Assembly: GCA_007375645.1 (NCBI GenBank)
Contig: VMER01000002.1
Coordinates: forward strand, 29,710 to 93,709
Direction: 5' to 3'
Length of the DNA stretch: 64,000 nt
From: Parcubacteria group bacterium LiPW_15
Lineage (GTDB): Bacteria > Patescibacteriota > Minisyncoccia > UBA6257 > 2-01-FULL-56-20
Part shown: in pieces, positions 1-64,000 of the stretch
How the letters are laid out: the number at the start of each line of letters is the position of its first letter
Position numbering within the stretch: the stretch's first letter is position 1
Translations under genes and position numbers: made by a program
Notes under the pieces: generated by a model
The model's input: only the letters and a program-made list of their open reading frames with translations
Databases searched by the model: none
What the model was told of the DNA's origin: nothing

Positions 1-934
1 CGAAACACATGGCCTCAATAACCGCCATACCAAAATTTTCGGAATAAGACGGCAGCACGAACACATTGCTTTCGCGGAACGCGGCTGCTTTCATGTCCCC
101 CGCCAATTCCCCCGCGAAAATTATTCTGTCATCCAATTTAAGCTTGGAAATCAGTTCTTGGACATTTTTCTTGTATCCCTCATCGTCTCCTCCCGCGATC
201 ACAAGCACCGCAAAACGGTTTTTCTCAATAACCACTTTGAAGGCGGGAATGAGTGTATCAAATCCTTTCTTCCAGCTTATCCTCCCCAAAAACAACACTA
301 CTTTCTTTTCCGGAGAAATATCCAAACGCCTCCGGAACAGATTCGGGTCGGTCTGAATATCAAACTTGCCGACGTCTATTCCGTTTGGGACCACAAATGA
401 GTTCCGCGCCGGAAAACGCAACTCTTCGTATTCCTCTTTTTCGGCTTGTGCGGTGAAATGTATGGTGGCACCTCGCAAATTATTTTTTTCGACAAGGCTT
501 ATATATAACCGCTTCAATAAATTATTTTTGCGAGAGATGGGTTCGATCATCAAGCTACCGCGCGGCGAAACAATATATGGCTTGTTGTTCTTTCTGGCGT
601 AATAGGCCCCCAGCGTGGAGGCAAAGAGGAACACGGAGGTGATATGGATCAGATCAAAATCTTTCGCAGTTTCGGCGAGCATCCGATGAAGTGCCCGAGA
701 ATAAAACCACGCCCGGAAAAGTCCCGGCTTAAAGTAATACACTTTTACCCCATCCCGATCTATCGGCACGCCGAGCGGAACATCAAGGTCTTTCGGCCCG
801 TCCGCCGAAGTCGTATATACGGTCACCTCTGCCCCTTGCCTCACCAATTCTTTATTCAGGTTGTGTACGCTATGAATCGGACCGCCATAACGAAAAGCCG
901 GATAATAACTCGGAACGACGTGAAGTATCCGCAT
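1..934 (-). CDS. Glycosyltransferase family 4 (GT-B fold). The N-terminus is at 934 and the C-terminus runs off the window edge.
   Basis: Reverse-complement of 905-934 reads ATGCGGATACTTCACGTCGTTCCGAGTTAT = MRILHVVPSY. The rest translates as GT4-like (..YPAFRYGGP.., ..FLGRISWKKG.., E-x7-E region). There is no stop before position 1, so it is absent from the ORF track. Confidence 0.75.
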   Translation of the reverse strand, partial: MRILHVVPSYYPAFRYGGPIHSVHNLNKELVRQGAEVTVYTTSADGPKDLDVPLGVPIDRDGVKVYYFKPGLFRAWFYSRALHRMLAETAKDFDLIHITSVFLFASTLGAYYARKNNKPYIVSPRGSLMIEPISRKNNLLKRLYISLVEKNNLRGATIHFTAQAEKEEYEELRFPARNSFVVPNGIDVGKFDIQTDPNLFRRRLDISPEKKVVLFLGRISWKKGFDTLIPAFKVVIEKNRFAVLVIAGGDDEGYKKNVQELISKLKLDDRIIFAGELAGDMKAAAFRESNVFVLPSYSENFGMAVIEAMCF

Positions 935-969
935 CCGCTTTATAATACCTCAAGAAATTTTTTGGGCAA

Positions 970-1713
970 TCAGCGCTTAGGCTCAGCAACCAACTCATCC
1001 GAATCCTCGACCGTCCCCTTGGGCGAGGAAAACTCATACCCGTAAAGAGTAAGTAAGTCCATGCATTGTTTTTTAACGCCGGCTCCGTGAGTTGCCAAAA
1101 GAATCGTTGGTTTATTTTTCTCCAAAATATTTTTCGCTCCGGACAATGCCATAAATTCCGCCCCCTCTATGTCCATCTTGATTATTTTAGGAGAGAGGAT
1201 CTTCCCGGCCGCGAGCAATCCGTCCAAAGATTCAGTTTTGACCCTTGTCCCCCCGGACTCAGAGATATATCCGGTAGAGGTTGATTCTCCCGTGGCGAAT
1301 CCGGCCTCCCCCTCTTTATCAGCCACTGCAACTTTAAGCGCGATTACGTTCTCAACGCCGTTTAAAGACAAATGTTTTTTAATATTGTCAAAATTATTCG
1401 GAAACGGTTCGAAAGAAAAAACTTTGCCGGCCGGCCCTACTAATTTCGCAGCCAATAACGTATAGAATCCGGCTTGCGCACCCACGTCAAAAACAACGTC
1501 GCCAGGCTTAACGAGAGAAGTGAAAACCTTTTGCTTTTCTAGCTCATAACTCCCCAGCCAGTATCCCAAGACGCCCGAGCCTAATATCCACCGCGAACCC
1601 CTGAGAGGCCCCTGTAATATCGGAAGCGGAATATTTCTCGGAAAAAACTTCGCGATCTTCCTCAAAAAGGATCCGATGCCGCTATTTGCGTTAATTCCGG
1701 AAAAATTTATCAT
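970..1713 (-). CDS. FkbM-family SAM-dependent methyltransferase
   Basis: ORF 970..1854 with start trimmed to the internal Met (MINFSG..). Motifs VFDVGAQAGFYT and KMDIEGAE. ATG 1713..1711 overlaps the TGA of the upstream gene (ATGA). Confidence 0.7.
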   Translation of the reverse strand: MINFSGINANSGIGSFLRKIAKFFPRNIPLPILQGPLRGSRWILGSGVLGYWLGSYELEKQKVFTSLVKPGDVVFDVGAQAGFYTLLAAKLVGPAGKVFSFEPFPNNFDNIKKHLSLNGVENVIALKVAVADKEGEAGFATGESTSTGYISESGGTRVKTESLDGLLAAGKILSPKIIKMDIEGAEFMALSGAKNILEKNKPTILLATHGAGVKKQCMDLLTLYGYEFSSPKGTVEDSDELVAEPKR

Positions 1714-2375
1714 TTTAAAATTTTTTTGATCTTTCTTATGCCTCCTCTCCAAAATCGCGCGAAATATTTTAGGTACGCATATTTCCAAAACGGAATCGCA
1801 CCCCTCTTCACAAAAAGAACGTCTCCATTCGTGGTCAAAGAGAAAGGAATGCAATAAAATCCGTTATCTTCGAACTTTTTCTTCAGCTCCTCGACTCTCG
1901 GCCCGAGCTCCGGATACAAAAAATCATGAAATTCCACAGCACATTGGGTTATTTTATTGAAATCTTCCGGCAAAAGAGACTCTATAAGAGATATTTCCGC
2001 GCACTCGATATCCATTTTCAAAAGATCTATCTTTTCTATTTTATGATCTGCGATCAAATCGGCATATTTATATTCTTTGGCGATTATTGATCGTCCGCCG
2101 GCGGCGGAATTCATCGTCGCGCACATGCCCTCCGGCAGAAAAATCTCTATCTCTCCATTTTTCCCGGAAACCGCAGCTAAAATGCCCACAACCTCCTTTT
2201 CCTTGGGAATTGCATTAAAAAGTTCCGGGACCGGCTCCACGACATAAACGCGCGCGTCATAAAGCGAACGCATCTCCCGCGCAAATTCGCCCCGATTCCC
2301 GCCCAGATCTACCACTACCCCGCCGCGCGGAAACAAATCGCCTATAAACGTGTGGTCAAAAAGTTTTCTGAGCAT
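1710..2375 (-). CDS. FkbM-family SAM-dependent methyltransferase (second paralog)
   Basis: 221 aa. VVDLGGNRGEF and KMDIECAE motifs. Translationally coupled to the downstream FkbM gene. Confidence 0.7.
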   Translation of the reverse strand: MLRKLFDHTFIGDLFPRGGVVVDLGGNRGEFAREMRSLYDARVYVVEPVPELFNAIPKEKEVVGILAAVSGKNGEIEIFLPEGMCATMNSAAGGRSIIAKEYKYADLIADHKIEKIDLLKMDIECAEISLIESLLPEDFNKITQCAVEFHDFLYPELGPRVEELKKKFEDNGFYCIPFSLTTNGDVLFVKRGAIPFWKYAYLKYFARFWRGGIRKIKKILK

Positions 2376-2384
2376 TCCGATATT

Positions 2385-3353
2385 CTACTTTGACTTCCTC
2401 ATCCACACAAGAAAGCCGTTAATGAATCTGTCGAATTTCGGGACGTTCCGTTCATCTAATTTTTTGGAAAGGTCCGGATCATTCTTTAATATCCGCCGGG
2501 CAAACCAATTTACCTTTGCTATGCCGAGGTCCATAAAAAAACCAGCTTCTTTGAATTTTTCAAAGTATTCTTCCGCGCGCAAATACGAGAACAATCTGCC
2601 GTGAAATAAAAAGTCTCCCTCAAGCGTCCCGGCCGCCGCCCCCAGCCCCTTTTTCTCAAAGCGCTCCTCATAAAGGCGTTGCTCGCAGATCAAATGATCC
2701 CAGCGGGTCATCTCCCCTCCCCAGTCAACATGGTCGCCGCCGGGTCCATACCAGATGGGCCCGAAAGAGGCGTAAAACCAGCCGTCATCCTTCAGATGTC
2801 TATTTGAACTTTTTAGAAAACCATCCATATCTTTTATATGCTCCAAAACCGCATCGGAAATTATCCAGTCAAATCTTCCTTCCGATTCAACTGTTTCAAA
2901 ACCTCCTTTCTCAAAAACCACTTCCACGCCAAATCGATCCTTGCACGTCTGCGCCACAAAATCCCACTCTTTTGAATATTCATAAACATCAAAGGCGGTT
3001 ATTTTTCGGGGGCGAAAGGCGGCTAGTTGAAAAATACAGTGTCCAAAACCGGCGCCTGGGACCAGAATCGAACTTCCCTTAAGAGCGTGCCGCCGGTCGC
3101 ACATGCGATAGGTTTTCTCCCGGAACATTCCTCCCTCTCGATTCAGGAACCACAACTTCCTGAGTTCGGGGGGCATTTCATCCCAAAGTCTGACTTTCAG
3201 CCATAAGTTAAAAAGATGTCGTTGGAAAAAATAATATATCAATTTTGCCTTTATCAGAAGGTGCCGCCAAGATGGCGTAGACTCTTCGATATCAATGGCT
3301 AAAATTCTTTTATTTTCCGGGTTCATGCGTTTTTTTCGCCAAAACTCTTTCAT
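2385..3353 (-). CDS. Class I SAM-dependent methyltransferase
   Basis: 322 aa. VPGAGFGH glycine-rich motif and DWIISDAVLEH. Confidence 0.65.
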   Translation of the reverse strand: MKEFWRKKRMNPENKRILAIDIEESTPSWRHLLIKAKLIYYFFQRHLFNLWLKVRLWDEMPPELRKLWFLNREGGMFREKTYRMCDRRHALKGSSILVPGAGFGHCIFQLAAFRPRKITAFDVYEYSKEWDFVAQTCKDRFGVEVVFEKGGFETVESEGRFDWIISDAVLEHIKDMDGFLKSSNRHLKDDGWFYASFGPIWYGPGGDHVDWGGEMTRWDHLICEQRLYEERFEKKGLGAAAGTLEGDFLFHGRLFSYLRAEEYFEKFKEAGFFMDLGIAKVNWFARRILKNDPDLSKKLDERNVPKFDRFINGFLVWMRKSK

Positions 3354-4476
3354 ACTCCGCGACTATCTTTTTTCCGTAGTCATCCCACGTAAAGCCCGAA
3401 GCGACCCGCTGTTTTGCCGACTCGCTCATCCGCTTAAGTTCTTCCGGGCGTTCATACAAATACAGAAGTTTTTCTTTCAGGGCATCTACGTTCCTTATCG
3501 GAATGACAAATCCATCGATACCGTCCCTTACAATATCGTCTCCTCCGGTGTTCGTCGTACAGATAACCGGCAATCCGCAAGCCATCGCCTGAGCCTGCAC
3601 GTAAGCCAGCCCCTCCTCGATAGACATCATCGCGAAAACCGAACCTTGAGAATAATATTTGTACATTTCGAAGTGCGGTATATGCCCAAGGTACCTGTAG
3701 CTTCCCGCGTACCTGGAAAAAAACGGTTTAATCTCGTCGTTTAGCGCCCCCATCAGCATAAGTTCTGAATTTGGAAGATTTAGCTCCGCACAAGCTTGCA
3801 AAAGATAATGTACGCCCTTCCTAAGGGACAATCCTCCAGCAAAAACAACACGAAACTTATTATCTTCTTTTTCCACCTGCCTGAAAGCTCCAAGGTCGAC
3901 TCCGAACGGCACATGTATTATTTTGGCCTCCGGTATCCCTTTTTCCAAAAAAGTTCTCTTCACGAATTTTGACGGCACGGTTATGTAATCCGCTTCTTCA
4001 AACGCACGAAGTTCCTTGTTTATTATTTTTTCATTGGAAATCTCTCCGCGCACTCCGAATTTTTCATACTCTTCGGATAAGATGTCTCTTTGGTAGATAG
4101 GATGGGAACTCGCGTGTTCTGCGATTGCCAGCGCTCCAAGTTCTTTCGCCCTCCTCATTCCGTACAACGATGAACTCGAAAATCCTGTAAAAATATCACA
4201 AGCTACAACCTGTCTCGCCGCCAGCCGATCATATATTTCGAGAATTGCATATTCCAAATCCAGCTTACGTCGGATTGCGAACGGAAGCTTGTGCCAACCC
4301 CTTTCGAGAATTTCTTTTATCAGGATCGATCTGGTTTTTCCTCTTTCGATCCCGTATTTAATTGCTTCAAACTTCGGGTAAGAGGTTATAAAACGCTCCA
4401 AGTAACCCCTTTCTTGGAGTTGCTTGGCAAGGAAAAACATATGGAACTTTCCGGCAACGGAAACAATTGTTCTCAT
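3310..4476 (-). CDS. Glycosyltransferase family 4
   Basis: 388 aa. FAGGLSLRKGVHYLL .. EEGLAYVQAQAMACGLPVICT, a GT1/GT4 C-terminal domain. Confidence 0.75.
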   Translation of the reverse strand: MRTIVSVAGKFHMFFLAKQLQERGYLERFITSYPKFEAIKYGIERGKTRSILIKEILERGWHKLPFAIRRKLDLEYAILEIYDRLAARQVVACDIFTGFSSSSLYGMRRAKELGALAIAEHASSHPIYQRDILSEEYEKFGVRGEISNEKIINKELRAFEEADYITVPSKFVKRTFLEKGIPEAKIIHVPFGVDLGAFRQVEKEDNKFRVVFAGGLSLRKGVHYLLQACAELNLPNSELMLMGALNDEIKPFFSRYAGSYRYLGHIPHFEMYKYYSQGSVFAMMSIEEGLAYVQAQAMACGLPVICTTNTGGDDIVRDGIDGFVIPIRNVDALKEKLLYLYERPEELKRMSESAKQRVASGFTWDDYGKKIVAEYERVLAKKTHEPGK

Positions 4477-5525
4477 CTCTTATTTTTTATTTCGCCGTAT
4501 ATTTTTAATATCTTTTCCGCCCTATCCGCATATGAATAATCCTGAGCCTTAGAGCGCAAATAGCCGGCCTCACGGATTCTCTCTCTTTCTTCGTCGTGAA
4601 CAAGATAATATTTTATTTTATCCCTGAACTCGGCATAGGAAGAGAAAAAGGCCGCCTCCACTCCTTCCTTGAAAAGTTCGGTTGCCTCCGGAGTCCTTTC
4701 GTGCAGCATGAATCCGCGACAGGCCGGAATCTCATAGGTACGAACGGTTTGTTGGTCGCGGTTATGATGGCGCAGAAAGGCGATTATTATTTTACTGGAA
4801 TTGATAACCTTGGACATCTCCTCCCCAATTACCGGCTTGTACATTATAGACCCGCTCCCCCTAAGACATCGCACCCCTTTGGCCCTCCTCCAGCCATTCC
4901 CATAAATTTTTATGTCGCATCCTTCTTCGCAAAGCCTTTCAAGATATCCCACCCGATCTTCGTTCGCATAGGTGCCGATGAATATGACGTCGGCTCCAAC
5001 ACGAATTTTTTCTTCATTGTTCGCCGGCTCTACCGGATATTCGATTGCCTGATCAACCGCCAATGGAACAAACTCTGCTCTTTTGGCGCCCACCCTCTTT
5101 AATTCTGTAACGTTTTGGGAATTCATGGAGATTATGCAGTCATATACTCCCAAAGTTTTCATAAACAGTGTGCTTAAATTTTTTGCGCGAAAAACAGCGT
5201 CGTCATTTCTCGCAAACAGGACCGCACCTGTGAGGTTTTTAATTGCGCGCAGTGTCTCCGGCTTGATCTGCCTTTGTTCCAGAAATAAAATCATTTCCGG
5301 TTTAAAAATTTTAGCCCTGGAAAGAATAGCGTCGTTCAGCCGTTTAACTCCAAAATAAATGGGGATGCGCACGAACTTGTTAAGAATCCTGTTCCAGAAG
5401 GCCTGCTTGTAAAACAGACTATTGTCCACTATTTCCACTTCATGGCCAAGCGCCGAAAACGTCCGCTGGTAGGAAAGAGCGGGGGCCTGCTCGGTCGGAA
5501 CGCTACCGACAATTAAAATTTTCAT
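4473..5525 (-). CDS. CgeB-family glycosyltransferase-like protein (DUF3880-like)
   Basis: 350 aa. C-terminal YEIPACRGFMLHERTPEATELFKEG..YLVHDEERERIREAG resembles the CgeB family. Confidence 0.5.
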   Translation of the reverse strand: MKILIVGSVPTEQAPALSYQRTFSALGHEVEIVDNSLFYKQAFWNRILNKFVRIPIYFGVKRLNDAILSRAKIFKPEMILFLEQRQIKPETLRAIKNLTGAVLFARNDDAVFRAKNLSTLFMKTLGVYDCIISMNSQNVTELKRVGAKRAEFVPLAVDQAIEYPVEPANNEEKIRVGADVIFIGTYANEDRVGYLERLCEEGCDIKIYGNGWRRAKGVRCLRGSGSIMYKPVIGEEMSKVINSSKIIIAFLRHHNRDQQTVRTYEIPACRGFMLHERTPEATELFKEGVEAAFFSSYAEFRDKIKYYLVHDEERERIREAGYLRSKAQDYSYADRAEKILKIYGEIKNKR

Positions 5526-7818
5526 TTTTTAGTGTCTTAACGGCGGAAAGGATGGCTTCTGCATCTTTCTTATAATTGTAGCGGCTTACCCTTTCATAAG
5601 ATTTTTGCCCGAATAACGCCCTCGTTTCAGCGTCCGCAGCCAGATAACCCAAGCGAGACGCGAGCTCATTCACATCCCCAACCTTAAAAATATAACCGTT
5701 CTCCCCACTCTCCACCAAATCCGGTCCGCAACCCACGATATCGGAAACTAAAACCGGAAGGGAAAAACACATCGCCTCGTTCACTACCAACCCCCACGTT
5801 TCTCCGGTTTCGGACGGCAGAACAAAAATATCGGCTACGGCATAATACTCGGTTATTTCTTCTTGAGATTTGAAGCCGACGAAATGTATGTTTAATATAT
5901 TCTTTTCCCTCGCATATTTTTCCAATTCGCCGCGCAATGGCCCATCCCCCACAAACACCAAGCCTGCTTGAATCCCCCTCCCCAGCAGTTTTTCGAAGGC
6001 CAGTAAAAGATCTTTCGGACGTTTTTTTTCGACGAGCTTACCTAGAAACAGTATGAGCGGAACTCCCTGCGGCAAATCAAGCCCACTCTTAAGCGCGGCT
6101 TTATTTACTCCAAGTTCTTCGTATTTTTTTCGAAATTTTTCGTTGTCCACGGCGTATGGGGCAAAAAATAATTTGCGAGCCGGCACCCCGTAGAACATAT
6201 AAAACTTTTTATTCTCTTCCCCTATATACATGAACGCCGAGACAAATCGGAACATCGAACTCAAAATTATTTTTTTCAAAAATAATTTTGCCCCGCTCTT
6301 TCCCGCGTTTTGAAAGAGAGGGCTTTCGCCCCTCATAATGATCGGCGTGCCGGTCAACACTGCGGCAAGGATCGCAAGCCAGTTCGAGAAGTAATTCCAT
6401 CCGTTCACAAAAATAGCATCGTACCCGTTCCTCCAAAGCTCAAAATATATTCCGGGATTGATCAGGCTGAAAAACCGTCCCACCGAAGAATATGGAGAGT
6501 AGTTCTTTAAAACTGTGTATTTCAGGCCGTCCAAAATTTCGGGGCCGTACCACCTCACAACCTTCCCGAAGGTTTCGTCCAATCCTGGCCGGATACTGAA
6601 GTCGGAACCGAAATATATTGAAAGATCTATCACCGGATTCTTTGCAATCTCCTTGTACAGATCAATCACGTAGTGGATCGGGTGCGAAACGAATGCTGCA
6701 AGCTTAATCGTTTCGTTTTCTTCGTCGCCGGATAAAAAATTACCGATCAATCCAGCCAAAATCGCCCCGGTTTTAACGGTTATTCCTTTTTTCAAAAAAA
6801 CATCCCTCCCGTTTTCCGCGATTTTTTTTCTTAACGCCTGGTTCTCGCTCAGCTTGATTATGGCATCCGCAAGATCTTTGGGATCAGCCGGCCGGCAAAA
6901 AACAATATTCTCTCCATCGGTAAATATTCTCGCGGCAGGCGCCGAATACCTTGTAATCACGGGCTTTCCCATAGCCGCAGCATCCCAAACCTTGAATGGC
7001 ACGACCATCCCCGCCTGTTCGGTGTCCCCAAAATGGCCTAAGCAAATATCTGCCTTCGCCATTATTTCGGGAAGTCTCTCTGCAGGGACAGAATCTAAAA
7101 AAATCAGATTACCGGGATCATCTTTTCGAACAAGTTTTATTATTTCGTCCTTTTCCGGACCGCTCCCTAAAATAGTTATTTTTAGATCGATTTTTGAGGC
7201 TAGTATTTTAGCGGCCGCAACTATGGTTTCTATCCCGTGTAGCGGATAAAAACTCGCGACGCAAAAAATCTTCAGCACCTCGCGCCCCCCTCCCCCCGCA
7301 TCCCTTGGAAAGAATATATCTTCATCGGAGCCAACCGGATAGATCCTTATCTTTTTTTTGTTTACCTTGAAAGTTTTATTGAAATAATCGCCGTGTTCTT
7401 CCGTATCTAAAAAGATTAGATCTGCCAATTTACAAGCCACAAAATCCAAGGCAAAAAAATACTTCGCCTTGATGGAGTTCGGAGATATTCGCCCCCCGCC
7501 TTCTCCGGCCACCCTTACGTGATAGTAGGAGATAAACGCATCCAAAATCACCCGCCGTCCGGTCAGTAATCCCAAAATTTTTGCCAGAGGCACATAAGCT
7601 TGTCCCGCAGCGCAAACTAAGATTAAATCCGCTTTTTTGTAAACTTCGAAATACATCTTCGCAAGTTCGAAACTGCGGATCCAAACCGAAGGCCGCCGGC
7701 TTTGGCATTCAAAAACCTCCACTCCGTTTCTCCTTAGCCCCTTTAGGGTTGTCCGGGGCCTTGCGTGTTCCGGGTCATAGCCGCCAAAATAAACGATGCT
7801 TGGAATTTTACCCCGCAT
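5503..7818 (-). CDS. Two-domain glycosyltransferase (tandem GT1/GT4-like modules)
   Basis: 771 aa. The N-terminal half has a GT-B pattern. The C-terminal half has ILFLGKLVEKKRPKDLL..VLPSETGETWGLVVNEAMCFSLPVLVSD. Confidence 0.65.
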   Translation of the reverse strand: MRGKIPSIVYFGGYDPEHARPRTTLKGLRRNGVEVFECQSRRPSVWIRSFELAKMYFEVYKKADLILVCAAGQAYVPLAKILGLLTGRRVILDAFISYYHVRVAGEGGGRISPNSIKAKYFFALDFVACKLADLIFLDTEEHGDYFNKTFKVNKKKIRIYPVGSDEDIFFPRDAGGGGREVLKIFCVASFYPLHGIETIVAAAKILASKIDLKITILGSGPEKDEIIKLVRKDDPGNLIFLDSVPAERLPEIMAKADICLGHFGDTEQAGMVVPFKVWDAAAMGKPVITRYSAPAARIFTDGENIVFCRPADPKDLADAIIKLSENQALRKKIAENGRDVFLKKGITVKTGAILAGLIGNFLSGDEENETIKLAAFVSHPIHYVIDLYKEIAKNPVIDLSIYFGSDFSIRPGLDETFGKVVRWYGPEILDGLKYTVLKNYSPYSSVGRFFSLINPGIYFELWRNGYDAIFVNGWNYFSNWLAILAAVLTGTPIIMRGESPLFQNAGKSGAKLFLKKIILSSMFRFVSAFMYIGEENKKFYMFYGVPARKLFFAPYAVDNEKFRKKYEELGVNKAALKSGLDLPQGVPLILFLGKLVEKKRPKDLLLAFEKLLGRGIQAGLVFVGDGPLRGELEKYAREKNILNIHFVGFKSQEEITEYYAVADIFVLPSETGETWGLVVNEAMCFSLPVLVSDIVGCGPDLVESGENGYIFKVGDVNELASRLGYLAADAETRALFGQKSYERVSRYNYKKDAEAILSAVKTLKNENFNCR

Positions 7819-7841
7819 AATTTGGTGTTATTATAGGCAAT

Positions 7842-8585
7842 ATGACATCAGAACACAAAGACTCTTGGGAAGCGCGCGCTTATAACAAGTACGGTTCTGG
7901 ACACGCCACTTTTGCACAAAGAGGGAATATTTCAAAAGAGGAAATACGGCATCAATATCCGGCCTGGAGTAAATATTTCGGTCGGAGTCTTCCGGCACCG
8001 AAGAATTCCGCGATTCTTGATGCAGGCTGTGGAAACGGAGAATTTTTATTGTGGCTAAAAGAATCCGGCTATTCCAACTTGGAGGGTATCGACATAAGCG
8101 AGGAACAGATCGCAAGGGCAAAATCCCTCGGCGTGAATGCGAAACACGGCGACCTCCCAAACTTTCTGACAGCACAAAAAAACCGTTACGATTGCATTAT
8201 CGCCCGCGACATCATCGAACATTTTTCAAAAGACGACCTCCTCGTTTTGCTGGATGGGTTCCAAAATGCCCTTAAGCCCGAAGGTGTTTTAATAATCCAA
8301 ACTCCGAACGCAGAGGGCCCCTTCGGAAGCAGAAGCCGATATATGGATTTTACCCACCACCTGAGCTTTACCAGACTTAGCCTTGGACACGCTCTTTCTC
8401 TCGCCGGTTTCGAAAAAGTTAGATTCTATTCCATGGGTCCGGTAGTTCACGGGTTTTTTTCCACAATCAGGTATGCGGTTTGGAAAATTATTGAACTTGG
8501 AATCCGGATCTACCAGCTTGCGGAAACCGGAACCGGTGCGGGCATTTATACGCAAAATATAATTGCGACAGCGACAAAATCTTAA
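7842..8585 (+). CDS. Class I SAM-dependent methyltransferase
   Basis: 247 aa. ILDAGCGNGEFLLWL and PEGVLIIQTPN. Confidence 0.65.
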   Translation: MTSEHKDSWEARAYNKYGSGHATFAQRGNISKEEIRHQYPAWSKYFGRSLPAPKNSAILDAGCGNGEFLLWLKESGYSNLEGIDISEEQIARAKSLGVNAKHGDLPNFLTAQKNRYDCIIARDIIEHFSKDDLLVLLDGFQNALKPEGVLIIQTPNAEGPFGSRSRYMDFTHHLSFTRLSLGHALSLAGFEKVRFYSMGPVVHGFFSTIRYAVWKIIELGIRIYQLAETGTGAGIYTQNIIATATKS

Positions 8586-9499
8586 TTCGGAACGTTCAGG
8601 TGGGATACCAAAAATGTCCCCATCGACAACCGTCTTGTAAAAAACCTGTTAACGCTGTCGGGAATAAGTTTGGCAAATAAATTTTTCAACCTCCCGGAAG
8701 GAAGCAGAACGACATCCGACTTCGGACCCATAACTTCGATCTTTTCGATTTCGAACATTTTTCCGCAAAGCCGTCGCCATTCAGCAGGGGTATAATATCT
8801 CGCCAAAGCTCCGTCAGTATAAAGTTGTATATTTTCCGCAATCGATCTCTTAAACAGCTCGCCGCGGAACAACGATCTGACAAAAACGGTAATATAGTAA
8901 TTCCACCATCCCCGGTGATACACCATAATAATTGCCCTTCCCCCGGGCCTTAAGACCCGTTTTATTTCTCTCAAAACCTGTTCCGTGCTTGAAGAGTGAT
9001 GAATAACTCCCCAGCTCCACACATAGTCAAAACTTTTATCCGGAAAAGTCATTTTTTCCGCGTCCATCTTCTGGATAGAGCCGTTCAAATTGAATATTTT
9101 GAGCCGCTCGGTCGTGCTTTTGACCGCATAGTCCGTCAGGTCTATTCCTGCAAAAGATTTTGCAGACGCCGCAAGCAACTGTGCATGACTGCCGTTTCCG
9201 ACTCCGATCTCCAGAACATCTTTGTCTTTAACGAAGGTCCTGTCTATTAATTCAAAAAATGGATTACCGTCCCCGGCGAGATATTCCGCGGCGTTACAAA
9301 AAAATCTTTTGTTTATCTCTTCGTAGAACTCTTTGGAAAATTCCGGCGGCGCAACCTTGTCCTCCCAGTCGTAGCGCATGGGATTATTCTGCCACCAACG
9401 ATAATTTTGCTCCTGCCAGCCCCGCGCTTCGTCTTGCGAAGTCGGGAGTTTTGTCGGGCCGGTAAATCCTTTCAAATTTTCGTTTTTAAGGTTTTTCAT
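8582..9499 (-). CDS. Class I SAM-dependent methyltransferase
   Basis: ORF 8582..9556. VLEIGVGNGSHAQLLA and LRPGGRAIIMVYH. Start set at internal ATG 9499 (MKNLKN..) because the longer ORF overlaps the asnB 3' end. The start is uncertain. Confidence 0.6.
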   Translation of the reverse strand: MKNLKNENLKGFTGPTKLPTSQDEARGWQEQNYRWWQNNPMRYDWEDKVAPPEFSKEFYEEINKRFFCNAAEYLAGDGNPFFELIDRTFVKDKDVLEIGVGNGSHAQLLAASAKSFAGIDLTDYAVKSTTERLKIFNLNGSIQKMDAEKMTFPDKSFDYVWSWGVIHHSSSTEQVLREIKRVLRPGGRAIIMVYHRGWWNYYITVFVRSLFRGELFKRSIAENIQLYTDGALARYYTPAEWRRLCGKMFEIEKIEVMGPKSDVVLLPSGRLKNLFAKLIPDSVNRFFTRRLSMGTFLVSHLNVPN

Positions 9500-11216
9500 T
9501 TTTTTTGTAAAAAGTTGCAGATATAATTTGGGCCCATGCTTTTGCCCAACGGCCAACCCCGAGCCACTCCGCCATCGGGAAGGTAAAACCCATCTTGGGC
9601 CGATCCCAAACCTCGCGCGGGAGTTCTTCCTCCATCGCTGAGATCAAAAGCTCTTTCGGACGGGAAGAAAGCTTCAGGCTGACCGGCAATGAACTTAAAT
9701 ATTCTACCAGCACATGGTCCAGAAACGGAACTCTGGCTTCGATGGAATGCCGCATAGACATAAAATCCGTGTCTTTTAAAAGCTGATTCGCCATGTAAAA
9801 GTTAACCTCCAACCAGGAAAGCGCGTCAGCCGGGTGCAGACTCGCCAATTTGGCGGGCAAAGAATCTTCGAGTTTGGCCACGTAGTCCCAAACCGATGAT
9901 TCATTTATTTTTAAAATTTCCGCAATTTCCGCCGGGGAAAAAAGCCCTCGCAGCGACAGATAAAAATTCATCAATCCTCTTCCCCTATATAGGTAGATCA
10001 ATTTCGCCCACCCATTCCGGCGGGAAAAAATTTTTAACGGCCACTTGAATGCCAGCGGAAGTTTTTGAAGAAAGCGAAAAAGTGCCGCGCGCCCGAAGTA
10101 GTGATAGCCCATAAATATCTCGTCGCTCCCGAGCCCCGAAAGCACAACTTTTAGCCCGGCTTCTTTTGCCGCCCGGGACACAAAATAAGTGTTCACTCCG
10201 TCGATGGTCGGCTGATCCATGGCCGCTAATATATTTTCTTTTTCCGCTCCGAAATCTTCTTTCCCGACCAGGTATTCTTTGTGCCGGCTTTTTATCTGCG
10301 CCACCACGCCCTCTCGATATCTTTTCTCCGAGAATTTTTGTTCTTTAAAATCAATGGAAAGCGTATCAAGCGGCTCTTTCCGCTGTCCCGCCGCCAAGAT
10401 CGCCAGGACGGAGGAGTCTATCCCTCCGCTTAAGAAAACTCCGAGCGGTGCGTCGCTTATAAGATGCAATCGAACAGATTCTTCCAATAGTTCTCTTAGC
10501 CTTGAAACGGCCTCCTTTTTTGTCGGTGAAATTTTATTTAAAAACGGAGCGAGCGAATCGTAATATTTTACCTCCTCCGTCCCGTTCTTCGAAAAGCTCA
10601 AATAATGTCCGGCTCTAACGGCACGAATTTCCTTAAATGTGGTTTTGGGAAGCGGCACCGAACCGAAAAGCAAAAAGCCTATTTTCGCCTCTTCATCCTC
10701 GTTCGGTTCCACAAGGCCGCTCTCTTTTATGGCAGCAACGGTCGAAGCGAAAACAAGACCCTCTCCGATCTTTGCGTAATAAAGCGGTTTTATTCCGTAC
10801 CGATCGCGCGCGAGGATAAGCTCTTCTTTCTCGGAATCATAAAGCGCCAAAGCAAACATGCCGCGAAGGCGGGAGAATGATTCTTTCCCCCACTCCTTAT
10901 ATGCGGCGAGAATTACTTCGGTGTCGGTTTTCGTTTTAAATGCGTGGCCCCTCAAAACAAGTTCCTTTTTTATTTCTTCAAAGTTATAAATTTCGCCGTT
11001 GAAAGTTATGTGTAAACCTCCCAAAGACATCGGCTGATGCCCGTCGCTTGAAAGATCGATTATAGAAAGACGCCGCTGACCCAAGGCGGCATGACCGAAA
11101 AGATTGAGCCCTTCATCGTCCGGACCTCTCAGCTTCTGCCGAGCGTTCATCTTGCGGACCGCATCTTCGGATCCCTGCCCGGCCGAAAATGAAATTGCTC
11201 CCGCTATTCCACACAT
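9486..11216 (-). CDS. asnB: Asparagine synthase (glutamine-hydrolysing)
   Basis: 576 aa. N-terminal MCGIAG (Ntn Cys2) and SGGIDSS PP-loop. Confidence 0.85.
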   Translation of the reverse strand: MCGIAGAISFSAGQGSEDAVRKMNARQKLRGPDDEGLNLFGHAALGQRRLSIIDLSSDGHQPMSLGGLHITFNGEIYNFEEIKKELVLRGHAFKTKTDTEVILAAYKEWGKESFSRLRGMFALALYDSEKEELILARDRYGIKPLYYAKIGEGLVFASTVAAIKESGLVEPNEDEEAKIGFLLFGSVPLPKTTFKEIRAVRAGHYLSFSKNGTEEVKYYDSLAPFLNKISPTKKEAVSRLRELLEESVRLHLISDAPLGVFLSGGIDSSVLAILAAGQRKEPLDTLSIDFKEQKFSEKRYREGVVAQIKSRHKEYLVGKEDFGAEKENILAAMDQPTIDGVNTYFVSRAAKEAGLKVVLSGLGSDEIFMGYHYFGRAALFRFLQKLPLAFKWPLKIFSRRNGWAKLIYLYRGRGLMNFYLSLRGLFSPAEIAEILKINESSVWDYVAKLEDSLPAKLASLHPADALSWLEVNFYMANQLLKDTDFMSMRHSIEARVPFLDHVLVEYLSSLPVSLKLSSRPKELLISAMEEELPREVWDRPKMGFTFPMAEWLGVGRWAKAWAQIISATFYKKNEKP

Positions 11217-11217
11217 T

Positions 11218-11817
11218 TTATTTTTTCTTCGCTGGTGCCTGAAGGGTTGCCAAAAGGTCGCTCACGCGCGTGTCCTGCGGCCAGGACTCAAGAATCGTAT
11301 TCCCAACCTCAATAGTATTTTCGTTGTCCCCCACGGCGCTATAAAGCGTCAAAAGTCCATAAAGGACCGGTGGAAGTTTTGGCCCCATCTCCCTCGCTTT
11401 TTTGTAATAATCCACGGCGGCGTCGTAATCGCCCTGCCGTTTAAAGCGGGTAAGCGTCATCGTATAAAGATTCGCCATGGCGATATAATGCCGCGTGTCC
11501 GGGTATATTTTCGGCTCAATGTAGTTTATGAGCTCTCGCGTCGTGCCCTCAGACATGTCTTGCTGCGAATTGACCACGGAGAGAATATTGCTCGTAAGAT
11601 ATTTCGCGGATTCCTCTCCGCCTACCGGAGAATAAAAGCCAAAGACTTTATCAAAATTGGTTTTAAATTCTTCGATGGTGCGCACGTTGTTAACACCTTG
11701 GGCGGCATCGATATAAGCCTGAGATTTTAGAACGGGCAGGATCGAACCGAACACGAACAAAAAAAGCACGAAGAGGATGCAAAGCGATACGACTCCCAAT
11801 TTAAAGCTACTGTTCAT
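11218..11817 (-). CDS. Membrane-anchored hypothetical protein (N-terminal TM, TPR-like C-terminal region)
   Basis: 199 aa. Hydrophobic N-terminus. Adjacent to the O-antigen ligase-family gene, in an operon. Confidence 0.4.
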   Translation of the reverse strand: MNSSFKLGVVSLCILFVLFLFVFGSILPVLKSQAYIDAAQGVNNVRTIEEFKTNFDKVFGFYSPVGGEESAKYLTSNILSVVNSQQDMSEGTTRELINYIEPKIYPDTRHYIAMANLYTMTLTRFKRQGDYDAAVDYYKKAREMGPKLPPVLYGLLTLYSAVGDNENTIEVGNTILESWPQDTRVSDLLATLQAPAKKK

Positions 11818-13177
11818 TGGTTTTGTGTTCCTTCGTTTGCGACGGATTCAAAAGATAATAGGCGAAGCCAAAGAAAAGAAAAATGTTCAGGTAGGTGGGA
11901 AGAATGTCGAAAAGCACCATTCCTTGCACGAAATAAGCGACCGGCAAAGCAAAGATCACCGCCTTAGCTGCAGCCGGAAGCCCGGTCATTTTAGGCGCGT
12001 CCGCCCGAACGGCATGTTTTTCCCGTCCCCTTCTCAAAAATTCCACATAGAAAACTATAAATATCGAAAGGTAGGCTAGCGTTCCAAGAATTCCTATCTC
12101 AGCCAAATAATCGAAGATTATATTGTGCGCCCTGTCGAACCAGGCGCCGAATTGAGCCGGTGGCTGATAATAAGTCGTATTGAAGTTGTGGTCGAAAACA
12201 TATAAAAAGTTTTCCGGGCCCATGCCAAGAACCGGCCTCTCTTTAAATCCATCCCAAGCCATCTTCCAGATAACCCGGCGATCGCTAAAAGTCTGCGCAC
12301 TGAAAGAAATATCGAAAACGCGCGCAAACGGAAGTTTTTTTACAAGCGGATTATCTTTTAAAACTACCATTGCCGACACGAACAAGACTACAAAAACCGC
12401 GAGCCCAATAAGCCACTTCCGCCATTCTTTCTTGGAAAAGGCCAGAAACCCCAAGAAAAATACCGAGCTCACGATCAAAGCCAAAAATGCTCCGCGGGTA
12501 GCGGCTAAAAACAAAAACACCGCAAAAACCAAAACCGAAAAGACTATCGGCAAGCCTTTAACCGAGCGAATTTGTCCCCGATATTTTGTGAAGAGCAGAT
12601 ACAGGGCGAAAAAAAGCATAAAGATCATATAGGTCGCGAAATACGCCGGATTTCCGATAGATCCCTGAAAACGGAAGTTTGGAGTGCCGAATGCCGGTCC
12701 GATAATATTGTTCACTCCCCAACCGGCCAGAAATCCGTAACCAATAGAAATAAATGCCGTAGCGAACGAACACCAGAATATCTTTATCCAGTTCTTCTCT
12801 TCGTTAAAAAGTGTGGCCAAAAGCAGGAAAAAGCCGTAAAGATGGATTATCTGTAATCCTCCCTCTCCGCGTTCAAAGTTGGACCAGAAAGAATTCGCCG
12901 GATTAACGCCGAAAGTGCCCGCCAAAAGGAACATCAGAGTAAAAGCGGAAACGGCTATGCCGAGGGGAGATTTTATGACCCTTCGGAAACGCTCTAGATA
13001 TGCGTTGCCGTCGCTCTCCTTGATAAGCCCCACGAGAAAGAAAATCAGCGCAAAATCAACCGAACTTCTAAACCACGCATACTTTCCGACGATGAACGGA
13101 AAAAGCGTGGAGGTTGTAACCAGAGTTATCGCGAAGACCGCGGCATACAGAAAAAATTTGGATATTTTGAACGACAT
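11807..13177 (-). CDS. O-antigen ligase / Wzy-like polytopic membrane protein
   Basis: 456 aa with about 10-12 hydrophobic segments and a large loop. Composition typical of the O-antigen ligase family. Confidence 0.6.
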   Translation of the reverse strand: MSFKISKFFLYAAVFAITLVTTSTLFPFIVGKYAWFRSSVDFALIFFLVGLIKESDGNAYLERFRRVIKSPLGIAVSAFTLMFLLAGTFGVNPANSFWSNFERGEGGLQIIHLYGFFLLLATLFNEEKNWIKIFWCSFATAFISIGYGFLAGWGVNNIIGPAFGTPNFRFQGSIGNPAYFATYMIFMLFFALYLLFTKYRGQIRSVKGLPIVFSVLVFAVFLFLAATRGAFLALIVSSVFFLGFLAFSKKEWRKWLIGLAVFVVLFVSAMVVLKDNPLVKKLPFARVFDISFSAQTFSDRRVIWKMAWDGFKERPVLGMGPENFLYVFDHNFNTTYYQPPAQFGAWFDRAHNIIFDYLAEIGILGTLAYLSIFIVFYVEFLRRGREKHAVRADAPKMTGLPAAAKAVIFALPVAYFVQGMVLFDILPTYLNIFLFFGFAYYLLNPSQTKEHKTNEQ

Positions 13178-13178
13178 A

Positions 13179-14699
13179 TTATCTCGCGAATTCCACCGCG
13201 CGCATCTCGCGGATGACGTTTACTTTTATCTCTCCAGGATATTTTAGCTCGGATTGGATACGATTCGCAATTTCCTTTGCCATCTCGAGGGCCCGGAAGT
13301 CGTCTATTTTTTCGGGAACGACGAACACACGCAATTCGCGGCCGGCGGATATAGCGTAGGCATTTTTGACGCCCGGGAATTCGCTCGCGATCTTTTCCAA
13401 ATCCGCCAAACGTTTAATGTAGTTTTCCACTGTTCCCCTTCTCGCTCCGGGGCGCGCGGCGCTAAGCACGTCCACCGCGGTGATGATAAATGATTCCGGA
13501 GACGCATACGGATAATCTTCGTGATGACTGCGCATGCCGTTTATCACGTCCTCGGAAATACCGTATTTCTTGAGTATCTTCATGCCGAGATCCACGTGCG
13601 TTCCTTCCACTTCGTGGTCAATGGCTTTTCCAATGTCATGCAAGAGGGCGGCCTTCTTCGCCACCGCGACATTCAATCCCAATTCCGCCGCCATCATACC
13701 GGCGAGATAGGTCATCTCGATCGAGTGGTTCAAAACGTTTTGGCCGAAACTCATCCTAAAATGAAGCCTGCCCAAAAGCGAAAGGATTTCTTTCGGCAGA
13801 TCGTAAACGCCGACTTCCATCGCCGCCGCTTCGCCGATCTCGCCCACCCGCTTATTGAGTTCCTCTTTAGCCTCCTCAACTTTTTCTTCGATTTTCGCCG
13901 GTTGAATACGGCCGTCTTTTATGAGCTGTTCCAAGGCGAGTCTCGCGACTTCCCTGCGGAACGGGTCGAAGGAAGAAATGACTATGGTGTCCGGAGTCTC
14001 GTCCATCACGAATTCCACGCCAGTCGCTCTTTCAAGCGCGCGAATGTTTCGCCCTTCGCGACCGATTATCTTTCCTTTAATTTCCTCGTCGGCCAGATGG
14101 AAAACGGTAGTGGTAAGTTCGGAAACGTGCGAGCGCGCGTAGCGCTGCATCGCGGTCGTGATGACCTCCACGGACTTCTTTTCGAGTTCATCCCGGAGAT
14201 TCTGCTCCAGCTTCTGCATGGTTTTCGCCAGATCCTCCCGGTTCTGCTCCTTGATTGCGGAATACAGGGCCTCTTTCGCCTGTTCGGGCGAAAGACCGCT
14301 CACTTTTTCTAATTCCACCTGCGCTTTGGCGCGGATCTCGTCCACTTCTTTGTGGCGCGTCTCAAGCGCTTCGCGTTCGGCGCGGAGCTTCGCGGAATCC
14401 TGGTCCAGCGCGGTCAATTTCTTTTCCAAAGACTCCTCGCGTTCATGGATGCGGGACTCAAGAACCAATATTTCTTTTTTTCTATCGCGCTCCTCTTTCT
14501 GCGCCTCTTCTAAAATATTTGAGGCTTTTTCTTTTGCGCCAAGCAAAATTTCCTTGGCTTCGCTTTCAACCTTCTTATTTTTCTCTTCTATTTGCTGCTC
14601 GAGCGAACCTAATTGTTTAGTCGCCCAAAGCTGTCGTACGAAGTATCCTGCCGCCAGACCCAAAACAAGGCCCCCTAAGGGAATCAGTATTGAAGACAT
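13179..14699 (-). CDS. rny: Ribonuclease Y
   Basis: 506 aa. N-terminal TM, coiled coil, KH domain, and HD domain with HDIGK. Confidence 0.9.
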   Translation of the reverse strand: MSSILIPLGGLVLGLAAGYFVRQLWATKQLGSLEQQIEEKNKKVESEAKEILLGAKEKASNILEEAQKEERDRKKEILVLESRIHEREESLEKKLTALDQDSAKLRAEREALETRHKEVDEIRAKAQVELEKVSGLSPEQAKEALYSAIKEQNREDLAKTMQKLEQNLRDELEKKSVEVITTAMQRYARSHVSELTTTVFHLADEEIKGKIIGREGRNIRALERATGVEFVMDETPDTIVISSFDPFRREVARLALEQLIKDGRIQPAKIEEKVEEAKEELNKRVGEIGEAAAMEVGVYDLPKEILSLLGRLHFRMSFGQNVLNHSIEMTYLAGMMAAELGLNVAVAKKAALLHDIGKAIDHEVEGTHVDLGMKILKKYGISEDVINGMRSHHEDYPYASPESFIITAVDVLSAARPGARRGTVENYIKRLADLEKIASEFPGVKNAYAISAGRELRVFVVPEKIDDFRALEMAKEIANRIQSELKYPGEIKVNVIREMRAVEFAR

Positions 14700-14816
14700 T
14701 ATTAATTTTTCGTTGAAACTCCATCTCGGTTTGATAGAGGGTTAATGACTTTTGACAGGTTTAATATTACCCCAGATGCCGGTTTTGGTCAATTAAAAAG
14801 CCGTGGCTAGGCGAAA

Positions 14817-16373
14817 ATGGGTTATACTAATGAATACATGGCGAAGAATGTGGTTCTCATAATCCTGGACGGCTGGGGCATAGGAAGAAACGACGAATCC
14901 AACCCCATCTATATGGTCAAACCCCAGAATCTGAAGTCTCTGGAAGACAATTACCCGGTAACGAGCCTTCAGGCCTCCGGAATCTCCGTGGGACTCCCCT
15001 GGGGCGAGGTCGGGAACAGCGAAGTGGGCCATTTAACTATCGGCGCAGGCAAAGTCATCTACCAATATTTTCCGCGCATCACCATGGCCATCCAAGATGG
15101 AACTTTTTTTGAAAATCCGGCATTCAAAGCGGCCTGCGACCACGCCAAAAAAAATAATTCGTTTTTAAATCTCGCAGGACTCCTATCCAGAGGAAATGTC
15201 CACGCCTCCCTCGACCACCTGAAGGCGCTTTTGAAATTCGCCGAAAAAGAAGGGGTAGCAAACGTGCGCCTACACCTCTTTTCCGACGGGAAAGACTCCC
15301 CGCCCAAAACGCTTGAAAAGTTTTTGACGGAGCTTCCAGCGGAAAAGATCGCATCTCTGACCGGCCGGTATTACGCGATGGATCGCGAAGGCAATTGGCG
15401 GCTCACCGAACAAGCTTACAACTGCATGACCGGAACTTCGGGAACGCTTGCTAAAAACAATCTCCCGAAGCTCATTGCCGACAATTATGCGAAGGGTTTG
15501 AACGAGGAATATCTGCCCCCGCTTCGGCTTCAGGAAGACGGCGGAATAAAAGATAACGACGCACTTTTCATTTTTAACTACCGCGAAGATTCCATCCGGC
15601 AAATAGCGGAGTCTTTTATCGTAAAAGATTTTGATAAATTCGTAAGGAAGGATTTTAAAAACCTTTTCGTGGCAACCATGACCCACTACATGGACAAATT
15701 CGATTGCCCGGTCGCCTTCCCCTCGGAAGTGGTTAAGTCTCCGCTCGGCAAAGTGATAAGCGACGCAAAAATGACCCAGCTCCGCCTCGCGGAATCCTAC
15801 AAATATGCGCACGTAACTTATTTCTTCAACGGATTCACCGAGCCTCCATTTGAGGGCGAATATCGCGTTTTGATCCCGTCCGAACCCATCCCCCACCCGG
15901 ACGAACACCCGCAAATGATGGCCTCCTCAATAACCGACCGGCTCATTCAAGCCATCGAAAATCGAGCCTTCAATTTTATTTTGGTAAATTACGCGAACGG
16001 CGACACTATCGCCCATACCGGAAACTACAACGCTGCCAAAGAAGCGGTTAAAACAATCGATAAAGAGATCGGGCGCGTCGTCCAATCGGTTCTCGCGAAT
16101 GACGCCCTGCTTTTTATCAGCTCCGACCACGGCAACGTAGAAGAACTCCTAAATCCGATGACCGGCCAACCCGAAACCCAGCACGACCCAAATCCGGTTC
16201 CCTTCTACGTGGTTGGAAATGAATTTAAGGGCAGGAAATTTATCAACTGGCAAACCGTGGCCACCCAACCGATCGGCATTATCTCCGACATCGCGCCCAC
16301 GATACTCGAAATAATCGGCATCCAAAAACCGGAGGATATGAACGGAAGAAGTTTGCTTCGAGACCTGCTTTAG
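14817..16373 (+). CDS. gpmI: 2,3-bisphosphoglycerate-independent phosphoglycerate mutase
   Basis: 518 aa. VVLIILDGWG .. SDHGN, the iPGM pattern. Confidence 0.9.
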   Translation: MGYTNEYMAKNVVLIILDGWGIGRNDESNPIYMVKPQNLKSLEDNYPVTSLQASGISVGLPWGEVGNSEVGHLTIGAGKVIYQYFPRITMAIQDGTFFENPAFKAACDHAKKNNSFLNLAGLLSRGNVHASLDHLKALLKFAEKEGVANVRLHLFSDGKDSPPKTLEKFLTELPAEKIASLTGRYYAMDREGNWRLTEQAYNCMTGTSGTLAKNNLPKLIADNYAKGLNEEYLPPLRLQEDGGIKDNDALFIFNYREDSIRQIAESFIVKDFDKFVRKDFKNLFVATMTHYMDKFDCPVAFPSEVVKSPLGKVISDAKMTQLRLAESYKYAHVTYFFNGFTEPPFEGEYRVLIPSEPIPHPDEHPQMMASSITDRLIQAIENRAFNFILVNYANGDTIAHTGNYNAAKEAVKTIDKEIGRVVQSVLANDALLFISSDHGNVEELLNPMTGQPETQHDPNPVPFYVVGNEFKGRKFINWQTVATQPIGIISDIAPTILEIIGIQKPEDMNGRSLLRDLL

Positions 16374-16389
16374 AAATAGAAAGGCGCCG

Positions 16390-16605
16390 CTACGATTGCG
16401 GCGCCGACACGGGCTTTTGGGGAAATACGAGACACAGAGCGAAGAGTGCCACTCCCACGCCGGAAGCGATCAGTTTGGTCTTGAGCGAGAACGGCACCAT
16501 GACCGAGAGAACGATCGCGGCGAATCCCAGGATCGCCGCTTCCGTTCGGATGGCTTCCCCTATCTTTCTTTGCATTTCAAACCTCCGCATGCCTGTAGCT
16601 AGCAT
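16390..16605 (-). CDS. Small membrane protein (hypothetical, 2 TM)
   Basis: 71 aa hydrophobic ORF sitting in an intergenic gap. Confidence 0.3.
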   Translation of the reverse strand: MLATGMRRFEMQRKIGEAIRTEAAILGFAAIVLSVMVPFSLKTKLIASGVGVALFALCLVFPQKPVSAPQS

Positions 16606-16656
16606 AATTATAGACTCCGTGTTCCGCGACGCAACACAAACTGGTATAATCAGCTT

Positions 16657-17013
16657 ATGTTCAGATTAATAGCGCGCGCAATAATCGCGGTGGTTGTAAA
16701 CGCATTGGGCCTCCTCGCCGCTTCGTACTATATAAAAGGATTCAATCTGAATAATGATTTCCGGGAGATATTGGTCCTTGCCGCGGTTTTTACCGCCATA
16801 TATTTCATTCTGCGCCCGATAGTGAAAATGATACTGGGACCGTTTTTGGTTCTTACCTTGGGTCTCGGACTCATCGTGGTAAACGCCGCAATGCTATATT
16901 TGCTTGACTTAGCTTCCAAAAATCTTATGATAGATGGCGTCGGAGCGCTCCTTGAGGCAACATTGCTTCTGAGCGTACTAAACTTTGTTTTGCACTACGC
17001 GGAAAAAGAATGA
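16657..17013 (+). CDS. Phage holin family (Phage_holin_4_2-like) 4-TM membrane protein
   Basis: 118 aa. NALGLLAASY..LRPIVKMILGPFLVLTLGLGLIVVNAAMLYLL pattern. TGgTATAAT (16642-16650) lies 6 nt before the ATG, which suggests a leaderless transcript. Confidence 0.6.
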   Translation: MFRLIARAIIAVVVNALGLLAASYYIKGFNLNNDFREILVLAAVFTAIYFILRPIVKMILGPFLVLTLGLGLIVVNAAMLYLLDLASKNLMIDGVGALLEATLLLSVLNFVLHYAEKE

Positions 17014-17222
17014 TCTCAATAATATATATAATCGTAACCGTAGCCTTGGTAATCCTGATCCTCCTTCAACAGCGTTCGGGAGGAATGTCCGGTCTTTTTG
17101 GCGGCGATTCGAGCAGCTTCTATCAGGCTAGGCGCGGATTGGAAAAGTTCTTTCTTTGGGGCACCGTGATCCTTTCTATCCTTTTTGTGGCGCTCTCTCT
17201 TTGGCAACTGCTGGCGAAATAA
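17010..17222 (+). CDS. secG: Preprotein translocase subunit SecG
   Basis: 70 aa. LLQQRSGGMSGLFGG motif between two TM helices. Confidence 0.7.
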   Translation: MISIIYIIVTVALVILILLQQRSGGMSGLFGGDSSSFYQARRGLEKFFLWGTVILSILFVALSLWQLLAK

Positions 17223-17248
17223 GCGCGGCCGGGCGCAAAGAGAACTTG

Positions 17249-17345
17249 TCCCGTTAGAAAATTTTACGGATAATATATTTATTACCCGCACACCCAAAGC
17301 CCTCATGCACATCAGCAATATATCGTCTTTAATTTTCTAACGGGA
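17249..17345. repeat. Copy 1 of a TIR-bounded element. 15-bp perfect terminal inverted repeats TCCCGTTAGAAAATT / AATTTTCTAACGGGA flank a 67-nt core.
   Basis: 17249-17263 is the exact reverse complement of 17331-17345. The outer A of the right repeat is the A of the ATG of the downstream SBP gene. Confidence 0.7.
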
Positions 17346-18994
17346 TGACTTGGCTCAAGAAAATTTTTACGTCTTTCTCGGAGAGAGAGCGCCTTAGTTT
17401 CGTTATCGCCTGCGCCTCGGCTATAGTCGCAGGGGCGCTTCTTGTTTGGCTTATATTTTTGAATGTAACTACGGCCGCTCCCGCTCGCGGAGGCGATTAT
17501 GCTGAAGGCTTCTTGGGCCAGCCGGCCTATGCAAATCCTTTGCTCGCCGAAACCCCGGCCGACAAAGCTTTGGTGCGCCTCGCTTTCGCAAACCTACCCG
17601 ATCTGGCAGACAAAATAGAGAGCGATAAAACCGGAAAAGTTTATAAGGTTCGGCTCAAGGAAAATCTAACTTGGTCCAATGGGCAAAAGCTCACAAGCGA
17701 TGACGTCATCTTTACCCTCCAAAAACTTCAGGATCCGCAAACCGCGAGTCCGTATTTTTCGAACTGGCAAGGCGTCGCCGTAAGCCGAGTAAGCGAGCTT
17801 GAAGTCCAGTTCACCCTGGCCGCACCCTACGCGTTTTTTTCGCAGAGCCTTCAAAATTTTTACGTAGTCCCGAAACATCTTTTTGCCGACACGCCGGCCT
17901 CCAACTGGAAATTGTCCGACTACAATCTAAAGCCGGTCGGCTCCGGCCCCTACTCTTTTTATTCCTACGAAAAGAGGGATGACGGATTCATAAGCCTCTA
18001 CCGCCTCAAGGCCAACGAAAATTATGCCGGCGGCGCTCCGTATATAGAAAATTTCGATCTGCGCTTCTTCACCAAACCGGAAGATGTTGTTAAAGCATTT
18101 AACGCAGGGCAGATCGACGCCATTGCGGACTTGGATCCGGAAACCCTGAAGAGCATTCACCGCACCTATAATCTTTCGGAGTTTCTCTTGCCGAACTACT
18201 ACGCCGTTTTTTGGAATCAGAGCCAAAACCCGGCGCTAGAGGACTCATCTGTGCGGCAAGCGCTCTCTCTTTCCATAAACAGAAGCGAACTTATGCGCGA
18301 TGCGCTCTACGGCTACGGGCGAGAAAGCCTTGGTCCCGTCCCGAAGGACATTCCGGGCCTAATTATTTCCTACGCCTCCCAAGAAAACGATCCGAACCAA
18401 GCGAGCAACACCTTGGAATCCGCCGGGTGGAAAATGGCAGATCAAGGATTCCGCTCCAAAGAAATCAAAGGCGGCTCAATAGATCTTAAATTCAAACTGA
18501 CCGTGCCCAATATCCCGTTTTTGGTTTCCACCGCAAAAACCCTGGCCGCCGAATGGTCCAAGATCGGCGCAGCAGTCGAACTGAATATTCTGCCCCCAGA
18601 CGAAATAATCTCCGGCCAGATCAAGAACAGAAATTATGAAGCGGTTCTTTTCGGGAACCTTTTGGGATCTAACGGCGACCCGTACGCTTTTTGGCACTCT
18701 TCGGAAAAATACTATCCGGGACTGAATCTGGCGCTTTACGGGGACAAACCAGCGGACAAACTTCTCGAATCCATTCGCCAAAATCCGGACAGCGCGAGCC
18801 GCGCGACACAATTCCAAGACCTGTCTGACAAAATAACCGGCGCCTTTCCGGCGGTATTCCTATATTCCCCTTCCTACCTTTTTGTATCAAGCCGGGATCT
18901 AAACGGCGTCACGGGCGGGTTCCTGGGAGAGAATGCGGATCGCCTCCGAGCGGCTAAGGATTGGTACGTGAAAGTTGCACGCGTGTTTAAATAA
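17345..18994 (+). CDS. ABC transporter substrate-binding protein, family 5 (peptide/nickel type)
   Basis: 549 aa. N-terminal TM/signal anchor. SBP_bac_5-like composition. Confidence 0.7.
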   Translation: MTWLKKIFTSFSERERLSFVIACASAIVAGALLVWLIFLNVTTAAPARGGDYAEGFLGQPAYANPLLAETPADKALVRLAFANLPDLADKIESDKTGKVYKVRLKENLTWSNGQKLTSDDVIFTLQKLQDPQTASPYFSNWQGVAVSRVSELEVQFTLAAPYAFFSQSLQNFYVVPKHLFADTPASNWKLSDYNLKPVGSGPYSFYSYEKRDDGFISLYRLKANENYAGGAPYIENFDLRFFTKPEDVVKAFNAGQIDAIADLDPETLKSIHRTYNLSEFLLPNYYAVFWNQSQNPALEDSSVRQALSLSINRSELMRDALYGYGRESLGPVPKDIPGLIISYASQENDPNQASNTLESAGWKMADQGFRSKEIKGGSIDLKFKLTVPNIPFLVSTAKTLAAEWSKIGAAVELNILPPDEIISGQIKNRNYEAVLFGNLLGSNGDPYAFWHSSEKYYPGLNLALYGDKPADKLLESIRQNPDSASRATQFQDLSDKITGAFPAVFLYSPSYLFVSSRDLNGVTGGFLGENADRLRAAKDWYVKVARVFK

Positions 18995-19202
18995 ATCCGG
19001 AAGACAAGCTTGACTTTGTCCGTGATTAACGCTAAGATATACCCAACTTCGATTCCTCCTGTGTCCACTTATCCGAAAAGAAGGATCTCTTTCCCCAGCC
19101 GGATTTTTGTTTCGCGCAATAAATAATATTTAAACTTATACCGATCAAAAAGTAGAGGATTCGATCCGGCGGCAAAAATAGCAAGACTCGTTAAATAAAT
19201 AT

Positions 19203-19286
19203 GGGCGAGTGGTGAAACTGGCAGACACGCAGGCTTCAGGAGTCTGTGGGAGCAATCCCGTGGAGGTTCAAATCCTCTCTCGCCCA
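19203..19286 (+). tRNA. tRNA-Leu (anticodon CAG)
   Basis: GGGCGAG acceptor pairs with CTCGCCC. Anticodon stem CAGGC/GTCTG with loop TTCAGGA. Long variable arm GGGAGCAATCCC. T-loop TTCAAAT. Discriminator A. CCA is not encoded. Confidence 0.85.
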
Positions 19287-19382
19287 CACTATGATTTTCT
19301 TGGCAAGGCACGAACCTAGAAAATCTTGTGCCCCGCAAAATGCGGGACGAAAGAAAAATATAAACGAAAACAAAAAAATAAA

Positions 19383-21206
19383 ATGATGCAAAACACATCA
19401 AGAAGGGGCGCCCAAAGAGGGCAAAGGTCAAATGCCCCCGCGGCACGCCATGCGTCCCAGGGACGCCCCGGCGCTCACCCGCAAAGACATACGCCTTCCA
19501 TTAAACCGGAAGCGGACCACACTTATAAACACGAGTCGAAAAAGGAGTCTGATCTCCGCTTTATTCCGCTCGGCGGACTGGAAGAGATCGGCAGAAATTG
19601 CTCGTATTTCGAATACGGCAACGAGATAGTTATCGTGGACGTCGGCATCCAGTTCCCTGAAGAAGCCACTCCAGGAATCGACTACATAATCCCGAATGTC
19701 GCCTCTCTTGAGAACCGGAAGCACGACATTAAGGCCATTATTCTAACCCATGGCCACTACGACCACATTGCCGCTATCCATTACTTGATAGAAAAATTCG
19801 GCAATCCGCCGATCCTAACTTCGAATTTCACCAAAGCGATGGTCGAGAAACGTCACGAAGAATTCACAAACGCGCCGCGGCTTAATTTTATAACCGTAAA
19901 AGACGGCTCTCGCGTTCCGGTCTCAGAACACTTGGTTGCGGAATTCTTTTCCGTAGGCCACACGATCCCAGAAGCGCTAGGGTTTATTTTGCACACTCCG
20001 GCGGGAAAAATGGTCAACTTCGGAGATTTTCGGCTGGACATAGACATACACGGCAAACCAACCCACATGGAAGCCTATGAGCGCCTGGCGAAAGAAGGCG
20101 TGCACACTGTTTTTATAGACAGCACAAACGCAGACTTCCCGGGCTATTCTCCGTCGGAGCGAACAGTAGAAAGGGAGTTGGAAAAGCTGATGGTAGGCGC
20201 AAAAGGACGCATAATTATCGCTACTTTTTCTTCGCTCGTAGATCGCCTTTTGGAAATAATCAAAATCGCGGCAAAACTTGGCCGGAAGGTGGCTGTTAAT
20301 GGCAGATCCATGATAACCAATTTGGAAATAGCCAAGCAGCTCGGCTATTTCAAGGATATAAAGTATGAAGCTATAAGCCTTGAAGAAATGAATAAGAATC
20401 GCGACGAAAACGTTCTCCTTCTTACCACCGGAGCGCAGGGCGAGGCCAACGCCGGGCTCATGCGCATTGTGCGGGGAGAACACAGAGTGGTTCATCTCAA
20501 ACCAACCGATACCATCATCTTTTCGTCTTCGGTTGTTCCGGGAAACGAACGCTCCGTTCAATCGCTCCAGGACAATATCGCGAGACAAGTGGATGAGGTT
20601 TACAACTCAAAGCTCTTGGATATTCACGCCGGAGGCCACGCCCATGGCGGAGACATAGAGCTCGTACTAAAAACCTTAAAACCGAAATTCGTCGTACCCT
20701 TTCACGCCTACTATTTCAAACGCAAAGCGGTTATAAAACTCGCTCGCGAAGCGGGAATCGAAAAAGAGAGGGTGATTATGATGGATAACGGTCAGGTAGC
20801 CCTGCTTACCCCGGATAAATTCACCGTAACCGACGAAACAGTTCCATCCTCCTATGTTATGGTTGATGGTCTTGGAGTCGGCGACGTGGAAGAAGTGGTG
20901 CTCCGCGACAGGTTGAACCTTGCCAAGGAAGGCATGGTGGTCATTATCGTCACGCTTGATAGAAGGAACGGCAGAGTTCTAAAAAATCCTGACATCATCT
21001 CCCGCGGATTTATCTATCTCAAAGACAACCAAACTATCCTTGAAGACATTAGAAAGAAAGTCCGCGCTGTTATCTCGAGGCTTCCCGCTCATCAGGAAGT
21101 GGAGACCGATTACTTGAAAACACTTATCCGCGATCAAGTCGGCCAGTTCCTCTACACCAAAACGAAAAGACGGCCGATGATTTTACCCGTCACGATAGAG
21201 GTTTAA
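19383..21206 (+). CDS. rnj: Ribonuclease J (beta-CASP MBL), with a roughly 70-aa basic N-terminal extension
   Basis: HGHYDHIAA motif-II region, beta-CASP and C-terminal domain. Start placed at ATGATG 19383 and is uncertain. Confidence 0.85.
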   Translation: MMQNTSRRGAQRGQRSNAPAARHASQGRPGAHPQRHTPSIKPEADHTYKHESKKESDLRFIPLGGLEEIGRNCSYFEYGNEIVIVDVGIQFPEEATPGIDYIIPNVASLENRKHDIKAIILTHGHYDHIAAIHYLIEKFGNPPILTSNFTKAMVEKRHEEFTNAPRLNFITVKDGSRVPVSEHLVAEFFSVGHTIPEALGFILHTPAGKMVNFGDFRLDIDIHGKPTHMEAYERLAKEGVHTVFIDSTNADFPGYSPSERTVERELEKLMVGAKGRIIIATFSSLVDRLLEIIKIAAKLGRKVAVNGRSMITNLEIAKQLGYFKDIKYEAISLEEMNKNRDENVLLLTTGAQGEANAGLMRIVRGEHRVVHLKPTDTIIFSSSVVPGNERSVQSLQDNIARQVDEVYNSKLLDIHAGGHAHGGDIELVLKTLKPKFVVPFHAYYFKRKAVIKLAREAGIEKERVIMMDNGQVALLTPDKFTVTDETVPSSYVMVDGLGVGDVEEVVLRDRLNLAKEGMVVIIVTLDRRNGRVLKNPDIISRGFIYLKDNQTILEDIRKKVRAVISRLPAHQEVETDYLKTLIRDQVGQFLYTKTKRRPMILPVTIEV

Positions 21207-21268
21207 GCTAAAAACTCCCGCGAGAGCGGGAGTTTTGATAGTCCCCAAAAATCCTATAAAATATAGGC

Positions 21269-22255
21269 ATGGCAAAACCGATACTTATTTCCGGCATCCA
21301 GCCCTCCGGCAAGCTCCACCTGGGCAACTACTTGGGCGCACTTAAAAACTTCGTCTCCCTCCAAAACTCCGGCAGATACCAGTGTTTCTTTTTTATCGCC
21401 GACCTGCACTCTTTAACTGAGGAATCCACGCCGAAGGAAAAGGCCAAGCAGATAATGGAACTCGTCGCAGACTATCTGGCGGTTGGGTTGGATCCAAAAA
21501 AATCCACAATATTTTTGCAGTCCTCCGTTCCAGCGCATTCCGAATTGGCTTGGATTTTAAACACCATCACCCCGATGGGCGAACTGAAAAGAATGACTCA
21601 GTTCAAAGATAAGGGAGGTGAAGCGGAAACAACCAATGTCGGCCTTTTTGATTATCCGGTCCTCATGGCCGCGGATATTTTGCTCTATGACTCGCAAGTC
21701 GTCCCCGTAGGCGATGACCAGCTCCAGCACCTGGAGCTCGCGCGGACCCTGGCCCGCAAATTCAATTCCAAGTTCGGAAAGACTTTTGTGGAACCCAAAC
21801 CGCTTTTGACCGAAATCCCCCGAGTGATGAGTCTCGACGCGCCGGATAAAAAAATGAGCAAGTCCCGCCCGGGCGGTTGTGTGTTCTTGGATGATTCCCC
21901 GGAAGAGATAAAAGAAAAAGTTAAGCGCGCAGTCACGGATTCCGAATCGGTTATCCGCTACGACGCCAAGAACAAGCCCGCGATTTCTAACCTCATGCGT
22001 CTTTACGGAGCGCTCTCCGGAGACTTGATGCCGGACCTTGAGAAGAAATTCCAAAATATGAATTATTCGGAACTAAAACTCGGACTCGCGAACACCATCG
22101 CCAACTATTTTGCTCCCTTCCGCGCCAAAAAAGCAGCGCTCAGAAAACAGCCGAAGATAATAGAAAAGGTTCTGAAAGCCGGCAACGCCAAGGCGCAAAA
22201 GATAGCCGCGAAGAAGATCGAGGTTGTAAAGAAAAAGATCGGTGTTGCGAAATAA
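21269..22255 (+). CDS. trpS: Tryptophan--tRNA ligase
   Basis: 328 aa. SGKLHLGNYLGA (HIGH-type) and KMSKS. Confidence 0.9.
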   Translation: MAKPILISGIQPSGKLHLGNYLGALKNFVSLQNSGRYQCFFFIADLHSLTEESTPKEKAKQIMELVADYLAVGLDPKKSTIFLQSSVPAHSELAWILNTITPMGELKRMTQFKDKGGEAETTNVGLFDYPVLMAADILLYDSQVVPVGDDQLQHLELARTLARKFNSKFGKTFVEPKPLLTEIPRVMSLDAPDKKMSKSRPGGCVFLDDSPEEIKEKVKRAVTDSESVIRYDAKNKPAISNLMRLYGALSGDLMPDLEKKFQNMNYSELKLGLANTIANYFAPFRAKKAALRKQPKIIEKVLKAGNAKAQKIAAKKIEVVKKKIGVAK

Positions 22256-22297
22256 TAAAATCTCGAAAGTTAAAAAACGACGTAAGCCGTTTTTTTG

Positions 22298-22326
22298 TTG
22301 ACACAAGAAAACCATCTTGCTATAAC
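22298..22326 (+). promoter_or_regulatory. Sigma70-like promoter. TTGACA, 17-nt spacer, TATAAC.
   Basis: ttgaca at 22298-22303 and tataac at 22321-22326, upstream of the CDS at 22355. Confidence 0.45.
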
Positions 22327-22354
22327 GCAACTAGTCTTTCGAAAGGAGAACCAT

Positions 22355-22879
22355 ATGGAACTCAAACGAAATGGTTTCCTCTACGGCTTCGCGTACGCTT
22401 GGGCAAAGAATCCCCCCGATCAGACAGGCTCCTTTAGATTCCCTGGGCGGCTGATCCTGTCGCTCTTCATCGGCTGGCCCATCATTGTGCCGCTCGCCTT
22501 CCTCTTTTTGGCAATGGTGCCCGCGCGGGATGGCCTGGAAGTCTGGGGCGCCTGGAGGAAACGCGTTGGCAGGGATGTGCCTCCCGCCTGCGTTGCTATA
22601 ATCGTCGCGGCCGCCATCGGCGCAGCCTGGGGAATGATCCTTTGGCTCCTCTGGTCATTCGGCGGAGTCGCCCTCCCCAAGGATCCTCCGCTGCCGCTTG
22701 CTCTTGTCATGCTCCTGGGTCTTTATGGCTGGTTTGTGGGTCTCTGCGCATCCGCCGTTGAAGTCCTGTGGTTGGGATACAAGATCATCCTGTGGCTGGG
22801 ACGCAGGATTCTCATCCGCACCAATACCATCCGAGCATCCCTGAAGAAAAAGTTCTGTTTTGTCATCCGTTTCGTGTAA
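22355..22879 (+). CDS. Hypothetical polytopic membrane protein
   Basis: SD gaaaggag lies 7 nt upstream of ATG 22355. About 4 TM helices. Confidence 0.5.
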   Translation: MELKRNGFLYGFAYAWAKNPPDQTGSFRFPGRLILSLFIGWPIIVPLAFLFLAMVPARDGLEVWGAWRKRVGRDVPPACVAIIVAAAIGAAWGMILWLLWSFGGVALPKDPPLPLALVMLLGLYGWFVGLCASAVEVLWLGYKIILWLGRRILIRTNTIRASLKKKFCFVIRFV

Positions 22880-22886
22880 CGAAACA

Positions 22887-22916
22887 CCCCGCGCTTACGA
22901 CGCGGGGCTTTATTTT
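22887..22916 (+). terminator. Rho-independent terminator. CCCCGCG-cttacga-CGCGGGG plus T-tract.
   Basis: 7-bp GC stem followed by ctttatttt. Confidence 0.6.
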
Positions 22917-22934
22917 CAATAACCCGCCAAGCAA

Positions 22935-25900
22935 TTAGCCCTTCCTGAGTCCCAGCCAGGCTTCCGCTCCGTCGAACTTGGTCGCTATTTCCGCGTCGAA
23001 TTTACCGCTCTTCTTGTATTCGATTCCTTTGGCGCCAACCTCCATTTTTATTTTTGCTTCGCTGTTTTGAGCCGCAAGTTCCATGTCGGCGGGGAGCGCG
23101 AGCATCAAAAATACTTTGTCTTTCGGCGAAAGTTTGGCGCTCTGCCTGAGTTCTTGGACGGCGCGCATCACTTCGCGGACCAATCCCTCTTCCTTGAGCT
23201 CGGCAGTAATTTCTTTGTCCAATTCCACTTCGCCCTCGATTCCTTTTTTAGACGCAACCTCTTTTACGTTCACTTCGTCGCGGATAATATCCAAAATTTC
23301 TTTGTCTTTTATTATCTTCGCGGAAGATTCTTTTATCCAGAGAGTTTTCAAGGGTTGGCGAACTTTTATTCCCGCGGCGGCCCTGGCAGCGAGACCGAGA
23401 CTCGAAACCTTGCGCGCCTCTTTCATTTGCGCGAGAAGCGATTCACTTTTTATTTCCGCGATCTTCGGCCAATCCGCGAGATGCACGGATTCTTTCTTTT
23501 TACCGGCAAAAGACAAAAGCTCCAAATACATCGCTTCGCTCATGAACGGCATAAAGGGAGCGGCGAGCTTTTGGAGATTCAGGAGGGCAAAATAGAGGGT
23601 ATCCGAAGCGGCGGCAAAGTCCTTTTTATCTTCCGCTTTTTGGAAGCGGCGCCTGGAGCGGCGGATATACCAGCGGGAAAGATCGTCCGTAAATTCCTCC
23701 AGCGCCAAAGCCGCGTTTCTCACATCGTATTTTTCCAAAGACTCGGTAACGATCTTCGCCGCCTCCGAAAGCCGCGCGCTTATCCAGCGATCCAAAATAT
23801 TTTTAGAAACCCCAGGCTTCGGCGAAGGCTTCTTTCCGTAGGTGCGGAAAAATACCAAAGAGTTGAATGCCAGCATGTGGAATTTCCTGTAGCTCTTCAA
23901 TATCTCCAGCTCGTCAAAATTCTTCGGCTCTCCCGCCGGATTGACGGTGTAGAAATACCAGCGGACCGCGTCTACCCCGTATTTCTCTATCATATCCCAG
24001 GGGCTTACCACGTTCCCTATATGCTTGCTCATCTTTTGCCCGTTCTTGTCGTGAATGAGGCCGAGCGATATCACGTTTTTGAAAGGCTCTTTATATCCCA
24101 AAAGGGTCGCCAAAGCCAAAAGCGTGTAGAACCAGCCGCGGGTCTGGTCCATCGCCTCGCAGATATAGTCCGCGGGATAATTTATTTTATTAATAAGCGA
24201 AAGCTCTTTGGCCCCGGGAATTGTCCCCTTCTTCATTTGCTTGAACGGAAAATGTTCTTCGGCCAGCGGCATCGCGCCGGAATCCAACCACACATCCGCG
24301 ACCTCCTTCACCCTTTTCATTTCCTCTCCGCAGGCCGGGCAGGAAACCGCGATAGAATCCACATAGGGGCGGTGCATATCCAGTTCTCCGAATTCATTCA
24401 TCGGTAAGTTGGGAACTTTTACTTTCCGAACCTCGCCGATCTTTATATAGTGCTCGCTCGCGAATTTTTCCCTCGGCAAAAGCGAAAGGGTAGATTCCAA
24501 TATCCACAAAGGGTCGCCGTGGCTTACGACCACAATTCTTTTCCCACGATATTTGGTGTTTATTTTTTTGGCAAAATCAAAAGTGCGCTTGATAACGTCG
24601 GAAAGCGTCTCTCCTCCCGGCGCGGACTTCACAAACCGCTCCATGGGATTCTTAAAGAACTTTCTGTAGTCCCTTACCTTGCGCCAATTAAAAGATCCCG
24701 CGTTAAGTTCCACGAGCCGCTCATCAACGATTATCTTCGCTCCGGTGGTTTTTTTGATTATTTCCGCGAGATCCATACAGCGCGCGTAAGGCGAGGAGTA
24801 AATGATATCTATCTTTTCTTTGACGAGCTTCGCGGCGATCTTTTCGCCGTCCTTAATTCCTTTTTTGGTGAGATGCGATACATGCTTGCCGCTCTCTTCT
24901 CCCGAGGCGATAACCCCGGTCAAAATATGGTCCGCTTCGGTGTGGCGCACAAAATAAAATTGATTCTTGTGGACATCGTTTGCGCTGAGTTCCGCGCGGC
25001 TTCCGATGGTCTTCATCGCATCGCAATGACTGCAGCGCCAGATCGGCAAAGGCGTACCCCAATAGCGTTCGCGCGAAATTGACCAATCCTTAGCCTCTTT
25101 GAGCCACTCCCCGAACCGGCCCTCTTTAAGATGCGCGGGCTCCCAGTTGATCCCCTCGTTTCTTTCTCGAAGTTCTTTCCGAAGCCGGCTGACCTCAAAG
25201 AACCAGGCTTTCCTCGCGAAATATATGAGTGGGGCATTGCAACGCCAGCAGAACGGATATTCGTGCTCAACTTTTCCGGACAGGTACATTATTCCCCTCT
25301 TTATAAGATCGGCGGAGATATCATTGTCCGCTTCTTTTATAAATTTTCCGGATCCGGGAAGGTCTCCCGTCACACGTCCTTCGCCATCGATAGTCGCGAT
25401 CACTTCCATCTTCGGGTAATGCGCCGCGACCAGCTTGAAATCGTCCTCGCCGAAAGCCGGAGCGATATGCACGAATCCGGTTCCATCCTCGGTAGAGATA
25501 AAATCCGCCGGTAAGATCTTATACATTTCTTTTTTGTCCGCGCCGGGCACATCAAAGATCGGCTCATAAGAAAGGCCTAAAAGTTTGGCGCCGGATATTT
25601 TTTCCACCGCTTCTATTTCCGGAGTTGAACCGTCCTCCGACTTGGGAGTCGGCGGCGCGGAATAGGACCACAAATAATCCTGCCCAACTTTATATTTTGT
25701 ATAGGTGAGCTTCGCGTCCGCTGCAATGAACATGTTGGATGGCAGGGTCCACGGGGTTGTCGTCCAAACCAAAATATATTCGTTGTTATTCTTCGAACCC
25801 GGCCGTTTCAAGCGAAATTTAATATAGACGGAAGGATCCGGAACTTTTTTATAGACGTCCGGCTGGGCAAGTTCGTGGCTTGAAAGCGCAGTCTGACAGC

Positions 25901-26462
25901 GAGGACAATAAGGCACGATTCTCCGGCTCTCTTTCAAAAATCCGCGATCGGAAATGACTTTGAATATCCACCATAAACTTTCGATGTAGTCGTTATCGTA
26001 GGTGATATAGGGGTCTTCCATGCTGAGCCAGTAGCCCATCCGGTCGGTAAGGCGCTCCCACTCATCTTTATACTTCCAAACCGATTCCTTGGCTTTCTGG
26101 TTAAAAAGATCGATGCCGAATTTCTCGATATCCCGCTTGGTTTTGAGACCCAGTTCCTTTTCCACGCCCACCTCCACCGGAAGCCCGTGCGTGTCCCAGC
26201 CGGCTTTGCGGGGCACATAAAAACCTCGCATCGTTTTATAGCGCAAAATAATATCTTTAAAAGCCCGCGCGAGTACGTGGTGGATGCCCGGACGGCCGTT
26301 AGCGGTCGGCGGACCCTCGTAAAATACAAACTCCTTCCGCCCCTTGCGCTTGGCCAAACTTTTTTTGAAAGTCTTGTCGGCCTTCCAGTACTCCAGAACC
26401 TTCTCTTCGGTTTTGGGTAGGCTAAAATCTCCTTTAAAGTCCAACATTAGTTTTTTTATCAT
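22935..26462 (-). CDS. ileS: Isoleucine--tRNA ligase (type-2 / eukaryote-like) carrying an inserted histidine-phosphatase domain
   Basis: KDIILRYKTMRGFYVPRKAGWDTHGLPVE, WxISRERYWGTPLPIW, KMSKH and DVWLDSG all match the IleRS type-2 pattern. Residues about 505-700 (nt about 24389-24974) match the His_Phos_1 pattern: VRHTEADH .. LT..G .. DIIYSSPYARC .. VVVSHGDP. Start is uncertain, at 26462 or 26447. Confidence 0.8.
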   Translation of the reverse strand: MIKKLMLDFKGDFSLPKTEEKVLEYWKADKTFKKSLAKRKGRKEFVFYEGPPTANGRPGIHHVLARAFKDIILRYKTMRGFYVPRKAGWDTHGLPVEVGVEKELGLKTKRDIEKFGIDLFNQKAKESVWKYKDEWERLTDRMGYWLSMEDPYITYDNDYIESLWWIFKVISDRGFLKESRRIVPYCPRCQTALSSHELAQPDVYKKVPDPSVYIKFRLKRPGSKNNNEYILVWTTTPWTLPSNMFIAADAKLTYTKYKVGQDYLWSYSAPPTPKSEDGSTPEIEAVEKISGAKLLGLSYEPIFDVPGADKKEMYKILPADFISTEDGTGFVHIAPAFGEDDFKLVAAHYPKMEVIATIDGEGRVTGDLPGSGKFIKEADNDISADLIKRGIMYLSGKVEHEYPFCWRCNAPLIYFARKAWFFEVSRLRKELRERNEGINWEPAHLKEGRFGEWLKEAKDWSISRERYWGTPLPIWRCSHCDAMKTIGSRAELSANDVHKNQFYFVRHTEADHILTGVIASGEESGKHVSHLTKKGIKDGEKIAAKLVKEKIDIIYSSPYARCMDLAEIIKKTTGAKIIVDERLVELNAGSFNWRKVRDYRKFFKNPMERFVKSAPGGETLSDVIKRTFDFAKKINTKYRGKRIVVVSHGDPLWILESTLSLLPREKFASEHYIKIGEVRKVKVPNLPMNEFGELDMHRPYVDSIAVSCPACGEEMKRVKEVADVWLDSGAMPLAEEHFPFKQMKKGTIPGAKELSLINKINYPADYICEAMDQTRGWFYTLLALATLLGYKEPFKNVISLGLIHDKNGQKMSKHIGNVVSPWDMIEKYGVDAVRWYFYTVNPAGEPKNFDELEILKSYRKFHMLAFNSLVFFRTYGKKPSPKPGVSKNILDRWISARLSEAAKIVTESLEKYDVRNAALALEEFTDDLSRWYIRRSRRRFQKAEDKKDFAAASDTLYFALLNLQKLAAPFMPFMSEAMYLELLSFAGKKKESVHLADWPKIAEIKSESLLAQMKEARKVSSLGLAARAAAGIKVRQPLKTLWIKESSAKIIKDKEILDIIRDEVNVKEVASKKGIEGEVELDKEITAELKEEGLVREVMRAVQELRQSAKLSPKDKVFLMLALPADMELAAQNSEAKIKMEVGAKGIEYKKSGKFDAEIATKFDGAEAWLGLRKG

Positions 26463-26522
26463 ATAGCAAAGTTTTGCCCTTCGCAATTTCGCGGGGTTTT
26501 ATATATTACTCAAGTTCCCGCA

Positions 26523-28220
26523 TTAAATCTCCTCCGGCGAGCTAATGCCCAAAATCGACAAGCCGGTCTTCAAAACATTCCGAACCGCGTCAATAAGCAC
26601 CAACCGGGCATTAAGCCTGGCCTTATCCGCATCTTTTAAGATCGGCGTGGTCTCGTAAAAGCGATTGCCGAGATTCGCGAGCTCATATAAATAGAGGGTA
26701 ATGTTATTGACGCCGAACTGCTCGGCGCTCTTTTCTATTTCTTCCGGAAAATCCAAAAGCTTCTTTACGAGAGCCATCTCTTCGGGATTCGACAGCCTCG
26801 TAAGATCATAGTTGCCTATTCTTTTCGCTTTTTTTATTACCCTCGAAAGCCTTGCGAATGTGTATTGGAGGTACGGCCCACTCTGCCCCGAAAGCGAAAG
26901 CATCTTCTCCCAATCAAAAACTATGTCGCTGTGCCGATGTTCTTTGAGGTTGAAATACTTCAAGGCTCCGACACCGACGCTTTCGGATATCTTATCCGCC
27001 TTTTTTGCCGCCATCTCCGGATTCTTTTTTGAAACCACTTCTTTGGCGAGCGCTTTAACTTTGTCTATCACCTCTTCCGCGGAAACCACGCGGCCCTCCC
27101 TGGTTGAAAACTTCTTTCCTCCCTCGGCTAGAACTAACCCGTATTTTATATGGTGAAGTTCGGCCAATTTATCCAGGCCCAAAATATTAGCTACCGCGAA
27201 AAGCTGTTCGAACTGGAATGTCTGTTCGTTGCCTATCACATACAATATCTTCGCGGGTTTATATTTTTTAAGCCGGTAGCGGATGTTCGCAATGTCGCGC
27301 GTGAGGTAAAGACTCGCCCCGTCGGATTTCTGAATAAGTCCGGGTAATAGATTGTATTTGTCGAGCGGAATGACTACCGCGCCTTCGCTCTTGACCGCAA
27401 TCCCCTTCTCGAGCATTTCCGCGATAAGCGGAGTCATCTGACGCTCGTAAAAACTCTCCCCCAGCCAGACGTCGAACTCGGCGCCCAAGAGCTTGTACAT
27501 TTTTTTGAATTCCAAAAGCGATTCTTTTTTGAACCATTCCCAAAGTTTGCGGTTCTCTTTGTTACCGCTCTCAAGTTTCTGGAATTCCTCTCTCGCCTTC
27601 ACCTCCAGCGTCTCGTCGGACTTCGCCTCATCGTGAAACTTAATATATAGAGCGGTCATAGCCGCGATTGGCTCTTTCTCTATTTCCTTTCTATTCCCCC
27701 AGAGTTTGTAGGCCACAATAAGCTTACCGAACTGCGTCCCCCAGTCGCCCAAATAATTCCAGCGGACCACTTTGTAACCCAAGGCTTCGAAGACATTCGC
27801 GAGCGAATCGCCGAGGATGGTGTTTCGCAAATGCCCCACATGCATCGGTTTCGCGATATTATTGGAAGAATGCTCCACTATTATCCTTTTTCCTTTTCCG
27901 ATGTTGCTCCGGCCAAACTTCTTTTTATTTTTATAAATTGCGAGTAGCTCTTTGCGCAGAAACTCATCCGAAAGCCAGAAATTCAAAAATCCGGGCGCCA
28001 CGGTTTCGATTTTCGAAAAAAGTCCTTTGGGCGCGGAGTTCAAAATTTTCTCTTTAAGTTCTTCGGCAATATTAAGCGGAGCCTTCTTCTCTATCGGCGC
28101 AAGCCGCATAGCAACGTTCGTGGAATAATGGCCAAACTCGGAATGTGCGGGAATGGAAATCTCCGCCGGAAATCCGGATGGTATAAATTCTTTTATTGTT
28201 TTTTCTATTAATTCTTTCAT
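26523..28220 (-). CDS. argS: Arginine--tRNA ligase
   Basis: HVGHLR class-I motif, the ArgRS N-terminal add-1 domain and a DALR-like C-terminus. Start trimmed to MKELIEK (28220). Confidence 0.9.
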   Translation of the reverse strand: MKELIEKTIKEFIPSGFPAEISIPAHSEFGHYSTNVAMRLAPIEKKAPLNIAEELKEKILNSAPKGLFSKIETVAPGFLNFWLSDEFLRKELLAIYKNKKKFGRSNIGKGKRIIVEHSSNNIAKPMHVGHLRNTILGDSLANVFEALGYKVVRWNYLGDWGTQFGKLIVAYKLWGNRKEIEKEPIAAMTALYIKFHDEAKSDETLEVKAREEFQKLESGNKENRKLWEWFKKESLLEFKKMYKLLGAEFDVWLGESFYERQMTPLIAEMLEKGIAVKSEGAVVIPLDKYNLLPGLIQKSDGASLYLTRDIANIRYRLKKYKPAKILYVIGNEQTFQFEQLFAVANILGLDKLAELHHIKYGLVLAEGGKKFSTREGRVVSAEEVIDKVKALAKEVVSKKNPEMAAKKADKISESVGVGALKYFNLKEHRHSDIVFDWEKMLSLSGQSGPYLQYTFARLSRVIKKAKRIGNYDLTRLSNPEEMALVKKLLDFPEEIEKSAEQFGVNNITLYLYELANLGNRFYETTPILKDADKARLNARLVLIDAVRNVLKTGLSILGISSPEEI

Positions 28221-28252
28221 TTTGTGGCCAACGTATCTCTGCCTTCCGGCTC

Positions 28253-28280
28253 TTGACGAAATAACGCCCCTGCGTATACT
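28253..28280 (+). promoter_or_regulatory. Sigma70-like promoter. TTGACG, 16-nt spacer, TATACT.
   Basis: ttgacg at 28253-28258 and tatact at 28275-28280. Divergent from argS. Precedes a GC-rich unit that ends in an intrinsic terminator. Confidence 0.4.
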
Positions 28281-28286
28281 TGTCAT

Positions 28287-28419
28287 TGGTCTTTGCTTGG
28301 GTTGTCGCTGGGCACCGTTCGCACCGCCGCACACCCTCCTTTCTGCGCGTTGCTCGCCCCCCTCGCAAACACCACCGCGGTGATTGGGTCCCTGCCGGAC
28401 CTGGTCACCGCCTTTTTTT
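28287..28419 (+). ncRNA. Candidate small RNA or transcription-attenuator leader upstream of smpB (about 130 nt)
   Basis: Its own promoter, a C-rich body (caccctcctttctgcgcgttgctcgcccccctcgc) and a 13-bp stem (28379-28391 / 28397-28409) followed by T7 (28413-28419). No plausible CDS. Confidence 0.3.
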
Positions 28420-28453
28420 ATTTAATCGCTTCTTATTAGAATACAGCCCCTTT

Positions 28454-28924
28454 ATGCCGGCCGCAAATAACCGTATCATTAAACGTATGGGCGCTTTAGC
28501 GGAGAACAGAAAAGCTAGGTTCGATTATGAAATATTGGAAACCCTTGAATCCGGGGTGGAGCTTTTTGGTTTTGAAGTAAAGTCTGTTCGCGCCGGAAGA
28601 ATGGAGCTTCCCGGAAGCTATGTGATAATCCGCGGCGGAGAAGCCTATTTGGTGAATGCGAAGATTCCCGCCTATCAACCGAAAAACGCGCCCGAGGGTT
28701 ACGATCCGACCCGCGCCCGCCGGCTTCTTCTCCACAAAGAACAGATAAGCCGTCTCACGGGATTTTTGGAAACCAACCACTACCTTATCCCCCTCTCGAC
28801 TCATTCCAAAAAAGGATTGATAAAACTGGAACTCGGTCTGGCGCGCAAACGAAAGAAATCCGATAAACGTGAAGTTATAAAAAAACGCGAAGTCCAAAAA
28901 AAGATCCGCGCGCGCGAAGACTAA
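28454..28924 (+). CDS. smpB: SsrA-binding protein SmpB
   Basis: ENRKARFDYEILE .. FGFEVKSVRAG .. LLLHKEQI .. LIPLS.HSKKGLIKLELGLARKRKKSDKR. Confidence 0.85.
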   Translation: MPAANNRIIKRMGALAENRKARFDYEILETLESGVELFGFEVKSVRAGRMELPGSYVIIRGGEAYLVNAKIPAYQPKNAPEGYDPTRARRLLLHKEQISRLTGFLETNHYLIPLSTHSKKGLIKLELGLARKRKKSDKREVIKKREVQKKIRARED

Positions 28925-28948
28925 AAAAGGGCGGCTTCTCAGCCGCCC
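28921..28948 (-). terminator. Intrinsic terminator for the minus-strand ORFan. GGGCGGC-ttctca-GCCGCCC with an A-tract on plus, which is a T-tract on minus.
   Basis: 7-bp GC stem at 28929-28948, with aaaaaa at 28923-28928. Confidence 0.5.
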
Positions 28949-28966
28949 CGGTCCATTCCCGACTTA

Positions 28967-29593
28967 CTACCCGGGTCCCTCGGGCATGTTGATTCTCGCT
29001 CGCATCCCCCAGATCTCGTCGAAGGCTCGCTGCGAGTCCTCCGCCCTCGCCTTCTTCAGGTTTCTATCCAGAGCGGAGAGATCGCAGATCTTCTGGAAAA
29101 TACCTGCCCAAAAGATAGGCGGCGTGCCCATCTTGTCGGCCAGCGCCGCGATGTTCGGCTCCGCCACCGGGACGAACGAAGCTCTCGCCGGATACCAACG
29201 GCAAATGGATGTCTCGGAGTAGGTGAGAGCGTTGGAACAGGTTAGGAGGGCGAACCCTCCGGCCTTCAGAAGAAAGAGACACCACTCTTCCTTGTGGTCG
29301 CCTTTGTGGTCGACGAAAACTGGGGTCACCTCGGCGCAGAGAGAGTCGTAGCCGAGGCCGGATCCGAAGACCATCTTTTCGGGGTGAGGTCCGCCTCCGA
29401 CCCAACCCATTTTCTTGCTGACCACTCCGAAAAACTCCTGAAATCCCGAAGCATTCTTGAGCGGACCGAGCATCTCCAGCGCCTCCTGGATTATTTGCGC
29501 CCAGGTATTGCTATCGATCTCGTCGTACCAGTAGGGAGCATCCCTTCCCGCAATCACGGAGATTGGCGATGGTTGTCTCTTGGGCGTACCCAT
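28967..29593 (-). CDS. Hypothetical protein (GC-rich ORFan A)
   Basis: 208 aa. SD aggagg lies 7 nt before the ATG. GC-rich codon usage unlike the flanking genes. No recognisable motif. Confidence 0.5.
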   Translation of the reverse strand: MGTPKRQPSPISVIAGRDAPYWYDEIDSNTWAQIIQEALEMLGPLKNASGFQEFFGVVSKKMGWVGGGPHPEKMVFGSGLGYDSLCAEVTPVFVDHKGDHKEEWCLFLLKAGGFALLTCSNALTYSETSICRWYPARASFVPVAEPNIAALADKMGTPPIFWAGIFQKICDLSALDRNLKKARAEDSQRAFDEIWGMRARINMPEGPG

Positions 29594-29742
29594 ATGAGAC
29601 CTCCTATTGTGAAGTACCGGCGTACCGGTCTCAGCCTGTTATATCACGCGCCACTTAAACCATCAACACCATCCGCCAAGAAATATTGACTCCGAGTCCA
29701 AGCGGTCATAACATCTTCCTTAGAACACGAAAGGAGATCCCG

Positions 29743-30030
29743 ATGGCAGACGTCTTCGACTCCGTCGACCCCATAAGCCACAACGAGCCAGAGATCATCC
29801 AACTGCTCATACAGCGCAACTCCGCAGTGAGCGATGAGGAAAGGGCAACACTCAAGAAGAGCTACCTGCGCTTGCGCCCAGAGATCGCTAAGGACGAAAA
29901 GGCGCCGGCGTCTCTCGTCCCGGCGCTCGACACGATCTTCGACGTCATACCCGAAGATCTGCCCCCGAAGTCTCTCTGGGAACGAATCGGTGGATGGATC
30001 GAGCGAACCCTTTTCAATTTCGGTCCGTAA
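29743..30030 (+). CDS. Hypothetical protein (GC-rich ORFan B)
   Basis: 95 aa. SD aaaggag lies 6 nt before ATG 29743. A promoter-like TTGACT-17-TAACAT lies upstream. An intrinsic terminator follows. Confidence 0.5.
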   Translation: MADVFDSVDPISHNEPEIIQLLIQRNSAVSDEERATLKKSYLRLRPEIAKDEKAPASLVPALDTIFDVIPEDLPPKSLWERIGGWIERTLFNFGP

Positions 30031-30040
30031 CCGGATCCGA

Positions 30041-30070
30041 GCCGCAGGACCCCCCCTGCGGCCTTTTATT
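30041..30070 (+). terminator. Intrinsic terminator. GCCGCAGG-accccccc-CTGCGGC plus T-tract.
   Basis: 8-bp stem, then cttttatt. Confidence 0.6.
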
Positions 30071-30097
30071 GCAATTTTTCTAAATTCGTGCTATAAT
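30069..30097 (+). promoter_or_regulatory. Promoter of ssrA. TTGCAA, 17-nt spacer, TATAAT.
   Basis: ttgcaa at 30069-30074 and tataat at 30092-30097, about 25 nt before the mature tmRNA 5' end. Confidence 0.5.
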
Positions 30098-30121
30098 GTG
30101 GTTGCCTTGAAAATTGAATAT

Positions 30122-30444
30122 GGGGATGCCGGGCTTCGATAATGATGTCCCGCGTGCCTGCGAACCGAGCGTGACCTCGCTAAACTCACAAAAACTTTAA
30201 CTGCCAACTTTAACGTTGCAGCTCCGTCCCGCGCTTTAGCTTACGCTTAAGACCTGACGGCGCCGATTGCTCTGGGTCTCTTAGAGTAAATCCGGTGTTA
30301 TATAAGGAGACTGGCAAACAGCTTTTGATTCCGAACTGTTTGTAAGAAATTGGAATCGTTTCTGCCTGATCTAATCAGACTACGTTCGTAGATGGCTCGT
30401 GTTCTTCATCTTTACACGGCGGTTCGACTCCGCCCATCTCCACC
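30122..30444 (+). ncRNA. ssrA: tmRNA (SsrA), 323 nt, CCA encoded
   Basis: 5' GGGGATGCCGGGCTTCGA pairs with 3' ..CATCTCC-ACCA to give a 7-bp acceptor with a G3:U70 wobble, the alanine identity element. T-arm GGCGGTTCGACTCCGCC. Internal tag ORF 30203-30250 gives GCC AAC TTT AAC GTT GCA GCT CCG TCC CGC GCT TTA GCT TAC GCT TAA = ANFNVAAPSRALAYA*. Confidence 0.85.
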
Positions 30445-30451
30445 AAATAAA

Positions 30452-30479
30452 AAATCCGGGCCTTGCGCCTGGGTTTTTT
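30452..30479 (+). terminator. Intrinsic terminator of ssrA
   Basis: tccgggc-cttgc-gcctggg (7 bp including 2 G:U pairs) followed by T6. Confidence 0.5.
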
Positions 30480-30606
30480 GTTTGTGGTTATATTTGCGCG
30501 AAGTCGAACGGAGGGGTGGGTCGGAGGGGACGCAATATCGTCCCCTCCGTGGAGGAGATTATTCAGAACCGTGGGTTCGGAAAAGCGAGTGTCAGCGAGC
30601 GCGTGA

Positions 30607-30662
30607 GGTTCTCCGCCCATCCCCCGCCGTAAAGAAACAAAAAATCCCTGTTCGGATTTTTA
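30607..30662 (+). repeat. Degenerate direct repeat of the tmRNA 3' end plus its terminator (att-like remnant)
   Basis: ggttcTCCGCCCATCcccc followed by aaaaaatccctgttcggattttt, compared with the genuine ggttcgacTCCGCCCATCtccacca followed by aaaaaatccgggccttgcgcctgggtttttt, about 185 nt upstream. Confidence 0.45.
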
Positions 30663-30764
30663 TGCTTGATCGACTTTTGACCATATCTCCAGGCTAAGCC
30701 CAAAGGGTTAGGTCGCGTATTTAGTTGTAGATATATTATAACTCTGAATTGACCAGAAAAAAAG

Positions 30765-33700
30765 TTAGTCCGCTTGATCTTCGGCACCTACGGATGCACT
30801 GATTGCTATGCTCGGGGCGTCTAATGCCAGTGCGTCCATTGAAGAGGTAAAGGCATCTAATACCGCATAGACCTTCGGGAGATCCTCTGAGTAAGTGGCG
30901 GCGTAGTTATCTGTTATAACGACCTTCCCTTGTTCGGGCAAATTTAACGCTTTTATTGCGACGCCATTGGCTTTCCAGTAGTCGGCGAGTCTTTTTTTGT
31001 CAATTACTTTAGTAAATTCGCCGATATTGGCAACAAATGCGCGGCCATCAACGGATGCAAATGTGCTCGCAAAATTTATCAATAGATAATCCAAAAAGAT
31101 CTGATAGTTCTGCATATTCGTGTTGGGGTTAAAACATGTTTCGAAGAGGTAATCATTCATATCCTTTCGGATACCATGAGAGTCTCCGCTCCCGCTCTGA
31201 TCGTAATAACCACAACCGATGCCCGAACTAATGATATCGTTGCCAAGTTGATAGGTAATAAACGATTTCGCCCTATTTTTTAGCTTTGCAACTTTATCGT
31301 CAACCTCCTCCTTTGTAATTTTCCCGTCTGTCATTGCGGCATCAACAAACGAGCGGAACTCACTTGCCAAATCACCCAGAGAAAGACTGTCGATTACCTC
31401 AAATAAGTTTATTTTGGGATCTATAAATCGTGTTTTAAAAATTCTAAAAACTTTCTGGGACATCGCGCGCATCTCTTCTATGACGATTGCTCGAACGACC
31501 CCTTCAGTGGGAGCCGTGGGATTATTGTGCTTTGAGAGGGCGCGCTGCAAATTAAATATATCTCCTCCCCGGTCCGCGCTGCAGAAAAGACGGAAGGCAA
31601 GCAAATCATATAAACCCAACACGCCCCTAGACTCTGTCGAGAGCAATTCAATGACACCAACCCCAGCGTGCCTCCCTTCGCCGAAAATCCATTCTGCAAT
31701 TTCAGATATATTTTCCTCCGTATTGGCACCGCGGCGTCCATCTGGGTCTGCCCACCCAGCCTTATCTAACAGCTGTATAAGAAAATACAACAAGTCGTCT
31801 CTGAGCCCGAGCCCCAAGTCCTTGCTGGTGAACAAAGAGTAATTTGCTATATTTTGCAGAAGATACAAAATCAACGAACCGCCAACCCCTGCGCCTGCTT
31901 CCGAGATGCTATTAACGACAACTCTCCAAAGCTGTTCGTGACTTGATTCGCTCTTGGAATAAGAAAATTCTTCGCCACCGAGAACATCTTCGATCTTTTT
32001 TCCTGCAAAAATCTCATTTTTATAATTTAGATAGAATCTATATTGATTTCGTTTTTGCGGCTTGGAAAGTTTCACGATGAGATTGAGATACTCTTCCAGA
32101 TTATGCCCGCCAGTCCATCCGCCCTCGCCGTTGAAACAAGCGTATGAACTCTTTATCTCTTGGGGGACGCTGTCTATCAGGGGAAAATTATCTTTTCTGA
32201 ACCAGTCTTCGGAAACTTTAAGCCTTTGAGATGCATCAAACACCTTGTCAAGTAAAAATCGCGGATTCTCGGTTAATGTTTCGATGTATTTTGTATATTC
32301 AGTGGAATTTTTATATACATTTTTTGAATCCCCGCTCCCCGTTGGGTCTTCCGGGTAGCCAGGAGAGTATGGGTTTGGCAGCGAAAAAAATCCACTTTTG
32401 CCGTAAGTTTCGGAATCATATATTTTGCGAAATATATTTGGATAATTAATATAGATCAGAAGGAGGTGAATTAAATCATGTTTATCAAAATCACTGTTAT
32501 CAAAATCGGTTTTTTCAAGTTCGAACAGCAAAACGGTATTAAGAAGTCTTTTTAGCTTCCTTACGTCGCCGATGAAAGGCAAATATCGGTGATAGTCCTT
32601 CGATTTATATATATCTATAAGGCCACCGATAGCCTTAGAAACAAGCACCGGATCGGCCTGAGAATTTCCGGCCAAGGCCTTAGCCAGATTCTGCGAAACA
32701 TAGTTGGACAAAGTGGCGCTATCAAGGAATATACTAGTTTTTACGTTAATAAATTTCTCAAGAAATTCTGTAACTTTTTCGACACCCGGCTTCTCTCTTT
32801 CCAGCGCACTTATATTGTCCGTGTCATAGCAAAGAACGTATGAAATGTTTGGGAGGGTGAAACTTTTTTTAATGACGAAAAGAACATCCTTAATAGCGGA
32901 GAAGCTAAGCCTATCTAGATCGTCAATAATGATTATTACCTTCTTTTTAGAATCAGATAGCGCAATCTCCAAATCGTCGAAGGCATCGTCAACCGTGTAT
33001 GTCCCCGGGAAGAAATCCAACTTAAGCCCCGACCACGAAAACCCCGCTCTTCCCTTTATTAGCCTGGAATACCTTGATATAAGAGGTCTTATTTCTGGTA
33101 TAAACTCGTTTTTCTGTATGGTCCGAACAAGGCCGTCAACAAACTTTTCTAGTAGGTTTGACCGCCCCTCGTATCTCAGCGGGTTAAAGCGATAAACTAC
33201 CGCCCCCTTTTTATATTCATCGTCTTTTTCCCAATATCCCCTACACAAATTTACGAAAGATGATTTTCCTATGCCCCAAGGGGCGTCTATCCCAAACACG
33301 ATACTATCCGAAGACCCACGATTAAAAACTTTTTCCGCAAACCGTCTTGCGGCGTCCGAAAAGCCCAGCAAATCATCCCCTTCCGGTTTCAATTCGGCAT
33401 CGCTTATAAAAAATGAATGCTCGTTTATTTTTATTCTTTTTTTAAATCTACCCAACGCTGCTTTTAATAGAAAAATTAGGCAAAGAATAAAAGGCAAAGA
33501 AAGCAATGCGAAAATTTGACCAATCGTAAGCGCAGACGCCAGCACTGCATATTGGCGCGAGAAGAACCCTCCAAAGGAAAAATCTACTAAAATTCCCGCG
33601 GATGCAGCAATCGCGATATCCCACCTAGCACTTCTTATTAGCCTAACAAAATCCAAGAAAAATCCTCTGCCGGCTAAATATCCAACAACCAATATCGCGC

Positions 33701-33938
33701 AGGACACAACGATGCTGGAGGCTTCTAGTTCATAGCTCCTGGAGATTATATAGGCGCAAATTTTTAGAGCGACGGGAACAGACAGATACACTACCTCAGA
33801 ACACAAAACCCCAACCCCAAAGGCTTTTATCAGGGCTGTCAGATTTGCCATCCCTATTTTAAAATCTGGAGTTTTTGGCATATTCGCACCTCCAGCATAA
33901 TGCAGCCCCGCCAGAAAGCAATAATTCGTAGCCATCAC
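30765..33938 (-). CDS. KAP-family P-loop NTPase with an N-terminal 4-TM domain (1057 aa)
   Basis: Walker A GIDAPWGIGKSSF and Walker B IIIIDDLDRL, i.e. KAP signatures G.WG.GKS and hhhhDDLDR. About 170 aa of N-terminal TM helices. Long helical C-terminal region. Confidence 0.8.
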   Translation of the reverse strand: MMATNYCFLAGLHYAGGANMPKTPDFKIGMANLTALIKAFGVGVLCSEVVYLSVPVALKICAYIISRSYELEASSIVVSCAILVVGYLAGRGFFLDFVRLIRSARWDIAIAASAGILVDFSFGGFFSRQYAVLASALTIGQIFALLSLPFILCLIFLLKAALGRFKKRIKINEHSFFISDAELKPEGDDLLGFSDAARRFAEKVFNRGSSDSIVFGIDAPWGIGKSSFVNLCRGYWEKDDEYKKGAVVYRFNPLRYEGRSNLLEKFVDGLVRTIQKNEFIPEIRPLISRYSRLIKGRAGFSWSGLKLDFFPGTYTVDDAFDDLEIALSDSKKKVIIIIDDLDRLSFSAIKDVLFVIKKSFTLPNISYVLCYDTDNISALEREKPGVEKVTEFLEKFINVKTSIFLDSATLSNYVSQNLAKALAGNSQADPVLVSKAIGGLIDIYKSKDYHRYLPFIGDVRKLKRLLNTVLLFELEKTDFDNSDFDKHDLIHLLLIYINYPNIFRKIYDSETYGKSGFFSLPNPYSPGYPEDPTGSGDSKNVYKNSTEYTKYIETLTENPRFLLDKVFDASQRLKVSEDWFRKDNFPLIDSVPQEIKSSYACFNGEGGWTGGHNLEEYLNLIVKLSKPQKRNQYRFYLNYKNEIFAGKKIEDVLGGEEFSYSKSESSHEQLWRVVVNSISEAGAGVGGSLILYLLQNIANYSLFTSKDLGLGLRDDLLYFLIQLLDKAGWADPDGRRGANTEENISEIAEWIFGEGRHAGVGVIELLSTESRGVLGLYDLLAFRLFCSADRGGDIFNLQRALSKHNNPTAPTEGVVRAIVIEEMRAMSQKVFRIFKTRFIDPKINLFEVIDSLSLGDLASEFRSFVDAAMTDGKITKEEVDDKVAKLKNRAKSFITYQLGNDIISSGIGCGYYDQSGSGDSHGIRKDMNDYLFETCFNPNTNMQNYQIFLDYLLINFASTFASVDGRAFVANIGEFTKVIDKKRLADYWKANGVAIKALNLPEQGKVVITDNYAATYSEDLPKVYAVLDAFTSSMDALALDAPSIAISASVGAEDQAD

Positions 33939-34246
33939 TCCCTCGGCGATGAATTAGTTTAACTCCTTTGTTGCGGTTGGACGTGCAAAACAGACAAACC
34001 ATTTATATGATTTTCGGAGGATCGGGCTTAATTGATAGTGTTCCCAGAACCGAGAAAGGCAGGTTTTAAACGGTTCACCGTTTCGCCTACCACGCCCGCA
34101 TAACAAAATACTCACCCCTGCGGTGGGTGTTTTGTTATGTGGCACATATTGACGCGGAGTCGAACATAAGTTTGACTAATCTCCGCCGCGGAATATCCTG
34201 TAGTCAGCTCGCCACATATGCCAAATAGTTAGGAAAGGGGTGGCTT

Positions 34247-34432
34247 ATGCCTCTCTCCCTTCAGGAGCGTTACAACCGATATCGACTCGCCGGAGGCGAT
34301 CACGCGGACTTCGTCCTCGAACACGATCTGATAACGGATGACGAAACGGCGGCAAGCTTGAGGCGCAACTTCGCCGATGCGCATCCCGAACGTTCCTTGC
34401 CGAAACGAACCAACCGAGACCGGTCCGAATAA
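34247..34432 (+). CDS. Hypothetical small protein (GC-rich ORFan C)
   Basis: 61 aa. Followed 10 nt later by a second small ORF carrying a strong SD. Confidence 0.35.
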   Translation: MPLSLQERYNRYRLAGGDHADFVLEHDLITDDETAASLRRNFADAHPERSLPKRTNRDRSE

Positions 34433-34442
34433 GGAGGCTCGA

Positions 34443-34658
34443 ATGCCCGGAACAATGCACCACCACCCGGTGTCGGGTGTCCGCCTCTTCGGCACCCGAC
34501 TCCATCCCTACGACAAGCTTCTGCCAACCGATGTTTATGCGGCGCGCACCGGAGAATGGGAACAGTTGCGGGAATCCGGAACCCTGCTCTCGGAAAGCGT
34601 TTGCGCATACATCGTGCGCCCCGAAGGGGCGACCCAGGAAACCGCGCTCGCCGCGTGA
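34443..34658 (+). CDS. Hypothetical small protein (GC-rich ORFan D)
   Basis: 71 aa. SD aaggagg lies 6 nt before ATG 34443. A T-tract follows. Confidence 0.4.
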   Translation: MPGTMHHHPVSGVRLFGTRLHPYDKLLPTDVYAARTGEWEQLRESGTLLSESVCAYIVRPEGATQETALAA

Positions 34659-34768
34659 GCGACAACAATGGATAGTGTCCGCCAGAGCCAAAGGCAATCG
34701 TCCGCCCGAAATTCATTCGGTCGAGACAGGCCCGAGGCTCTTTTTTTATATTTGCTACAATAAACCAT

Positions 34769-35536
34769 ATGAACCCAACATCAATTTTAGCCCTGCTTCA
34801 GCTTGCTCTGTCTCTCTTGGTCAGTGCCCAAACGAATCCGGCCACAACCGTAGCGCAGAAAAATCTGGCTCTTTCTTTTGCGAATCAAGCCGTTTCTATT
34901 TCGGCAAATTATATTTCCCAAATAAATAATTCGGGGGTTGTCATTGCCCCGGCGACACCGACCGCAACCACCACTCCGATCGTAAATCCTGCTCCGGCGA
35001 CAAGCACGCCCGACGAAATCGCTCCGGTTACAAAATCACTTTTCGCGACCCCGCTCGGTGCGGCGACAAACCGAATCAAGACAAATGTTGATGACCTCGC
35101 GATCCTGAATTTGTCCGCGTCGCCAGCGGGAGGTATTTCCCTTACGACGCTCAGAGTCACCCTCTCCGGAAGCCTCGCCTCATCTTCCTTCGGCAACGCC
35201 GATGTTAAGTTGCTCAACTCCTCAAACGTTGCAATTGGAACCCTCGCGCCCGTTACGTGCAATACCGGTCCAAGTTGCGTTTTTGCCTGGTCCGATTTCG
35301 GGTCGAACGGAATAATCTCCGCCGGCGGAACTCTCATGCTCAAATTAAGGATCGACTCTCTTACAAACACGGCTTCGGCAGGCGCGGGCGTTTCGGCGAT
35401 ACTCTCGGCAGTCATTCAATCCGCCGACGATCTCACCTATAACACCGCGGTAGACGGTTCCGGCGCCACGGTTGGCCTGCCTGCGACGGCAGTTCCCTTG
35501 GTTTTGAATTCTGTTTCTTATTCGCCGGGAACATAG
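34769..35536 (+). CDS. Secreted Ser/Thr/Ala-rich protein (signal peptide), hypothetical surface protein
   Basis: N-terminal MNPTSILALLQLALSLLVSAQT signal-like segment, then a low-complexity T/A/S-rich sequence. Confidence 0.5.
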   Translation: MNPTSILALLQLALSLLVSAQTNPATTVAQKNLALSFANQAVSISANYISQINNSGVVIAPATPTATTTPIVNPAPATSTPDEIAPVTKSLFATPLGAATNRIKTNVDDLAILNLSASPAGGISLTTLRVTLSGSLASSSFGNADVKLLNSSNVAIGTLAPVTCNTGPSCVFAWSDFGSNGIISAGGTLMLKLRIDSLTNTASAGAGVSAILSAVIQSADDLTYNTAVDGSGATVGLPATAVPLVLNSVSYSPGT

Positions 35537-35616
35537 TTCCTGCCGCCTAAGAAACCAAAACCCCCGCCTGAGGGCAGAGGTTTGGTGCGTTTCTGGTTTC
35601 TTTGGATTTACGGCTG

Positions 35617-36183
35617 CTAAACAGTTTGTATCTCGTTATTTGATTCCTGCGCTGCGATCGGTGCTACCGCCGACACAATTTCGGAATCCTTAATTTCCAC
35701 GCGGTCCTTCTTTCTGAACAGAGAAACGGCGACAAGGATAAGCAACAAAATCGGAAGCAAGACGAAAAGCAGTTTCGGGCTCAAAACGCTTGAAGCGCTC
35801 GCCGTCTCTTTGTCGGACGACACAACGCTTGCACCGGAACCATCAAGAAAACCCACCGGCTGCGCCGCCTGCTGACTCTCGATCGGGATAGGCGAATTGA
35901 CCGGCGAAGCGGAAAGTTCGGCGCTCACGGAAACAAGAACTTGTTTTATGCCGCCCAAAGTCACGCTTACCGTTGCCGGATTCTCGATCGGGCTACCCGC
36001 TCCGTTTAACCTGGCTTGAATATCGTTCAAGACGCTATCCAAAACATTCAGGGTCTGTCCGAGAAGCGCTCTGGTCGGTTGGTCCACTCTTTCTATGGAA
36101 ACGGCAGCGTGCGCCGAAGGCGCAAACATTATTGCCATAAATCCAACTAGACCGATAACGCAAAAAAGTAATTTTTTGATCAT
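35617..36183 (-). CDS. Secreted or membrane-anchored hypothetical protein (N-terminal signal, C-terminal TM plus basic tail)
   Basis: 188 aa. AHA-like cleavage site. C-terminal LLFVLLPILLLILVAVSLFRKKDR. Confidence 0.45.
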   Translation of the reverse strand: MIKKLLFCVIGLVGFMAIMFAPSAHAAVSIERVDQPTRALLGQTLNVLDSVLNDIQARLNGAGSPIENPATVSVTLGGIKQVLVSVSAELSASPVNSPIPIESQQAAQPVGFLDGSGASVVSSDKETASASSVLSPKLLFVLLPILLLILVAVSLFRKKDRVEIKDSEIVSAVAPIAAQESNNEIQTV

Positions 36184-36478
36184 TGAAATAATAAATTGAT
36201 TTGTTATCGGCCTTTCTAAAGAAACCTACTTAAAAGTGCTGCGAGCCAAACAAACAACTGGCCTTAATATGCCACCAGCCGCCTAAAACATCAACCCCGT
36301 CACCAGATCAAGCGCAATTGGCTTGCTTGCCCGACCAAACAATAAAACTACTTTTAAAACGAGCCCCTCCGCAGGAGCAAAGATAGCTATAATTTCCGCC
36401 AATCAAAAGGGCTAGCGCTTGGCTCGGTGCGGGGTCAACCGCTACTCCACTCCCCGGCCATAGGGTATAATCCGACCA

Positions 36479-37027
36479 ATGGGTCTTTTTTATACCGGAA
36501 AAGGAGATAAAGGAGTCAGCGAAGTTTGGGACGGAAAAAAACTGGATAAGACTTCCGTGGAGTTGGTGGCCTTGGGCGACTTGGATGAATTAAATAGTCT
36601 TTTGGGGTTGGTGCGAAGCCGCACCCCGGATAAAAATAACAAGAAAGTTTTGCTCTCCGTCCAGGATGAGCTTTTTACCATCCAGGCGAATATTTATCTT
36701 CTGGCTATCGGCAGGCTTGAGAAAGCCCCTGAACTCGGCGAAGAAAAAGTTAGAATGGTGGAACGCATAATAGACGCATTGGAAGAGTTTGTCGGCCCGG
36801 AGCGTGGCTTTGTCATCTCCGGCGAAGATCCGGAAGAGGCTTGGCTGGATTTTGCCCGCGCCGTTGCAAGGCGCGCGGAGCGCAGCGCGATAGAACTTAA
36901 TAAAAAAATGGCGTTGCCCGAAAATGTTTTGGCTTATTTAAATCGGCTTTCGAGCTTGCTTTTCGCCATGGGCAGAGCTTCCGCGAAAAAACGCGGCAAA
37001 AAAGAAAAGGGGCCATCATATAAATAG
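36479..37027 (+). CDS. ATP:cob(I)alamin adenosyltransferase, PduO type
   Basis: YTGKGDKGVSEV N-terminal motif (TGDxG-type) and the helical-bundle pattern of PduO/MMAB. TATAAT at 36466-36471 lies upstream. Confidence 0.7.
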   Translation: MGLFYTGKGDKGVSEVWDGKKLDKTSVELVALGDLDELNSLLGLVRSRTPDKNNKKVLLSVQDELFTIQANIYLLAIGRLEKAPELGEEKVRMVERIIDALEEFVGPERGFVISGEDPEEAWLDFARAVARRAERSAIELNKKMALPENVLAYLNRLSSLLFAMGRASAKKRGKKEKGPSYK

Positions 37028-37051
37028 GCCCCGCCGAAGCGGGGCCAGAAC

Positions 37052-38485
37052 TCAGGGAATGCGGGAAAGGGCGATCGGATCTCTTGCGCGACTGCCTCTC
37101 AGAAGCGCGAGCAGATCTTCGAAGCGGCGACAGCCGGTATCGCTTCTCGCGTTGGCAAGAGCGATGCGGAAATTGTCCTCTCCGGAATCGCGGGTGTTCG
37201 GCGGAAGATTCCACCTCTCCTTGGCCACGATCAGCGTCTGAAGCGCGCGAGATTCGACATCGGCCAAGCTGATCTCGGCATCACCATAGATGCGCCGCGA
37301 GAGGCTCGCAACGCTGATGTCCGGAACCACTCCCTCGTTTCTGTCGTAAACCATGCACCGGAAAAAGATCTCTGCCTTCGGCGGAAGCACCTGTAGACTT
37401 CCGAGGTTCGGCTTGGCCGGCGATTTGTCCTCCGGCGGCGGAATCTCTGCCTTCTTCTTGGCTCCAAGGGTCGAGACTGCCTTAGCTGTCTTCCTGTTGG
37501 TCTTCTTGGGCTTGAGGGAAAGCTCGGTCCGCTCCGCAGCCTTCTCGGGCTCGGGAAGCGTGGCGCGCGCAGGCGGTTTCTTGGCCTCTTGTTTTTCGAG
37601 CTCCGAATTCTCGGGGGCGTCCCAACCCTTTTGAAGCGAGATGACCGAATGAAGTTCCTTGGCCAGAACCGAAAGACTCTCGAGTCTTGCGAGAAGATTC
37701 TTTCTCGAGGACTCGGTCAGGGCGCGGCAGGCCTCTTTCTGATCGCCCGAAGGAAGAGCGAGAAACGCCTTAGCGAGAGGTATGGCTGTGTTAGCCCTCC
37801 AGCCATAGAAAGCCAGAATCTTCCCCAAGATCCCGGCGGGTGATTTCGGAAGCTTGCTGACCGTGAGATTGATGCCATGAGCGGTTTGTCCCAGTTCTCG
37901 CGCCCCAACCGTGAACGCATCGCGGCCGGCGGCGAGATCATGAGCCATGCGGATGAGCCTGCCCTTCTCCCCTCGGTACTGCGCGAGAGAGAGCGCACCG
38001 ACCTGCGGAAGGCTCCCCGTCCGAACCATCTCCTGAATCTCCTCGGGGAGCTCCAAGAGCTTTAACCGGTTCAGAATGGTGAGCTCGGCTCGTCCGGTCA
38101 GTCGCCCGATTGAAGCGATCGTTTTTCCCCGCCCTCGAAGCTTTTTCAAGTACCTGGCTTCGTCAATCGGGTTGAGATCTTTGCGGCAGCAATTTTCCAC
38201 GAGCGAAGCAATTTCCGGATCCGATTCGCCGCTCAGGATGAGACACTCGATGAATTCCCATCCAAGAATTCGGGCGGCCCTTATGCGCCTTTCTCCGGCG
38301 ACAAGGTCGAAATAGCCTTCCGCCTCCGACGGCTTGACCGTCGGCGGCTGGATCAGCCCCTCCTCCTCGATGGAAGCGGCCAGCTCCCTTGTTTCGTCAT
38401 CATCGAACGTTTGTCTCGGCTGATTGGGATTCAGCAGAATGTGATCGAGTCGAACCTCAACCAATTCTTTTCGAGCATCTCTCAT
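37052..38485 (-). CDS. ParB/Srx-domain (ParB-like nuclease) protein with a Pro/Lys/Ala-rich C-terminal region. No partner parA.
   Basis: LDHILLNPNQPRQ .. LAASIEEEGLIQP .. LVAGERRIRAARILG, the ParB N-terminal domain. Start at internal Met 38485 with SD aggaaaggag. GC-rich. Confidence 0.65.
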   Translation of the reverse strand: MRDARKELVEVRLDHILLNPNQPRQTFDDDETRELAASIEEEGLIQPPTVKPSEAEGYFDLVAGERRIRAARILGWEFIECLILSGESDPEIASLVENCCRKDLNPIDEARYLKKLRGRGKTIASIGRLTGRAELTILNRLKLLELPEEIQEMVRTGSLPQVGALSLAQYRGEKGRLIRMAHDLAAGRDAFTVGARELGQTAHGINLTVSKLPKSPAGILGKILAFYGWRANTAIPLAKAFLALPSGDQKEACRALTESSRKNLLARLESLSVLAKELHSVISLQKGWDAPENSELEKQEAKKPPARATLPEPEKAAERTELSLKPKKTNRKTAKAVSTLGAKKKAEIPPPEDKSPAKPNLGSLQVLPPKAEIFFRCMVYDRNEGVVPDISVASLSRRIYGDAEISLADVESRALQTLIVAKERWNLPPNTRDSGEDNFRIALANARSDTGCRRFEDLLALLRGSRARDPIALSRIP

Positions 38486-38645
38486 CTTCGAGATCTCCTT
38501 TCCTAATATCGAATTGAAGAACCAAGAACATTCTATGCGCCGCCCGCCAGATGTAAAGCCCTTTGACACTTCCCCCCACTCCGCTAATATACTAAGGTAG
38601 CAATCGAAAGCTGTTCGGCCTCCGGGCCCAAGCATATAACCCGCC

Positions 38646-39152
38646 ATCCAAAATCCGAGGATAAACAACCAAATTACCGCGCCCGAACTTCGGGTGATAG
38701 ATGCCGAGGGCAAGAACCTCGGAGTTTTGGCGCTTGGTGACGCGCTGGCCCTCGTGCCGCAATCTTCCGGAATGGACCTCATCGAAATCTCCCCGAATGC
38801 TAAGCCGCCGGTCGCAAGGATAATGAGTTATGACAAGTTCCGCTATGAACAGGAAAAGCTCGAGAAAAAGCAGCGCCAGTCCCAGAAGCAAACCGATCTG
38901 AAAGTTGTGCAGATCAGCGCCCGGGCAGCGGAAAACGATCTTCAAGTGAAACTTAAGCGACTTGAGGAGTTTTTGGGCGAAGGCCACCAGGTAATGATAA
39001 ATATGCGTTTGAAGGGCAGGGAAAAAGCCAACAAATCCTGGGCGGAACAAAAACTTAAAGATTTCATGAATATGGTCAAAACCGAATATAAGGTAATAGC
39101 CCCGCCTCGCTACGCCGGCAACGGTTTCTCGGCGCAGATCGTGAAGAAATAA
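38646..39152 (+). CDS. infC: Translation initiation factor IF-3, probably with a non-AUG start
   Basis: RINNQITAPELRVIDAEGKNLGV .. DLIEISPNAKPPVARIMSYDKFRYEQEK matches IF-3. The in-frame region upstream of GTG 38694 is open back to the stop at 38637-38639 and encodes conserved N-terminal residues. Candidate start ATC 38646 (or ATA 38661), as in autoregulated infC. Confidence 0.75.
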   Translation: MQNPRINNQITAPELRVIDAEGKNLGVLALGDALALVPQSSGMDLIEISPNAKPPVARIMSYDKFRYEQEKLEKKQRQSQKQTDLKVVQISARAAENDLQVKLKRLEEFLGEGHQVMINMRLKGREKANKSWAEQKLKDFMNMVKTEYKVIAPPRYAGNGFSAQIVKK

Positions 39153-39234
39153 AACGGCGATCCCCCCACCCTCGGCAACCCTCGCGGTAGTTGCAATCTT
39201 TTCGGCAATCATTTAGAATAATTGAGCTAAAAAC

Positions 39235-39411
39235 ATGCGCAAAAGCCTAACCAAAAGAATTCGTATAACTAAAAATGGCAAGGTTATCCGCCGCCCAATG
39301 CGCTCGGGCCATAACCGCACCCGGAAATCCACCAAAAACATCAAGGCCAAGAGCAAAACCAAGGGTCTCGATTTTCCAATCAAAAAGATATTAGGTTCGC
39401 AAACAAAATAA
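39235..39411 (+). CDS. rpmI: 50S ribosomal protein L35
   Basis: 58-aa ORF missed by the track (under 60 aa). MRKSLTKRIRITKNGKVIRRPMRSGHNRTRKSTKNIKAKSK. Lies between infC and rplT, the conserved operon order. Confidence 0.7.
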   Translation: MRKSLTKRIRITKNGKVIRRPMRSGHNRTRKSTKNIKAKSKTKGLDFPIKKILGSQTK

Positions 39412-39412
39412 A

Positions 39413-39760
39413 ATGCCAAGAGTAAAACGCGGCGTAATTGCCCACAAAAAGAGGGAGAAGATCCTCAAAAAAACCAAAGGCTATCGTTGGGGAAGAAAAT
39501 CGAAAGAACGCGCCGCTAAAGAAGCGCTCCTCCACGCCGAAGCCAGAATGTTCCGCGGCCGCAAAGAAAAGAAACGCGTGGCCCGCTCGATCTGGAACGT
39601 AAAGATAAGCGCCGCGACCCGAGAAGCCGGAATGAGCTACAGCAAGTTCATCGGCGCGTTGAAGAAGGCGAACATTAAATTAGATAGGAAAATACTCGCC
39701 GATCTCGCAAAAAACAATCCGGAAGTGTTCAAGAAGGTCTTCGCCATCGTTTCCAAGTAA
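39413..39760 (+). CDS. rplT: 50S ribosomal protein L20
   Basis: MPRVKRGVIAHKKREKILKKTKGYRWGRKSK.. Confidence 0.9.
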   Translation: MPRVKRGVIAHKKREKILKKTKGYRWGRKSKERAAKEALLHAEARMFRGRKEKKRVARSIWNVKISAATREAGMSYSKFIGALKKANIKLDRKILADLAKNNPEVFKKVFAIVSK

Positions 39761-39780
39761 ATAAAGAAGCTCCAAGAAAA

Positions 39781-39804
39781 AACCGCGTCTTACGCGGTTT
39801 TTTC
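39781..39804 (+). terminator. Bidirectional intrinsic terminator. AACCGCG-tctta-CGCGGTT plus T-tract.
   Basis: Perfect 7-bp stem and ttttttc. An A-tract upstream lets it also serve the minus strand. Confidence 0.65.
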
Positions 39805-40371
39805 TTTCTTTTGATGGATCTCGGCGGGCTTGTTCTCCGGGTGAGCCGGGTGCCGCTTCACCTGATGCGGATGCGTTTGCGTTCCGGGCCGATGAGTGGA
39901 ATATTTTTTCTGCCTCCCTTTTATAAATTCATGCGCCAGTTTTAGAACGCGCTTGGTCCCAACGTATTGCTTCCCGATGACCTTGATCGCGTCGTGGTAG
40001 AGGAACCATCCATAACCGCTGTGCTCCCTCGGAACAATCGTGACCTGAACTTTTTTGGTCTCCGCCAAATACAAAATTACGGTGTCGAAAATCCTTTCGT
40101 CCCCCCGATCAAAATAGAATCGCTCATATGCGCGAAAGCCCTGAATCAGGCGCATATCCTCCTTGCCTATTCCGGTCTCCTCCTTGGTCTCCCTAAGAGC
40201 CGTATCGAGGCTGGTTTCACCGAGCTCGAAATGCCCTTTCGGGAAGTTCCAATAAGATCCCCTTCTATAAAGCAAAAGATATTTGACCCCGTCTTCGGTC
40301 CTCCTATATATCACAAATCCGGCAACAACCTGTTTTTTTATCTGTTTTTTGTTTTCTTGTTTACTTTCCAC
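39790..40371 (-). CDS. NUDIX hydrolase
   Basis: Nudix box GHFELGETSLDTALRETKEETGI. The basic C-terminal tail is encoded across the terminator hairpin. Confidence 0.75.
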   Translation of the reverse strand: MESKQENKKQIKKQVVAGFVIYRRTEDGVKYLLLYRRGSYWNFPKGHFELGETSLDTALRETKEETGIGKEDMRLIQGFRAYERFYFDRGDERIFDTVILYLAETKKVQVTIVPREHSGYGWFLYHDAIKVIGKQYVGTKRVLKLAHEFIKGRQKKYSTHRPGTQTHPHQVKRHPAHPENKPAEIHQKKEKTA

Positions 40372-40471
40372 TACCTAATACTACACTGGGCGCCAAAAGC
40401 AGGAAAGGGTTTCGGCCCTTGACATTAAGGGTTGGTTTACGGATATTATACCCAGCAGAAAGGAGGACGAA

Positions 40472-41116
40472 ATGCCCACAAAGCGGTTTTTGATCGAAGT
40501 TCCGGACGCCGCTTATGTGCAGGAGTTCTGGCGCGAAGGTGGTTCACCGGTAATGTGCGGAATGGCCGAAGTTACCGCAGAATCAATCCGGCTTCAGCTC
40601 CTCGCCGGGGCAGGCGTGGCGGAGATCGACAAAACGATCGAGCCCCAAAAAGAAAGGTTGTTGACGCTTGTGTGCATCTCGTTCGACAACCAAGCGAGCA
40701 TCACAGTAACCGAAGTGAAAACCGAGGACAAGGATGGGTCCGAACGAAAGGAGGGCGAAATGCCCACGATCACCGTCGATTGTTGCGCCGGGAGAGAAGA
40801 CTACCCGGGCCAGTGCCTGAAGAGCCGCTGTCCTCACTATGAGGCTGCGCGCCGCCGGCTCCTAGAGTTCCAGCCTCCGTACGTGGGGACGGGGTTCGGG
40901 AGCCTTCACAAGGAACCGACCCACAGCCAGTTCCTCGTTGCGGTCAAGGAAGACCTTGCCAATTCTCGCGCGGCATGCGCGCGGGCCGAACGCCTCTTCA
41001 ACACCGCCTATGGATGCGGCAATGATCTGACCCAGGAAAGTGGCGTGTGGTTCCGGGCCCACCTCACCGAGTGCAAGCCCTGTGCCGATCGCTTCACCCG
41101 CGCAACGGCTTCGTGA
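40472..41116 (+). CDS. Hypothetical Cys-rich protein (GC-rich ORFan E)
   Basis: 214 aa. SD aaaggagg lies 7 nt before the ATG. TTGACA at 40419-40424 lies upstream. A strong terminator lies downstream. Several CxxC-like pairs. Confidence 0.5.
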   Translation: MPTKRFLIEVPDAAYVQEFWREGGSPVMCGMAEVTAESIRLQLLAGAGVAEIDKTIEPQKERLLTLVCISFDNQASITVTEVKTEDKDGSERKEGEMPTITVDCCAGREDYPGQCLKSRCPHYEAARRRLLEFQPPYVGTGFGSLHKEPTHSQFLVAVKEDLANSRAACARAERLFNTAYGCGNDLTQESGVWFRAHLTECKPCADRFTRATAS

Positions 41117-41124
41117 GCCGTCCT

Positions 41125-41158
41125 GCCTCGCCCGCCCATGGGCGAGGCTTATTTATTT
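41125..41158 (+). terminator. Intrinsic terminator. GCCTCGCCC-gcccat-GGGCGAGGC plus T-rich tract.
   Basis: 9-bp perfect stem. Confidence 0.65.
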
Positions 41159-41440
41159 CAAAAATCCAAGCATTTTCTCGACAGACCCCTTCTTCGTTAA
41201 AACTTCGAAGGGCAAGCACGCTTCTTACTTTAACAATCTCAACATTCCGTCAACATCTCTAGTGTTTATGATATCGCTCGCTTTTGCCGCATCCGCGTCG
41301 CTTCGCTCCCTCCGAACCCTCGGTTCTGAGTAATCTCTCCCGAGGGCATACTCGGGATTACGCATCTCTAAGTCGCTATCGCTCCAAGAGCTGCGAGAAC
41401 GACACTCCGACCCCTCCCTGCCGTGGTTGGGCGGTTTTTG

Positions 41441-43168
41441 TTATCCTCGCTTGAGCGAACTTAACATTTTCTCAACAGGCCAAGCGTTTATAATATCCGA
41501 TTTCTTTGCCCAACCGCGTCTCGCGTTCGCAATTCCGTATTCCAAAAATTCAAAATGTGCGACAGAGTGCGCATCGCTGTCTATGCTCATTTTTACGCCG
41601 GAGTCCACGCACTTTCTTATATATTCGTCTTTCAAATCCAGCCTGTCGGGATAAGCGTCGATTTCGAGAATTGTGCCTGTTTTTTTTGCTTGTTTGATGA
41701 CCGCGTCCATATCCACGTCATACGGCGCCCGCCGCCCAAGGACTCTGCCGGTTGGATGAAAAAGAATGTCGGCATTTTTGTTTGTCATCGCTTTTAATAT
41801 TCGCGCGGTCTGCTCTTCGCGGCTCAAATTAAAATAGGAATGCACGGAGATGCCGACGACATCCAGCTTCGCGAGAACCTCATCCGCAATATCCAGAGAG
41901 CCGTCTTTTAAGATGTCACATTCGCTCCCCTTCAGTATTTTTATTCTGCCCGTAAATTTTTTGTTGAGCCCATCAATCTCCTCCATCTGCTTCAATAATT
42001 TTTTCTCATCCAACCCTCCGGTCATCGCCAAGCGCTTGGTGTGGTCGGTAACTACAAAATATTTTAGCCCTGCCTTGATCGCGGCAACCGCCATCTCCTC
42101 GATGGAATTGGCGCCATCCGTCCAGCTGGTCTGAGTTTGGAGATCGCCCAAAAGAGAACCGTATTCTATTGGCTCCGGCAGTTCTTTTTTATGAGAAAGC
42201 TCGATTTCCCCCGTATTTTCCCGCATTTCCGGAGGGATATAACCGAACCCCAGCGCCCCATAAACCTCCTCTTCCGTTTTACCGGCGATTCTCCTTTCGC
42301 CCTTCCAGAGTCCGTATTCGTTGAGTTTCAAACCTTTTTTAACCGCAACTTCTCTGAGCGCGATGTTATGATCTTTGGAGCCCGTAAAGTAATTAAGCGC
42401 CGCGCCGTAGGCCGCCGGCTCAACAACCCTCAAGTCCGCATCCAATCCCGCATCCAAAGCAACAGATGACTTGGTCGGGCCCTTGGCGAGGATTCGCGCC
42501 ACATTGGGAAGGCCCGTAAATTTCTCCATTACGCGTTCGGGGTTTTTCGCCACAACTAAAATATCTATATCCCCTATTGTTTCTTTTCTCCTCCTCAAAG
42601 ATCCGGCGACCGTGCATTTTTCGACGCCAGAAACCGAGCTCAAGCGCGCTACGATGCTTTTTGCGAGAGGAAGAACCCGCCCGATAGGCAGGCGTCCCTC
42701 CGATCTTTTTTGAAACTCAATTCCTTTTAAAATTTTGGCCTCGGCTTTTTCCCCGAAACCGGGCAGGGTTCTTATCTTTCCCGCACGCGCTAATTTTTCG
42801 AGATCCGCTAAATTCTTTATCCCCAACTCCGCATAAAGTTTTTTTATGGACTTCGGACCCAACCCCTCGACGGAAGAAAGTTCGGCGAGATCCACCGGGG
42901 TTTTCTTTTTTAGTCCTTCGTATTCTTTTATTTTTCCATGCAAAATCAGTTCTTCTATTTTTTCGCCGATGGAACGGCCGACTCCGGGAATTTTCTCCAC
43001 CTCTTTCAAGCCGCCTTTTTTGTATATTTCCGAAACCGGTTCGGCGAGAGAATGGATCGCCTCGGCCGCTTTTTCATAAGCTCGCGGCTTAAATGCGACT
43101 CCCTGCATCGCTAGGTATTCGCCGATTCCTCCTATCACCTCCGCTATCTTCTCGTTCGAGATATCCAT
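41441..43168 (-). CDS. DNA polymerase X family protein (Pol-beta-like core plus PHP domain)
   Basis: 575 aa. HhH motifs GIGRSIGEKI and GVGPKS. PolX NT domain. C-terminal PHP (..VTDHTKRLAMTGG..). Confidence 0.85.
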   Translation of the reverse strand: MDISNEKIAEVIGGIGEYLAMQGVAFKPRAYEKAAEAIHSLAEPVSEIYKKGGLKEVEKIPGVGRSIGEKIEELILHGKIKEYEGLKKKTPVDLAELSSVEGLGPKSIKKLYAELGIKNLADLEKLARAGKIRTLPGFGEKAEAKILKGIEFQKRSEGRLPIGRVLPLAKSIVARLSSVSGVEKCTVAGSLRRRKETIGDIDILVVAKNPERVMEKFTGLPNVARILAKGPTKSSVALDAGLDADLRVVEPAAYGAALNYFTGSKDHNIALREVAVKKGLKLNEYGLWKGERRIAGKTEEEVYGALGFGYIPPEMRENTGEIELSHKKELPEPIEYGSLLGDLQTQTSWTDGANSIEEMAVAAIKAGLKYFVVTDHTKRLAMTGGLDEKKLLKQMEEIDGLNKKFTGRIKILKGSECDILKDGSLDIADEVLAKLDVVGISVHSYFNLSREEQTARILKAMTNKNADILFHPTGRVLGRRAPYDVDMDAVIKQAKKTGTILEIDAYPDRLDLKDEYIRKCVDSGVKMSIDSDAHSVAHFEFLEYGIANARRGWAKKSDIINAWPVEKMLSSLKRG

Positions 43169-43174
43169 TTTATT

Positions 43175-45679
43175 TTAAGCTGCGTGGAAGACCAACTGCT
43201 CGTTTTCTATCGCAACCACCATCTCGCTGCCCCGGTCTATCTCCTTGCGTAATATTTTTTCGGCCAACACGGATCGGAGCTTTTCTTCTATCACCCTACG
43301 TATCGGCCTGGCTCCAAAAGCAGGATCGTATCCCTGCTTCACCACATAAGCGGCGACGCTTGCGTCAAACTTTACGGATATGCCCTGCTCGCCCAAAGTT
43401 TTTCTTAACTCTTCAAGCTGTATCGCCGCGACTTCCGCAAGTTCTTTCGGCTCCAAATTGCGGAAAATCACCGCTCTTGAAAATCTGTTTATGAGTTCCG
43501 GTTTAAATACGTCGGTTAGCTTTTTCTTCAGATATTCGGCGATATCCGACATGTTCTGCCCCTCCGACAGCGCCTGATTGATGATGTCCGAATGGGCGTT
43601 TGAAGTAGCGATGATAACGGTATTTTGAAAATCCGCCGTCCGCCCAAGCCCATCGGTCAGCCGCCCATCATCCAAAACCTGGAGAAACAGATCCAAAATA
43701 TCCGGAAAGGCTTTTTCGAATTCATCAAGGAGAATCAAGGAATACGGCCGCGCGAGAACCGCCTCGGTAAGCGCACCCCTCACCGACCCGTCCGCGGAAC
43801 CGATAAGCCGCTCGAAACTTTTCTTGTCCTGATATTCGGTCATATCAAAACGGGTCATCATTGTCTTGGAACCGAATTGAACTTCGGCTACCAGCTTTGC
43901 CAGTTCGGTTTTCCCGACGCCGGTCGGACCCACGAACAAAAAACTTGCAATCGGCCCGCCCTTCCTTGAAAGCCCGGAGCGATATTCTCTTAACGCATTG
44001 CCCACGGATTTCACCGCCTCATCCTGGTTTATAAATTTTTTGTGAATGGTTTCTTCAAAATTCAGAAGGGATTCCGTCTCGTCCTTGCCGGCCTCATGGA
44101 TCGGAATATTCACTTTTGCTTCCGCCGCCGCAACCACATCTTCCGGCGAAGCTTTTTTCTCTCCTTTTTGCTCCGCCCTGGATATGGCGGCTCTCAAAAG
44201 ATCTTCTGCGCTGCCCGGCAGAAACTTTGTTCCACTAAAATATTTTTTAGCCAGCATAACCGCGGTTTTTACCGCTCCGAAGCTAACCGCAATGCCGGTC
44301 TGTCTTTCCAAAATTATTCCGTCGAGCGTCAAAATTTTGCGCGCCTCTTCTTCGCTTATCTCTTCAACCTTGACGACCTCGAAGAATCCGAGAAAATCGC
44401 TCCTGGCTTCGATATCTTTTTTAAATTCTTTGGGGTAGGTAGAGGCGATGACCGGAAAACTATTGCCTTGAATGAGGGGCAAGAGTGCGTCCGCCGCAGA
44501 CATATACGCCTCGCCGGAAGTTTTTAAAAGATTATGAACCTCCGGCAGATAAAGGATTATATTTTCGGCCGCTACGATCTCTCCCACAATTTTTTGGATT
44601 CGCAGCTGAACCTCTTCCGGCGACGCTCCGGCTATCATCCTCGCGATATCTAAACCGACTAAGCGCTTATCGAAGAGCGCTTGCGGCGCCTTGTCTTTTA
44701 TTATGTCGAAAGCCAGGTGGGAAATTATGGTTTCCTTACCGATCCCCGCTTCGCCCACAAGAAGCGCGTTTGGGCTTTGTCCTCGCGAGAGTATTTCCGC
44801 GAGCCTCGCATATTCTTTTTCGTGACCGATAAGGAAGCCCACCTGTCCGGCGCGGGCCAGGTCGGTATAATCGTCACCGAACTTATCCAAAATTGGAGTC
44901 GGCCTGGCAGTCCAGGCGCGGTTCATCACCCGGTGCCGAAGCCCTTTGTGCAGTTCCGGAGAAGCGCCGCCCAAACTGCTGTGCTTCCCGACTTTGGCGG
45001 CAAAATCCGTTATCATTATTGCGGATTCTATATCCCCTGCCGAAAGAGAAAACATGTGGAACAGTCTTTTAAGATATTCGTCTTCAACGGACGCCAGCGA
45101 AGAAAAAAGGTCACAGGGACGGACAAATCTGTGCCCGGAATTGAGCGCTTGAGCCGCGGCTAAACCGGCAAGCGTTTTTATTTTCGCCAAAGGATCGTTT
45201 TCCTCCGCGCTCCGGCCCTCCGACTCAGAAAGCAAAGACTCCAGTTTCTGCGAAAATTCATCGATCTTAATGTCCAGGCGCAAAAATCCTTTTTTTATCT
45301 GATCCAAGGATAAAAGGACTGAGGCTAGTTCCAAATAAAAGTTTGTTTTCTTGACTCCACTCCTCTCAAGGGCGCGCTCGATCGCCTTATAAGTTTTCGG
45401 TAAAAAATATTTTGCCAGATTAGCCGAACCCGCCTTCGGAAGTTCGCTAAGCGGAACGTCTCCCTCTCCCCAATGTCTTATCCGATCAAAAAGGAAAAGG
45501 AGCAGAAACAACCCAAGATATTGAAGGTTTTTGCTGTCAGAAGAAAGGGTCGTGAATATTGCCGCGAAAAGGGTCGCATAGCCAACCGCCCCCGCCGCAC
45601 GGACAAAAAGCCTGCCGGCGTACGTCATCTTGAGCCGGGGCTCGTCAAAGATCGGAATTGGTTTATTTTCGCCGTCCAT
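43175..45679 (-). CDS. ClpC/ClpB-like AAA+ chaperone with N-terminal TM helices and a degenerate D1 ATPase
   Basis: D1 Walker A LVGEAGIGKETII and Walker B IILYLPEVH, both non-canonical. D2 Walker A FVGPTGVGKTELAK and Walker B LLDEFEKA, both intact. Two N-terminal hydrophobic segments. Confidence 0.75.
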   Translation of the reverse strand: MDGENKPIPIFDEPRLKMTYAGRLFVRAAGAVGYATLFAAIFTTLSSDSKNLQYLGLFLLLFLFDRIRHWGEGDVPLSELPKAGSANLAKYFLPKTYKAIERALERSGVKKTNFYLELASVLLSLDQIKKGFLRLDIKIDEFSQKLESLLSESEGRSAEENDPLAKIKTLAGLAAAQALNSGHRFVRPCDLFSSLASVEDEYLKRLFHMFSLSAGDIESAIMITDFAAKVGKHSSLGGASPELHKGLRHRVMNRAWTARPTPILDKFGDDYTDLARAGQVGFLIGHEKEYARLAEILSRGQSPNALLVGEAGIGKETIISHLAFDIIKDKAPQALFDKRLVGLDIARMIAGASPEEVQLRIQKIVGEIVAAENIILYLPEVHNLLKTSGEAYMSAADALLPLIQGNSFPVIASTYPKEFKKDIEARSDFLGFFEVVKVEEISEEEARKILTLDGIILERQTGIAVSFGAVKTAVMLAKKYFSGTKFLPGSAEDLLRAAISRAEQKGEKKASPEDVVAAAEAKVNIPIHEAGKDETESLLNFEETIHKKFINQDEAVKSVGNALREYRSGLSRKGGPIASFLFVGPTGVGKTELAKLVAEVQFGSKTMMTRFDMTEYQDKKSFERLIGSADGSVRGALTEAVLARPYSLILLDEFEKAFPDILDLFLQVLDDGRLTDGLGRTADFQNTVIIATSNAHSDIINQALSEGQNMSDIAEYLKKKLTDVFKPELINRFSRAVIFRNLEPKELAEVAAIQLEELRKTLGEQGISVKFDASVAAYVVKQGYDPAFGARPIRRVIEEKLRSVLAEKILRKEIDRGSEMVVAIENEQLVFHAA

Positions 45680-45680
45680 T

Positions 45681-46028
45681 TTAAATAGGTTTAATCGCGA
45701 GGGCCAAAATTGAAATCGGCAGCATCAGCCAAAAAAAATAAATTATCAGAAACATTCCGCCCAAAACGCAGTAAACCACTAATCCGACGAAAAGCCGCAA
45801 AGAACGAAAAATAAATCCAATTGTCCGTCCGATCACGGTGTAATCTTTATAAAGCGGTTCGAAAATGTGCCTGAGCGTGACCCGAAAAGCCAAAAAACCG
45901 TCTGCGCGCTCCAGAACAAGGATAAATCGATGGAAAATGGAACGCGAACCGTCCACATACCAGTGGTGAAAAAAGTCTTTTGCCCGAAAATAAAGTCTGT
46001 AAAAAATATAGGTAAGGGAGAAATCCAT
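45681..46028 (-). CDS. Small membrane protein (hypothetical), probably co-transcribed with the clpC-like gene
   Basis: 115 aa, 2-3 TM. Its stop abuts the clpC-like start. TATAAT lies about 9 nt upstream of its ATG and there is no SD, so it may be leaderless. Confidence 0.35.
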   Translation of the reverse strand: MDFSLTYIFYRLYFRAKDFFHHWYVDGSRSIFHRFILVLERADGFLAFRVTLRHIFEPLYKDYTVIGRTIGFIFRSLRLFVGLVVYCVLGGMFLIIYFFWLMLPISILALAIKPI

Positions 46029-46221
46029 ATAAATGAATTATAACAGAGTTCCAAAATTGCTTGCATTTCCATTTTTCCGGTAGCAAAATCCGTCAAGAAC
46101 CCGAAAGGGATACCGAAGGGAGGGGTCTTTCTATGAGTGGCAGAAAGAGATTCACCCGGGGACGCGCAGGCAGGCCCCGCCCCGCCCAAAAGCCCAAAGC
46201 TCAACGAACGGGGCTCTTTTT

Positions 46222-46782
46222 TTATTTCTGGATCTTTTTGATAGCCGCCGGAATCTTTAAAAAACTTTCTCGAAGGGCTTTGCCCATAACGTCCGGGGAG
46301 CGAAGTCCTGCGGCAGGATGAAGCAGCGGGTAAATATACCTCCCATTTATTTTGAAGAGTTTTCCTTGGTCGCGGGAAATCTTTGCCTCGGGCAAAAAAT
46401 AATTCATGGAGAACCTCCCAAGCGTAGCAATAAGCGGCGGATCAATTATCTCTATCTGCCGGGTAAGATACGGCTTGTACGCCTCGATCTCTTCGGGGAA
46501 CGGGTCTCTATTCTCCGGCGGGCGGCGCTTAACAATGTTCGTGATATAAACCTCCTCTCTCTTCCAGCCGAGCTCCTCTATTAATTTGTCCAAAAGTTTC
46601 CCCGAACGACCGACAAACGGTCGCTTTTGCCTATCTTCCTCTTGTCCCGGCGCTTCGCCGATAAACAGAACCTTCGGGTTTGTTGAACCTTCGCCAAAAA
46701 CCAGATTGGCATTGGCCAAGGGCAGATTTTTATCGGCCGTTATTTCTTCTTCTAATTCTTTTAATTTTTCTTCTTTATTCAT
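46222..46782 (-). CDS. Uracil-DNA glycosylase, family 4
   Basis: LVFGEGSTNPKVLFIGEAPGQEEDRQKRPFVGRSGKLL motif A. HPAAGLR. Confidence 0.8.
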   Translation of the reverse strand: MNKEEKLKELEEEITADKNLPLANANLVFGEGSTNPKVLFIGEAPGQEEDRQKRPFVGRSGKLLDKLIEELGWKREEVYITNIVKRRPPENRDPFPEEIEAYKPYLTRQIEIIDPPLIATLGRFSMNYFLPEAKISRDQGKLFKINGRYIYPLLHPAAGLRSPDVMGKALRESFLKIPAAIKKIQK

Positions 46783-46785
46783 TTG

Positions 46786-46857
46786 TGCTCTCGAGAGGAA
46801 TTGAACCTCTATCTTCTCCTTCGGAGGGAGATGTTCTATCCGTTGGACTACGAGAGC
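46786..46857 (-). tRNA. tRNA-Arg (anticodon CCG)
   Basis: Minus strand reads GCTCTCG-TA-GTCC-AACGGATA-GAAC-A-TCTCC-CTCCGAA-GGAGA-AGAT-AGAGG-TTCAATT-CCTCT-CGAGAGC-A. The D-stem has one mismatch. The 3' end lies only 3 nt from the UDG start codon. Confidence 0.7.
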
Positions 46858-46863
46858 CTCCGG

Positions 46864-47973
46864 CTACTGTAGTATAAACCGATATGCCTCGTAAAGCGCG
46901 GAGGCGATAAAAACTAAAAGCAAAACATTTGCGAAGAAGTTTTTCCAACCGGCAAATTTTAATATTTTTTTAGAGACTAAAATAATGAAAAAGTATTGTC
47001 CCGCGAGGAAAATTCCTCCGGCTAAGGCGACGACCGTCTGAAATTCATTCAATCCCGCCCAGACTAGAAGGAGCGGGGCAAAAATAACAAAAGAGACTGC
47101 GGCAATGTCTCCCCAGTGCGAGTCCCGGCTCAGGGAATTCTTTACTTCGGTAGAGATCATGAGATGTATCGAAAAGATCGTAGCCACCCCCAAAAGCGCC
47201 AAAATTTTGAGTTTCCACTCCGGCCAACTCCCAAGGCCTGAAATCGTATCCCCGGTAATTGTCGCCGTCGAACCGAAAATTCCGAATACGAACGCCAGAA
47301 ATAGGGTCGCGGCAAAAACAGTTCCGAGCGCTATAAAAAACTTTTTCTTTTTTGAGTTCTGCCCGCGGGTCAGCTTGGTTATCGGTTCAATCGCGGTCCA
47401 GCCCGAAAGCGAGAACAGTAGCGCCCCGAAAGAAATCGCCAACCCGCCCGGCGCCGCGAAGGGCGAGTTTAAAATCGCGATCTTCTCCGGCGCGGAGAAA
47501 AATATGAAAAAAATTATTAAAACCATCGCTGAAACTACGCCAGTCTCAAGTTTCGCGAACCTCTTCAGGCTAAATAGCGCCGGAAGCGACACCAAGATCC
47601 AGAAAATCGGAAGGGATAGCGCCCCAAGCCCCGGAAATACTGTTCTCAGAAATCCGCTGCCAAGATTTAAATAAGCGGCGAGAGTTAGCGTAAGCCCGCC
47701 AACTATCGCCCAAAAGGCCACTGTTCCCGCCGTTCTCCCGAGCCTCTCCCGCACGGTTCCCAAGAGTCCGCGGATGCCATCCGTTTTGTGCAGGGCTTCC
47801 CAAAAAGAAACGTGCGCGAAAACTATACAGGCCACAACAAGGATCATCGAGAACAAAGCGATCCCCCAGCCGGATGCATAAAAAACACCCGGCAGCGCGA
47901 AAAGTCCGGCGCCGACCGTGGCAGCCAAAACAAGCCCGGAAACAAAGATGTTTTCCTTTAGCGATTTAAACAC
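46864..47973 (-). CDS. Polytopic membrane transporter (amino-acid permease-like)
   Basis: 369 aa with about 10 TM helices. Family assignment is uncertain. Confidence 0.45.
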   Translation of the reverse strand: MFKSLKENIFVSGLVLAATVGAGLFALPGVFYASGWGIALFSMILVVACIVFAHVSFWEALHKTDGIRGLLGTVRERLGRTAGTVAFWAIVGGLTLTLAAYLNLGSGFLRTVFPGLGALSLPIFWILVSLPALFSLKRFAKLETGVVSAMVLIIFFIFFSAPEKIAILNSPFAAPGGLAISFGALLFSLSGWTAIEPITKLTRGQNSKKKKFFIALGTVFAATLFLAFVFGIFGSTATITGDTISGLGSWPEWKLKILALLGVATIFSIHLMISTEVKNSLSRDSHWGDIAAVSFVIFAPLLLVWAGLNEFQTVVALAGGIFLAGQYFFIILVSKKILKFAGWKNFFANVLLLVFIASALYEAYRFILQ

Positions 47974-47975
47974 GA

Positions 47976-48359
47976 TTATTTTTCGATAAACACCATATCG
48001 CCCTCGCGGACTCTTTTTGCAACTTTTACTCCGACCCCCTGGCCCTTTTTTGCAACAGCGATAGGCTTATGGTCATATTGCATCGACGAAAGATTCTGCG
48101 CGAAATCCGTAGTCGCTCCTTTAAAGCGCACTGTGCCGCCCGCGCGGAAAGGAACTTTGAACTTCACGACCGCTACTCTAATGTGCGTGAAAAAATGCGT
48201 TACTTGGCCGATCGGTTTTTCGGCTTTCGGAGCTTTCTTCGGAGCAACCTTCTTTTTTGCTTTTGGCTTGGCCTTTTTAGTTTTTGTTTTCCTCGCACCA
48301 ACCTTCTTCGCCGCTTTTTTAGCCTTTTTCTTAGCGGGCTTTTTAGTTTTTTTCTTCAT
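47976..48359 (-). CDS. Translation elongation factor-like beta-barrel protein with a Lys/Ala-rich histone-H1-like N-terminal tail
   Basis: C-terminal GQVTHFFTHIRVAVVKFKV..GGTVRFKGATTDFAQNLSSMQYDHKPIAVAKKGQGVGVKV..REGDMVF resembles the EF-Tu domain-2-like family. N-terminal KKKTKKPAKKKAKKAAKK. Confidence 0.5.
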   Translation of the reverse strand: MKKKTKKPAKKKAKKAAKKVGARKTKTKKAKPKAKKKVAPKKAPKAEKPIGQVTHFFTHIRVAVVKFKVPFRAGGTVRFKGATTDFAQNLSSMQYDHKPIAVAKKGQGVGVKVAKRVREGDMVFIEK

Positions 48360-48378
48360 TTTGTTTTATATTTATTTT

Positions 48379-49725
48379 TTATATTACGATTTCTTCGGCC
48401 TTTTGGGGGACATATGAGTCCACCGACAGTTCCTCTTTCACCTTTGCGGCCAAAATCTCGCTCGAACCTTCTTCGCCTTGTACTACAAAAACTTTTTTGA
48501 GCATCCCGCTCCGAGGCTTAAGCCACTCAAGAAGCCGGGGTTGGTCTGCGTGAGCGGAATAAGCGGTTATGGTTCGGATCTCACAACGCACCGGCACCTC
48601 CTCCCCGAACAGCCTCACGACTTTTGCTCCCTCGAGAATGGCTCTTCCCAGGGTTCCCGTGGCCTGATATCCGACAAAAAGAATGATGCTTTTGGGATCC
48701 GGCAGATAGCGCCGTTCATGATGGCGGATCCTCCCTCCGTTCGACATACCCGACCCGGCCATTATTATCTTCGGCGCGGGGACATCGTTTATTTCTTTGG
48801 ACTGTTCCACGGTAAGCGTCATGCGAAGCCCCGGGAAATTCAAAATATCTTCTCCCGACTTCACGAGCTTGAACGTTTCCGGATTAAAGTAGCTTTCGTA
48901 TTTTTTGTAGACAGCGGTCAACTTGATAGCCAGCGGGCTGTCTATAAATATCGGGATTTCCGGAACCCGACCCTGGCTTATGAGTTCGTGAAAGTGATAA
49001 AGAAGCTCCTGGGTGCGCTCCATGGCGAAGGCCGGGATCATCAGTACGCCTCCCTTCCTCGCGATGTCCTCCATAACGTCTTCGAGCTCCCCCTCTCTTT
49101 TTGAAGTATCCTCGTGCACGCGCGCGCCATAAGTGGATTCGATGACGCAATAATCCACTTCGGGCAAATGTTCGGTGTTGTGGATTATCGGTGCGGGATA
49201 GTTGCCGAGATCTCCGGAGAACATGATCGACTTGCCCTCCGCCTCTATTTTTATGGTTGCAGAGCCCAAAATGTGGCCTGCGTCATAAAAAGTTATTTTA
49301 AAATTCCCGACTTGGACCGGCTTGTGATACGGCACCGTCTCCCATATCGCCATTGCCGCCTCCACGTCTTCCGTCTCATAAAGATCCGGCAAACCGGTCC
49401 TATCCGATTCTTCCTGAAGAACGTGCTCCGAATCGATAAGAAGAAGTTCCGCGAAGTCTTTTGTCGGCGGAGTGGAATATATTTTCCCCTTGAACCCGTC
49501 TTTAACTATTTTCGGCAGCTTTCCGGTGTGATCGATATGAGCATGGGTCACGAATATCGCCTGGACCGAAGATACATCGTATGCGAAATCTTCGAAGTTT
49601 TCTTTTTCCGCAAAATCAGAGCCCTGCGCCATACCGCAGTCTACGAGTATCCGGGTGTTCCCGGACTCAACCATATAATTGGAACCCGTAACACTCCCCG
49701 CTCCTCCGTAAAATATAACTTTCAT
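48379..49725 (-). CDS. MBL-fold beta-CASP RNA-metabolising hydrolase
   Basis: HAHIDHTG motif 2, D..GHILGSA, beta-CASP motifs. 448 aa. Confidence 0.75.
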   Translation of the reverse strand: MKVIFYGGAGSVTGSNYMVESGNTRILVDCGMAQGSDFAEKENFEDFAYDVSSVQAIFVTHAHIDHTGKLPKIVKDGFKGKIYSTPPTKDFAELLLIDSEHVLQEESDRTGLPDLYETEDVEAAMAIWETVPYHKPVQVGNFKITFYDAGHILGSATIKIEAEGKSIMFSGDLGNYPAPIIHNTEHLPEVDYCVIESTYGARVHEDTSKREGELEDVMEDIARKGGVLMIPAFAMERTQELLYHFHELISQGRVPEIPIFIDSPLAIKLTAVYKKYESYFNPETFKLVKSGEDILNFPGLRMTLTVEQSKEINDVPAPKIIMAGSGMSNGGRIRHHERRYLPDPKSIILFVGYQATGTLGRAILEGAKVVRLFGEEVPVRCEIRTITAYSAHADQPRLLEWLKPRSGMLKKVFVVQGEEGSSEILAAKVKEELSVDSYVPQKAEEIVI

Positions 49726-49763
49726 CCTTTAATTTTATCTTTTTTTCGAACAAAAAACTAACT

Positions 49764-49791
49764 TTGACAAAATTAGGAAACAACTTATTAT
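49764..49791 (+). promoter_or_regulatory. Sigma70-like promoter. TTGACA, 16-nt spacer, TATTAT.
   Basis: ttgaca at 49764-49769 and tattat at 49786-49791, upstream of ORFan F. Confidence 0.45.
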
Positions 49792-49828
49792 GTGGGGAGT
49801 CTCAGGATCCTTGAAAGGAGTCTGCTGA

Positions 49829-50416
49829 ATGAGTGAAGCTGGCCAGAGGACCGCGGAGTCAGTGGTAGAGCTCGCGGAACCGCCCGACAAAACCGCCAAG
49901 ACCCTGGTTTTTCGGGTCTACAGAACGTATCGGTTCCGATTCGTCCAGGGAAAAGACGGGAAGATGGAGATGCTCGGAAGGTGGAAGGAGGGCGCGGAAG
50001 GCAGGGTCTCTTCCAGAGACATCTGGATTCCGCCGCAGGTCTACCGCGACATGCTGGCGATGGCCTACGCCGTCGCCAAGGAACACTTCAGGCCCGATCC
50101 GATTCCCGAACCGACCGACGGGCCAAGGTCTGACGCCTCCGGGAAAAGCTCGGCACAGCCGACAAACGGCATGCCGCCGAAGCCAATCTCCGACGAAGAG
50201 CGCGACCAGATCCTTTTCGGAGAGAGGAGCTCTTCTCTGCTCGAGAGGGCCGAACCGCGACCGGACTCTGACCCCTCGGGCTACCCGTGTGCGGATTTCA
50301 TTCCGCACCGCCCCCGCGCCTCGACCGTCTCCAGGAAAAACGACCCGCAGAAGGTCCCCTACCGGCGCGTAGCCAGTTGGCGTAGCCACCCGCCGCCTTC
50401 TTCGATCCCCGCCTGA
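49829..50416 (+). CDS. Hypothetical protein (GC-rich ORFan F)
   Basis: 195 aa. SD gaaaggag lies 8 nt before the ATG. The first 60 nt are about 65% G+C. No known motif. A nested-hairpin terminator at 50422-50478 follows. Confidence 0.5.
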   Translation: MSEAGQRTAESVVELAEPPDKTAKTLVFRVYRTYRFRFVQGKDGKMEMLGRWKEGAEGRVSSRDIWIPPQVYRDMLAMAYAVAKEHFRPDPIPEPTDGPRSDASGKSSAQPTNGMPPKPISDEERDQILFGERSSSLLERAEPRPDSDPSGYPCADFIPHRPRASTVSRKNDPQKVPYRRVASWRSHPPPSSIPA

Positions 50417-50469
50417 ACAATCCCCGCAAGTTCCGTCCGCCGACCGGCGAATAGGACTCGCGGGGTTAT

Positions 50470-51714
50470 TTATTTTTTAATACCCAACTCTTCTTCAAAA
50501 ATCTGCTTTTCGTTCCAAGGAATTTTTTCTCCCTTTTTAATATGTATCCAGGATTCACTTCCTTTGCCGGTAGAAATTATTGTGTCTCCGGGTCTCGCCA
50601 TTTTTATCGCCTCTCTTATCGCCGCGCGGCGATCAACCATTTCCAAAATTTCATTCTCGGGAAATCCTGCCTCTCGAATCCCTTTTTTGATTTCCGAAAT
50701 TATTTCTGCCGAGTCTTCGTCGTACGGATCCTCATCCGTCAAAATTATCCGATCGCAGTATTCCGCAGCCGTCTTACCCATAGCGGGCCGTTTCCACTTA
50801 TCTCTCCCGCCCCCCGCGGCGCCCAAAAGACATGTTAAGCGAGCTCCGCCGGACAATTCCTCTTTTAACGCTTTATATATTGCCGCGAGCGATTCCGGCG
50901 TGTGCGCATAATCCACGACCACTTTGAAGGGTTTCCGCTGGACGATATCCACTCTCCCGGGAGCTCCTTTGAAATTCGCAATGCCTTCCCAGATCTTTTC
51001 GTCGGGAATGCCGAACTCTTTCGCGACCGCGACGGCCAAAGCCACGTTTTGTTTACTGAAGTGGCCCGGCAAATATTCCCGCGAAGATTCCGGAAGATCC
51101 CGGAGTCCTTCGGTCGAATAAATTATTATCTTGTTGCCCTTAAGCTCTCGTTCAAAAAAATCTTTTTCTTCCTCCTCGCCGTTTAAAAAGATGGGCGCAT
51201 TCTCACCTCCCGCGTACGCGAGAAACCGAAGTTTTGCTTCCCGATATTTTTCATAAGAGCCGTGAGCTTCGATGTGTTCCGGATGGATATTGGTAAGCGC
51301 GGCTGCGGCCCAGTTTATCAGCGCATGCCGATAAAGAACCGCGCCCTGGGAAGTAGCCTCCACAAACGCGTAAGCGCAACCGGCATTCACCGCCTTGCGT
51401 AAAAATCTCTGGATATACATCCTTCCCGGCATGCTGTTTTCGGTAAGGTTTCGTTTGGATTTTTCTCCGATCTTCACCCGCACCGAAGAAAGAAGCGCGG
51501 TTTTTTCTCCCGCCGATTCAAAAATGGAGTTTAGGAGTTCGAGCGCGGTGGTTTTTCCTTTGGTTCCGGTTATGCCGATAACCCTTATAAATCTGCTGGG
51601 CCTCCTGTAGATTATTGCGCCCAGGATCGTGAAAAGAAGATGGTATCCGCGCAGAAGCCAGGGCAGTTTGTATATCCAGCGGAAAAGAAAGGATCTTTTT
51701 ATTTTGCCGAGCAT
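50470..51714 (-). CDS. Mur ligase family protein (MurE-like)
   Basis: GITGTKGKTTALELL P-loop of the Mur ligase central domain. 414 aa, shorter than canonical MurE. Confidence 0.65.
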   Translation of the reverse strand: MLGKIKRSFLFRWIYKLPWLLRGYHLLFTILGAIIYRRPSRFIRVIGITGTKGKTTALELLNSIFESAGEKTALLSSVRVKIGEKSKRNLTENSMPGRMYIQRFLRKAVNAGCAYAFVEATSQGAVLYRHALINWAAAALTNIHPEHIEAHGSYEKYREAKLRFLAYAGGENAPIFLNGEEEEKDFFERELKGNKIIIYSTEGLRDLPESSREYLPGHFSKQNVALAVAVAKEFGIPDEKIWEGIANFKGAPGRVDIVQRKPFKVVVDYAHTPESLAAIYKALKEELSGGARLTCLLGAAGGGRDKWKRPAMGKTAAEYCDRIILTDEDPYDEDSAEIISEIKKGIREAGFPENEILEMVDRRAAIREAIKMARPGDTIISTGKGSESWIHIKKGEKIPWNEKQIFEEELGIKK

Positions 51715-51715
51715 T

Positions 51716-52285
51716 TTACTTTTTCCCTAAAATTTTGAGCGCCGCCCTAAGCCGCGCTTCGACCCCTTTTATCCCCGCTTCTATTTTTTCTAGAGCCGCT
51801 CGGGCGCTGTCGCGTTTATAGCCCAAAGCCAAAAGGGCCTCGACCACATCCGCATCCGATTCCATTGCCCTGACCGCAACTTCGGAGCTTGCCGTACCAA
51901 CCTTGCCGCGCAGTTCCACTATAATTCTCTCCGCGGTCTTCCGTCCGATACCCGCGGCTTGGGTCAATAGGTCCGGCCTACCCTCCTGTATGGCGGCAGT
52001 GACGTTTTTGAGATCCGCCACATCCATCACGGAAAGAGCCGATTTCGGCCCCACTCCGGAGACGGATATAAGTTTCTCAAAAAACTCCAGTTCTTGCCGC
52101 GTTCGAAATCCATAGAGGTCCAGCGCGTCCTCCTTCACGTTTAAGTGGGTAAAAATATCCACGTCCCCCGAAAGATCGCTTACGGTTCTTGAGGAGGCAA
52201 AGATCTTGAAGCCCACTCCGTGAACATTAACGATCACAAAGCTATCATATTTTGCCTCCAGCTTTCCCGACAGACTATATATCAC
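51716..52285 (-). CDS. ruvA: Holliday junction branch-migration protein RuvA
   Basis: MIYSLSGKLE .. VNVHGVGFKIF .. LISVSGVGPKSAL. Confidence 0.85.
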   Translation of the reverse strand: MIYSLSGKLEAKYDSFVIVNVHGVGFKIFASSRTVSDLSGDVDIFTHLNVKEDALDLYGFRTRQELEFFEKLISVSGVGPKSALSVMDVADLKNVTAAIQEGRPDLLTQAAGIGRKTAERIIVELRGKVGTASSEVAVRAMESDADVVEALLALGYKRDSARAALEKIEAGIKGVEARLRAALKILGKK

Positions 52286-52457
52286 CTATTTATTATACTC
52301 GGCAGCGAGGCTGCGCGGAAATGCTTGGATCTCCGTGTCAGCTGAGTGACCATTGACATATCCTGAGATTGTGCGCTAAGATATCCCAGTCGTTAGCCCA
52401 ATTGCGGGCTCGCGACATGCTCTTTCAACCGAAAACGGAAGAAAAAAAGGAGTCTGG

Positions 52458-52880
52458 ATGCACCGAGACCACAGTCCCCCGCCGAAGACGCTCGCGATCG
52501 TGGTGGCCGCTCTCGTGGCGTTCCTCGTCGCCAATGTCGGTTTCGCGACCCCCGTCATTCTCAGCACGGGCCTCGCGAACACTTCGACGTGGACGCCCTC
52601 GCTCGCCTCCGCCGACCAGCCGGCCAAGATCGCTGGCTGGAACGACATCGCGTCCGAGACCGCCGTCGTCACCGCCAACTCGACGACCGCCCTCACGATG
52701 TCGTCCGCCCACTACAAGATCGCCCTCGACGGGCCCGCGATGTACGCACTGCCGGAGAACGGAGGCCGACCCGGCCGACCCGCCACCGCGCCGATCGCCG
52801 CGATAAACGATGGCGCCGACCGGATCAACTCGACGGTACGCTCCGCCACCCGCGACACCCTCATGGTCTGGAGGGTGTAA
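52458..52880 (+). CDS. Secreted hypothetical protein (GC-rich ORFan G)
   Basis: 140 aa. Signal-like LAIVVAALVAFLVANVGFA. SD aaaggag. TTGACA at 52353-52358 lies upstream. Confidence 0.5.
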   Translation: MHRDHSPPPKTLAIVVAALVAFLVANVGFATPVILSTGLANTSTWTPSLASADQPAKIAGWNDIASETAVVTANSTTALTMSSAHYKIALDGPAMYALPENGGRPGRPATAPIAAINDGADRINSTVRSATRDTLMVWRV

Positions 52881-52905
52881 GACGCCGAAGTCCTTCTAGC
52901 CCCTT

Positions 52906-52942
52906 GGGCGGACGAGAAACCCTCGCTCCGCCCTCTTTTTTT
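52906..52942 (+). terminator. Intrinsic terminator. GGGCGGA..TCCGCCC plus T8.
   Basis: 7-bp stem at 52906-52912 / 52927-52933, then tcttttttt. Confidence 0.55.
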
Positions 52943-53014
52943 ACTTTTTCACGAAGACCTTGATATTTCTCCGGCTTTTTTGTATGCTTTTCCTGTTCTA
53001 GATTCCACAAAAAC

Positions 53015-53284
53015 ATGCCAATAACAAAATCCGCCAAAAAAGCTCTCCGCCAAAGCGTCACCCGCCGCGAGAGAAATACCACGAGAAAAGAAGCTTATAA
53101 AAAAGGCGTTAAGTTTTTTCGTAAATTAGTCTCGGAAAAGAAATCCGGCGAAGCCCAAGAATCCCTTAAAACCGCTTTTAAGGCGTTGGATAAGGCCGCG
53201 AAAACCGGCGTTATCAAAAAGAACAAGGCGAGCCGTTTGAAATCCCGCCTGGCAAAGGCCCTCGCCAGATCAGCCAAGTCTTAA
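53015..53284 (+). CDS. rpsT: 30S ribosomal protein S20
   Basis: MPITKSAKKALRQSVTRRERNTTRK.. Confidence 0.85.
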   Translation: MPITKSAKKALRQSVTRRERNTTRKEAYKKGVKFFRKLVSEKKSGEAQESLKTAFKALDKAAKTGVIKKNKASRLKSRLAKALARSAKS

Positions 53285-53292
53285 ATCAAAAA

Positions 53293-53315
53293 ACACCCCT
53301 CCGGGGTGTTTTTTG
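53293..53315 (+). terminator. Bidirectional intrinsic terminator. ACACCCC-tccg-GGGGTGT with flanking A- and T-tracts.
   Basis: Perfect 7-bp stem at 53293-53309 between aaaaaa and tttttt. Confidence 0.7.
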
Positions 53316-53324
53316 ATCCGCTGT

Positions 53325-54110
53325 TTATCCCGCGAGAACAAAATCCAAAAGCGCTTCGGGGTAATCCATCTTCCCGGATTTTATCAGCACATCGTATTCC
53401 GCGAATCTCGCGGCTTGCGGCTTGGTAGCCGCCGCCAAAATGTTAAAAGTCTTTGCCGGGTCTTCCCTGCGTGCGGAAAGCATTGAAAGAGTTTGGAGTC
53501 GCATTGAAATGTCCCGGCCCTTCAAGGAGTTCAACATCGGCCAATAATCACCCTCCGGGAGAACCCCCAACCCCTCCACCCGACCCTCATCCGCGAGTTT
53601 CGGATCAAAGGAGGCTATCTTTTCAATCTCCGTTGCGAGTCCCCAGGTGTCTTTTCCGTATAAAGCCGCGAGTTTTCTTTCCGCCCCGGGCGAAAGTCTC
53701 GCTCCGCGCTCCTTGGCCAAGACTTTTATAAACGAAAGGAGTTGTGGCCCGGAGAGCTCACCGAACTCCTCGGCGTGCGCCGGATTTTTGGTTAAAAATT
53801 CCACGCCCTTCGCCGGTTTTGTTTGATCGGCAACGATAACCGCTACATCCTTCGGTTCCAAAAATTGGAAAAGGAGTTCCTTGGTCTCTTTGGCCGGACA
53901 CATATCAATGTCTTCCAAAAAACAAAGCCTCTTTCCGCTGAAAAGCGATTGCCCTTTCGCGAAATCCAAAAAACTTCGAATAGACTCTTCATTCTCGAGA
54001 GAAAATTTACCGATAACAAGATCGGGATATTTTTTCTTTAACTCGGCAGTTATAGCCTGCTTTCGTTTGAGCCTCCTATAGCCGTCGGCTCCGTAAAGGA
54101 AAAAGATCAT
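53325..54110 (-). CDS. holA: DNA polymerase III subunit delta
   Basis: 261 aa. MIFFLYGADGYRR N-terminus typical of HolA. Medium confidence. Confidence 0.6.
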   Translation of the reverse strand: MIFFLYGADGYRRLKRKQAITAELKKKYPDLVIGKFSLENEESIRSFLDFAKGQSLFSGKRLCFLEDIDMCPAKETKELLFQFLEPKDVAVIVADQTKPAKGVEFLTKNPAHAEEFGELSGPQLLSFIKVLAKERGARLSPGAERKLAALYGKDTWGLATEIEKIASFDPKLADEGRVEGLGVLPEGDYWPMLNSLKGRDISMRLQTLSMLSARREDPAKTFNILAAATKPQAARFAEYDVLIKSGKMDYPEALLDFVLAG

Positions 54111-55447
54111 TAGTATTCCAATGGCACCTCCTTGGGCGGAATAAGGGTCGGGTCTGCCGGCAGAGTGAAAGAGAAGGTGCTTCCTCTACCCATCTCGGAC
54201 TCCACATTCATACTGCCTCCGTGGGCGCGAATTATATTCTGGGTTATATAAAGGCCCAACCCCGACCCTTCGGTCGCGAATTTTAGGGCGTTCGTGGCGC
54301 GGAAGAATTTGACGAAAAGCTTCTTTATTTCTTCCGGCGGTATGCCGATTCCGGTATCGCGCACCGAAACTTCCACGTACGGCCCCCTCTCGGCCTTCTT
54401 GAGGCCCACTATTACCTCGCCATTTTTAACGTTATAGCGGATAGCATTATCCACCAGATTGGTAAGCGCCATGGAAAGTTTTTGCGGATCGATCATGAGG
54501 TCGGGAATCGCCTCTTCCGGCCGATTAAAATATATTTTAATCCCCAGCTGCCTTGCGTTCGGCGCGGCGGCGTTCAAAATGTTTTCGACAAATTCCAAAA
54601 TATTGGCTTTTTGGAACTGGTAGCCGAAGCGGCCCTCCTCTATCCGCGAGATATTTAGGAGATCTTCCACGATCGTTCGCAGTTGATTCGCCGCGGCATA
54701 CGCATTCTCGGACAGAGACCTGGTCTCTTCGCTGAGTGCGGACTCTTTATTTATGGATTCCAACGCCCAAATAATATGAGTGAGGGGTGTTCGAAGTTGA
54801 TGGGAGGTCACCGTAACGAACTCGCTCTTTTCTTTTGCAAGGGATACTTCCCGGGTTCGGTCGCGAATTATTTTCATAAATCCGGAAAGGTTGCCGGCGT
54901 CATCTATTATCGGCGAAGTGAAGGTCCTGAGTTCCAAATACGGATCGTCGAAAGAAAGGTCTACCACCTGCGGATATTTCCCGGCCGGCGACCGCGTTAT
55001 CATAGACGGCGCGAGCGACGGAAAAATTACCTGCGCGAAACGCCGGAAGGTCGGATTTTCCGCGAGCTTGGGTTCCACGCGCGTGCCCAAAAATTCCGCG
55101 GCTGAAATTTTAAAGAGTTTCTCCGCAGCCGGATTGAAAAAAAGGAGTGTGAAGTTCTGATCGTAAACCACGAGCGAGTCATCCATTGTGGTCACCATAC
55201 CCCGAAGCTGGTTTCTTTCTCTGCTGGTTTGTTGGCTCTTCTCCGCGGAGGAATAAATACTCCTGAAGGTAAGATAGGAGGCCACAAGAATTGCGACGGT
55301 TGTAAAGATGGCGTAATAGATTTCGAGCAAAACAAAATTAATAACCAACACCAAAAGCAGAGCGAAAAGCGCACCCCAAAAGGATTTCATTTCCGGAAGC
55401 TTGGAGACCGAACTGAAGTTCGCGAAAGGACCGCCTCGTTTAGCCAT
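54110..55447 (-). CDS. Sensor histidine kinase (2 TM, PAS, HisKA, HATPase_c). No cognate response regulator in the window.
   Basis: H-box SHQLRTPLT. G-boxes DTGIGIP and GGSMNVESEMGRGSTF. Confidence 0.8.
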   Translation of the reverse strand: MAKRGGPFANFSSVSKLPEMKSFWGALFALLLVLVINFVLLEIYYAIFTTVAILVASYLTFRSIYSSAEKSQQTSRERNQLRGMVTTMDDSLVVYDQNFTLLFFNPAAEKLFKISAAEFLGTRVEPKLAENPTFRRFAQVIFPSLAPSMITRSPAGKYPQVVDLSFDDPYLELRTFTSPIIDDAGNLSGFMKIIRDRTREVSLAKEKSEFVTVTSHQLRTPLTHIIWALESINKESALSEETRSLSENAYAAANQLRTIVEDLLNISRIEEGRFGYQFQKANILEFVENILNAAAPNARQLGIKIYFNRPEEAIPDLMIDPQKLSMALTNLVDNAIRYNVKNGEVIVGLKKAERGPYVEVSVRDTGIGIPPEEIKKLFVKFFRATNALKFATEGSGLGLYITQNIIRAHGGSMNVESEMGRGSTFSFTLPADPTLIPPKEVPLEY

Positions 55448-55474
55448 TGGTTAAATGATAGCTCAAATGGGTGC

Positions 55475-56386
55475 CTAGAAAAAGGAAGCTTGGCGATCCG
55501 CTTCCTTCTCTTTTTGGGGCGTTTCTTTGGGGGTCGCGCTCATTTGTTTTAAAAGCGAACCGAAGCCCTTGGCCGCGAAATAGTTTTTGAGGGCGGTTTC
55601 GTCTTCGAAGACCGTGAGGTCGCCAAGTCCTTTGATGCCAAGTTGTGCGTCGCTTTGCAGAGTGACCAACTTCTCCGCCAAGAGAGCCTGCTCTTTGTGA
55701 GGAATTATTTTTTTGCTCACCTCTTCGTCGTTTTTTGCCGCCAAAAGTTTCGCAAGGCTCCCGTATTTTTGAAGCAATTTCGCCGCGGTCTTCGGCCCAA
55801 TTCCCGGCACCCCTTTAATATTGTCGGAGTTGTCGCCCACCAGAGATTTATAATCTGCGATAGATTTCGGATAGAGCCCGTATCGCTCCCTGACCGCCTC
55901 CGGGTCGTAGATGGTCGTTTCACTTATTCCTTTCTGCGGCACGCGCACGGAAACTTTTTTGTTCACGAGCTGGAGCGAATCCAGATCTCCCGTAAAGATC
56001 GTGGTTTCCGTTTCTTTTTCGCTGCCGAATTTTTTCGCGAGTGTCGCGATAAGATCGTCCGCCTCGTACCCGGGCTTTTCAAAAACCTTTATCCCGAAAA
56101 GTGGGAAGAGATTGTGTATCTCTATTAATTGCGAAATTAACTCGTCCGCCGTCTCCGGGCGGTTCCCTTTGTAGTCCTTATAGAGCTCGTCCCGAAAAGT
56201 CGGCTCCGGCCGATCAAAGAGCGCCGCGGCATAGTCCGGTTTTTCTTCGCGCCAAAGCTTCAAAAGAATTCTCGATACCCCGTATATTGCCTGGCTGGGC
56301 GATCCATCCGGCGCGGTCATCGGCGGAAGCGCGTGAAACGCGCGGTGTATAAGAGAGTTAGCGTCAATCAAAAGAAGTTTCTTCAT
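55475..56386 (-). CDS. 5'-3' exonuclease (FEN/Pol I N-terminal nuclease family)
   Basis: LLLIDANSLIHRAFHA .. KGNRPETADEL .. GYEADDLIATLA. Confidence 0.8.
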   Translation of the reverse strand: MKKLLLIDANSLIHRAFHALPPMTAPDGSPSQAIYGVSRILLKLWREEKPDYAAALFDRPEPTFRDELYKDYKGNRPETADELISQLIEIHNLFPLFGIKVFEKPGYEADDLIATLAKKFGSEKETETTIFTGDLDSLQLVNKKVSVRVPQKGISETTIYDPEAVRERYGLYPKSIADYKSLVGDNSDNIKGVPGIGPKTAAKLLQKYGSLAKLLAAKNDEEVSKKIIPHKEQALLAEKLVTLQSDAQLGIKGLGDLTVFEDETALKNYFAAKGFGSLLKQMSATPKETPQKEKEADRQASFF

Positions 56387-56491
56387 CCCGTTAGAAAATT
56401 TAACAATTTATATTTAGTTACCTTGGTTGTATTTAATTTCGCCCGACCCTGCCTCAGCAAACAAACTACTGTTTTTAATTTTCTAACGGGA
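56386..56491. repeat. Copy 2 of the TIR-bounded element. 15-bp TIRs, 16 bp counting outer A/T. 76-nt core.
   Basis: 56386-56400 TCCCGTTAGAAAATT is the exact reverse complement of 56477-56491. It fills the whole tsaE to exonuclease intergenic gap. The outer T at 56386 pairs with the A of the exonuclease ATG. TTCA lies on both flanks. Confidence 0.7.
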
Positions 56492-56492
56492 T

Positions 56493-56948
56493 TCATATAT
56501 TTTTTGTGATGATAGTTCTGCTTCCGCGATCCTTCCCGTGCTCCAGCGTTATCCAAGAAGCCCTCTCTGGGATGGAGTTTTTGATATTCCCCGCCCACTC
56601 CACAAGCAATATGTTTTTTGGATCATTAATTATTTCGCCAAACCCCAGAGGCGCCAGATCTTTGCCGCCGGAGAGTCGATAAGCGTCCATATGAAAAACA
56701 TTCTCGTAGCCATGCCGATTCTTCGGGATGTTGTGGCGCCTGAAAATTATGAAGGTCGGGCTCACCGCGCGCGCCTTAATTCCCAACCCCTTAAAAAACC
56801 CTTGAACGAACGTGGTTTTGCCCGCACCCAACTCTCCGGAAAGCGCCAGCACCCTGGCCCCTCTTTTTTTCTTTCCGCCCAATATCTTGCGAGCAAACTT
56901 CTCGGCGAGCTCTTTCGTCTCCGCCGCGGATTTTGTAACCGTCTTCAT
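56493..56948 (-). CDS. tsaE: tRNA threonylcarbamoyladenosine biosynthesis protein TsaE
   Basis: LSGELGAGKTTFVQG P-loop. 151 aa. Confidence 0.8.
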   Translation of the reverse strand: MKTVTKSAAETKELAEKFARKILGGKKKRGARVLALSGELGAGKTTFVQGFFKGLGIKARAVSPTFIIFRRHNIPKNRHGYENVFHMDAYRLSGGKDLAPLGFGEIINDPKNILLVEWAGNIKNSIPERASWITLEHGKDRGSRTIITKNI

Positions 56949-56954
56949 TATTTA

Positions 56955-57953
56955 CTATAGCAATCCGCCCGGCTTTTTAATTTTCAGGTGTTCGTAGGCG
57001 GGCGGCAAAACCATTCTTCCCGCGGAAGTCCGCTGTAAAAACCCAAGACTCATTAGATACGGTTCGTAAATATCTTCAATAACTCCTTTTTCTTCGTTGA
57101 GCGCCGCCGCTAGGGTATTTACCCCCACCGGACCGCCTCCAAATTTCTCGACGATTGTAAGCAATAATTTCCTGTCGCTCGGCTCAAGTCCCGCTTCGTC
57201 CACGTCGAGCATTTCAAGCGCCTTCTTCGCGATGCTACCGTCTATCATCCCGGTTCCGTGGATTTCCGCGTAGTCGCGCGCGCGCTTCAAAAGACGGTTG
57301 GCAATTCTGGGTGTTGCGCGCGCGGCCCTGGCCAAAACTTCAACGCCCTCGGGCGCCATTTCTATTCCCAAAATTTTACTCGAGCGCTCCAAAATCTTTT
57401 TGATATTGTCTTCCGTGTAGTAATCCAGGCGGAGTATGGCCCCAAAACGGGAACGCAAAGGATGGGAGAGTAAATTTTCCCGGGTGGTCGCGGCCACAAG
57501 GGTAAACGGCGGGAGATCCAGCGTAAGCGTTCTGGCCGATGGGCCCTTGCCGATAACCAGGTGGAGCTTCCTCATTTCCATCGCCGGATATAAAACTTCT
57601 TCAATTAAACGGTTGATGCGGTGCGCCTCGTCTATGAATAGAACTTCGCCCGGTTCGAGATTGGTCAAGATCGCAGCCATATCCCCCATCTTCTCAAGCG
57701 CCGGACCGGAAGTGGTTCTAACGGGCGCGCCCATTTCTTTCGCGACCAAAAACGCGAGCGTGGTTTTACCGAGTCCCGCCGGCCCAGAGAAAAGAATGTG
57801 GTCCATCGCCTCTCCGCGCTTTTGCGCGGCATCGATAATAACCCGAAGGTTGTCTTTTATCTTTTCCTGGCCGACATATTCGTCCCAGGCCGCCGGACGA
57901 AGAACCTGGTCAACATTAGTATCATCAATATTTTTCTTTATTTCTTCGTTCAT
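56955..57953 (-). CDS. ruvB: Holliday junction DNA helicase RuvB
   Basis: LFSGPAGLGKTTLA, DEAHRI and sensor motifs. Confidence 0.9.
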   Translation of the reverse strand: MNEEIKKNIDDTNVDQVLRPAAWDEYVGQEKIKDNLRVIIDAAQKRGEAMDHILFSGPAGLGKTTLAFLVAKEMGAPVRTTSGPALEKMGDMAAILTNLEPGEVLFIDEAHRINRLIEEVLYPAMEMRKLHLVIGKGPSARTLTLDLPPFTLVAATTRENLLSHPLRSRFGAILRLDYYTEDNIKKILERSSKILGIEMAPEGVEVLARAARATPRIANRLLKRARDYAEIHGTGMIDGSIAKKALEMLDVDEAGLEPSDRKLLLTIVEKFGGGPVGVNTLAAALNEEKGVIEDIYEPYLMSLGFLQRTSAGRMVLPPAYEHLKIKKPGGLL

Positions 57954-58239
57954 TTTGCTATTTTGGCCTTATTTTGCGGGCTTCTCCGGGGGGATTGACA
58001 AATGGGTATTTATATGCTAAACTTACGCAACAAATTGAATAGTCGCCTTACATCTGGGGGCAGGAATTGTTTTTAGATATTTAAGGATGGGTTGGCCTCG
58101 GCGAGCCCTCTCCTCGAAATAATTCTATCCTCTTTCCACTCTGTGCGAAAGAGAAACCCAATCCTTAACCGGACGCCCCCAGGTATAAGGCGATTATGCT
58201 ATCGCCCGCAATTTGAAAAGGTTAGAAGGAGAACTTGCG

Positions 58240-58410
58240 ATGGAACCCTACGGCTTTTTCGAAAGAATCGGCACCGGCGCTTTTGCCGCAGCATTCGTCG
58301 GCCTAGCGACACGCGACTGGCGTTTCGGGGTTGCAACGTTTTTCGCCGCATTCCTCGTGGATATGTGGATTGAGAACGTCGTCGAAGCGATCAGGTCGAC
58401 CAAGAAGTAG
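58240..58410 (+). CDS. Small hydrophobic protein (GC-rich cassette H)
   Basis: SD aaggag lies 8 nt before ATG 58240. MEPYGFFERIGTGAFAAAFVGLA.. Confidence 0.35.
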   Translation: MEPYGFFERIGTGAFAAAFVGLATRDWRFGVATFFAAFLVDMWIENVVEAIRSTKK

Positions 58411-58644
58411 GACACATTCGGAAAGGAGCGATTCGTGCTGTTATTTTTTTACTCCTAGCCGCCACGGCCGTCTGCGTCTTCGCGGGACGAAGCGGGACTG
58501 ACCGCCGCGATTCGGCCGCCGCATGCGCTGCGGCCGCCGTCTGCGGCGGACTGGCAATCTTCAACCTCGCCCTCGCAGTCGCCGGAGACATCCTGAGCGC
58601 AATCAACAAGTAGCTCTTCTCGCCCGCTCGCACTCGCCTCCTCC

Positions 58645-58671
58645 GCCGACCCTCGTGGTCGGCTTTTTTTT
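58645..58671 (+). terminator. Intrinsic terminator. GCCGACC-ctcgt-GGTCGGC plus T8.
   Basis: Perfect 7-bp stem. Confidence 0.6.
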
Positions 58672-58731
58672 GACAAATTTTTCTTCCGGCATATCCTTTG
58701 GTCAGCCCGCCAAACCGAAAGGAGCCTAGAA

Positions 58732-58929
58732 ATGGGAAGTGAACACGCAACCGCACCTCCTACGATAGTGACCATGGACAGCAAGCGCCGTTCCCAAGGG
58801 TTCATGGACGGACTCCTCGGCGACCCCCCGGAGGAAACGTCCGACGAATATTGTCGCGACTACGACAAGGGTGTCGCGGCATCCAAAGCCGTCATCGCCA
58901 AGCTCGACGCGAAAACCCCGAAGGGATAG
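58732..58929 (+). CDS. Hypothetical small protein (GC-rich cassette J)
   Basis: 65 aa. SD gaaaggag lies 7 nt before the ATG. Followed by a near-copy of the upstream terminator. Confidence 0.35.
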   Translation: MGSEHATAPPTIVTMDSKRRSQGFMDGLLGDPPEETSDEYCRDYDKGVAASKAVIAKLDAKTPKG

Positions 58930-58951
58930 CCGCGCCGCAACCGCTCCTTCC

Positions 58952-58980
58952 GCCGGCCTACGTGGTCGGCTTTTTCTTTC
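58952..58980 (+). terminator. Intrinsic terminator, paralogous to 58645-58671. GCCGGCC-tacgt-GGTCGGC plus T5.
   Basis: About 85% identical over about 40 nt to the terminator region at 58626-58671. Confidence 0.5.
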
Positions 58981-59086
58981 GTATTTATTTTTAAAACACC
59001 CCGCATTATTGAGGGAGGGTAAGACTTGAATAGCCCTGCCTGCCGGCAGGCAGGGGTCCGGAGCGCACTCCTTCAATAATGCGAAG

Positions 59087-60763
59087 CTATTTCCACTCTA
59101 TCGGTCCAGTGACGGATTCCACCTCTTCAAACGTAGTCATGCCCGTTAAAACTTTCAAAATTCCGTCTTCCTGCATGGTGACCATCTCTTGCTTCTTCGC
59201 GAGCTCGCGAAGCGCGCGCTCGGAAACTTCTTTCAAAATTATTTCTTCAAGCTCGGGTCCGCCTTTGAAAAATTCAAAAATACCGCGCCTCCCCTTATAG
59301 CCGAAGTGATTACAGACGTCGCAGCCTGCGGGTTCAAAAATCGTTATATTTGTATATTTGGTTTTATCTACGCGCGCGGGAAGTCCGGTCATAAATTTAT
59401 CCAGCCTTTCTTTGAGCTCTGGAGTCATCTCCACTGGTTTTTTGCAGTCGTCGCATAGCTTTCTAACAAGCCTCTGCGCGATGATAAGCGTTAAGGCCGG
59501 TCCGATCGAAGCGGGCTTTACGCCCAAGTCTACAAGGCGAGGCACCGCGCCTACGGCGCTATTGGTGTGAAGCGTTGATAGAACCAAGTGGCCGGTAAGC
59601 GACGCCTGGAGCGCGATATCCGCCGTTTCCAAGTCGCGGATTTCACCGACAAGTATCGCGTCCGGGTCTTGGCGCACAATGGCGCGCAAACCTCCGGCAA
59701 AGGTGTAACCGGCACCCGGGTCTACCTGGGTCTGCTCGATTCCTTGGATCCTGTATTCTATCGGATCTTCTACGGTAATTATTTTAACTTCCGGGTTAAC
59801 AAGTTTTCGCAAAAAAGCATAAAGGGTGGTGGTCTTACCGGAGCCGGTCGGGCCGGTGTTCAAGATCAATCCGTTCGGACGCGAAAGCTCTTTCTCCACC
59901 ATCCCCAGATCATCGTCGCGAAGTCCCAGCTGCGGCAAGGTCACATTGATGCCGGCTGGGTCCAAAATACGCATAACGATCGTCTCCCCAAATTCGGAGG
60001 GAATTATGGACACGCGCATTTCGATCTCTTTCACTTCCAGCTTGATCGTGAATCTTCCGTCTTGCGGTTCGCTATGAATATTGAGCTTCATGTTGCAGAG
60101 AAGCTTAATTCTCGAAACCAACGACTCATAATTTTTCTTCGGCACGCCGGTTGAAATGTCGTGCAACAATCCGTCGATGCGGTAACGGATACGCGCGGAT
60201 TTTTCTTCCGCCTCAAAGTGAATATCCGAGGCTCTGGTCGCGAGTGCTCCGGCCAAAATTATTTCAAGAAGCGCAGCCACGCTTTCGTGCCCATAGTCTA
60301 AGGCGGTCATCGCCGCCTCTACCGCTTGAAAGTTTGTAAATTTTTTCAGTTGCTCGGCAAAATTTCCCTGATCGATTGCCACCTTGCCGGTAATAACCTC
60401 TTTTTCTCCGGAAATAAACTTGTAATAGCTCCAAGCCTGGGTGAGTCCGCTCTTTGAAACCACAAACGGCTTCACGGTGTATTTTTTTTCGGTAAGTTCG
60501 GCGATAAGTTTTTTGGCATCTTCGGTCGTGGGGTCAAAAAAGACTACCGCTACTTCGTGGTCCTTTAGTTGTATGCCTATGGCTTCCGCCGTCCGCGCCT
60601 CCGCTTCGGGAATAAGCGCGACAGCTTCGATGGAAACCGGCGTTTTTCCGAGATCCGCGTAAGGAACTTTAACTTTTTCGGCGCGCCTTTCCGCATCGCG
60701 CTCTTCTGCCGCGCGCCTTATCTCTTCCAATTTTTTCGCAACAGCATTCTTCGGATCGTCCAT
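59087..60763 (-). CDS. pilB: Type IV pilus / type II secretion ATPase (GspE/PilB family)
   Basis: GPTGSGKTTTLYAFL Walker A. Asp box. His box. A tetracysteine-like CDDCKK..C..C. Confidence 0.85.
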   Translation of the reverse strand: MDDPKNAVAKKLEEIRRAAEERDAERRAEKVKVPYADLGKTPVSIEAVALIPEAEARTAEAIGIQLKDHEVAVVFFDPTTEDAKKLIAELTEKKYTVKPFVVSKSGLTQAWSYYKFISGEKEVITGKVAIDQGNFAEQLKKFTNFQAVEAAMTALDYGHESVAALLEIILAGALATRASDIHFEAEEKSARIRYRIDGLLHDISTGVPKKNYESLVSRIKLLCNMKLNIHSEPQDGRFTIKLEVKEIEMRVSIIPSEFGETIVMRILDPAGINVTLPQLGLRDDDLGMVEKELSRPNGLILNTGPTGSGKTTTLYAFLRKLVNPEVKIITVEDPIEYRIQGIEQTQVDPGAGYTFAGGLRAIVRQDPDAILVGEIRDLETADIALQASLTGHLVLSTLHTNSAVGAVPRLVDLGVKPASIGPALTLIIAQRLVRKLCDDCKKPVEMTPELKERLDKFMTGLPARVDKTKYTNITIFEPAGCDVCNHFGYKGRRGIFEFFKGGPELEEIILKEVSERALRELAKKQEMVTMQEDGILKVLTGMTTFEEVESVTGPIEWK

Positions 60764-60849
60764 TCCTTAAATATTAAGGCTTCTGGGTTAGAGAGACAAG
60801 ATTTGGTTTAAAACCTATTTTCCGAAGCCCGAAGCGGCCGAATATCTGT

Positions 60850-60878
60850 TTGACAAACTTAATATTATTTGATATAAT
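60850..60878 (+). promoter_or_regulatory. Consensus sigma70 promoter. TTGACA, 17-nt spacer, TATAAT.
   Basis: ttgaca at 60850-60855 and tataat at 60873-60878, upstream of the lipoprotein gene. Confidence 0.55.
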
Positions 60879-60921
60879 GCGCCCAGATTCGAAGCTTGAA
60901 AAGAAAGAAGGGAGGCGCGTT

Positions 60922-61653
60922 ATGCGCTCCAAAAACATCGCCCTCGTAACCCTCGTCGCTCTTCTCTCTTCGATCCTCGCGGGATGCATCTCTTTCCCGG
61001 CGATCGAGAAGTTCGTCCCTCCCGACGGGGTAGCTCCGACCTTCTCGGTCAACAACAAAACCTCGATGGTCGGAACTATGGCGGCGTACGACAAGAAGGT
61101 CGCGGAGTTCTATCCCAATGGGACCCTCTACGACAAGAACTGTGCGCGCCCGGTCCCGACGCAGATACCCATCGTGGTCCTTTTTCACGACAGCAACAAT
61201 AACTATCTGGGAGTCTTCGCCCGCGTCCTGAACCTGGGCCCGGGGGCGCAATCGACCTCCTGGACGATCGGAGAAGAAGACGTTGTCTACTTCGGAGAGA
61301 GACTCCGAAGGCCCGATCACTCCGCTCCCCCTTATGAGCCGAGCTCTGAGGAAATCAGCCTCCCGTGGACAACAAACATGGAGGCCTGGGCGCAGGTTCC
61401 CAACGATACCCCAAACGAGTTGCTTGTGAAGAGGAACGGGAAAATCCACGTTCGGATCGCAAGCGGCGCTCTTTGGGCGCAAAGGATGGAAACCGTTTAC
61501 CCCGGGGCCCGAACTCAACCGATCCACATCGAGATATTCGGGTACACCTCGGAGGGCGAACAGCTTGGAATCGCGGAATTCTGGCTCGCCCCGCAAAACG
61601 ACGGAGTCTCCGCGATGCAGTTCGTGGTCTCCCCCAACACGCTTCGCTACTAG
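60922..61653 (+). CDS. Predicted lipoprotein (lipobox LAGC), hypothetical. GC-rich cassette.
   Basis: SD gaagggagg lies 6 nt before ATG 60922. MRSKNIALVTLVALLSSILAGCIS. Confidence 0.55.
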   Translation: MRSKNIALVTLVALLSSILAGCISFPAIEKFVPPDGVAPTFSVNNKTSMVGTMAAYDKKVAEFYPNGTLYDKNCARPVPTQIPIVVLFHDSNNNYLGVFARVLNLGPGAQSTSWTIGEEDVVYFGERLRRPDHSAPPYEPSSEEISLPWTTNMEAWAQVPNDTPNELLVKRNGKIHVRIASGALWAQRMETVYPGARTQPIHIEIFGYTSEGEQLGIAEFWLAPQNDGVSAMQFVVSPNTLRY

Positions 61654-61675
61654 TTGCTCTTTGCCTTCTCGCCCG

Positions 61676-61708
61676 CCCGGACAGTCCATGGATTGTCCGG
61701 GTTTTTTG
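61676..61708 (+). terminator. Intrinsic terminator. CCCGGACAGTCC-atg-GATTGTCCGGG plus T6.
   Basis: Roughly 11-bp stem with one mismatch, then ttttttg. Confidence 0.65.
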
Positions 61709-61747
61709 TTCCTAGATTCTAAGTCCCAAATTCTATATTCTATGGAT

Positions 61748-62275
61748 ATGTCCGGACACTCTCATTGGTCAGGAATTAAACATCAAAAGGAAATTACCGA
61801 TAAGAAGCGCGGCGTGGTTTTTTCAAAGCTTTTGACCGCCATCTCCGTCGCGGCAAAAACAGAAGCCGATCCCAATTTTAATCCGCGCCTTAGAACCGCG
61901 ATAGAAAAAGCCAAGGAGATGAGCGTCCCCCAGGAAAATATCGAGCGGGCCATAAAGCGCGCATCCGAAAACAGCGCGGCGCTCGAAGAACTTGTTTTTG
62001 AGGCCTATGGTCCGGGGGGCACCGCGCTTATAATTTCTGCGGCAAGCGATAATTCCAATCGGACCGTGCAGGAGATAAAGAAAATGTTGAATGATTTCGG
62101 CGGGAAATGGGCTGAGCCGGGCTCGGTCACCTGGGGATTCGAGAAGGGCGCGGATGGTTGGACGCCAAAGTTCCCTGTGGATATTGCTCCGGCTGATTCG
62201 GAAAAACTCTCTCGCCTCAAAAACGCGCTTCTCGAACACGACGACGTCCAAGAAGTTTATACAAACGCAAAATGA
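61748..62275 (+). CDS. yebC: YebC/PmpR-family DNA-binding regulator
   Basis: MSGHSHWSGIKHQKEITDKKRG. The longer upstream ORF is discounted. TGA overlaps the ruvC ATG (ATGA at 62272-62275). Confidence 0.85.
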   Translation: MSGHSHWSGIKHQKEITDKKRGVVFSKLLTAISVAAKTEADPNFNPRLRTAIEKAKEMSVPQENIERAIKRASENSAALEELVFEAYGPGGTALIISAASDNSNRTVQEIKKMLNDFGGKWAEPGSVTWGFEKGADGWTPKFPVDIAPADSEKLSRLKNALLEHDDVQEVYTNAK

Positions 62276-62748
62276 TATTTTTAGGCATCGATCCCGGCAC
62301 AAGAAGAATGGGTTATGGACTGGTCGCCAAAAACGGCCGGGAGACAACACTTGTCGACGCGGGAATAATAAAAATAGATTCTAAAGACGACTTGGGAGCT
62401 CTTTTGGAAATTAAAAAGGGCGTTTCCGAACTTGTCGCCGCACACAAGCCGGCACTTGTGGCGATCGAAAAACTTTTTTTCGCCAAGAACCAGAAAACCG
62501 CTCTCCAGGTAGCCGAGGCGCGGGGCGTGGCGCTTGCCTCTTGCCTCGACTCCGGCGCAAAAATACTGGAACTTTCGCCCAACGAGGTAAAAATGGGGCT
62601 TACCGGCTTCGGCTCGGCGGACAAAAAAGCGGTCCTTAAAATGGTGCGCCTGATTCTTAAAGAGCCCGCGCTTGAAGTCATAGACGACGCCTCCGACGCC
62701 CTTGCTTTGGCAATCCTCGCCGCAGACAGATATTCTTCAAAGCTCTGA
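62272..62748 (+). CDS. ruvC: Crossover junction endodeoxyribonuclease RuvC
   Basis: MIFLGIDPGTRRMGYGLV .. catalytic acidic residues. Confidence 0.85.
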   Translation: MIFLGIDPGTRRMGYGLVAKNGRETTLVDAGIIKIDSKDDLGALLEIKKGVSELVAAHKPALVAIEKLFFAKNQKTALQVAEARGVALASCLDSGAKILELSPNEVKMGLTGFGSADKKAVLKMVRLILKEPALEVIDDASDALALAILAADRYSSKL

Positions 62749-62848
62749 TTTCTCTTTTGGACTCCGCCAAAACTCTTGACAGGTATTCCTCAGCCCTTAT
62801 ACTGACCTTTGTAAAAAAATAAAAGGTCATTAGTATCCCTAGAAACAA

Positions 62849-63058
62849 ATGAAGCACGGCTCCGAAACTCAGGACTTCTTAGACCCGGACATCGACGGCG
62901 TGGATGTGGACGCGGAGGCGGGCCTTATAGCCGACGGCCCGGAAGAAGAAGCTGAACTTCCAATCCCGCTGGATCCTTATCTCGAAACATCTTCGGGATC
63001 GGCCGCTCCCGGAATAAGAATTGACCGGGAAGCAGCAGAGGAACAGGAAGAACAATAG
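62849..63058 (+). CDS. Small highly acidic protein (69 aa, Asp/Glu-rich), hypothetical
   Basis: MKHGSETQDFLDPDIDGVDVDAEAGLIADGPEEEAELPIPLDPYLE.. A strong terminator follows. Confidence 0.4.
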   Translation: MKHGSETQDFLDPDIDGVDVDAEAGLIADGPEEEAELPIPLDPYLETSSGSAAPGIRIDREAAEEQEEQ

Positions 63059-63069
63059 AAAAGACCATA

Positions 63070-63104
63070 CCGCCCGCGCAACTGCGCGGGCGGGTTATTT
63101 ATTG
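63070..63104 (+). terminator. Intrinsic terminator. CCGCCCGCGCA..TGCGCGGGCGG plus T-rich tract.
   Basis: 11-nt perfect inverted repeat. Confidence 0.6.
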
Positions 63105-63128
63105 CTATAATTTACGTATTATCGTCTT

Positions 63129-64000
63129 ATGAATAAAAAACGCACTTTTTTCCGCTATTTATTGATCGGCGCGGCCTCTGTTTTTGGGATCGCGGTTTTG
63201 GCTGTTTTCATATTGAGCCGCGGCTTGCCCTCGATCGAAGAAATCGACTCCCGGGAGATAAGCCAGTCAACCAAGATACTCGATCGAACAGGCGCGGTTT
63301 TGCTTTATGATCTGAACTCCGGCGTCAAAAGAACTGTTATCCAGCCGGACCAAGTTCCGCAGTCCATAAGGGACGCGACTGTAGCGATAGAAGACGAGCG
63401 CTTCTATGAAGAGCCGGCGTTTGATTGGCGGGGAATCTTGCGCGCCTTTGTTGTAAATCTGACCAAGGGCAGCCCCTCGCAAGGAGCCTCCACCATAACC
63501 CAGCAATTGGCGAGAAACGCATTTCTTACCCCGGAAAAAACAATTATTCGCAAACTAAAGGAGTTGCTTTTGGCTGTCAGGCTTGATCGCCACTACAGCA
63601 AGGATCAAATCCTTTGGTATTACTTGAATGAGATTCCTTACGGTCCGACCACTTACGGCATAGAAGCGGCAAGTCAATCATACTTCAACAAGCCCGCAAA
63701 AGAACTGACGCTTGCCGAAAGCGCCATTCTTGCGGCGATTCCCAGAAATCCGATCTACTACGATCCGGGCGGTAGCCACATTCAGGATCTTTTGAGGCGA
63801 AAAGATCTGGTGCTTAAAAAGATGTTTGATCTTAAAAAAATAAGCGAAGCGGATTATAAAACCGCGACCGCTCAAAAAATACAGTTCCAGCCCGTCGCCC
63901 GCGGGATAAAAGCTCCGCACTTCGTGATGGCTGTGCAAGATTATTTGATCCAAAAATACGGCGAGGATTTGGTTCGAAAGGGCGGCCTGAAGATAACCAC
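63129..64000 (+). CDS. Penicillin-binding protein 1A (N-terminal TM plus GT51 transglycosylase). Partial: runs off the window.
   Basis: EDERFYEH-like (EDERFYEEP), GASTITQQLARN and RKLKELLLAVRL GT51 motifs. No stop before 64000. Confidence 0.85.
   Translation, partial: MNKKRTFFRYLLIGAASVFGIAVLAVFILSRGLPSIEEIDSREISQSTKILDRTGAVLLYDLNSGVKRTVIQPDQVPQSIRDATVAIEDERFYEEPAFDWRGILRAFVVNLTKGSPSQGASTITQQLARNAFLTPEKTIIRKLKELLLAVRLDRHYSKDQILWYYLNEIPYGPTTYGIEAASQSYFNKPAKELTLAESAILAAIPRNPIYYDPGGSHIQDLLRRKDLVLKKMFDLKKISEADYKTATAQKIQFQPVARGIKAPHFVMAVQDYLIQKYGEDLVRKGGLKIT

Follow-up and report, generated by a model that had tools for sequence, protein, structure and literature searches.

A distinct class of GC-rich orphan genes with their own predicted expression signals between the core genes of a Parcubacteria bacterium

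Our analysis of 64 kb of the genome of the Parcubacteria bacterium LiPW_15 (the whole stretch of DNA examined, hereafter the window) confirmed the existence of a distinct class of GC-rich orphan genes, comprising about a dozen short genes in at least 13 self-contained units. Comparison with 5-20-kb pieces from a few relatives showed that some of the slots occupied by these units have been gained, emptied or had their ORF body swapped between near-identical flanks, and that the gene at 49829–50416 (the focal gene) has stayed in one slot in all sampled lineages in which it was detected. We regard as about evenly balanced the proposition that these are fixed single-gene expression slots between core operons, whose bodies are exchanged within a genus- or family-level clade of Parcubacteria.

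Results

Composition of the class

The initial annotation of this DNA had described a series of GC-rich orphan cassettes resembling phage morons. The composition of the window is indeed not uniform: its GC content is 49.5 % (mean of 200-nt windows 0.495, SD 0.056), and 200-nt windows with a GC of at least 0.58 coincide with all of the listed loci (for example 49851-50500 at 0.614 and 52401-52950 at 0.647). Over its first 60 nt, the focal ORF has a GC of exactly 65 %, as had been estimated, compared to 33-53 % in ten core genes. The GC content of the class lies about 10 points, and its GC3 15-35 points, above that of the core, with GC3 values of 0.67–0.89 versus 0.55 ± 0.05 and no overlap (11 class ORFs versus 31 core genes, Mann-Whitney U = 0, p = 2.7e-6). 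The shift is seen at each of the three codon positions and in the amino acids used, which is what a general force favouring GC would do to proteins under weak constraint. Codons of the NNC type are preferred over NNT and AAG over AAA, and a C3 > G3 bias follows the strand. A gathering search of the window with Rfam returned only the tmRNA and two tRNAs, with no match in the GC islets, ruling out a known RNA as their cause.

Two modes of translation initiation

As had been proposed, each unit can be predicted from its sequence to be autonomous, with promoter, Shine-Dalgarno (SD) sequence, ORF and terminator. In a scan against a 12-position consensus, the predicted promoter at 60850 scored 12/12, that at 49764 11/12, those at 52353, 40419, 58670 and 38557 (minus strand) 10/12 and the rest 9/12. 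A GC hairpin with a T-run directly follows the stop codon of c22355, c28967, c29743, c37052, c40472, c49829, c52458, c58732 and c60922. The SD sequences of the class are of the AGGAG type, with duplex energies of -8 to -12 kcal/mol versus a mean of -2.6 for the core (p = 1e-5), and an unbiased SD scan of the window recovered all class members. A strong SD is not always paired with high GC, since the AT-rich KAP NTPase gene at 30765-33881 (minus strand) also has one.

Core genes, by comparison, are leaderless or have A-rich leaders without an SD. Their start regions have a GC of 0.38, a minimum free energy (MFE) of -7.3 kcal/mol and an A-rich stretch from -11 to -1, and a TATAAT box often lies 5-11 nt 5' of the start codon. 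The corresponding values for the class are a GC of 0.53 and an MFE of -11.8 (p = 2e-4), with a peak of G residues at -11 to -7. Core genes are SD-poor across 73 Parcubacteria loci, whatever the GC. The anti-SD is lost in about half of Parcubacteria (PMC9297842); the conservation of the SD sequences suggests that it is present in the 16S rRNA of LiPW_15. In distant Parcubacteria, the GC3 excess of SD-led small ORFs is only +0.02, and the pattern of the class is thus mainly clade-specific.

The same signals could mark very highly expressed resident genes, in which promoter, SD, terminator and G/C-ending codons would all reflect selection for expression and translation efficiency. The near-consensus promoters, the strong SDs and the codon preferences would fit such a reading, which we nonetheless judge decidedly improbable: GC1, GC2 and amino-acid composition are shifted too, not synonymous sites alone, the C3 > G3 bias tracks the strand, and the genes for ribosomal proteins S20 and L20 have no SD and a GC3 of 0.52-0.63. 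Highly expressed genes also normally evolve slowly, whereas the ORFs of this class are orphans that diverge 2.5-6 times faster than their neighbours.

The units of the class

The loci initially listed as cassettes are real, but some needed amendment and the list was incomplete, with two further members at 16390-16575 (minus strand) and 22355-22879 (plus strand). The first, c16390, is a putative membrane-type ORF of 61 aa with an SD (GGAGGT), a GC3 of 0.70 and one TM-like segment. The second encodes 174 aa with three TM-like segments and lies in a unit (22257..22925, plus strand) with an upstream hairpin, a TTGACA-17-TATAAC promoter, an SD and a terminator. The c28967 unit (28921..29668, minus strand) has a 208-aa ORF (28967-29593, GC3 0.72), an SD of -10.9 kcal/mol and a terminator at 28928-28949. 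It is followed by the c29743 unit (29686..30062, plus strand; 95-aa ORF at 29743-30030, terminator at 30041-30062), which lies immediately 5' of the tmRNA gene and is 95.7 % identical in relative L154. The locus at 34247-34658 proved to be two SD-coupled ORFs in a mini-operon (34172..34658, plus strand): the putative c34247 (61 aa, GC3 0.63) and c34443 (71 aa, GC3 0.72), with the SD of the latter overlapping the stop codon of the former and no clear terminator.

The ParB-like ORF of 477 aa (37052-38485) is on the minus strand, and its start was corrected to 38485. Its unit (37027..38557) has a TTTACA-16-TAGAAT promoter, an SD of -9.0 kcal/mol and a terminator at 37027-37046, and the ORF has a GC3 of 0.67. 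The protein has ParB-like matches among the PHROGs and scores above the curated cut-offs for PF02195 (66.2 bits, cut-off 26.3), PF17762 (35.3, cut-off 22.6) and TIGR00180 (93.5, cut-off 58.45); its predicted ParB_N and HTH_ParB domains place it in the ParB/Spo0J group. The c40472 unit (40419..41148, plus strand) encodes a Cys-rich protein of 214 aa (4.7 % Cys) and has an internal second SD and ATG at 40746-40762; this is not a duplicated domain, only the 22-nt SD-ATG-MPT start being repeated. The c52458 unit (52353..52942, plus strand) has a 140-aa ORF (52458-52880) with a GC3 of 0.89 and a predicted N-terminal hydrophobic anchor.

A putative hydrophobic ORF of 56 aa, c58240 (58240..58410, plus strand), has an SD, although it turned out to be without a good promoter of its own; different small hydrophobic ORFs occupy its position in relatives L003 and L004. 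Directly 5' of it lies a conserved sRNA gene of ~170 nt (58016–58203), which is supported by covariation and absent from Rfam. The CU-rich motifs of the sRNA are unlikely to act as anti-SD sponges because they lie inside conserved stems. The c58732 unit (58670..58970, plus strand) consists of a TTGACA-16-TATCCT promoter, an SD, a 65-aa ORF (58732-58929) and a terminator (58952-58970) that is a 79 % copy of that at 58629-58671. Lastly, the c60922 unit (60850..61702, plus strand) has a perfect consensus promoter, an SD, a 243-aa predicted lipoprotein ORF (60922-61653) and a terminator at 61675-61702. Its orthologue in L004 is syntenic, 39 % identical and has kept the lipobox (LAGC in the window, LTGC in L004); the upstream 85 nt are 80 % identical and the CDS 52 %.

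The proteins are, as had been noted, unrelated to one another and orphan, and the features initially ascribed to c60922, c52458 and c40472 were borne out. Searches of Pfam, NCBIfam, PHROGs and PADLOC also bore out the claim that they have no recognisable domain, for all but the ParB-like protein. A lipobox or TM segments are found in about 5 of the 13 units, and the focal protein has neither.

Coding status is demonstrated by dN/dS for just two genes, the focal gene and c60922; the smallest, putative ORFs have only an SD and GC3 periodicity in their favour. Some or all of the small units might be non-coding, that is, chance ORFs in GC-rich spacers giving rise to RNAs or to no product at all: antisense and out-of-frame long ORFs overlap most units, c16390, c34247, c34443, c58240 and c58732 have no homologues with which constraint could be tested, and a genuine structured RNA adjoins c58240. 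We consider this hardly probable, in view of the dN/dS of 0.34 and the conserved lipobox of c60922, the correctly spaced SD and ATG of every unit, the lack of any Rfam family match and the constraint on the focal gene described below.

The focal gene and its family

The predicted focal promoter (49764..49791, plus strand) has a TTGACA -35 box, a 16-nt spacer and a TATTAT -10 box; the -35 is invariant and the -10 reads TATTAT or CATTAT in 7/7 family loci. The SD, AAAGGAG (49814..49820, plus strand), lies 8 nt before the ATG in a 5'UTR of ~37 nt and pairs with the anti-SD at -8.5 kcal/mol. Its core (AGGAG, GGAGG or AGGGG) is kept in 7/7 loci, while the surrounding UTR is variable, and conservation in the 75 nt upstream of the ORF (53-61 % identical overall) is limited to the motif elements. 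The CDS (49829..50416, plus strand) encodes 195 aa with a GC of 0.63 and GC1/2/3 of 0.60/0.54/0.76, compared to a GC3 of 0.50-0.60 in its neighbours. The intrinsic terminator (50422..50478, plus strand), a long GC hairpin with TTATTTATTTTTT, folds at -26.3 kcal/mol and is common to the convergent Mur-ligase gene; a GC hairpin with a T-run occurs at every orthologous locus, although the stem sequences differ.

A coding signal is present. The dN/dS is 0.14 between L003 and L004 and 0.29-0.41 between the window and either of them, GC3 exceeds GC1 and GC1 exceeds GC2, the family has eight members with conserved motifs among the 1.84 billion proteins searched, and the antisense ORF is not kept in L003. 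Comparison of these sequences shows the focal gene to be protein-coding and under purifying selection; such values, below 1, are no sign of diversifying selection.

In contrast to what had been expected of the cassettes, the focal gene is conserved and syntenic. The slot between the β-CASP nuclease and Mur-ligase genes holds all six members whose context could be examined (L003, L004, L084, L085, L086 and L087), with the expression signals kept. The protein is only 30–48 % identical across relatives, compared to 79–93 % for its neighbours, and GC3 is 0.69–0.76 in every lineage, even though dS exceeds 1. The shared slot, the retained signals and the GC3 of the family together argue that this gene has been inherited in place and is not a recent moron.

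The focal protein is predicted to have a folded N-terminal domain at about residues 20-90 (AF2 pLDDT 78-88), followed by a disordered, motif-bearing tail. No Pfam, PDB or fold match was found, and a search of BFVD with the model gave no significant match. The model is consistent with a cytoplasmic protein in which a small β/α domain is joined to a disordered tail that carries conserved short motifs, and such a protein more probably works by binding a partner. The sequence contains the motifs GYPCADFIP and PYRR..GRRG. Proteins that bind the β sliding clamp can do so through a terminal pentapeptide of the Qxx[LIM]F or QL[SD]LF type. Five of nine family members end in QQRIF, QQKIF, QTPLF, QVPIF or QMSLSF, against an expectation of 0.003 for shuffled tails, the members being related. 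The copy in the window ends in ...SSIPA, without such a terminal Qxx[LIM]F-type motif, and β-clamp binding may be taken as a lead for the focal family only.

Turnover of other slots among relatives

Gain, loss or replacement of whole units among relatives was seen for c22355, c52458, c28967 and the NUDIX|PolX slot, and not for the fixed focal gene. The whole c22355 unit is absent from L133, where two stop codons abut and the flanking genes are 95 % (IleRS) and 91 % (TrpRS) identical; in the outgroup L090, this position is apparently only a ~26-nt gap, as judged from tblastn coordinates without an alignment. In the NUDIX|PolX slot (c40472), L003 has kept the -35, -10, SD and T-tract around an unrelated Cys-rich ORF of 96 aa. 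The RuvA|S20 slot (c52458) is empty in L003 and L004, contains an unrelated SD-led ORF in L084 and, in L085, a 157-aa ORF with a GC3 of 0.96 that is 30 % identical to c52458 (E = 0.002).

At the c28967 slot, L154 has a 200-aa allele, 30 % identical over 54 aa, which keeps the SD, the ATG and the MGTP.R start; its flanks match the window at 100 % and 95 % identity. In this SmpB|c29743 interval, identity falls from 100 % to near-random over the CDS and terminator and returns to ~96 %, with breakpoints in the last smpB codons and at about codon 6 of the ORF. This L154 sequence comes from a single metagenomic contig of 2.3 kb that may be a chimera of strains, though its ORF, SD and terminator are intact. 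The same position with different or divergent content, as in a replacement islet, was thus found at β-CASP|Mur, SmpB|c29743, NUDIX|PolX and RuvA|S20. No cassette body recurred in another slot or locus and a repeat search found no boundary repeat common to the units, which speaks against mobility between slots.

Search for an outside source

The initial annotation had explained the class by repeated acquisition, by horizontal transfer, of moron-like cassettes from GC-richer, SD-using donors or phages, with foreign composition and SDs. Several observations are in line with this explanation: the class departs from the rest of the genome in composition and initiation signal, c22355 differs in presence between close relatives as an entire unit, from promoter to terminator, with an outgroup that appears to be without it, c52458 is missing in L003 and L004, the class includes a ParB-like gene with phage-family matches, and tmRNA and KAP NTPase genes, typical neighbours of islands, are nearby. 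We nevertheless find it unlikely. Among 5.8 billion proteins, c49829, c52458, c40472 and c60922 had no homologue outside the clade, and c40472 and c52458 are strict orphans. The focal protein had no match in INPHARED or PLSDB (tblastn), nor did c52458, c40472 or c60922 in scans of IMG/VR. A phage, plasmid or viral origin was rejected on these empty searches, and the idea of a GC-richer donor lost its footing for every cassette tested. GC-rich Parcubacteria are not obvious donors either, because they are also SD-poor.

Furthermore, both c60922 and the focal gene are in synteny with their orthologues and have been passed on in place, the promoters fit the host consensus and are kept in position, and GC3 is high in all orthologues despite saturated synonymous sites, which fits a maintained property better than a foreign signature. 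Alternatively, GC3 may be decaying slowly from a very GC-rich ancestor; the few third-position substitutions that could be polarised comprise 6 AT->GC and 10 GC->AT events. Orphans normally match the GC and GC3 of their genome (0.45 versus 0.46, rho 0.96), those of viral or de novo origin being lower and phage-derived ones usually below their hosts (PMC11293555), again contrary to what is seen here.

Discussion

Comparison with known systems

The term 'moron', in its phage sense, is not supported for these units. They do share with phage morons a self-contained organisation with a predicted promoter and terminator, a divergent composition and a location between genes or operons. However, they lie outside any prophage, between chromosomal housekeeping genes (β-CASP nuclease, Mur ligase, RuvA, S20, TrpRS, IleRS, SmpB) that recur in all relatives; among the cassette ORFs tested, a phage homologue was found only for the ParB-like one, no viral fold significantly matches the focal model, and the focal unit is vertically conserved in 7/7 family loci, whereas c22355 and c52458 are patchy. 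The units resemble integron cassettes in being small, with a single ORF and unrelated functions, and in their gain, loss or replacement, but integron cassettes are promoterless, have attC sites and cluster by an integrase gene, whereas these units have promoters and terminators and are dispersed; none of the ORFs scanned against Pfam has an integrase domain. Bacterial species-specific orphans (Vakirlis et al., 2024; PMC11293555) are likewise short, disordered and taxon-restricted, evolve under weak purifying selection and rarely have viral matches, but do not have GC and GC3 well above the genome.

A closer parallel is offered by the replacement flexible genomic islands that are exchanged through their flanks in streamlined aquatic genomes (López-Pérez et al., 2014; PMC4033161). 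Both have a fixed position between core genes and a content that differs among close relatives, and the products of such islands are often cell-surface proteins, as predicted for some of our units. Sharp breaks of identity at the boundaries of the islands imply homologous recombination through the flanks; the change of identity on the one 2.3-kb contig of L154 may be a counterpart. They differ in that these units are single genes of 0.3-1.5 kb (two genes once) rather than multi-gene clusters for exposed structures, that the frame which is conserved takes in the promoter, the SD, the first codons and the T-tract of the terminator, that the content is GC-richer than the genome and initiates differently from the core, and that some slots, including the focal one, diverge in place without replacement.

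SD-independent translation, with an SD in a minority of genes, is also found in other lineages such as the Bacteroidetes. The resemblance lies in a core without SDs, with A-rich unstructured starts, and a small subset of genes with strong SDs. Here, however, this subset consists of fast-evolving orphan or accessory genes, not autoregulated ribosomal genes, and leaderless starts seem common among the first genes of core operons.

A model of fixed slots with exchangeable bodies

In the slot model that we put forward at the outset, each slot would provide a promoter of the sigma-70 type, a leader of 25-75 nt that contains an AGGAG SD, a start codon and an intrinsic terminator, around a clade-restricted, GC3-rich ORF body that diverges 2.5-6 times faster than the neighbouring genes. 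Bodies would be exchanged among related lineages by homologous recombination via the conserved flanks and expression signals, in the manner of 'replacement flexible genomic islands' reduced to one gene. The driving force could be diversifying selection on proteins facing a host, phage or competitor, several members being predicted lipoproteins or membrane proteins, and the class may consist of dedicated host-interaction or effector genes, as initially suggested. We propose that the SD is needed because initiation without it, from leaderless or A-rich mRNAs as in the core, is not open to the leadered and more structured GC-rich mRNAs of the class.

The GC excess at the three codon positions would be maintained rather than a relic of a foreign donor, most plausibly by GC-biased gene conversion associated with recombination or by selection on the mRNA. 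Gene-conversion effects reported in bacteria are modest, which has to be set against GC3 values that reach 0.9 although the genome is 49 % GC. Recombination-associated GC enrichment as such is known in bacteria (PMC4450053).

A more far-reaching reading, which we consider quite unlikely, is that the core is expressed from leaderless or A-rich, SD-free mRNAs while 'expression sockets' drive hypervariable, clade-endemic genes in an SD-dependent manner, the high GC3 being the footprint of locus-specific GC-biased recombination. If true, such a two-tier system would allow the accessory or host-interaction repertoire to be regulated as a block, for example via anti-SD availability, and GC3 values of 0.89-0.96 in a 48-49 % GC genome would rank with the most pronounced local traces of biased gene conversion in any bacterium.

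CPR/Patescibacteria genomes are rich in small genes without annotation, and one question about these episymbionts is how they diversify their repertoire of interactions. The orphan fraction described here is not noise: it consists of promoter-SD-terminator slots at fixed positions, in which gain, loss and allele replacement can be measured. As GC-rich orphans, contrary to the general pattern, these genes provide a natural test of GC-biased gene conversion versus selection in bacteria, and the loci are a test case for the coexistence of SD-dependent and SD-independent initiation in a lineage of which about half is reported to be without the anti-SD (PMC9297842). Together, a strong SD and an elevated GC3 amount to a simple rule for telling the accessory genes of this clade from its core genes, useful both for annotation and for the choice of candidates for host interaction.

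A class of GC-rich units with their own expression signals

Our analysis showed that GC content is not uniform along the window (49.5 % overall; mean 0.495, SD 0.056 in 200-nt windows): all segments with GC ≥0.58 and longer than about 450 nt fall at the cassette loci of the initial annotation, with the addition of 22351-22800. The class ORFs (named c plus their lower coordinate) have the coding signature GC3 > GC1 > GC2, and their third-codon-position GC (GC3, 0.67-0.89) does not overlap with that of the core genes (0.548 ± 0.046, n = 31 genes; Mann-Whitney U = 0, p = 2.7e-6). In all class ORFs the ATG is preceded, at a distance of 5-9 nt, by an AGGAG-type Shine-Dalgarno (SD) sequence whose duplex energy lies between -8 and -12 kcal/mol; the core averages -2.6 kcal/mol, with holA as its one strong case (p = 1e-5). 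The class also heads the promoter scan (12/12 at 60850, 11/12 at 49764, and 10/12 at 52353, 40419, 58670 and, on the minus strand, 38557), and a GC hairpin with a T-run directly follows the stop codon in about nine units, c22355 among them. When both strands were scanned without prior selection for an SD, an ATG and an ORF of at least 40 aa, all class members were recovered; 16390-16575 (minus) and 22355-22879 (plus) were added, and one AT-rich SD-led gene, encoding a KAP P-loop NTPase (30765-33881), was picked up. The existence of distinct GC-rich cassettes with a strong SD, promoter and terminator, as initially annotated, is thus borne out; the accompanying remarks on lipobox, hydrophobic anchor and Cys content are correct, and the figure of about 65 % G+C for the first 60 nt of the flagged ORF is exact. 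A further self-contained unit (62776-63093, plus strand), with a TTGACA-16-TATACT promoter (11/12), a perfect 10-bp GC hairpin terminator and an acidic 69-aa ORF (62849-63058), was left outside the class because it has no SD and an ordinary GC3 (0.54).

The two sets of genes also differ around their start codons (-20 to +40). Core start regions have a GC of 0.38 and an MFE of -7.3 kcal/mol and are A-rich from -11 to -1, whereas those of the class have a GC of 0.53, an MFE of -11.8 (p = 2e-4) and a G-peak at -11 to -7, within leaders of 24-75 nt. Many operon-first core genes show a TATAAT box 5-11 nt ahead of the start codon and no SD (e.g. at 7818, 7842, 16657, 36479, 46028 and 52285), which points to mostly leaderless mRNAs; operon-internal core genes directly abut the previous stop codon and have A-rich upstream regions. 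Core genes are SD-poor in all 73 Parcubacteria loci that we looked at, independently of GC, which looks like SD-independent initiation across the clade and agrees with the reported figure of just 48 % of Parcubacteria in which an anti-SD motif can be detected (PMC9297842). Small ORFs that are led by an SD and strongly elevated in GC3 occur mainly in the close clade; outside it, their GC3 excess averages +0.02.

The flagged gene in its slot

The focal gene (49829-50416, plus strand) encodes a 195-aa protein identical to 'hypothetical protein LiPW15_581' of Parcubacteria group bacterium LiPW_15 (CPR/Patescibacteria); the locus lies on a 101.5-kb contig and is also present in an independent Logan assembly. 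It is flanked by a divergent β-CASP metallo-β-lactamase nuclease gene (48379-49725, minus) and a convergent Mur-ligase family gene (50470-51714, minus), beyond which lie RuvA, S20, a holA-like gene, a histidine kinase, a 5'-3' exonuclease, TsaE and RuvB. Genes for DNA repair and replication are plentiful in this neighbourhood (PolX, UDG, RuvA/B, holA-like, 5'-3' exonuclease).

A search of 5.8 billion proteins returned a single homologue (P0002, 43 % identical), and a profile search of 1.84 billion representatives gave a family of eight members in all. In each of the six member-bearing loci open to context inspection (L003, L004, L084, L085, L086 and L087), the gene lies between the β-CASP and Mur-ligase genes. 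Among these genomes the neighbours are 79-93 % identical and the family member 30-48 %, or 80 % in the sister pair L003/L004; its dN exceeds the neighbours' by a factor of 2.5-6, with dN/dS of 0.14 between L003 and L004 and 0.29-0.41 between the window and either of them, dS being saturated (>1) for all genes. The upstream 75 nt are 53-61 % identical overall with only the motif elements conserved: the -35 TTGACA is invariant in 7/7 loci, the -10 box is TATTAT-like and the SD core is retained. All seven loci also have a GC hairpin and T-run after the stop codon, with stem sequences unlike one another, and GC3 is 0.69-0.76 in every lineage compared with about 0.50 in the flanks. In more distant Parcubacteria, the β-CASP/Mur-ligase junction is 27-120 bp long or holds other content, e.g. 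peptide deformylase. On this comparative evidence, we take the focal gene to be real, old and inherited in place. For the flagged cassette, the acquisition proposed in the initial annotation is thus contradicted as a recent event, since related genomes keep the unit at the syntenic position. The pairwise distances form an approximately star-like pattern; one mild incongruence, L084 being nearer to L003/L004 by the focal gene than by core genes, is compatible with rate heterogeneity or occasional allele exchange.

The focal protein has no detectable signal peptide or TM segment, and no significant match in Pfam, PDB sequences, or Foldseek searches of PDB and BFVD. AlphaFold2, run with an eight-sequence alignment, predicts four β-strands and a helix (69-86) in residues 20-90 (pLDDT 78-88) and a disordered C-terminal half, whose tail carries the conserved short motifs SDEExDxIL, GYPCADFIP and PYRR..GRRG. 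In five of nine family members (P0002, L004, P0003, P0004 and P0008), a Qxx[IL]F-type C-terminal peptide follows the basic GRRG stretch; it looks similar to the bacterial β-clamp-binding motif, a resemblance that we treat as a lead only. In the window copy this motif has been lost. The most that we infer is a candidate partner-binding role via linear motifs.

Turnover in other slots

Other slots, i.e. fixed positions between conserved core genes, have changing contents. In L133, a relative with IleRS and TrpRS 95 % and 91 % identical to those of the window (about 89 % at the nucleotide level), the stop codons of these two genes abut where the window has the ~670-bp c22355 unit. A gain of c22355 is likely, since the outgroup L090 appears from tblastn coordinates to have a gap of only ~26 nt. 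The c28967 slot differs between the window and L154: the flanks are 100 % identical over 1,067 nt on the ArgRS/SmpB side and 95 % over 609 nt on the c29743 side, and the 640-680 nt between them are unalignable. The L154 ORF has the same SD, ATG and MGTP.R start; its 200-aa product shows 30 % identity over 54 residues (E = 2e-5), and it has its own, different terminator. One breakpoint lies in the final codons of smpB and the other around codon 6 of the ORF. In the NUDIX/PolX slot, the window and L003 share the -35, -10, SD and terminator T-tract, but the ORFs that these signals enclose are unrelated (214 and 96 aa, respectively, both Cys-rich). The RuvA/S20 slot holds c52458 in the window (GC3 0.89), a 30 % identical ORF in L085 (GC3 0.96) and an unrelated SD-led ORF in L084, and is empty in L003 and L004, where just two neighbouring promoters are left. 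The lipoprotein gene c60922 has a syntenic orthologue in L004 (39 % identical, dN/dS 0.34, lipobox conserved), the upstream 85 nt being 80 % identical and the CDS 52 %. We found neither recurrence of any cassette body in another slot nor boundary repeats common to the units.

Within c40472, a 22-nt stretch of SD, ATG and first codons (GAAAGGAGGxCGAAATGCCCAC, 40458-40479) occurs again at 40746-40767, 288 nt downstream; the halves are otherwise unrelated. As the repeat is in frame with no intervening stop, translation of the 214-aa ORF could also start internally and give a Cys-rich product of 118 aa.

Source of the GC excess

Neither c52458 nor c40472 has a homologue among 5.8 billion proteins, and no matches to the cassettes tested were found in IMG/VR, INPHARED or PLSDB, so there is no positive evidence for the GC-richer donors initially suggested. 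GC3 is equal in lineages more than one synonymous substitution per site apart, so a donor origin followed by simple amelioration would require GC3 to have started implausibly high; a direct polarised test at third positions counted 6 AT-to-GC versus 10 GC-to-AT changes, few events in all. The class is also atypical in that, in large surveys, orphan GC tracks genome GC, phage-derived and de novo orphans being lower in GC (PMC11293555). The shift extends to every codon position and to amino-acid composition (P, R, W, C and T raised; K, F, Y and I lowered), and C3 exceeds G3 in keeping with the strand. Such a pattern would be expected if a general pressure towards GC acted on proteins under weak constraint. 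Codon-specific translational selection would not be expected to give it, and ribosomal protein genes do not show it. Our preferred cause is putative biased gene conversion, because GC enrichment associated with recombination has been reported across bacteria (PMC4450053) and the slots probably recombine, to judge from the window/L154 comparison at c28967. Its effect size would be exceptional.

Other features of the window

The isoleucyl-tRNA synthetase (22935-26486, minus) has a complete His_Phos_1 (histidine-phosphatase) domain at residues 510-677, between catalytic segments. This is an unusual domain insertion, and the enzyme carrying it is 95 % identical in L133. A tmRNA gene (30122-30445, plus; tag ANFNVAAPSRALAYA) is followed by the KAP NTPase gene (minus strand, 1,038 aa), which has a GC of 0.43 (0.39 in the 32-33 kb stretch) and a strong SD, and resembles a separate AT-rich acquisition beside a classical island integration site.

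Conservation, fold and covariation point to a stand-alone structured sRNA of ~170 nt at about 58016-58203 (plus), preceded by its own promoter at 57995-58023 (plus). It is 93-98 % identical in L003 (18103-18289) and L004 (3410-3597, minus) despite saturated dS, and has an MFE of -83.7 kcal/mol (z = -5.9). Homologues lie between ruvB and a T2SSE/pilB-like gene in five distant loci, all on the minus strand (L015 1378-1571, L010 1283-1463, L013 1216-1396, L018 1420-1600 and L022 815-981), with their own clear terminator in 4/5 and a downstream ORF in 0/5. The consensus has compensatory double changes in 18 of 53 pairs; 93.5 % of alignment cells are paired versus 42-55 % in slid controls, and 0/500 shuffles reached the observed score. 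The covariance model found further copies in L023, L024, L027 and L056, and no Rfam 15 family matched at E ≤ 1; the RNA may be 6S-like, another housekeeping RNA, or new. In the window's genus, the c58240 and c58732 cassettes are inserted between the sRNA and the T2SSE gene. Within 58411-58671, between c58240 and the terminator at 58645-58663, lies a 66-codon open frame for a hydrophobic, Ala-rich peptide. It lacks a canonical start codon, and so may be a gene with a frameshift or one that starts non-canonically. The terminators at 58629-58671 and 58936-58978 are copies of each other with 79 % identity, as a tandem duplication of a unit at this place would leave them.

Proposed single-gene expression slots

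The moron-like reading of the cassettes is partly right, in so far as the units are autonomous, stand apart as a class and are in part mobile. It fails for the flagged cassette, since this one is not recent, is not phage-like and could be linked to no donor. Among known concepts, replacement flexible genomic islands, which are exchanged by way of homologous flanks (PMC4033161), come closest. Unlike those islands, the slots described here are single-gene 'expression slots', coupled to an unusual dichotomy that is both compositional and translational.
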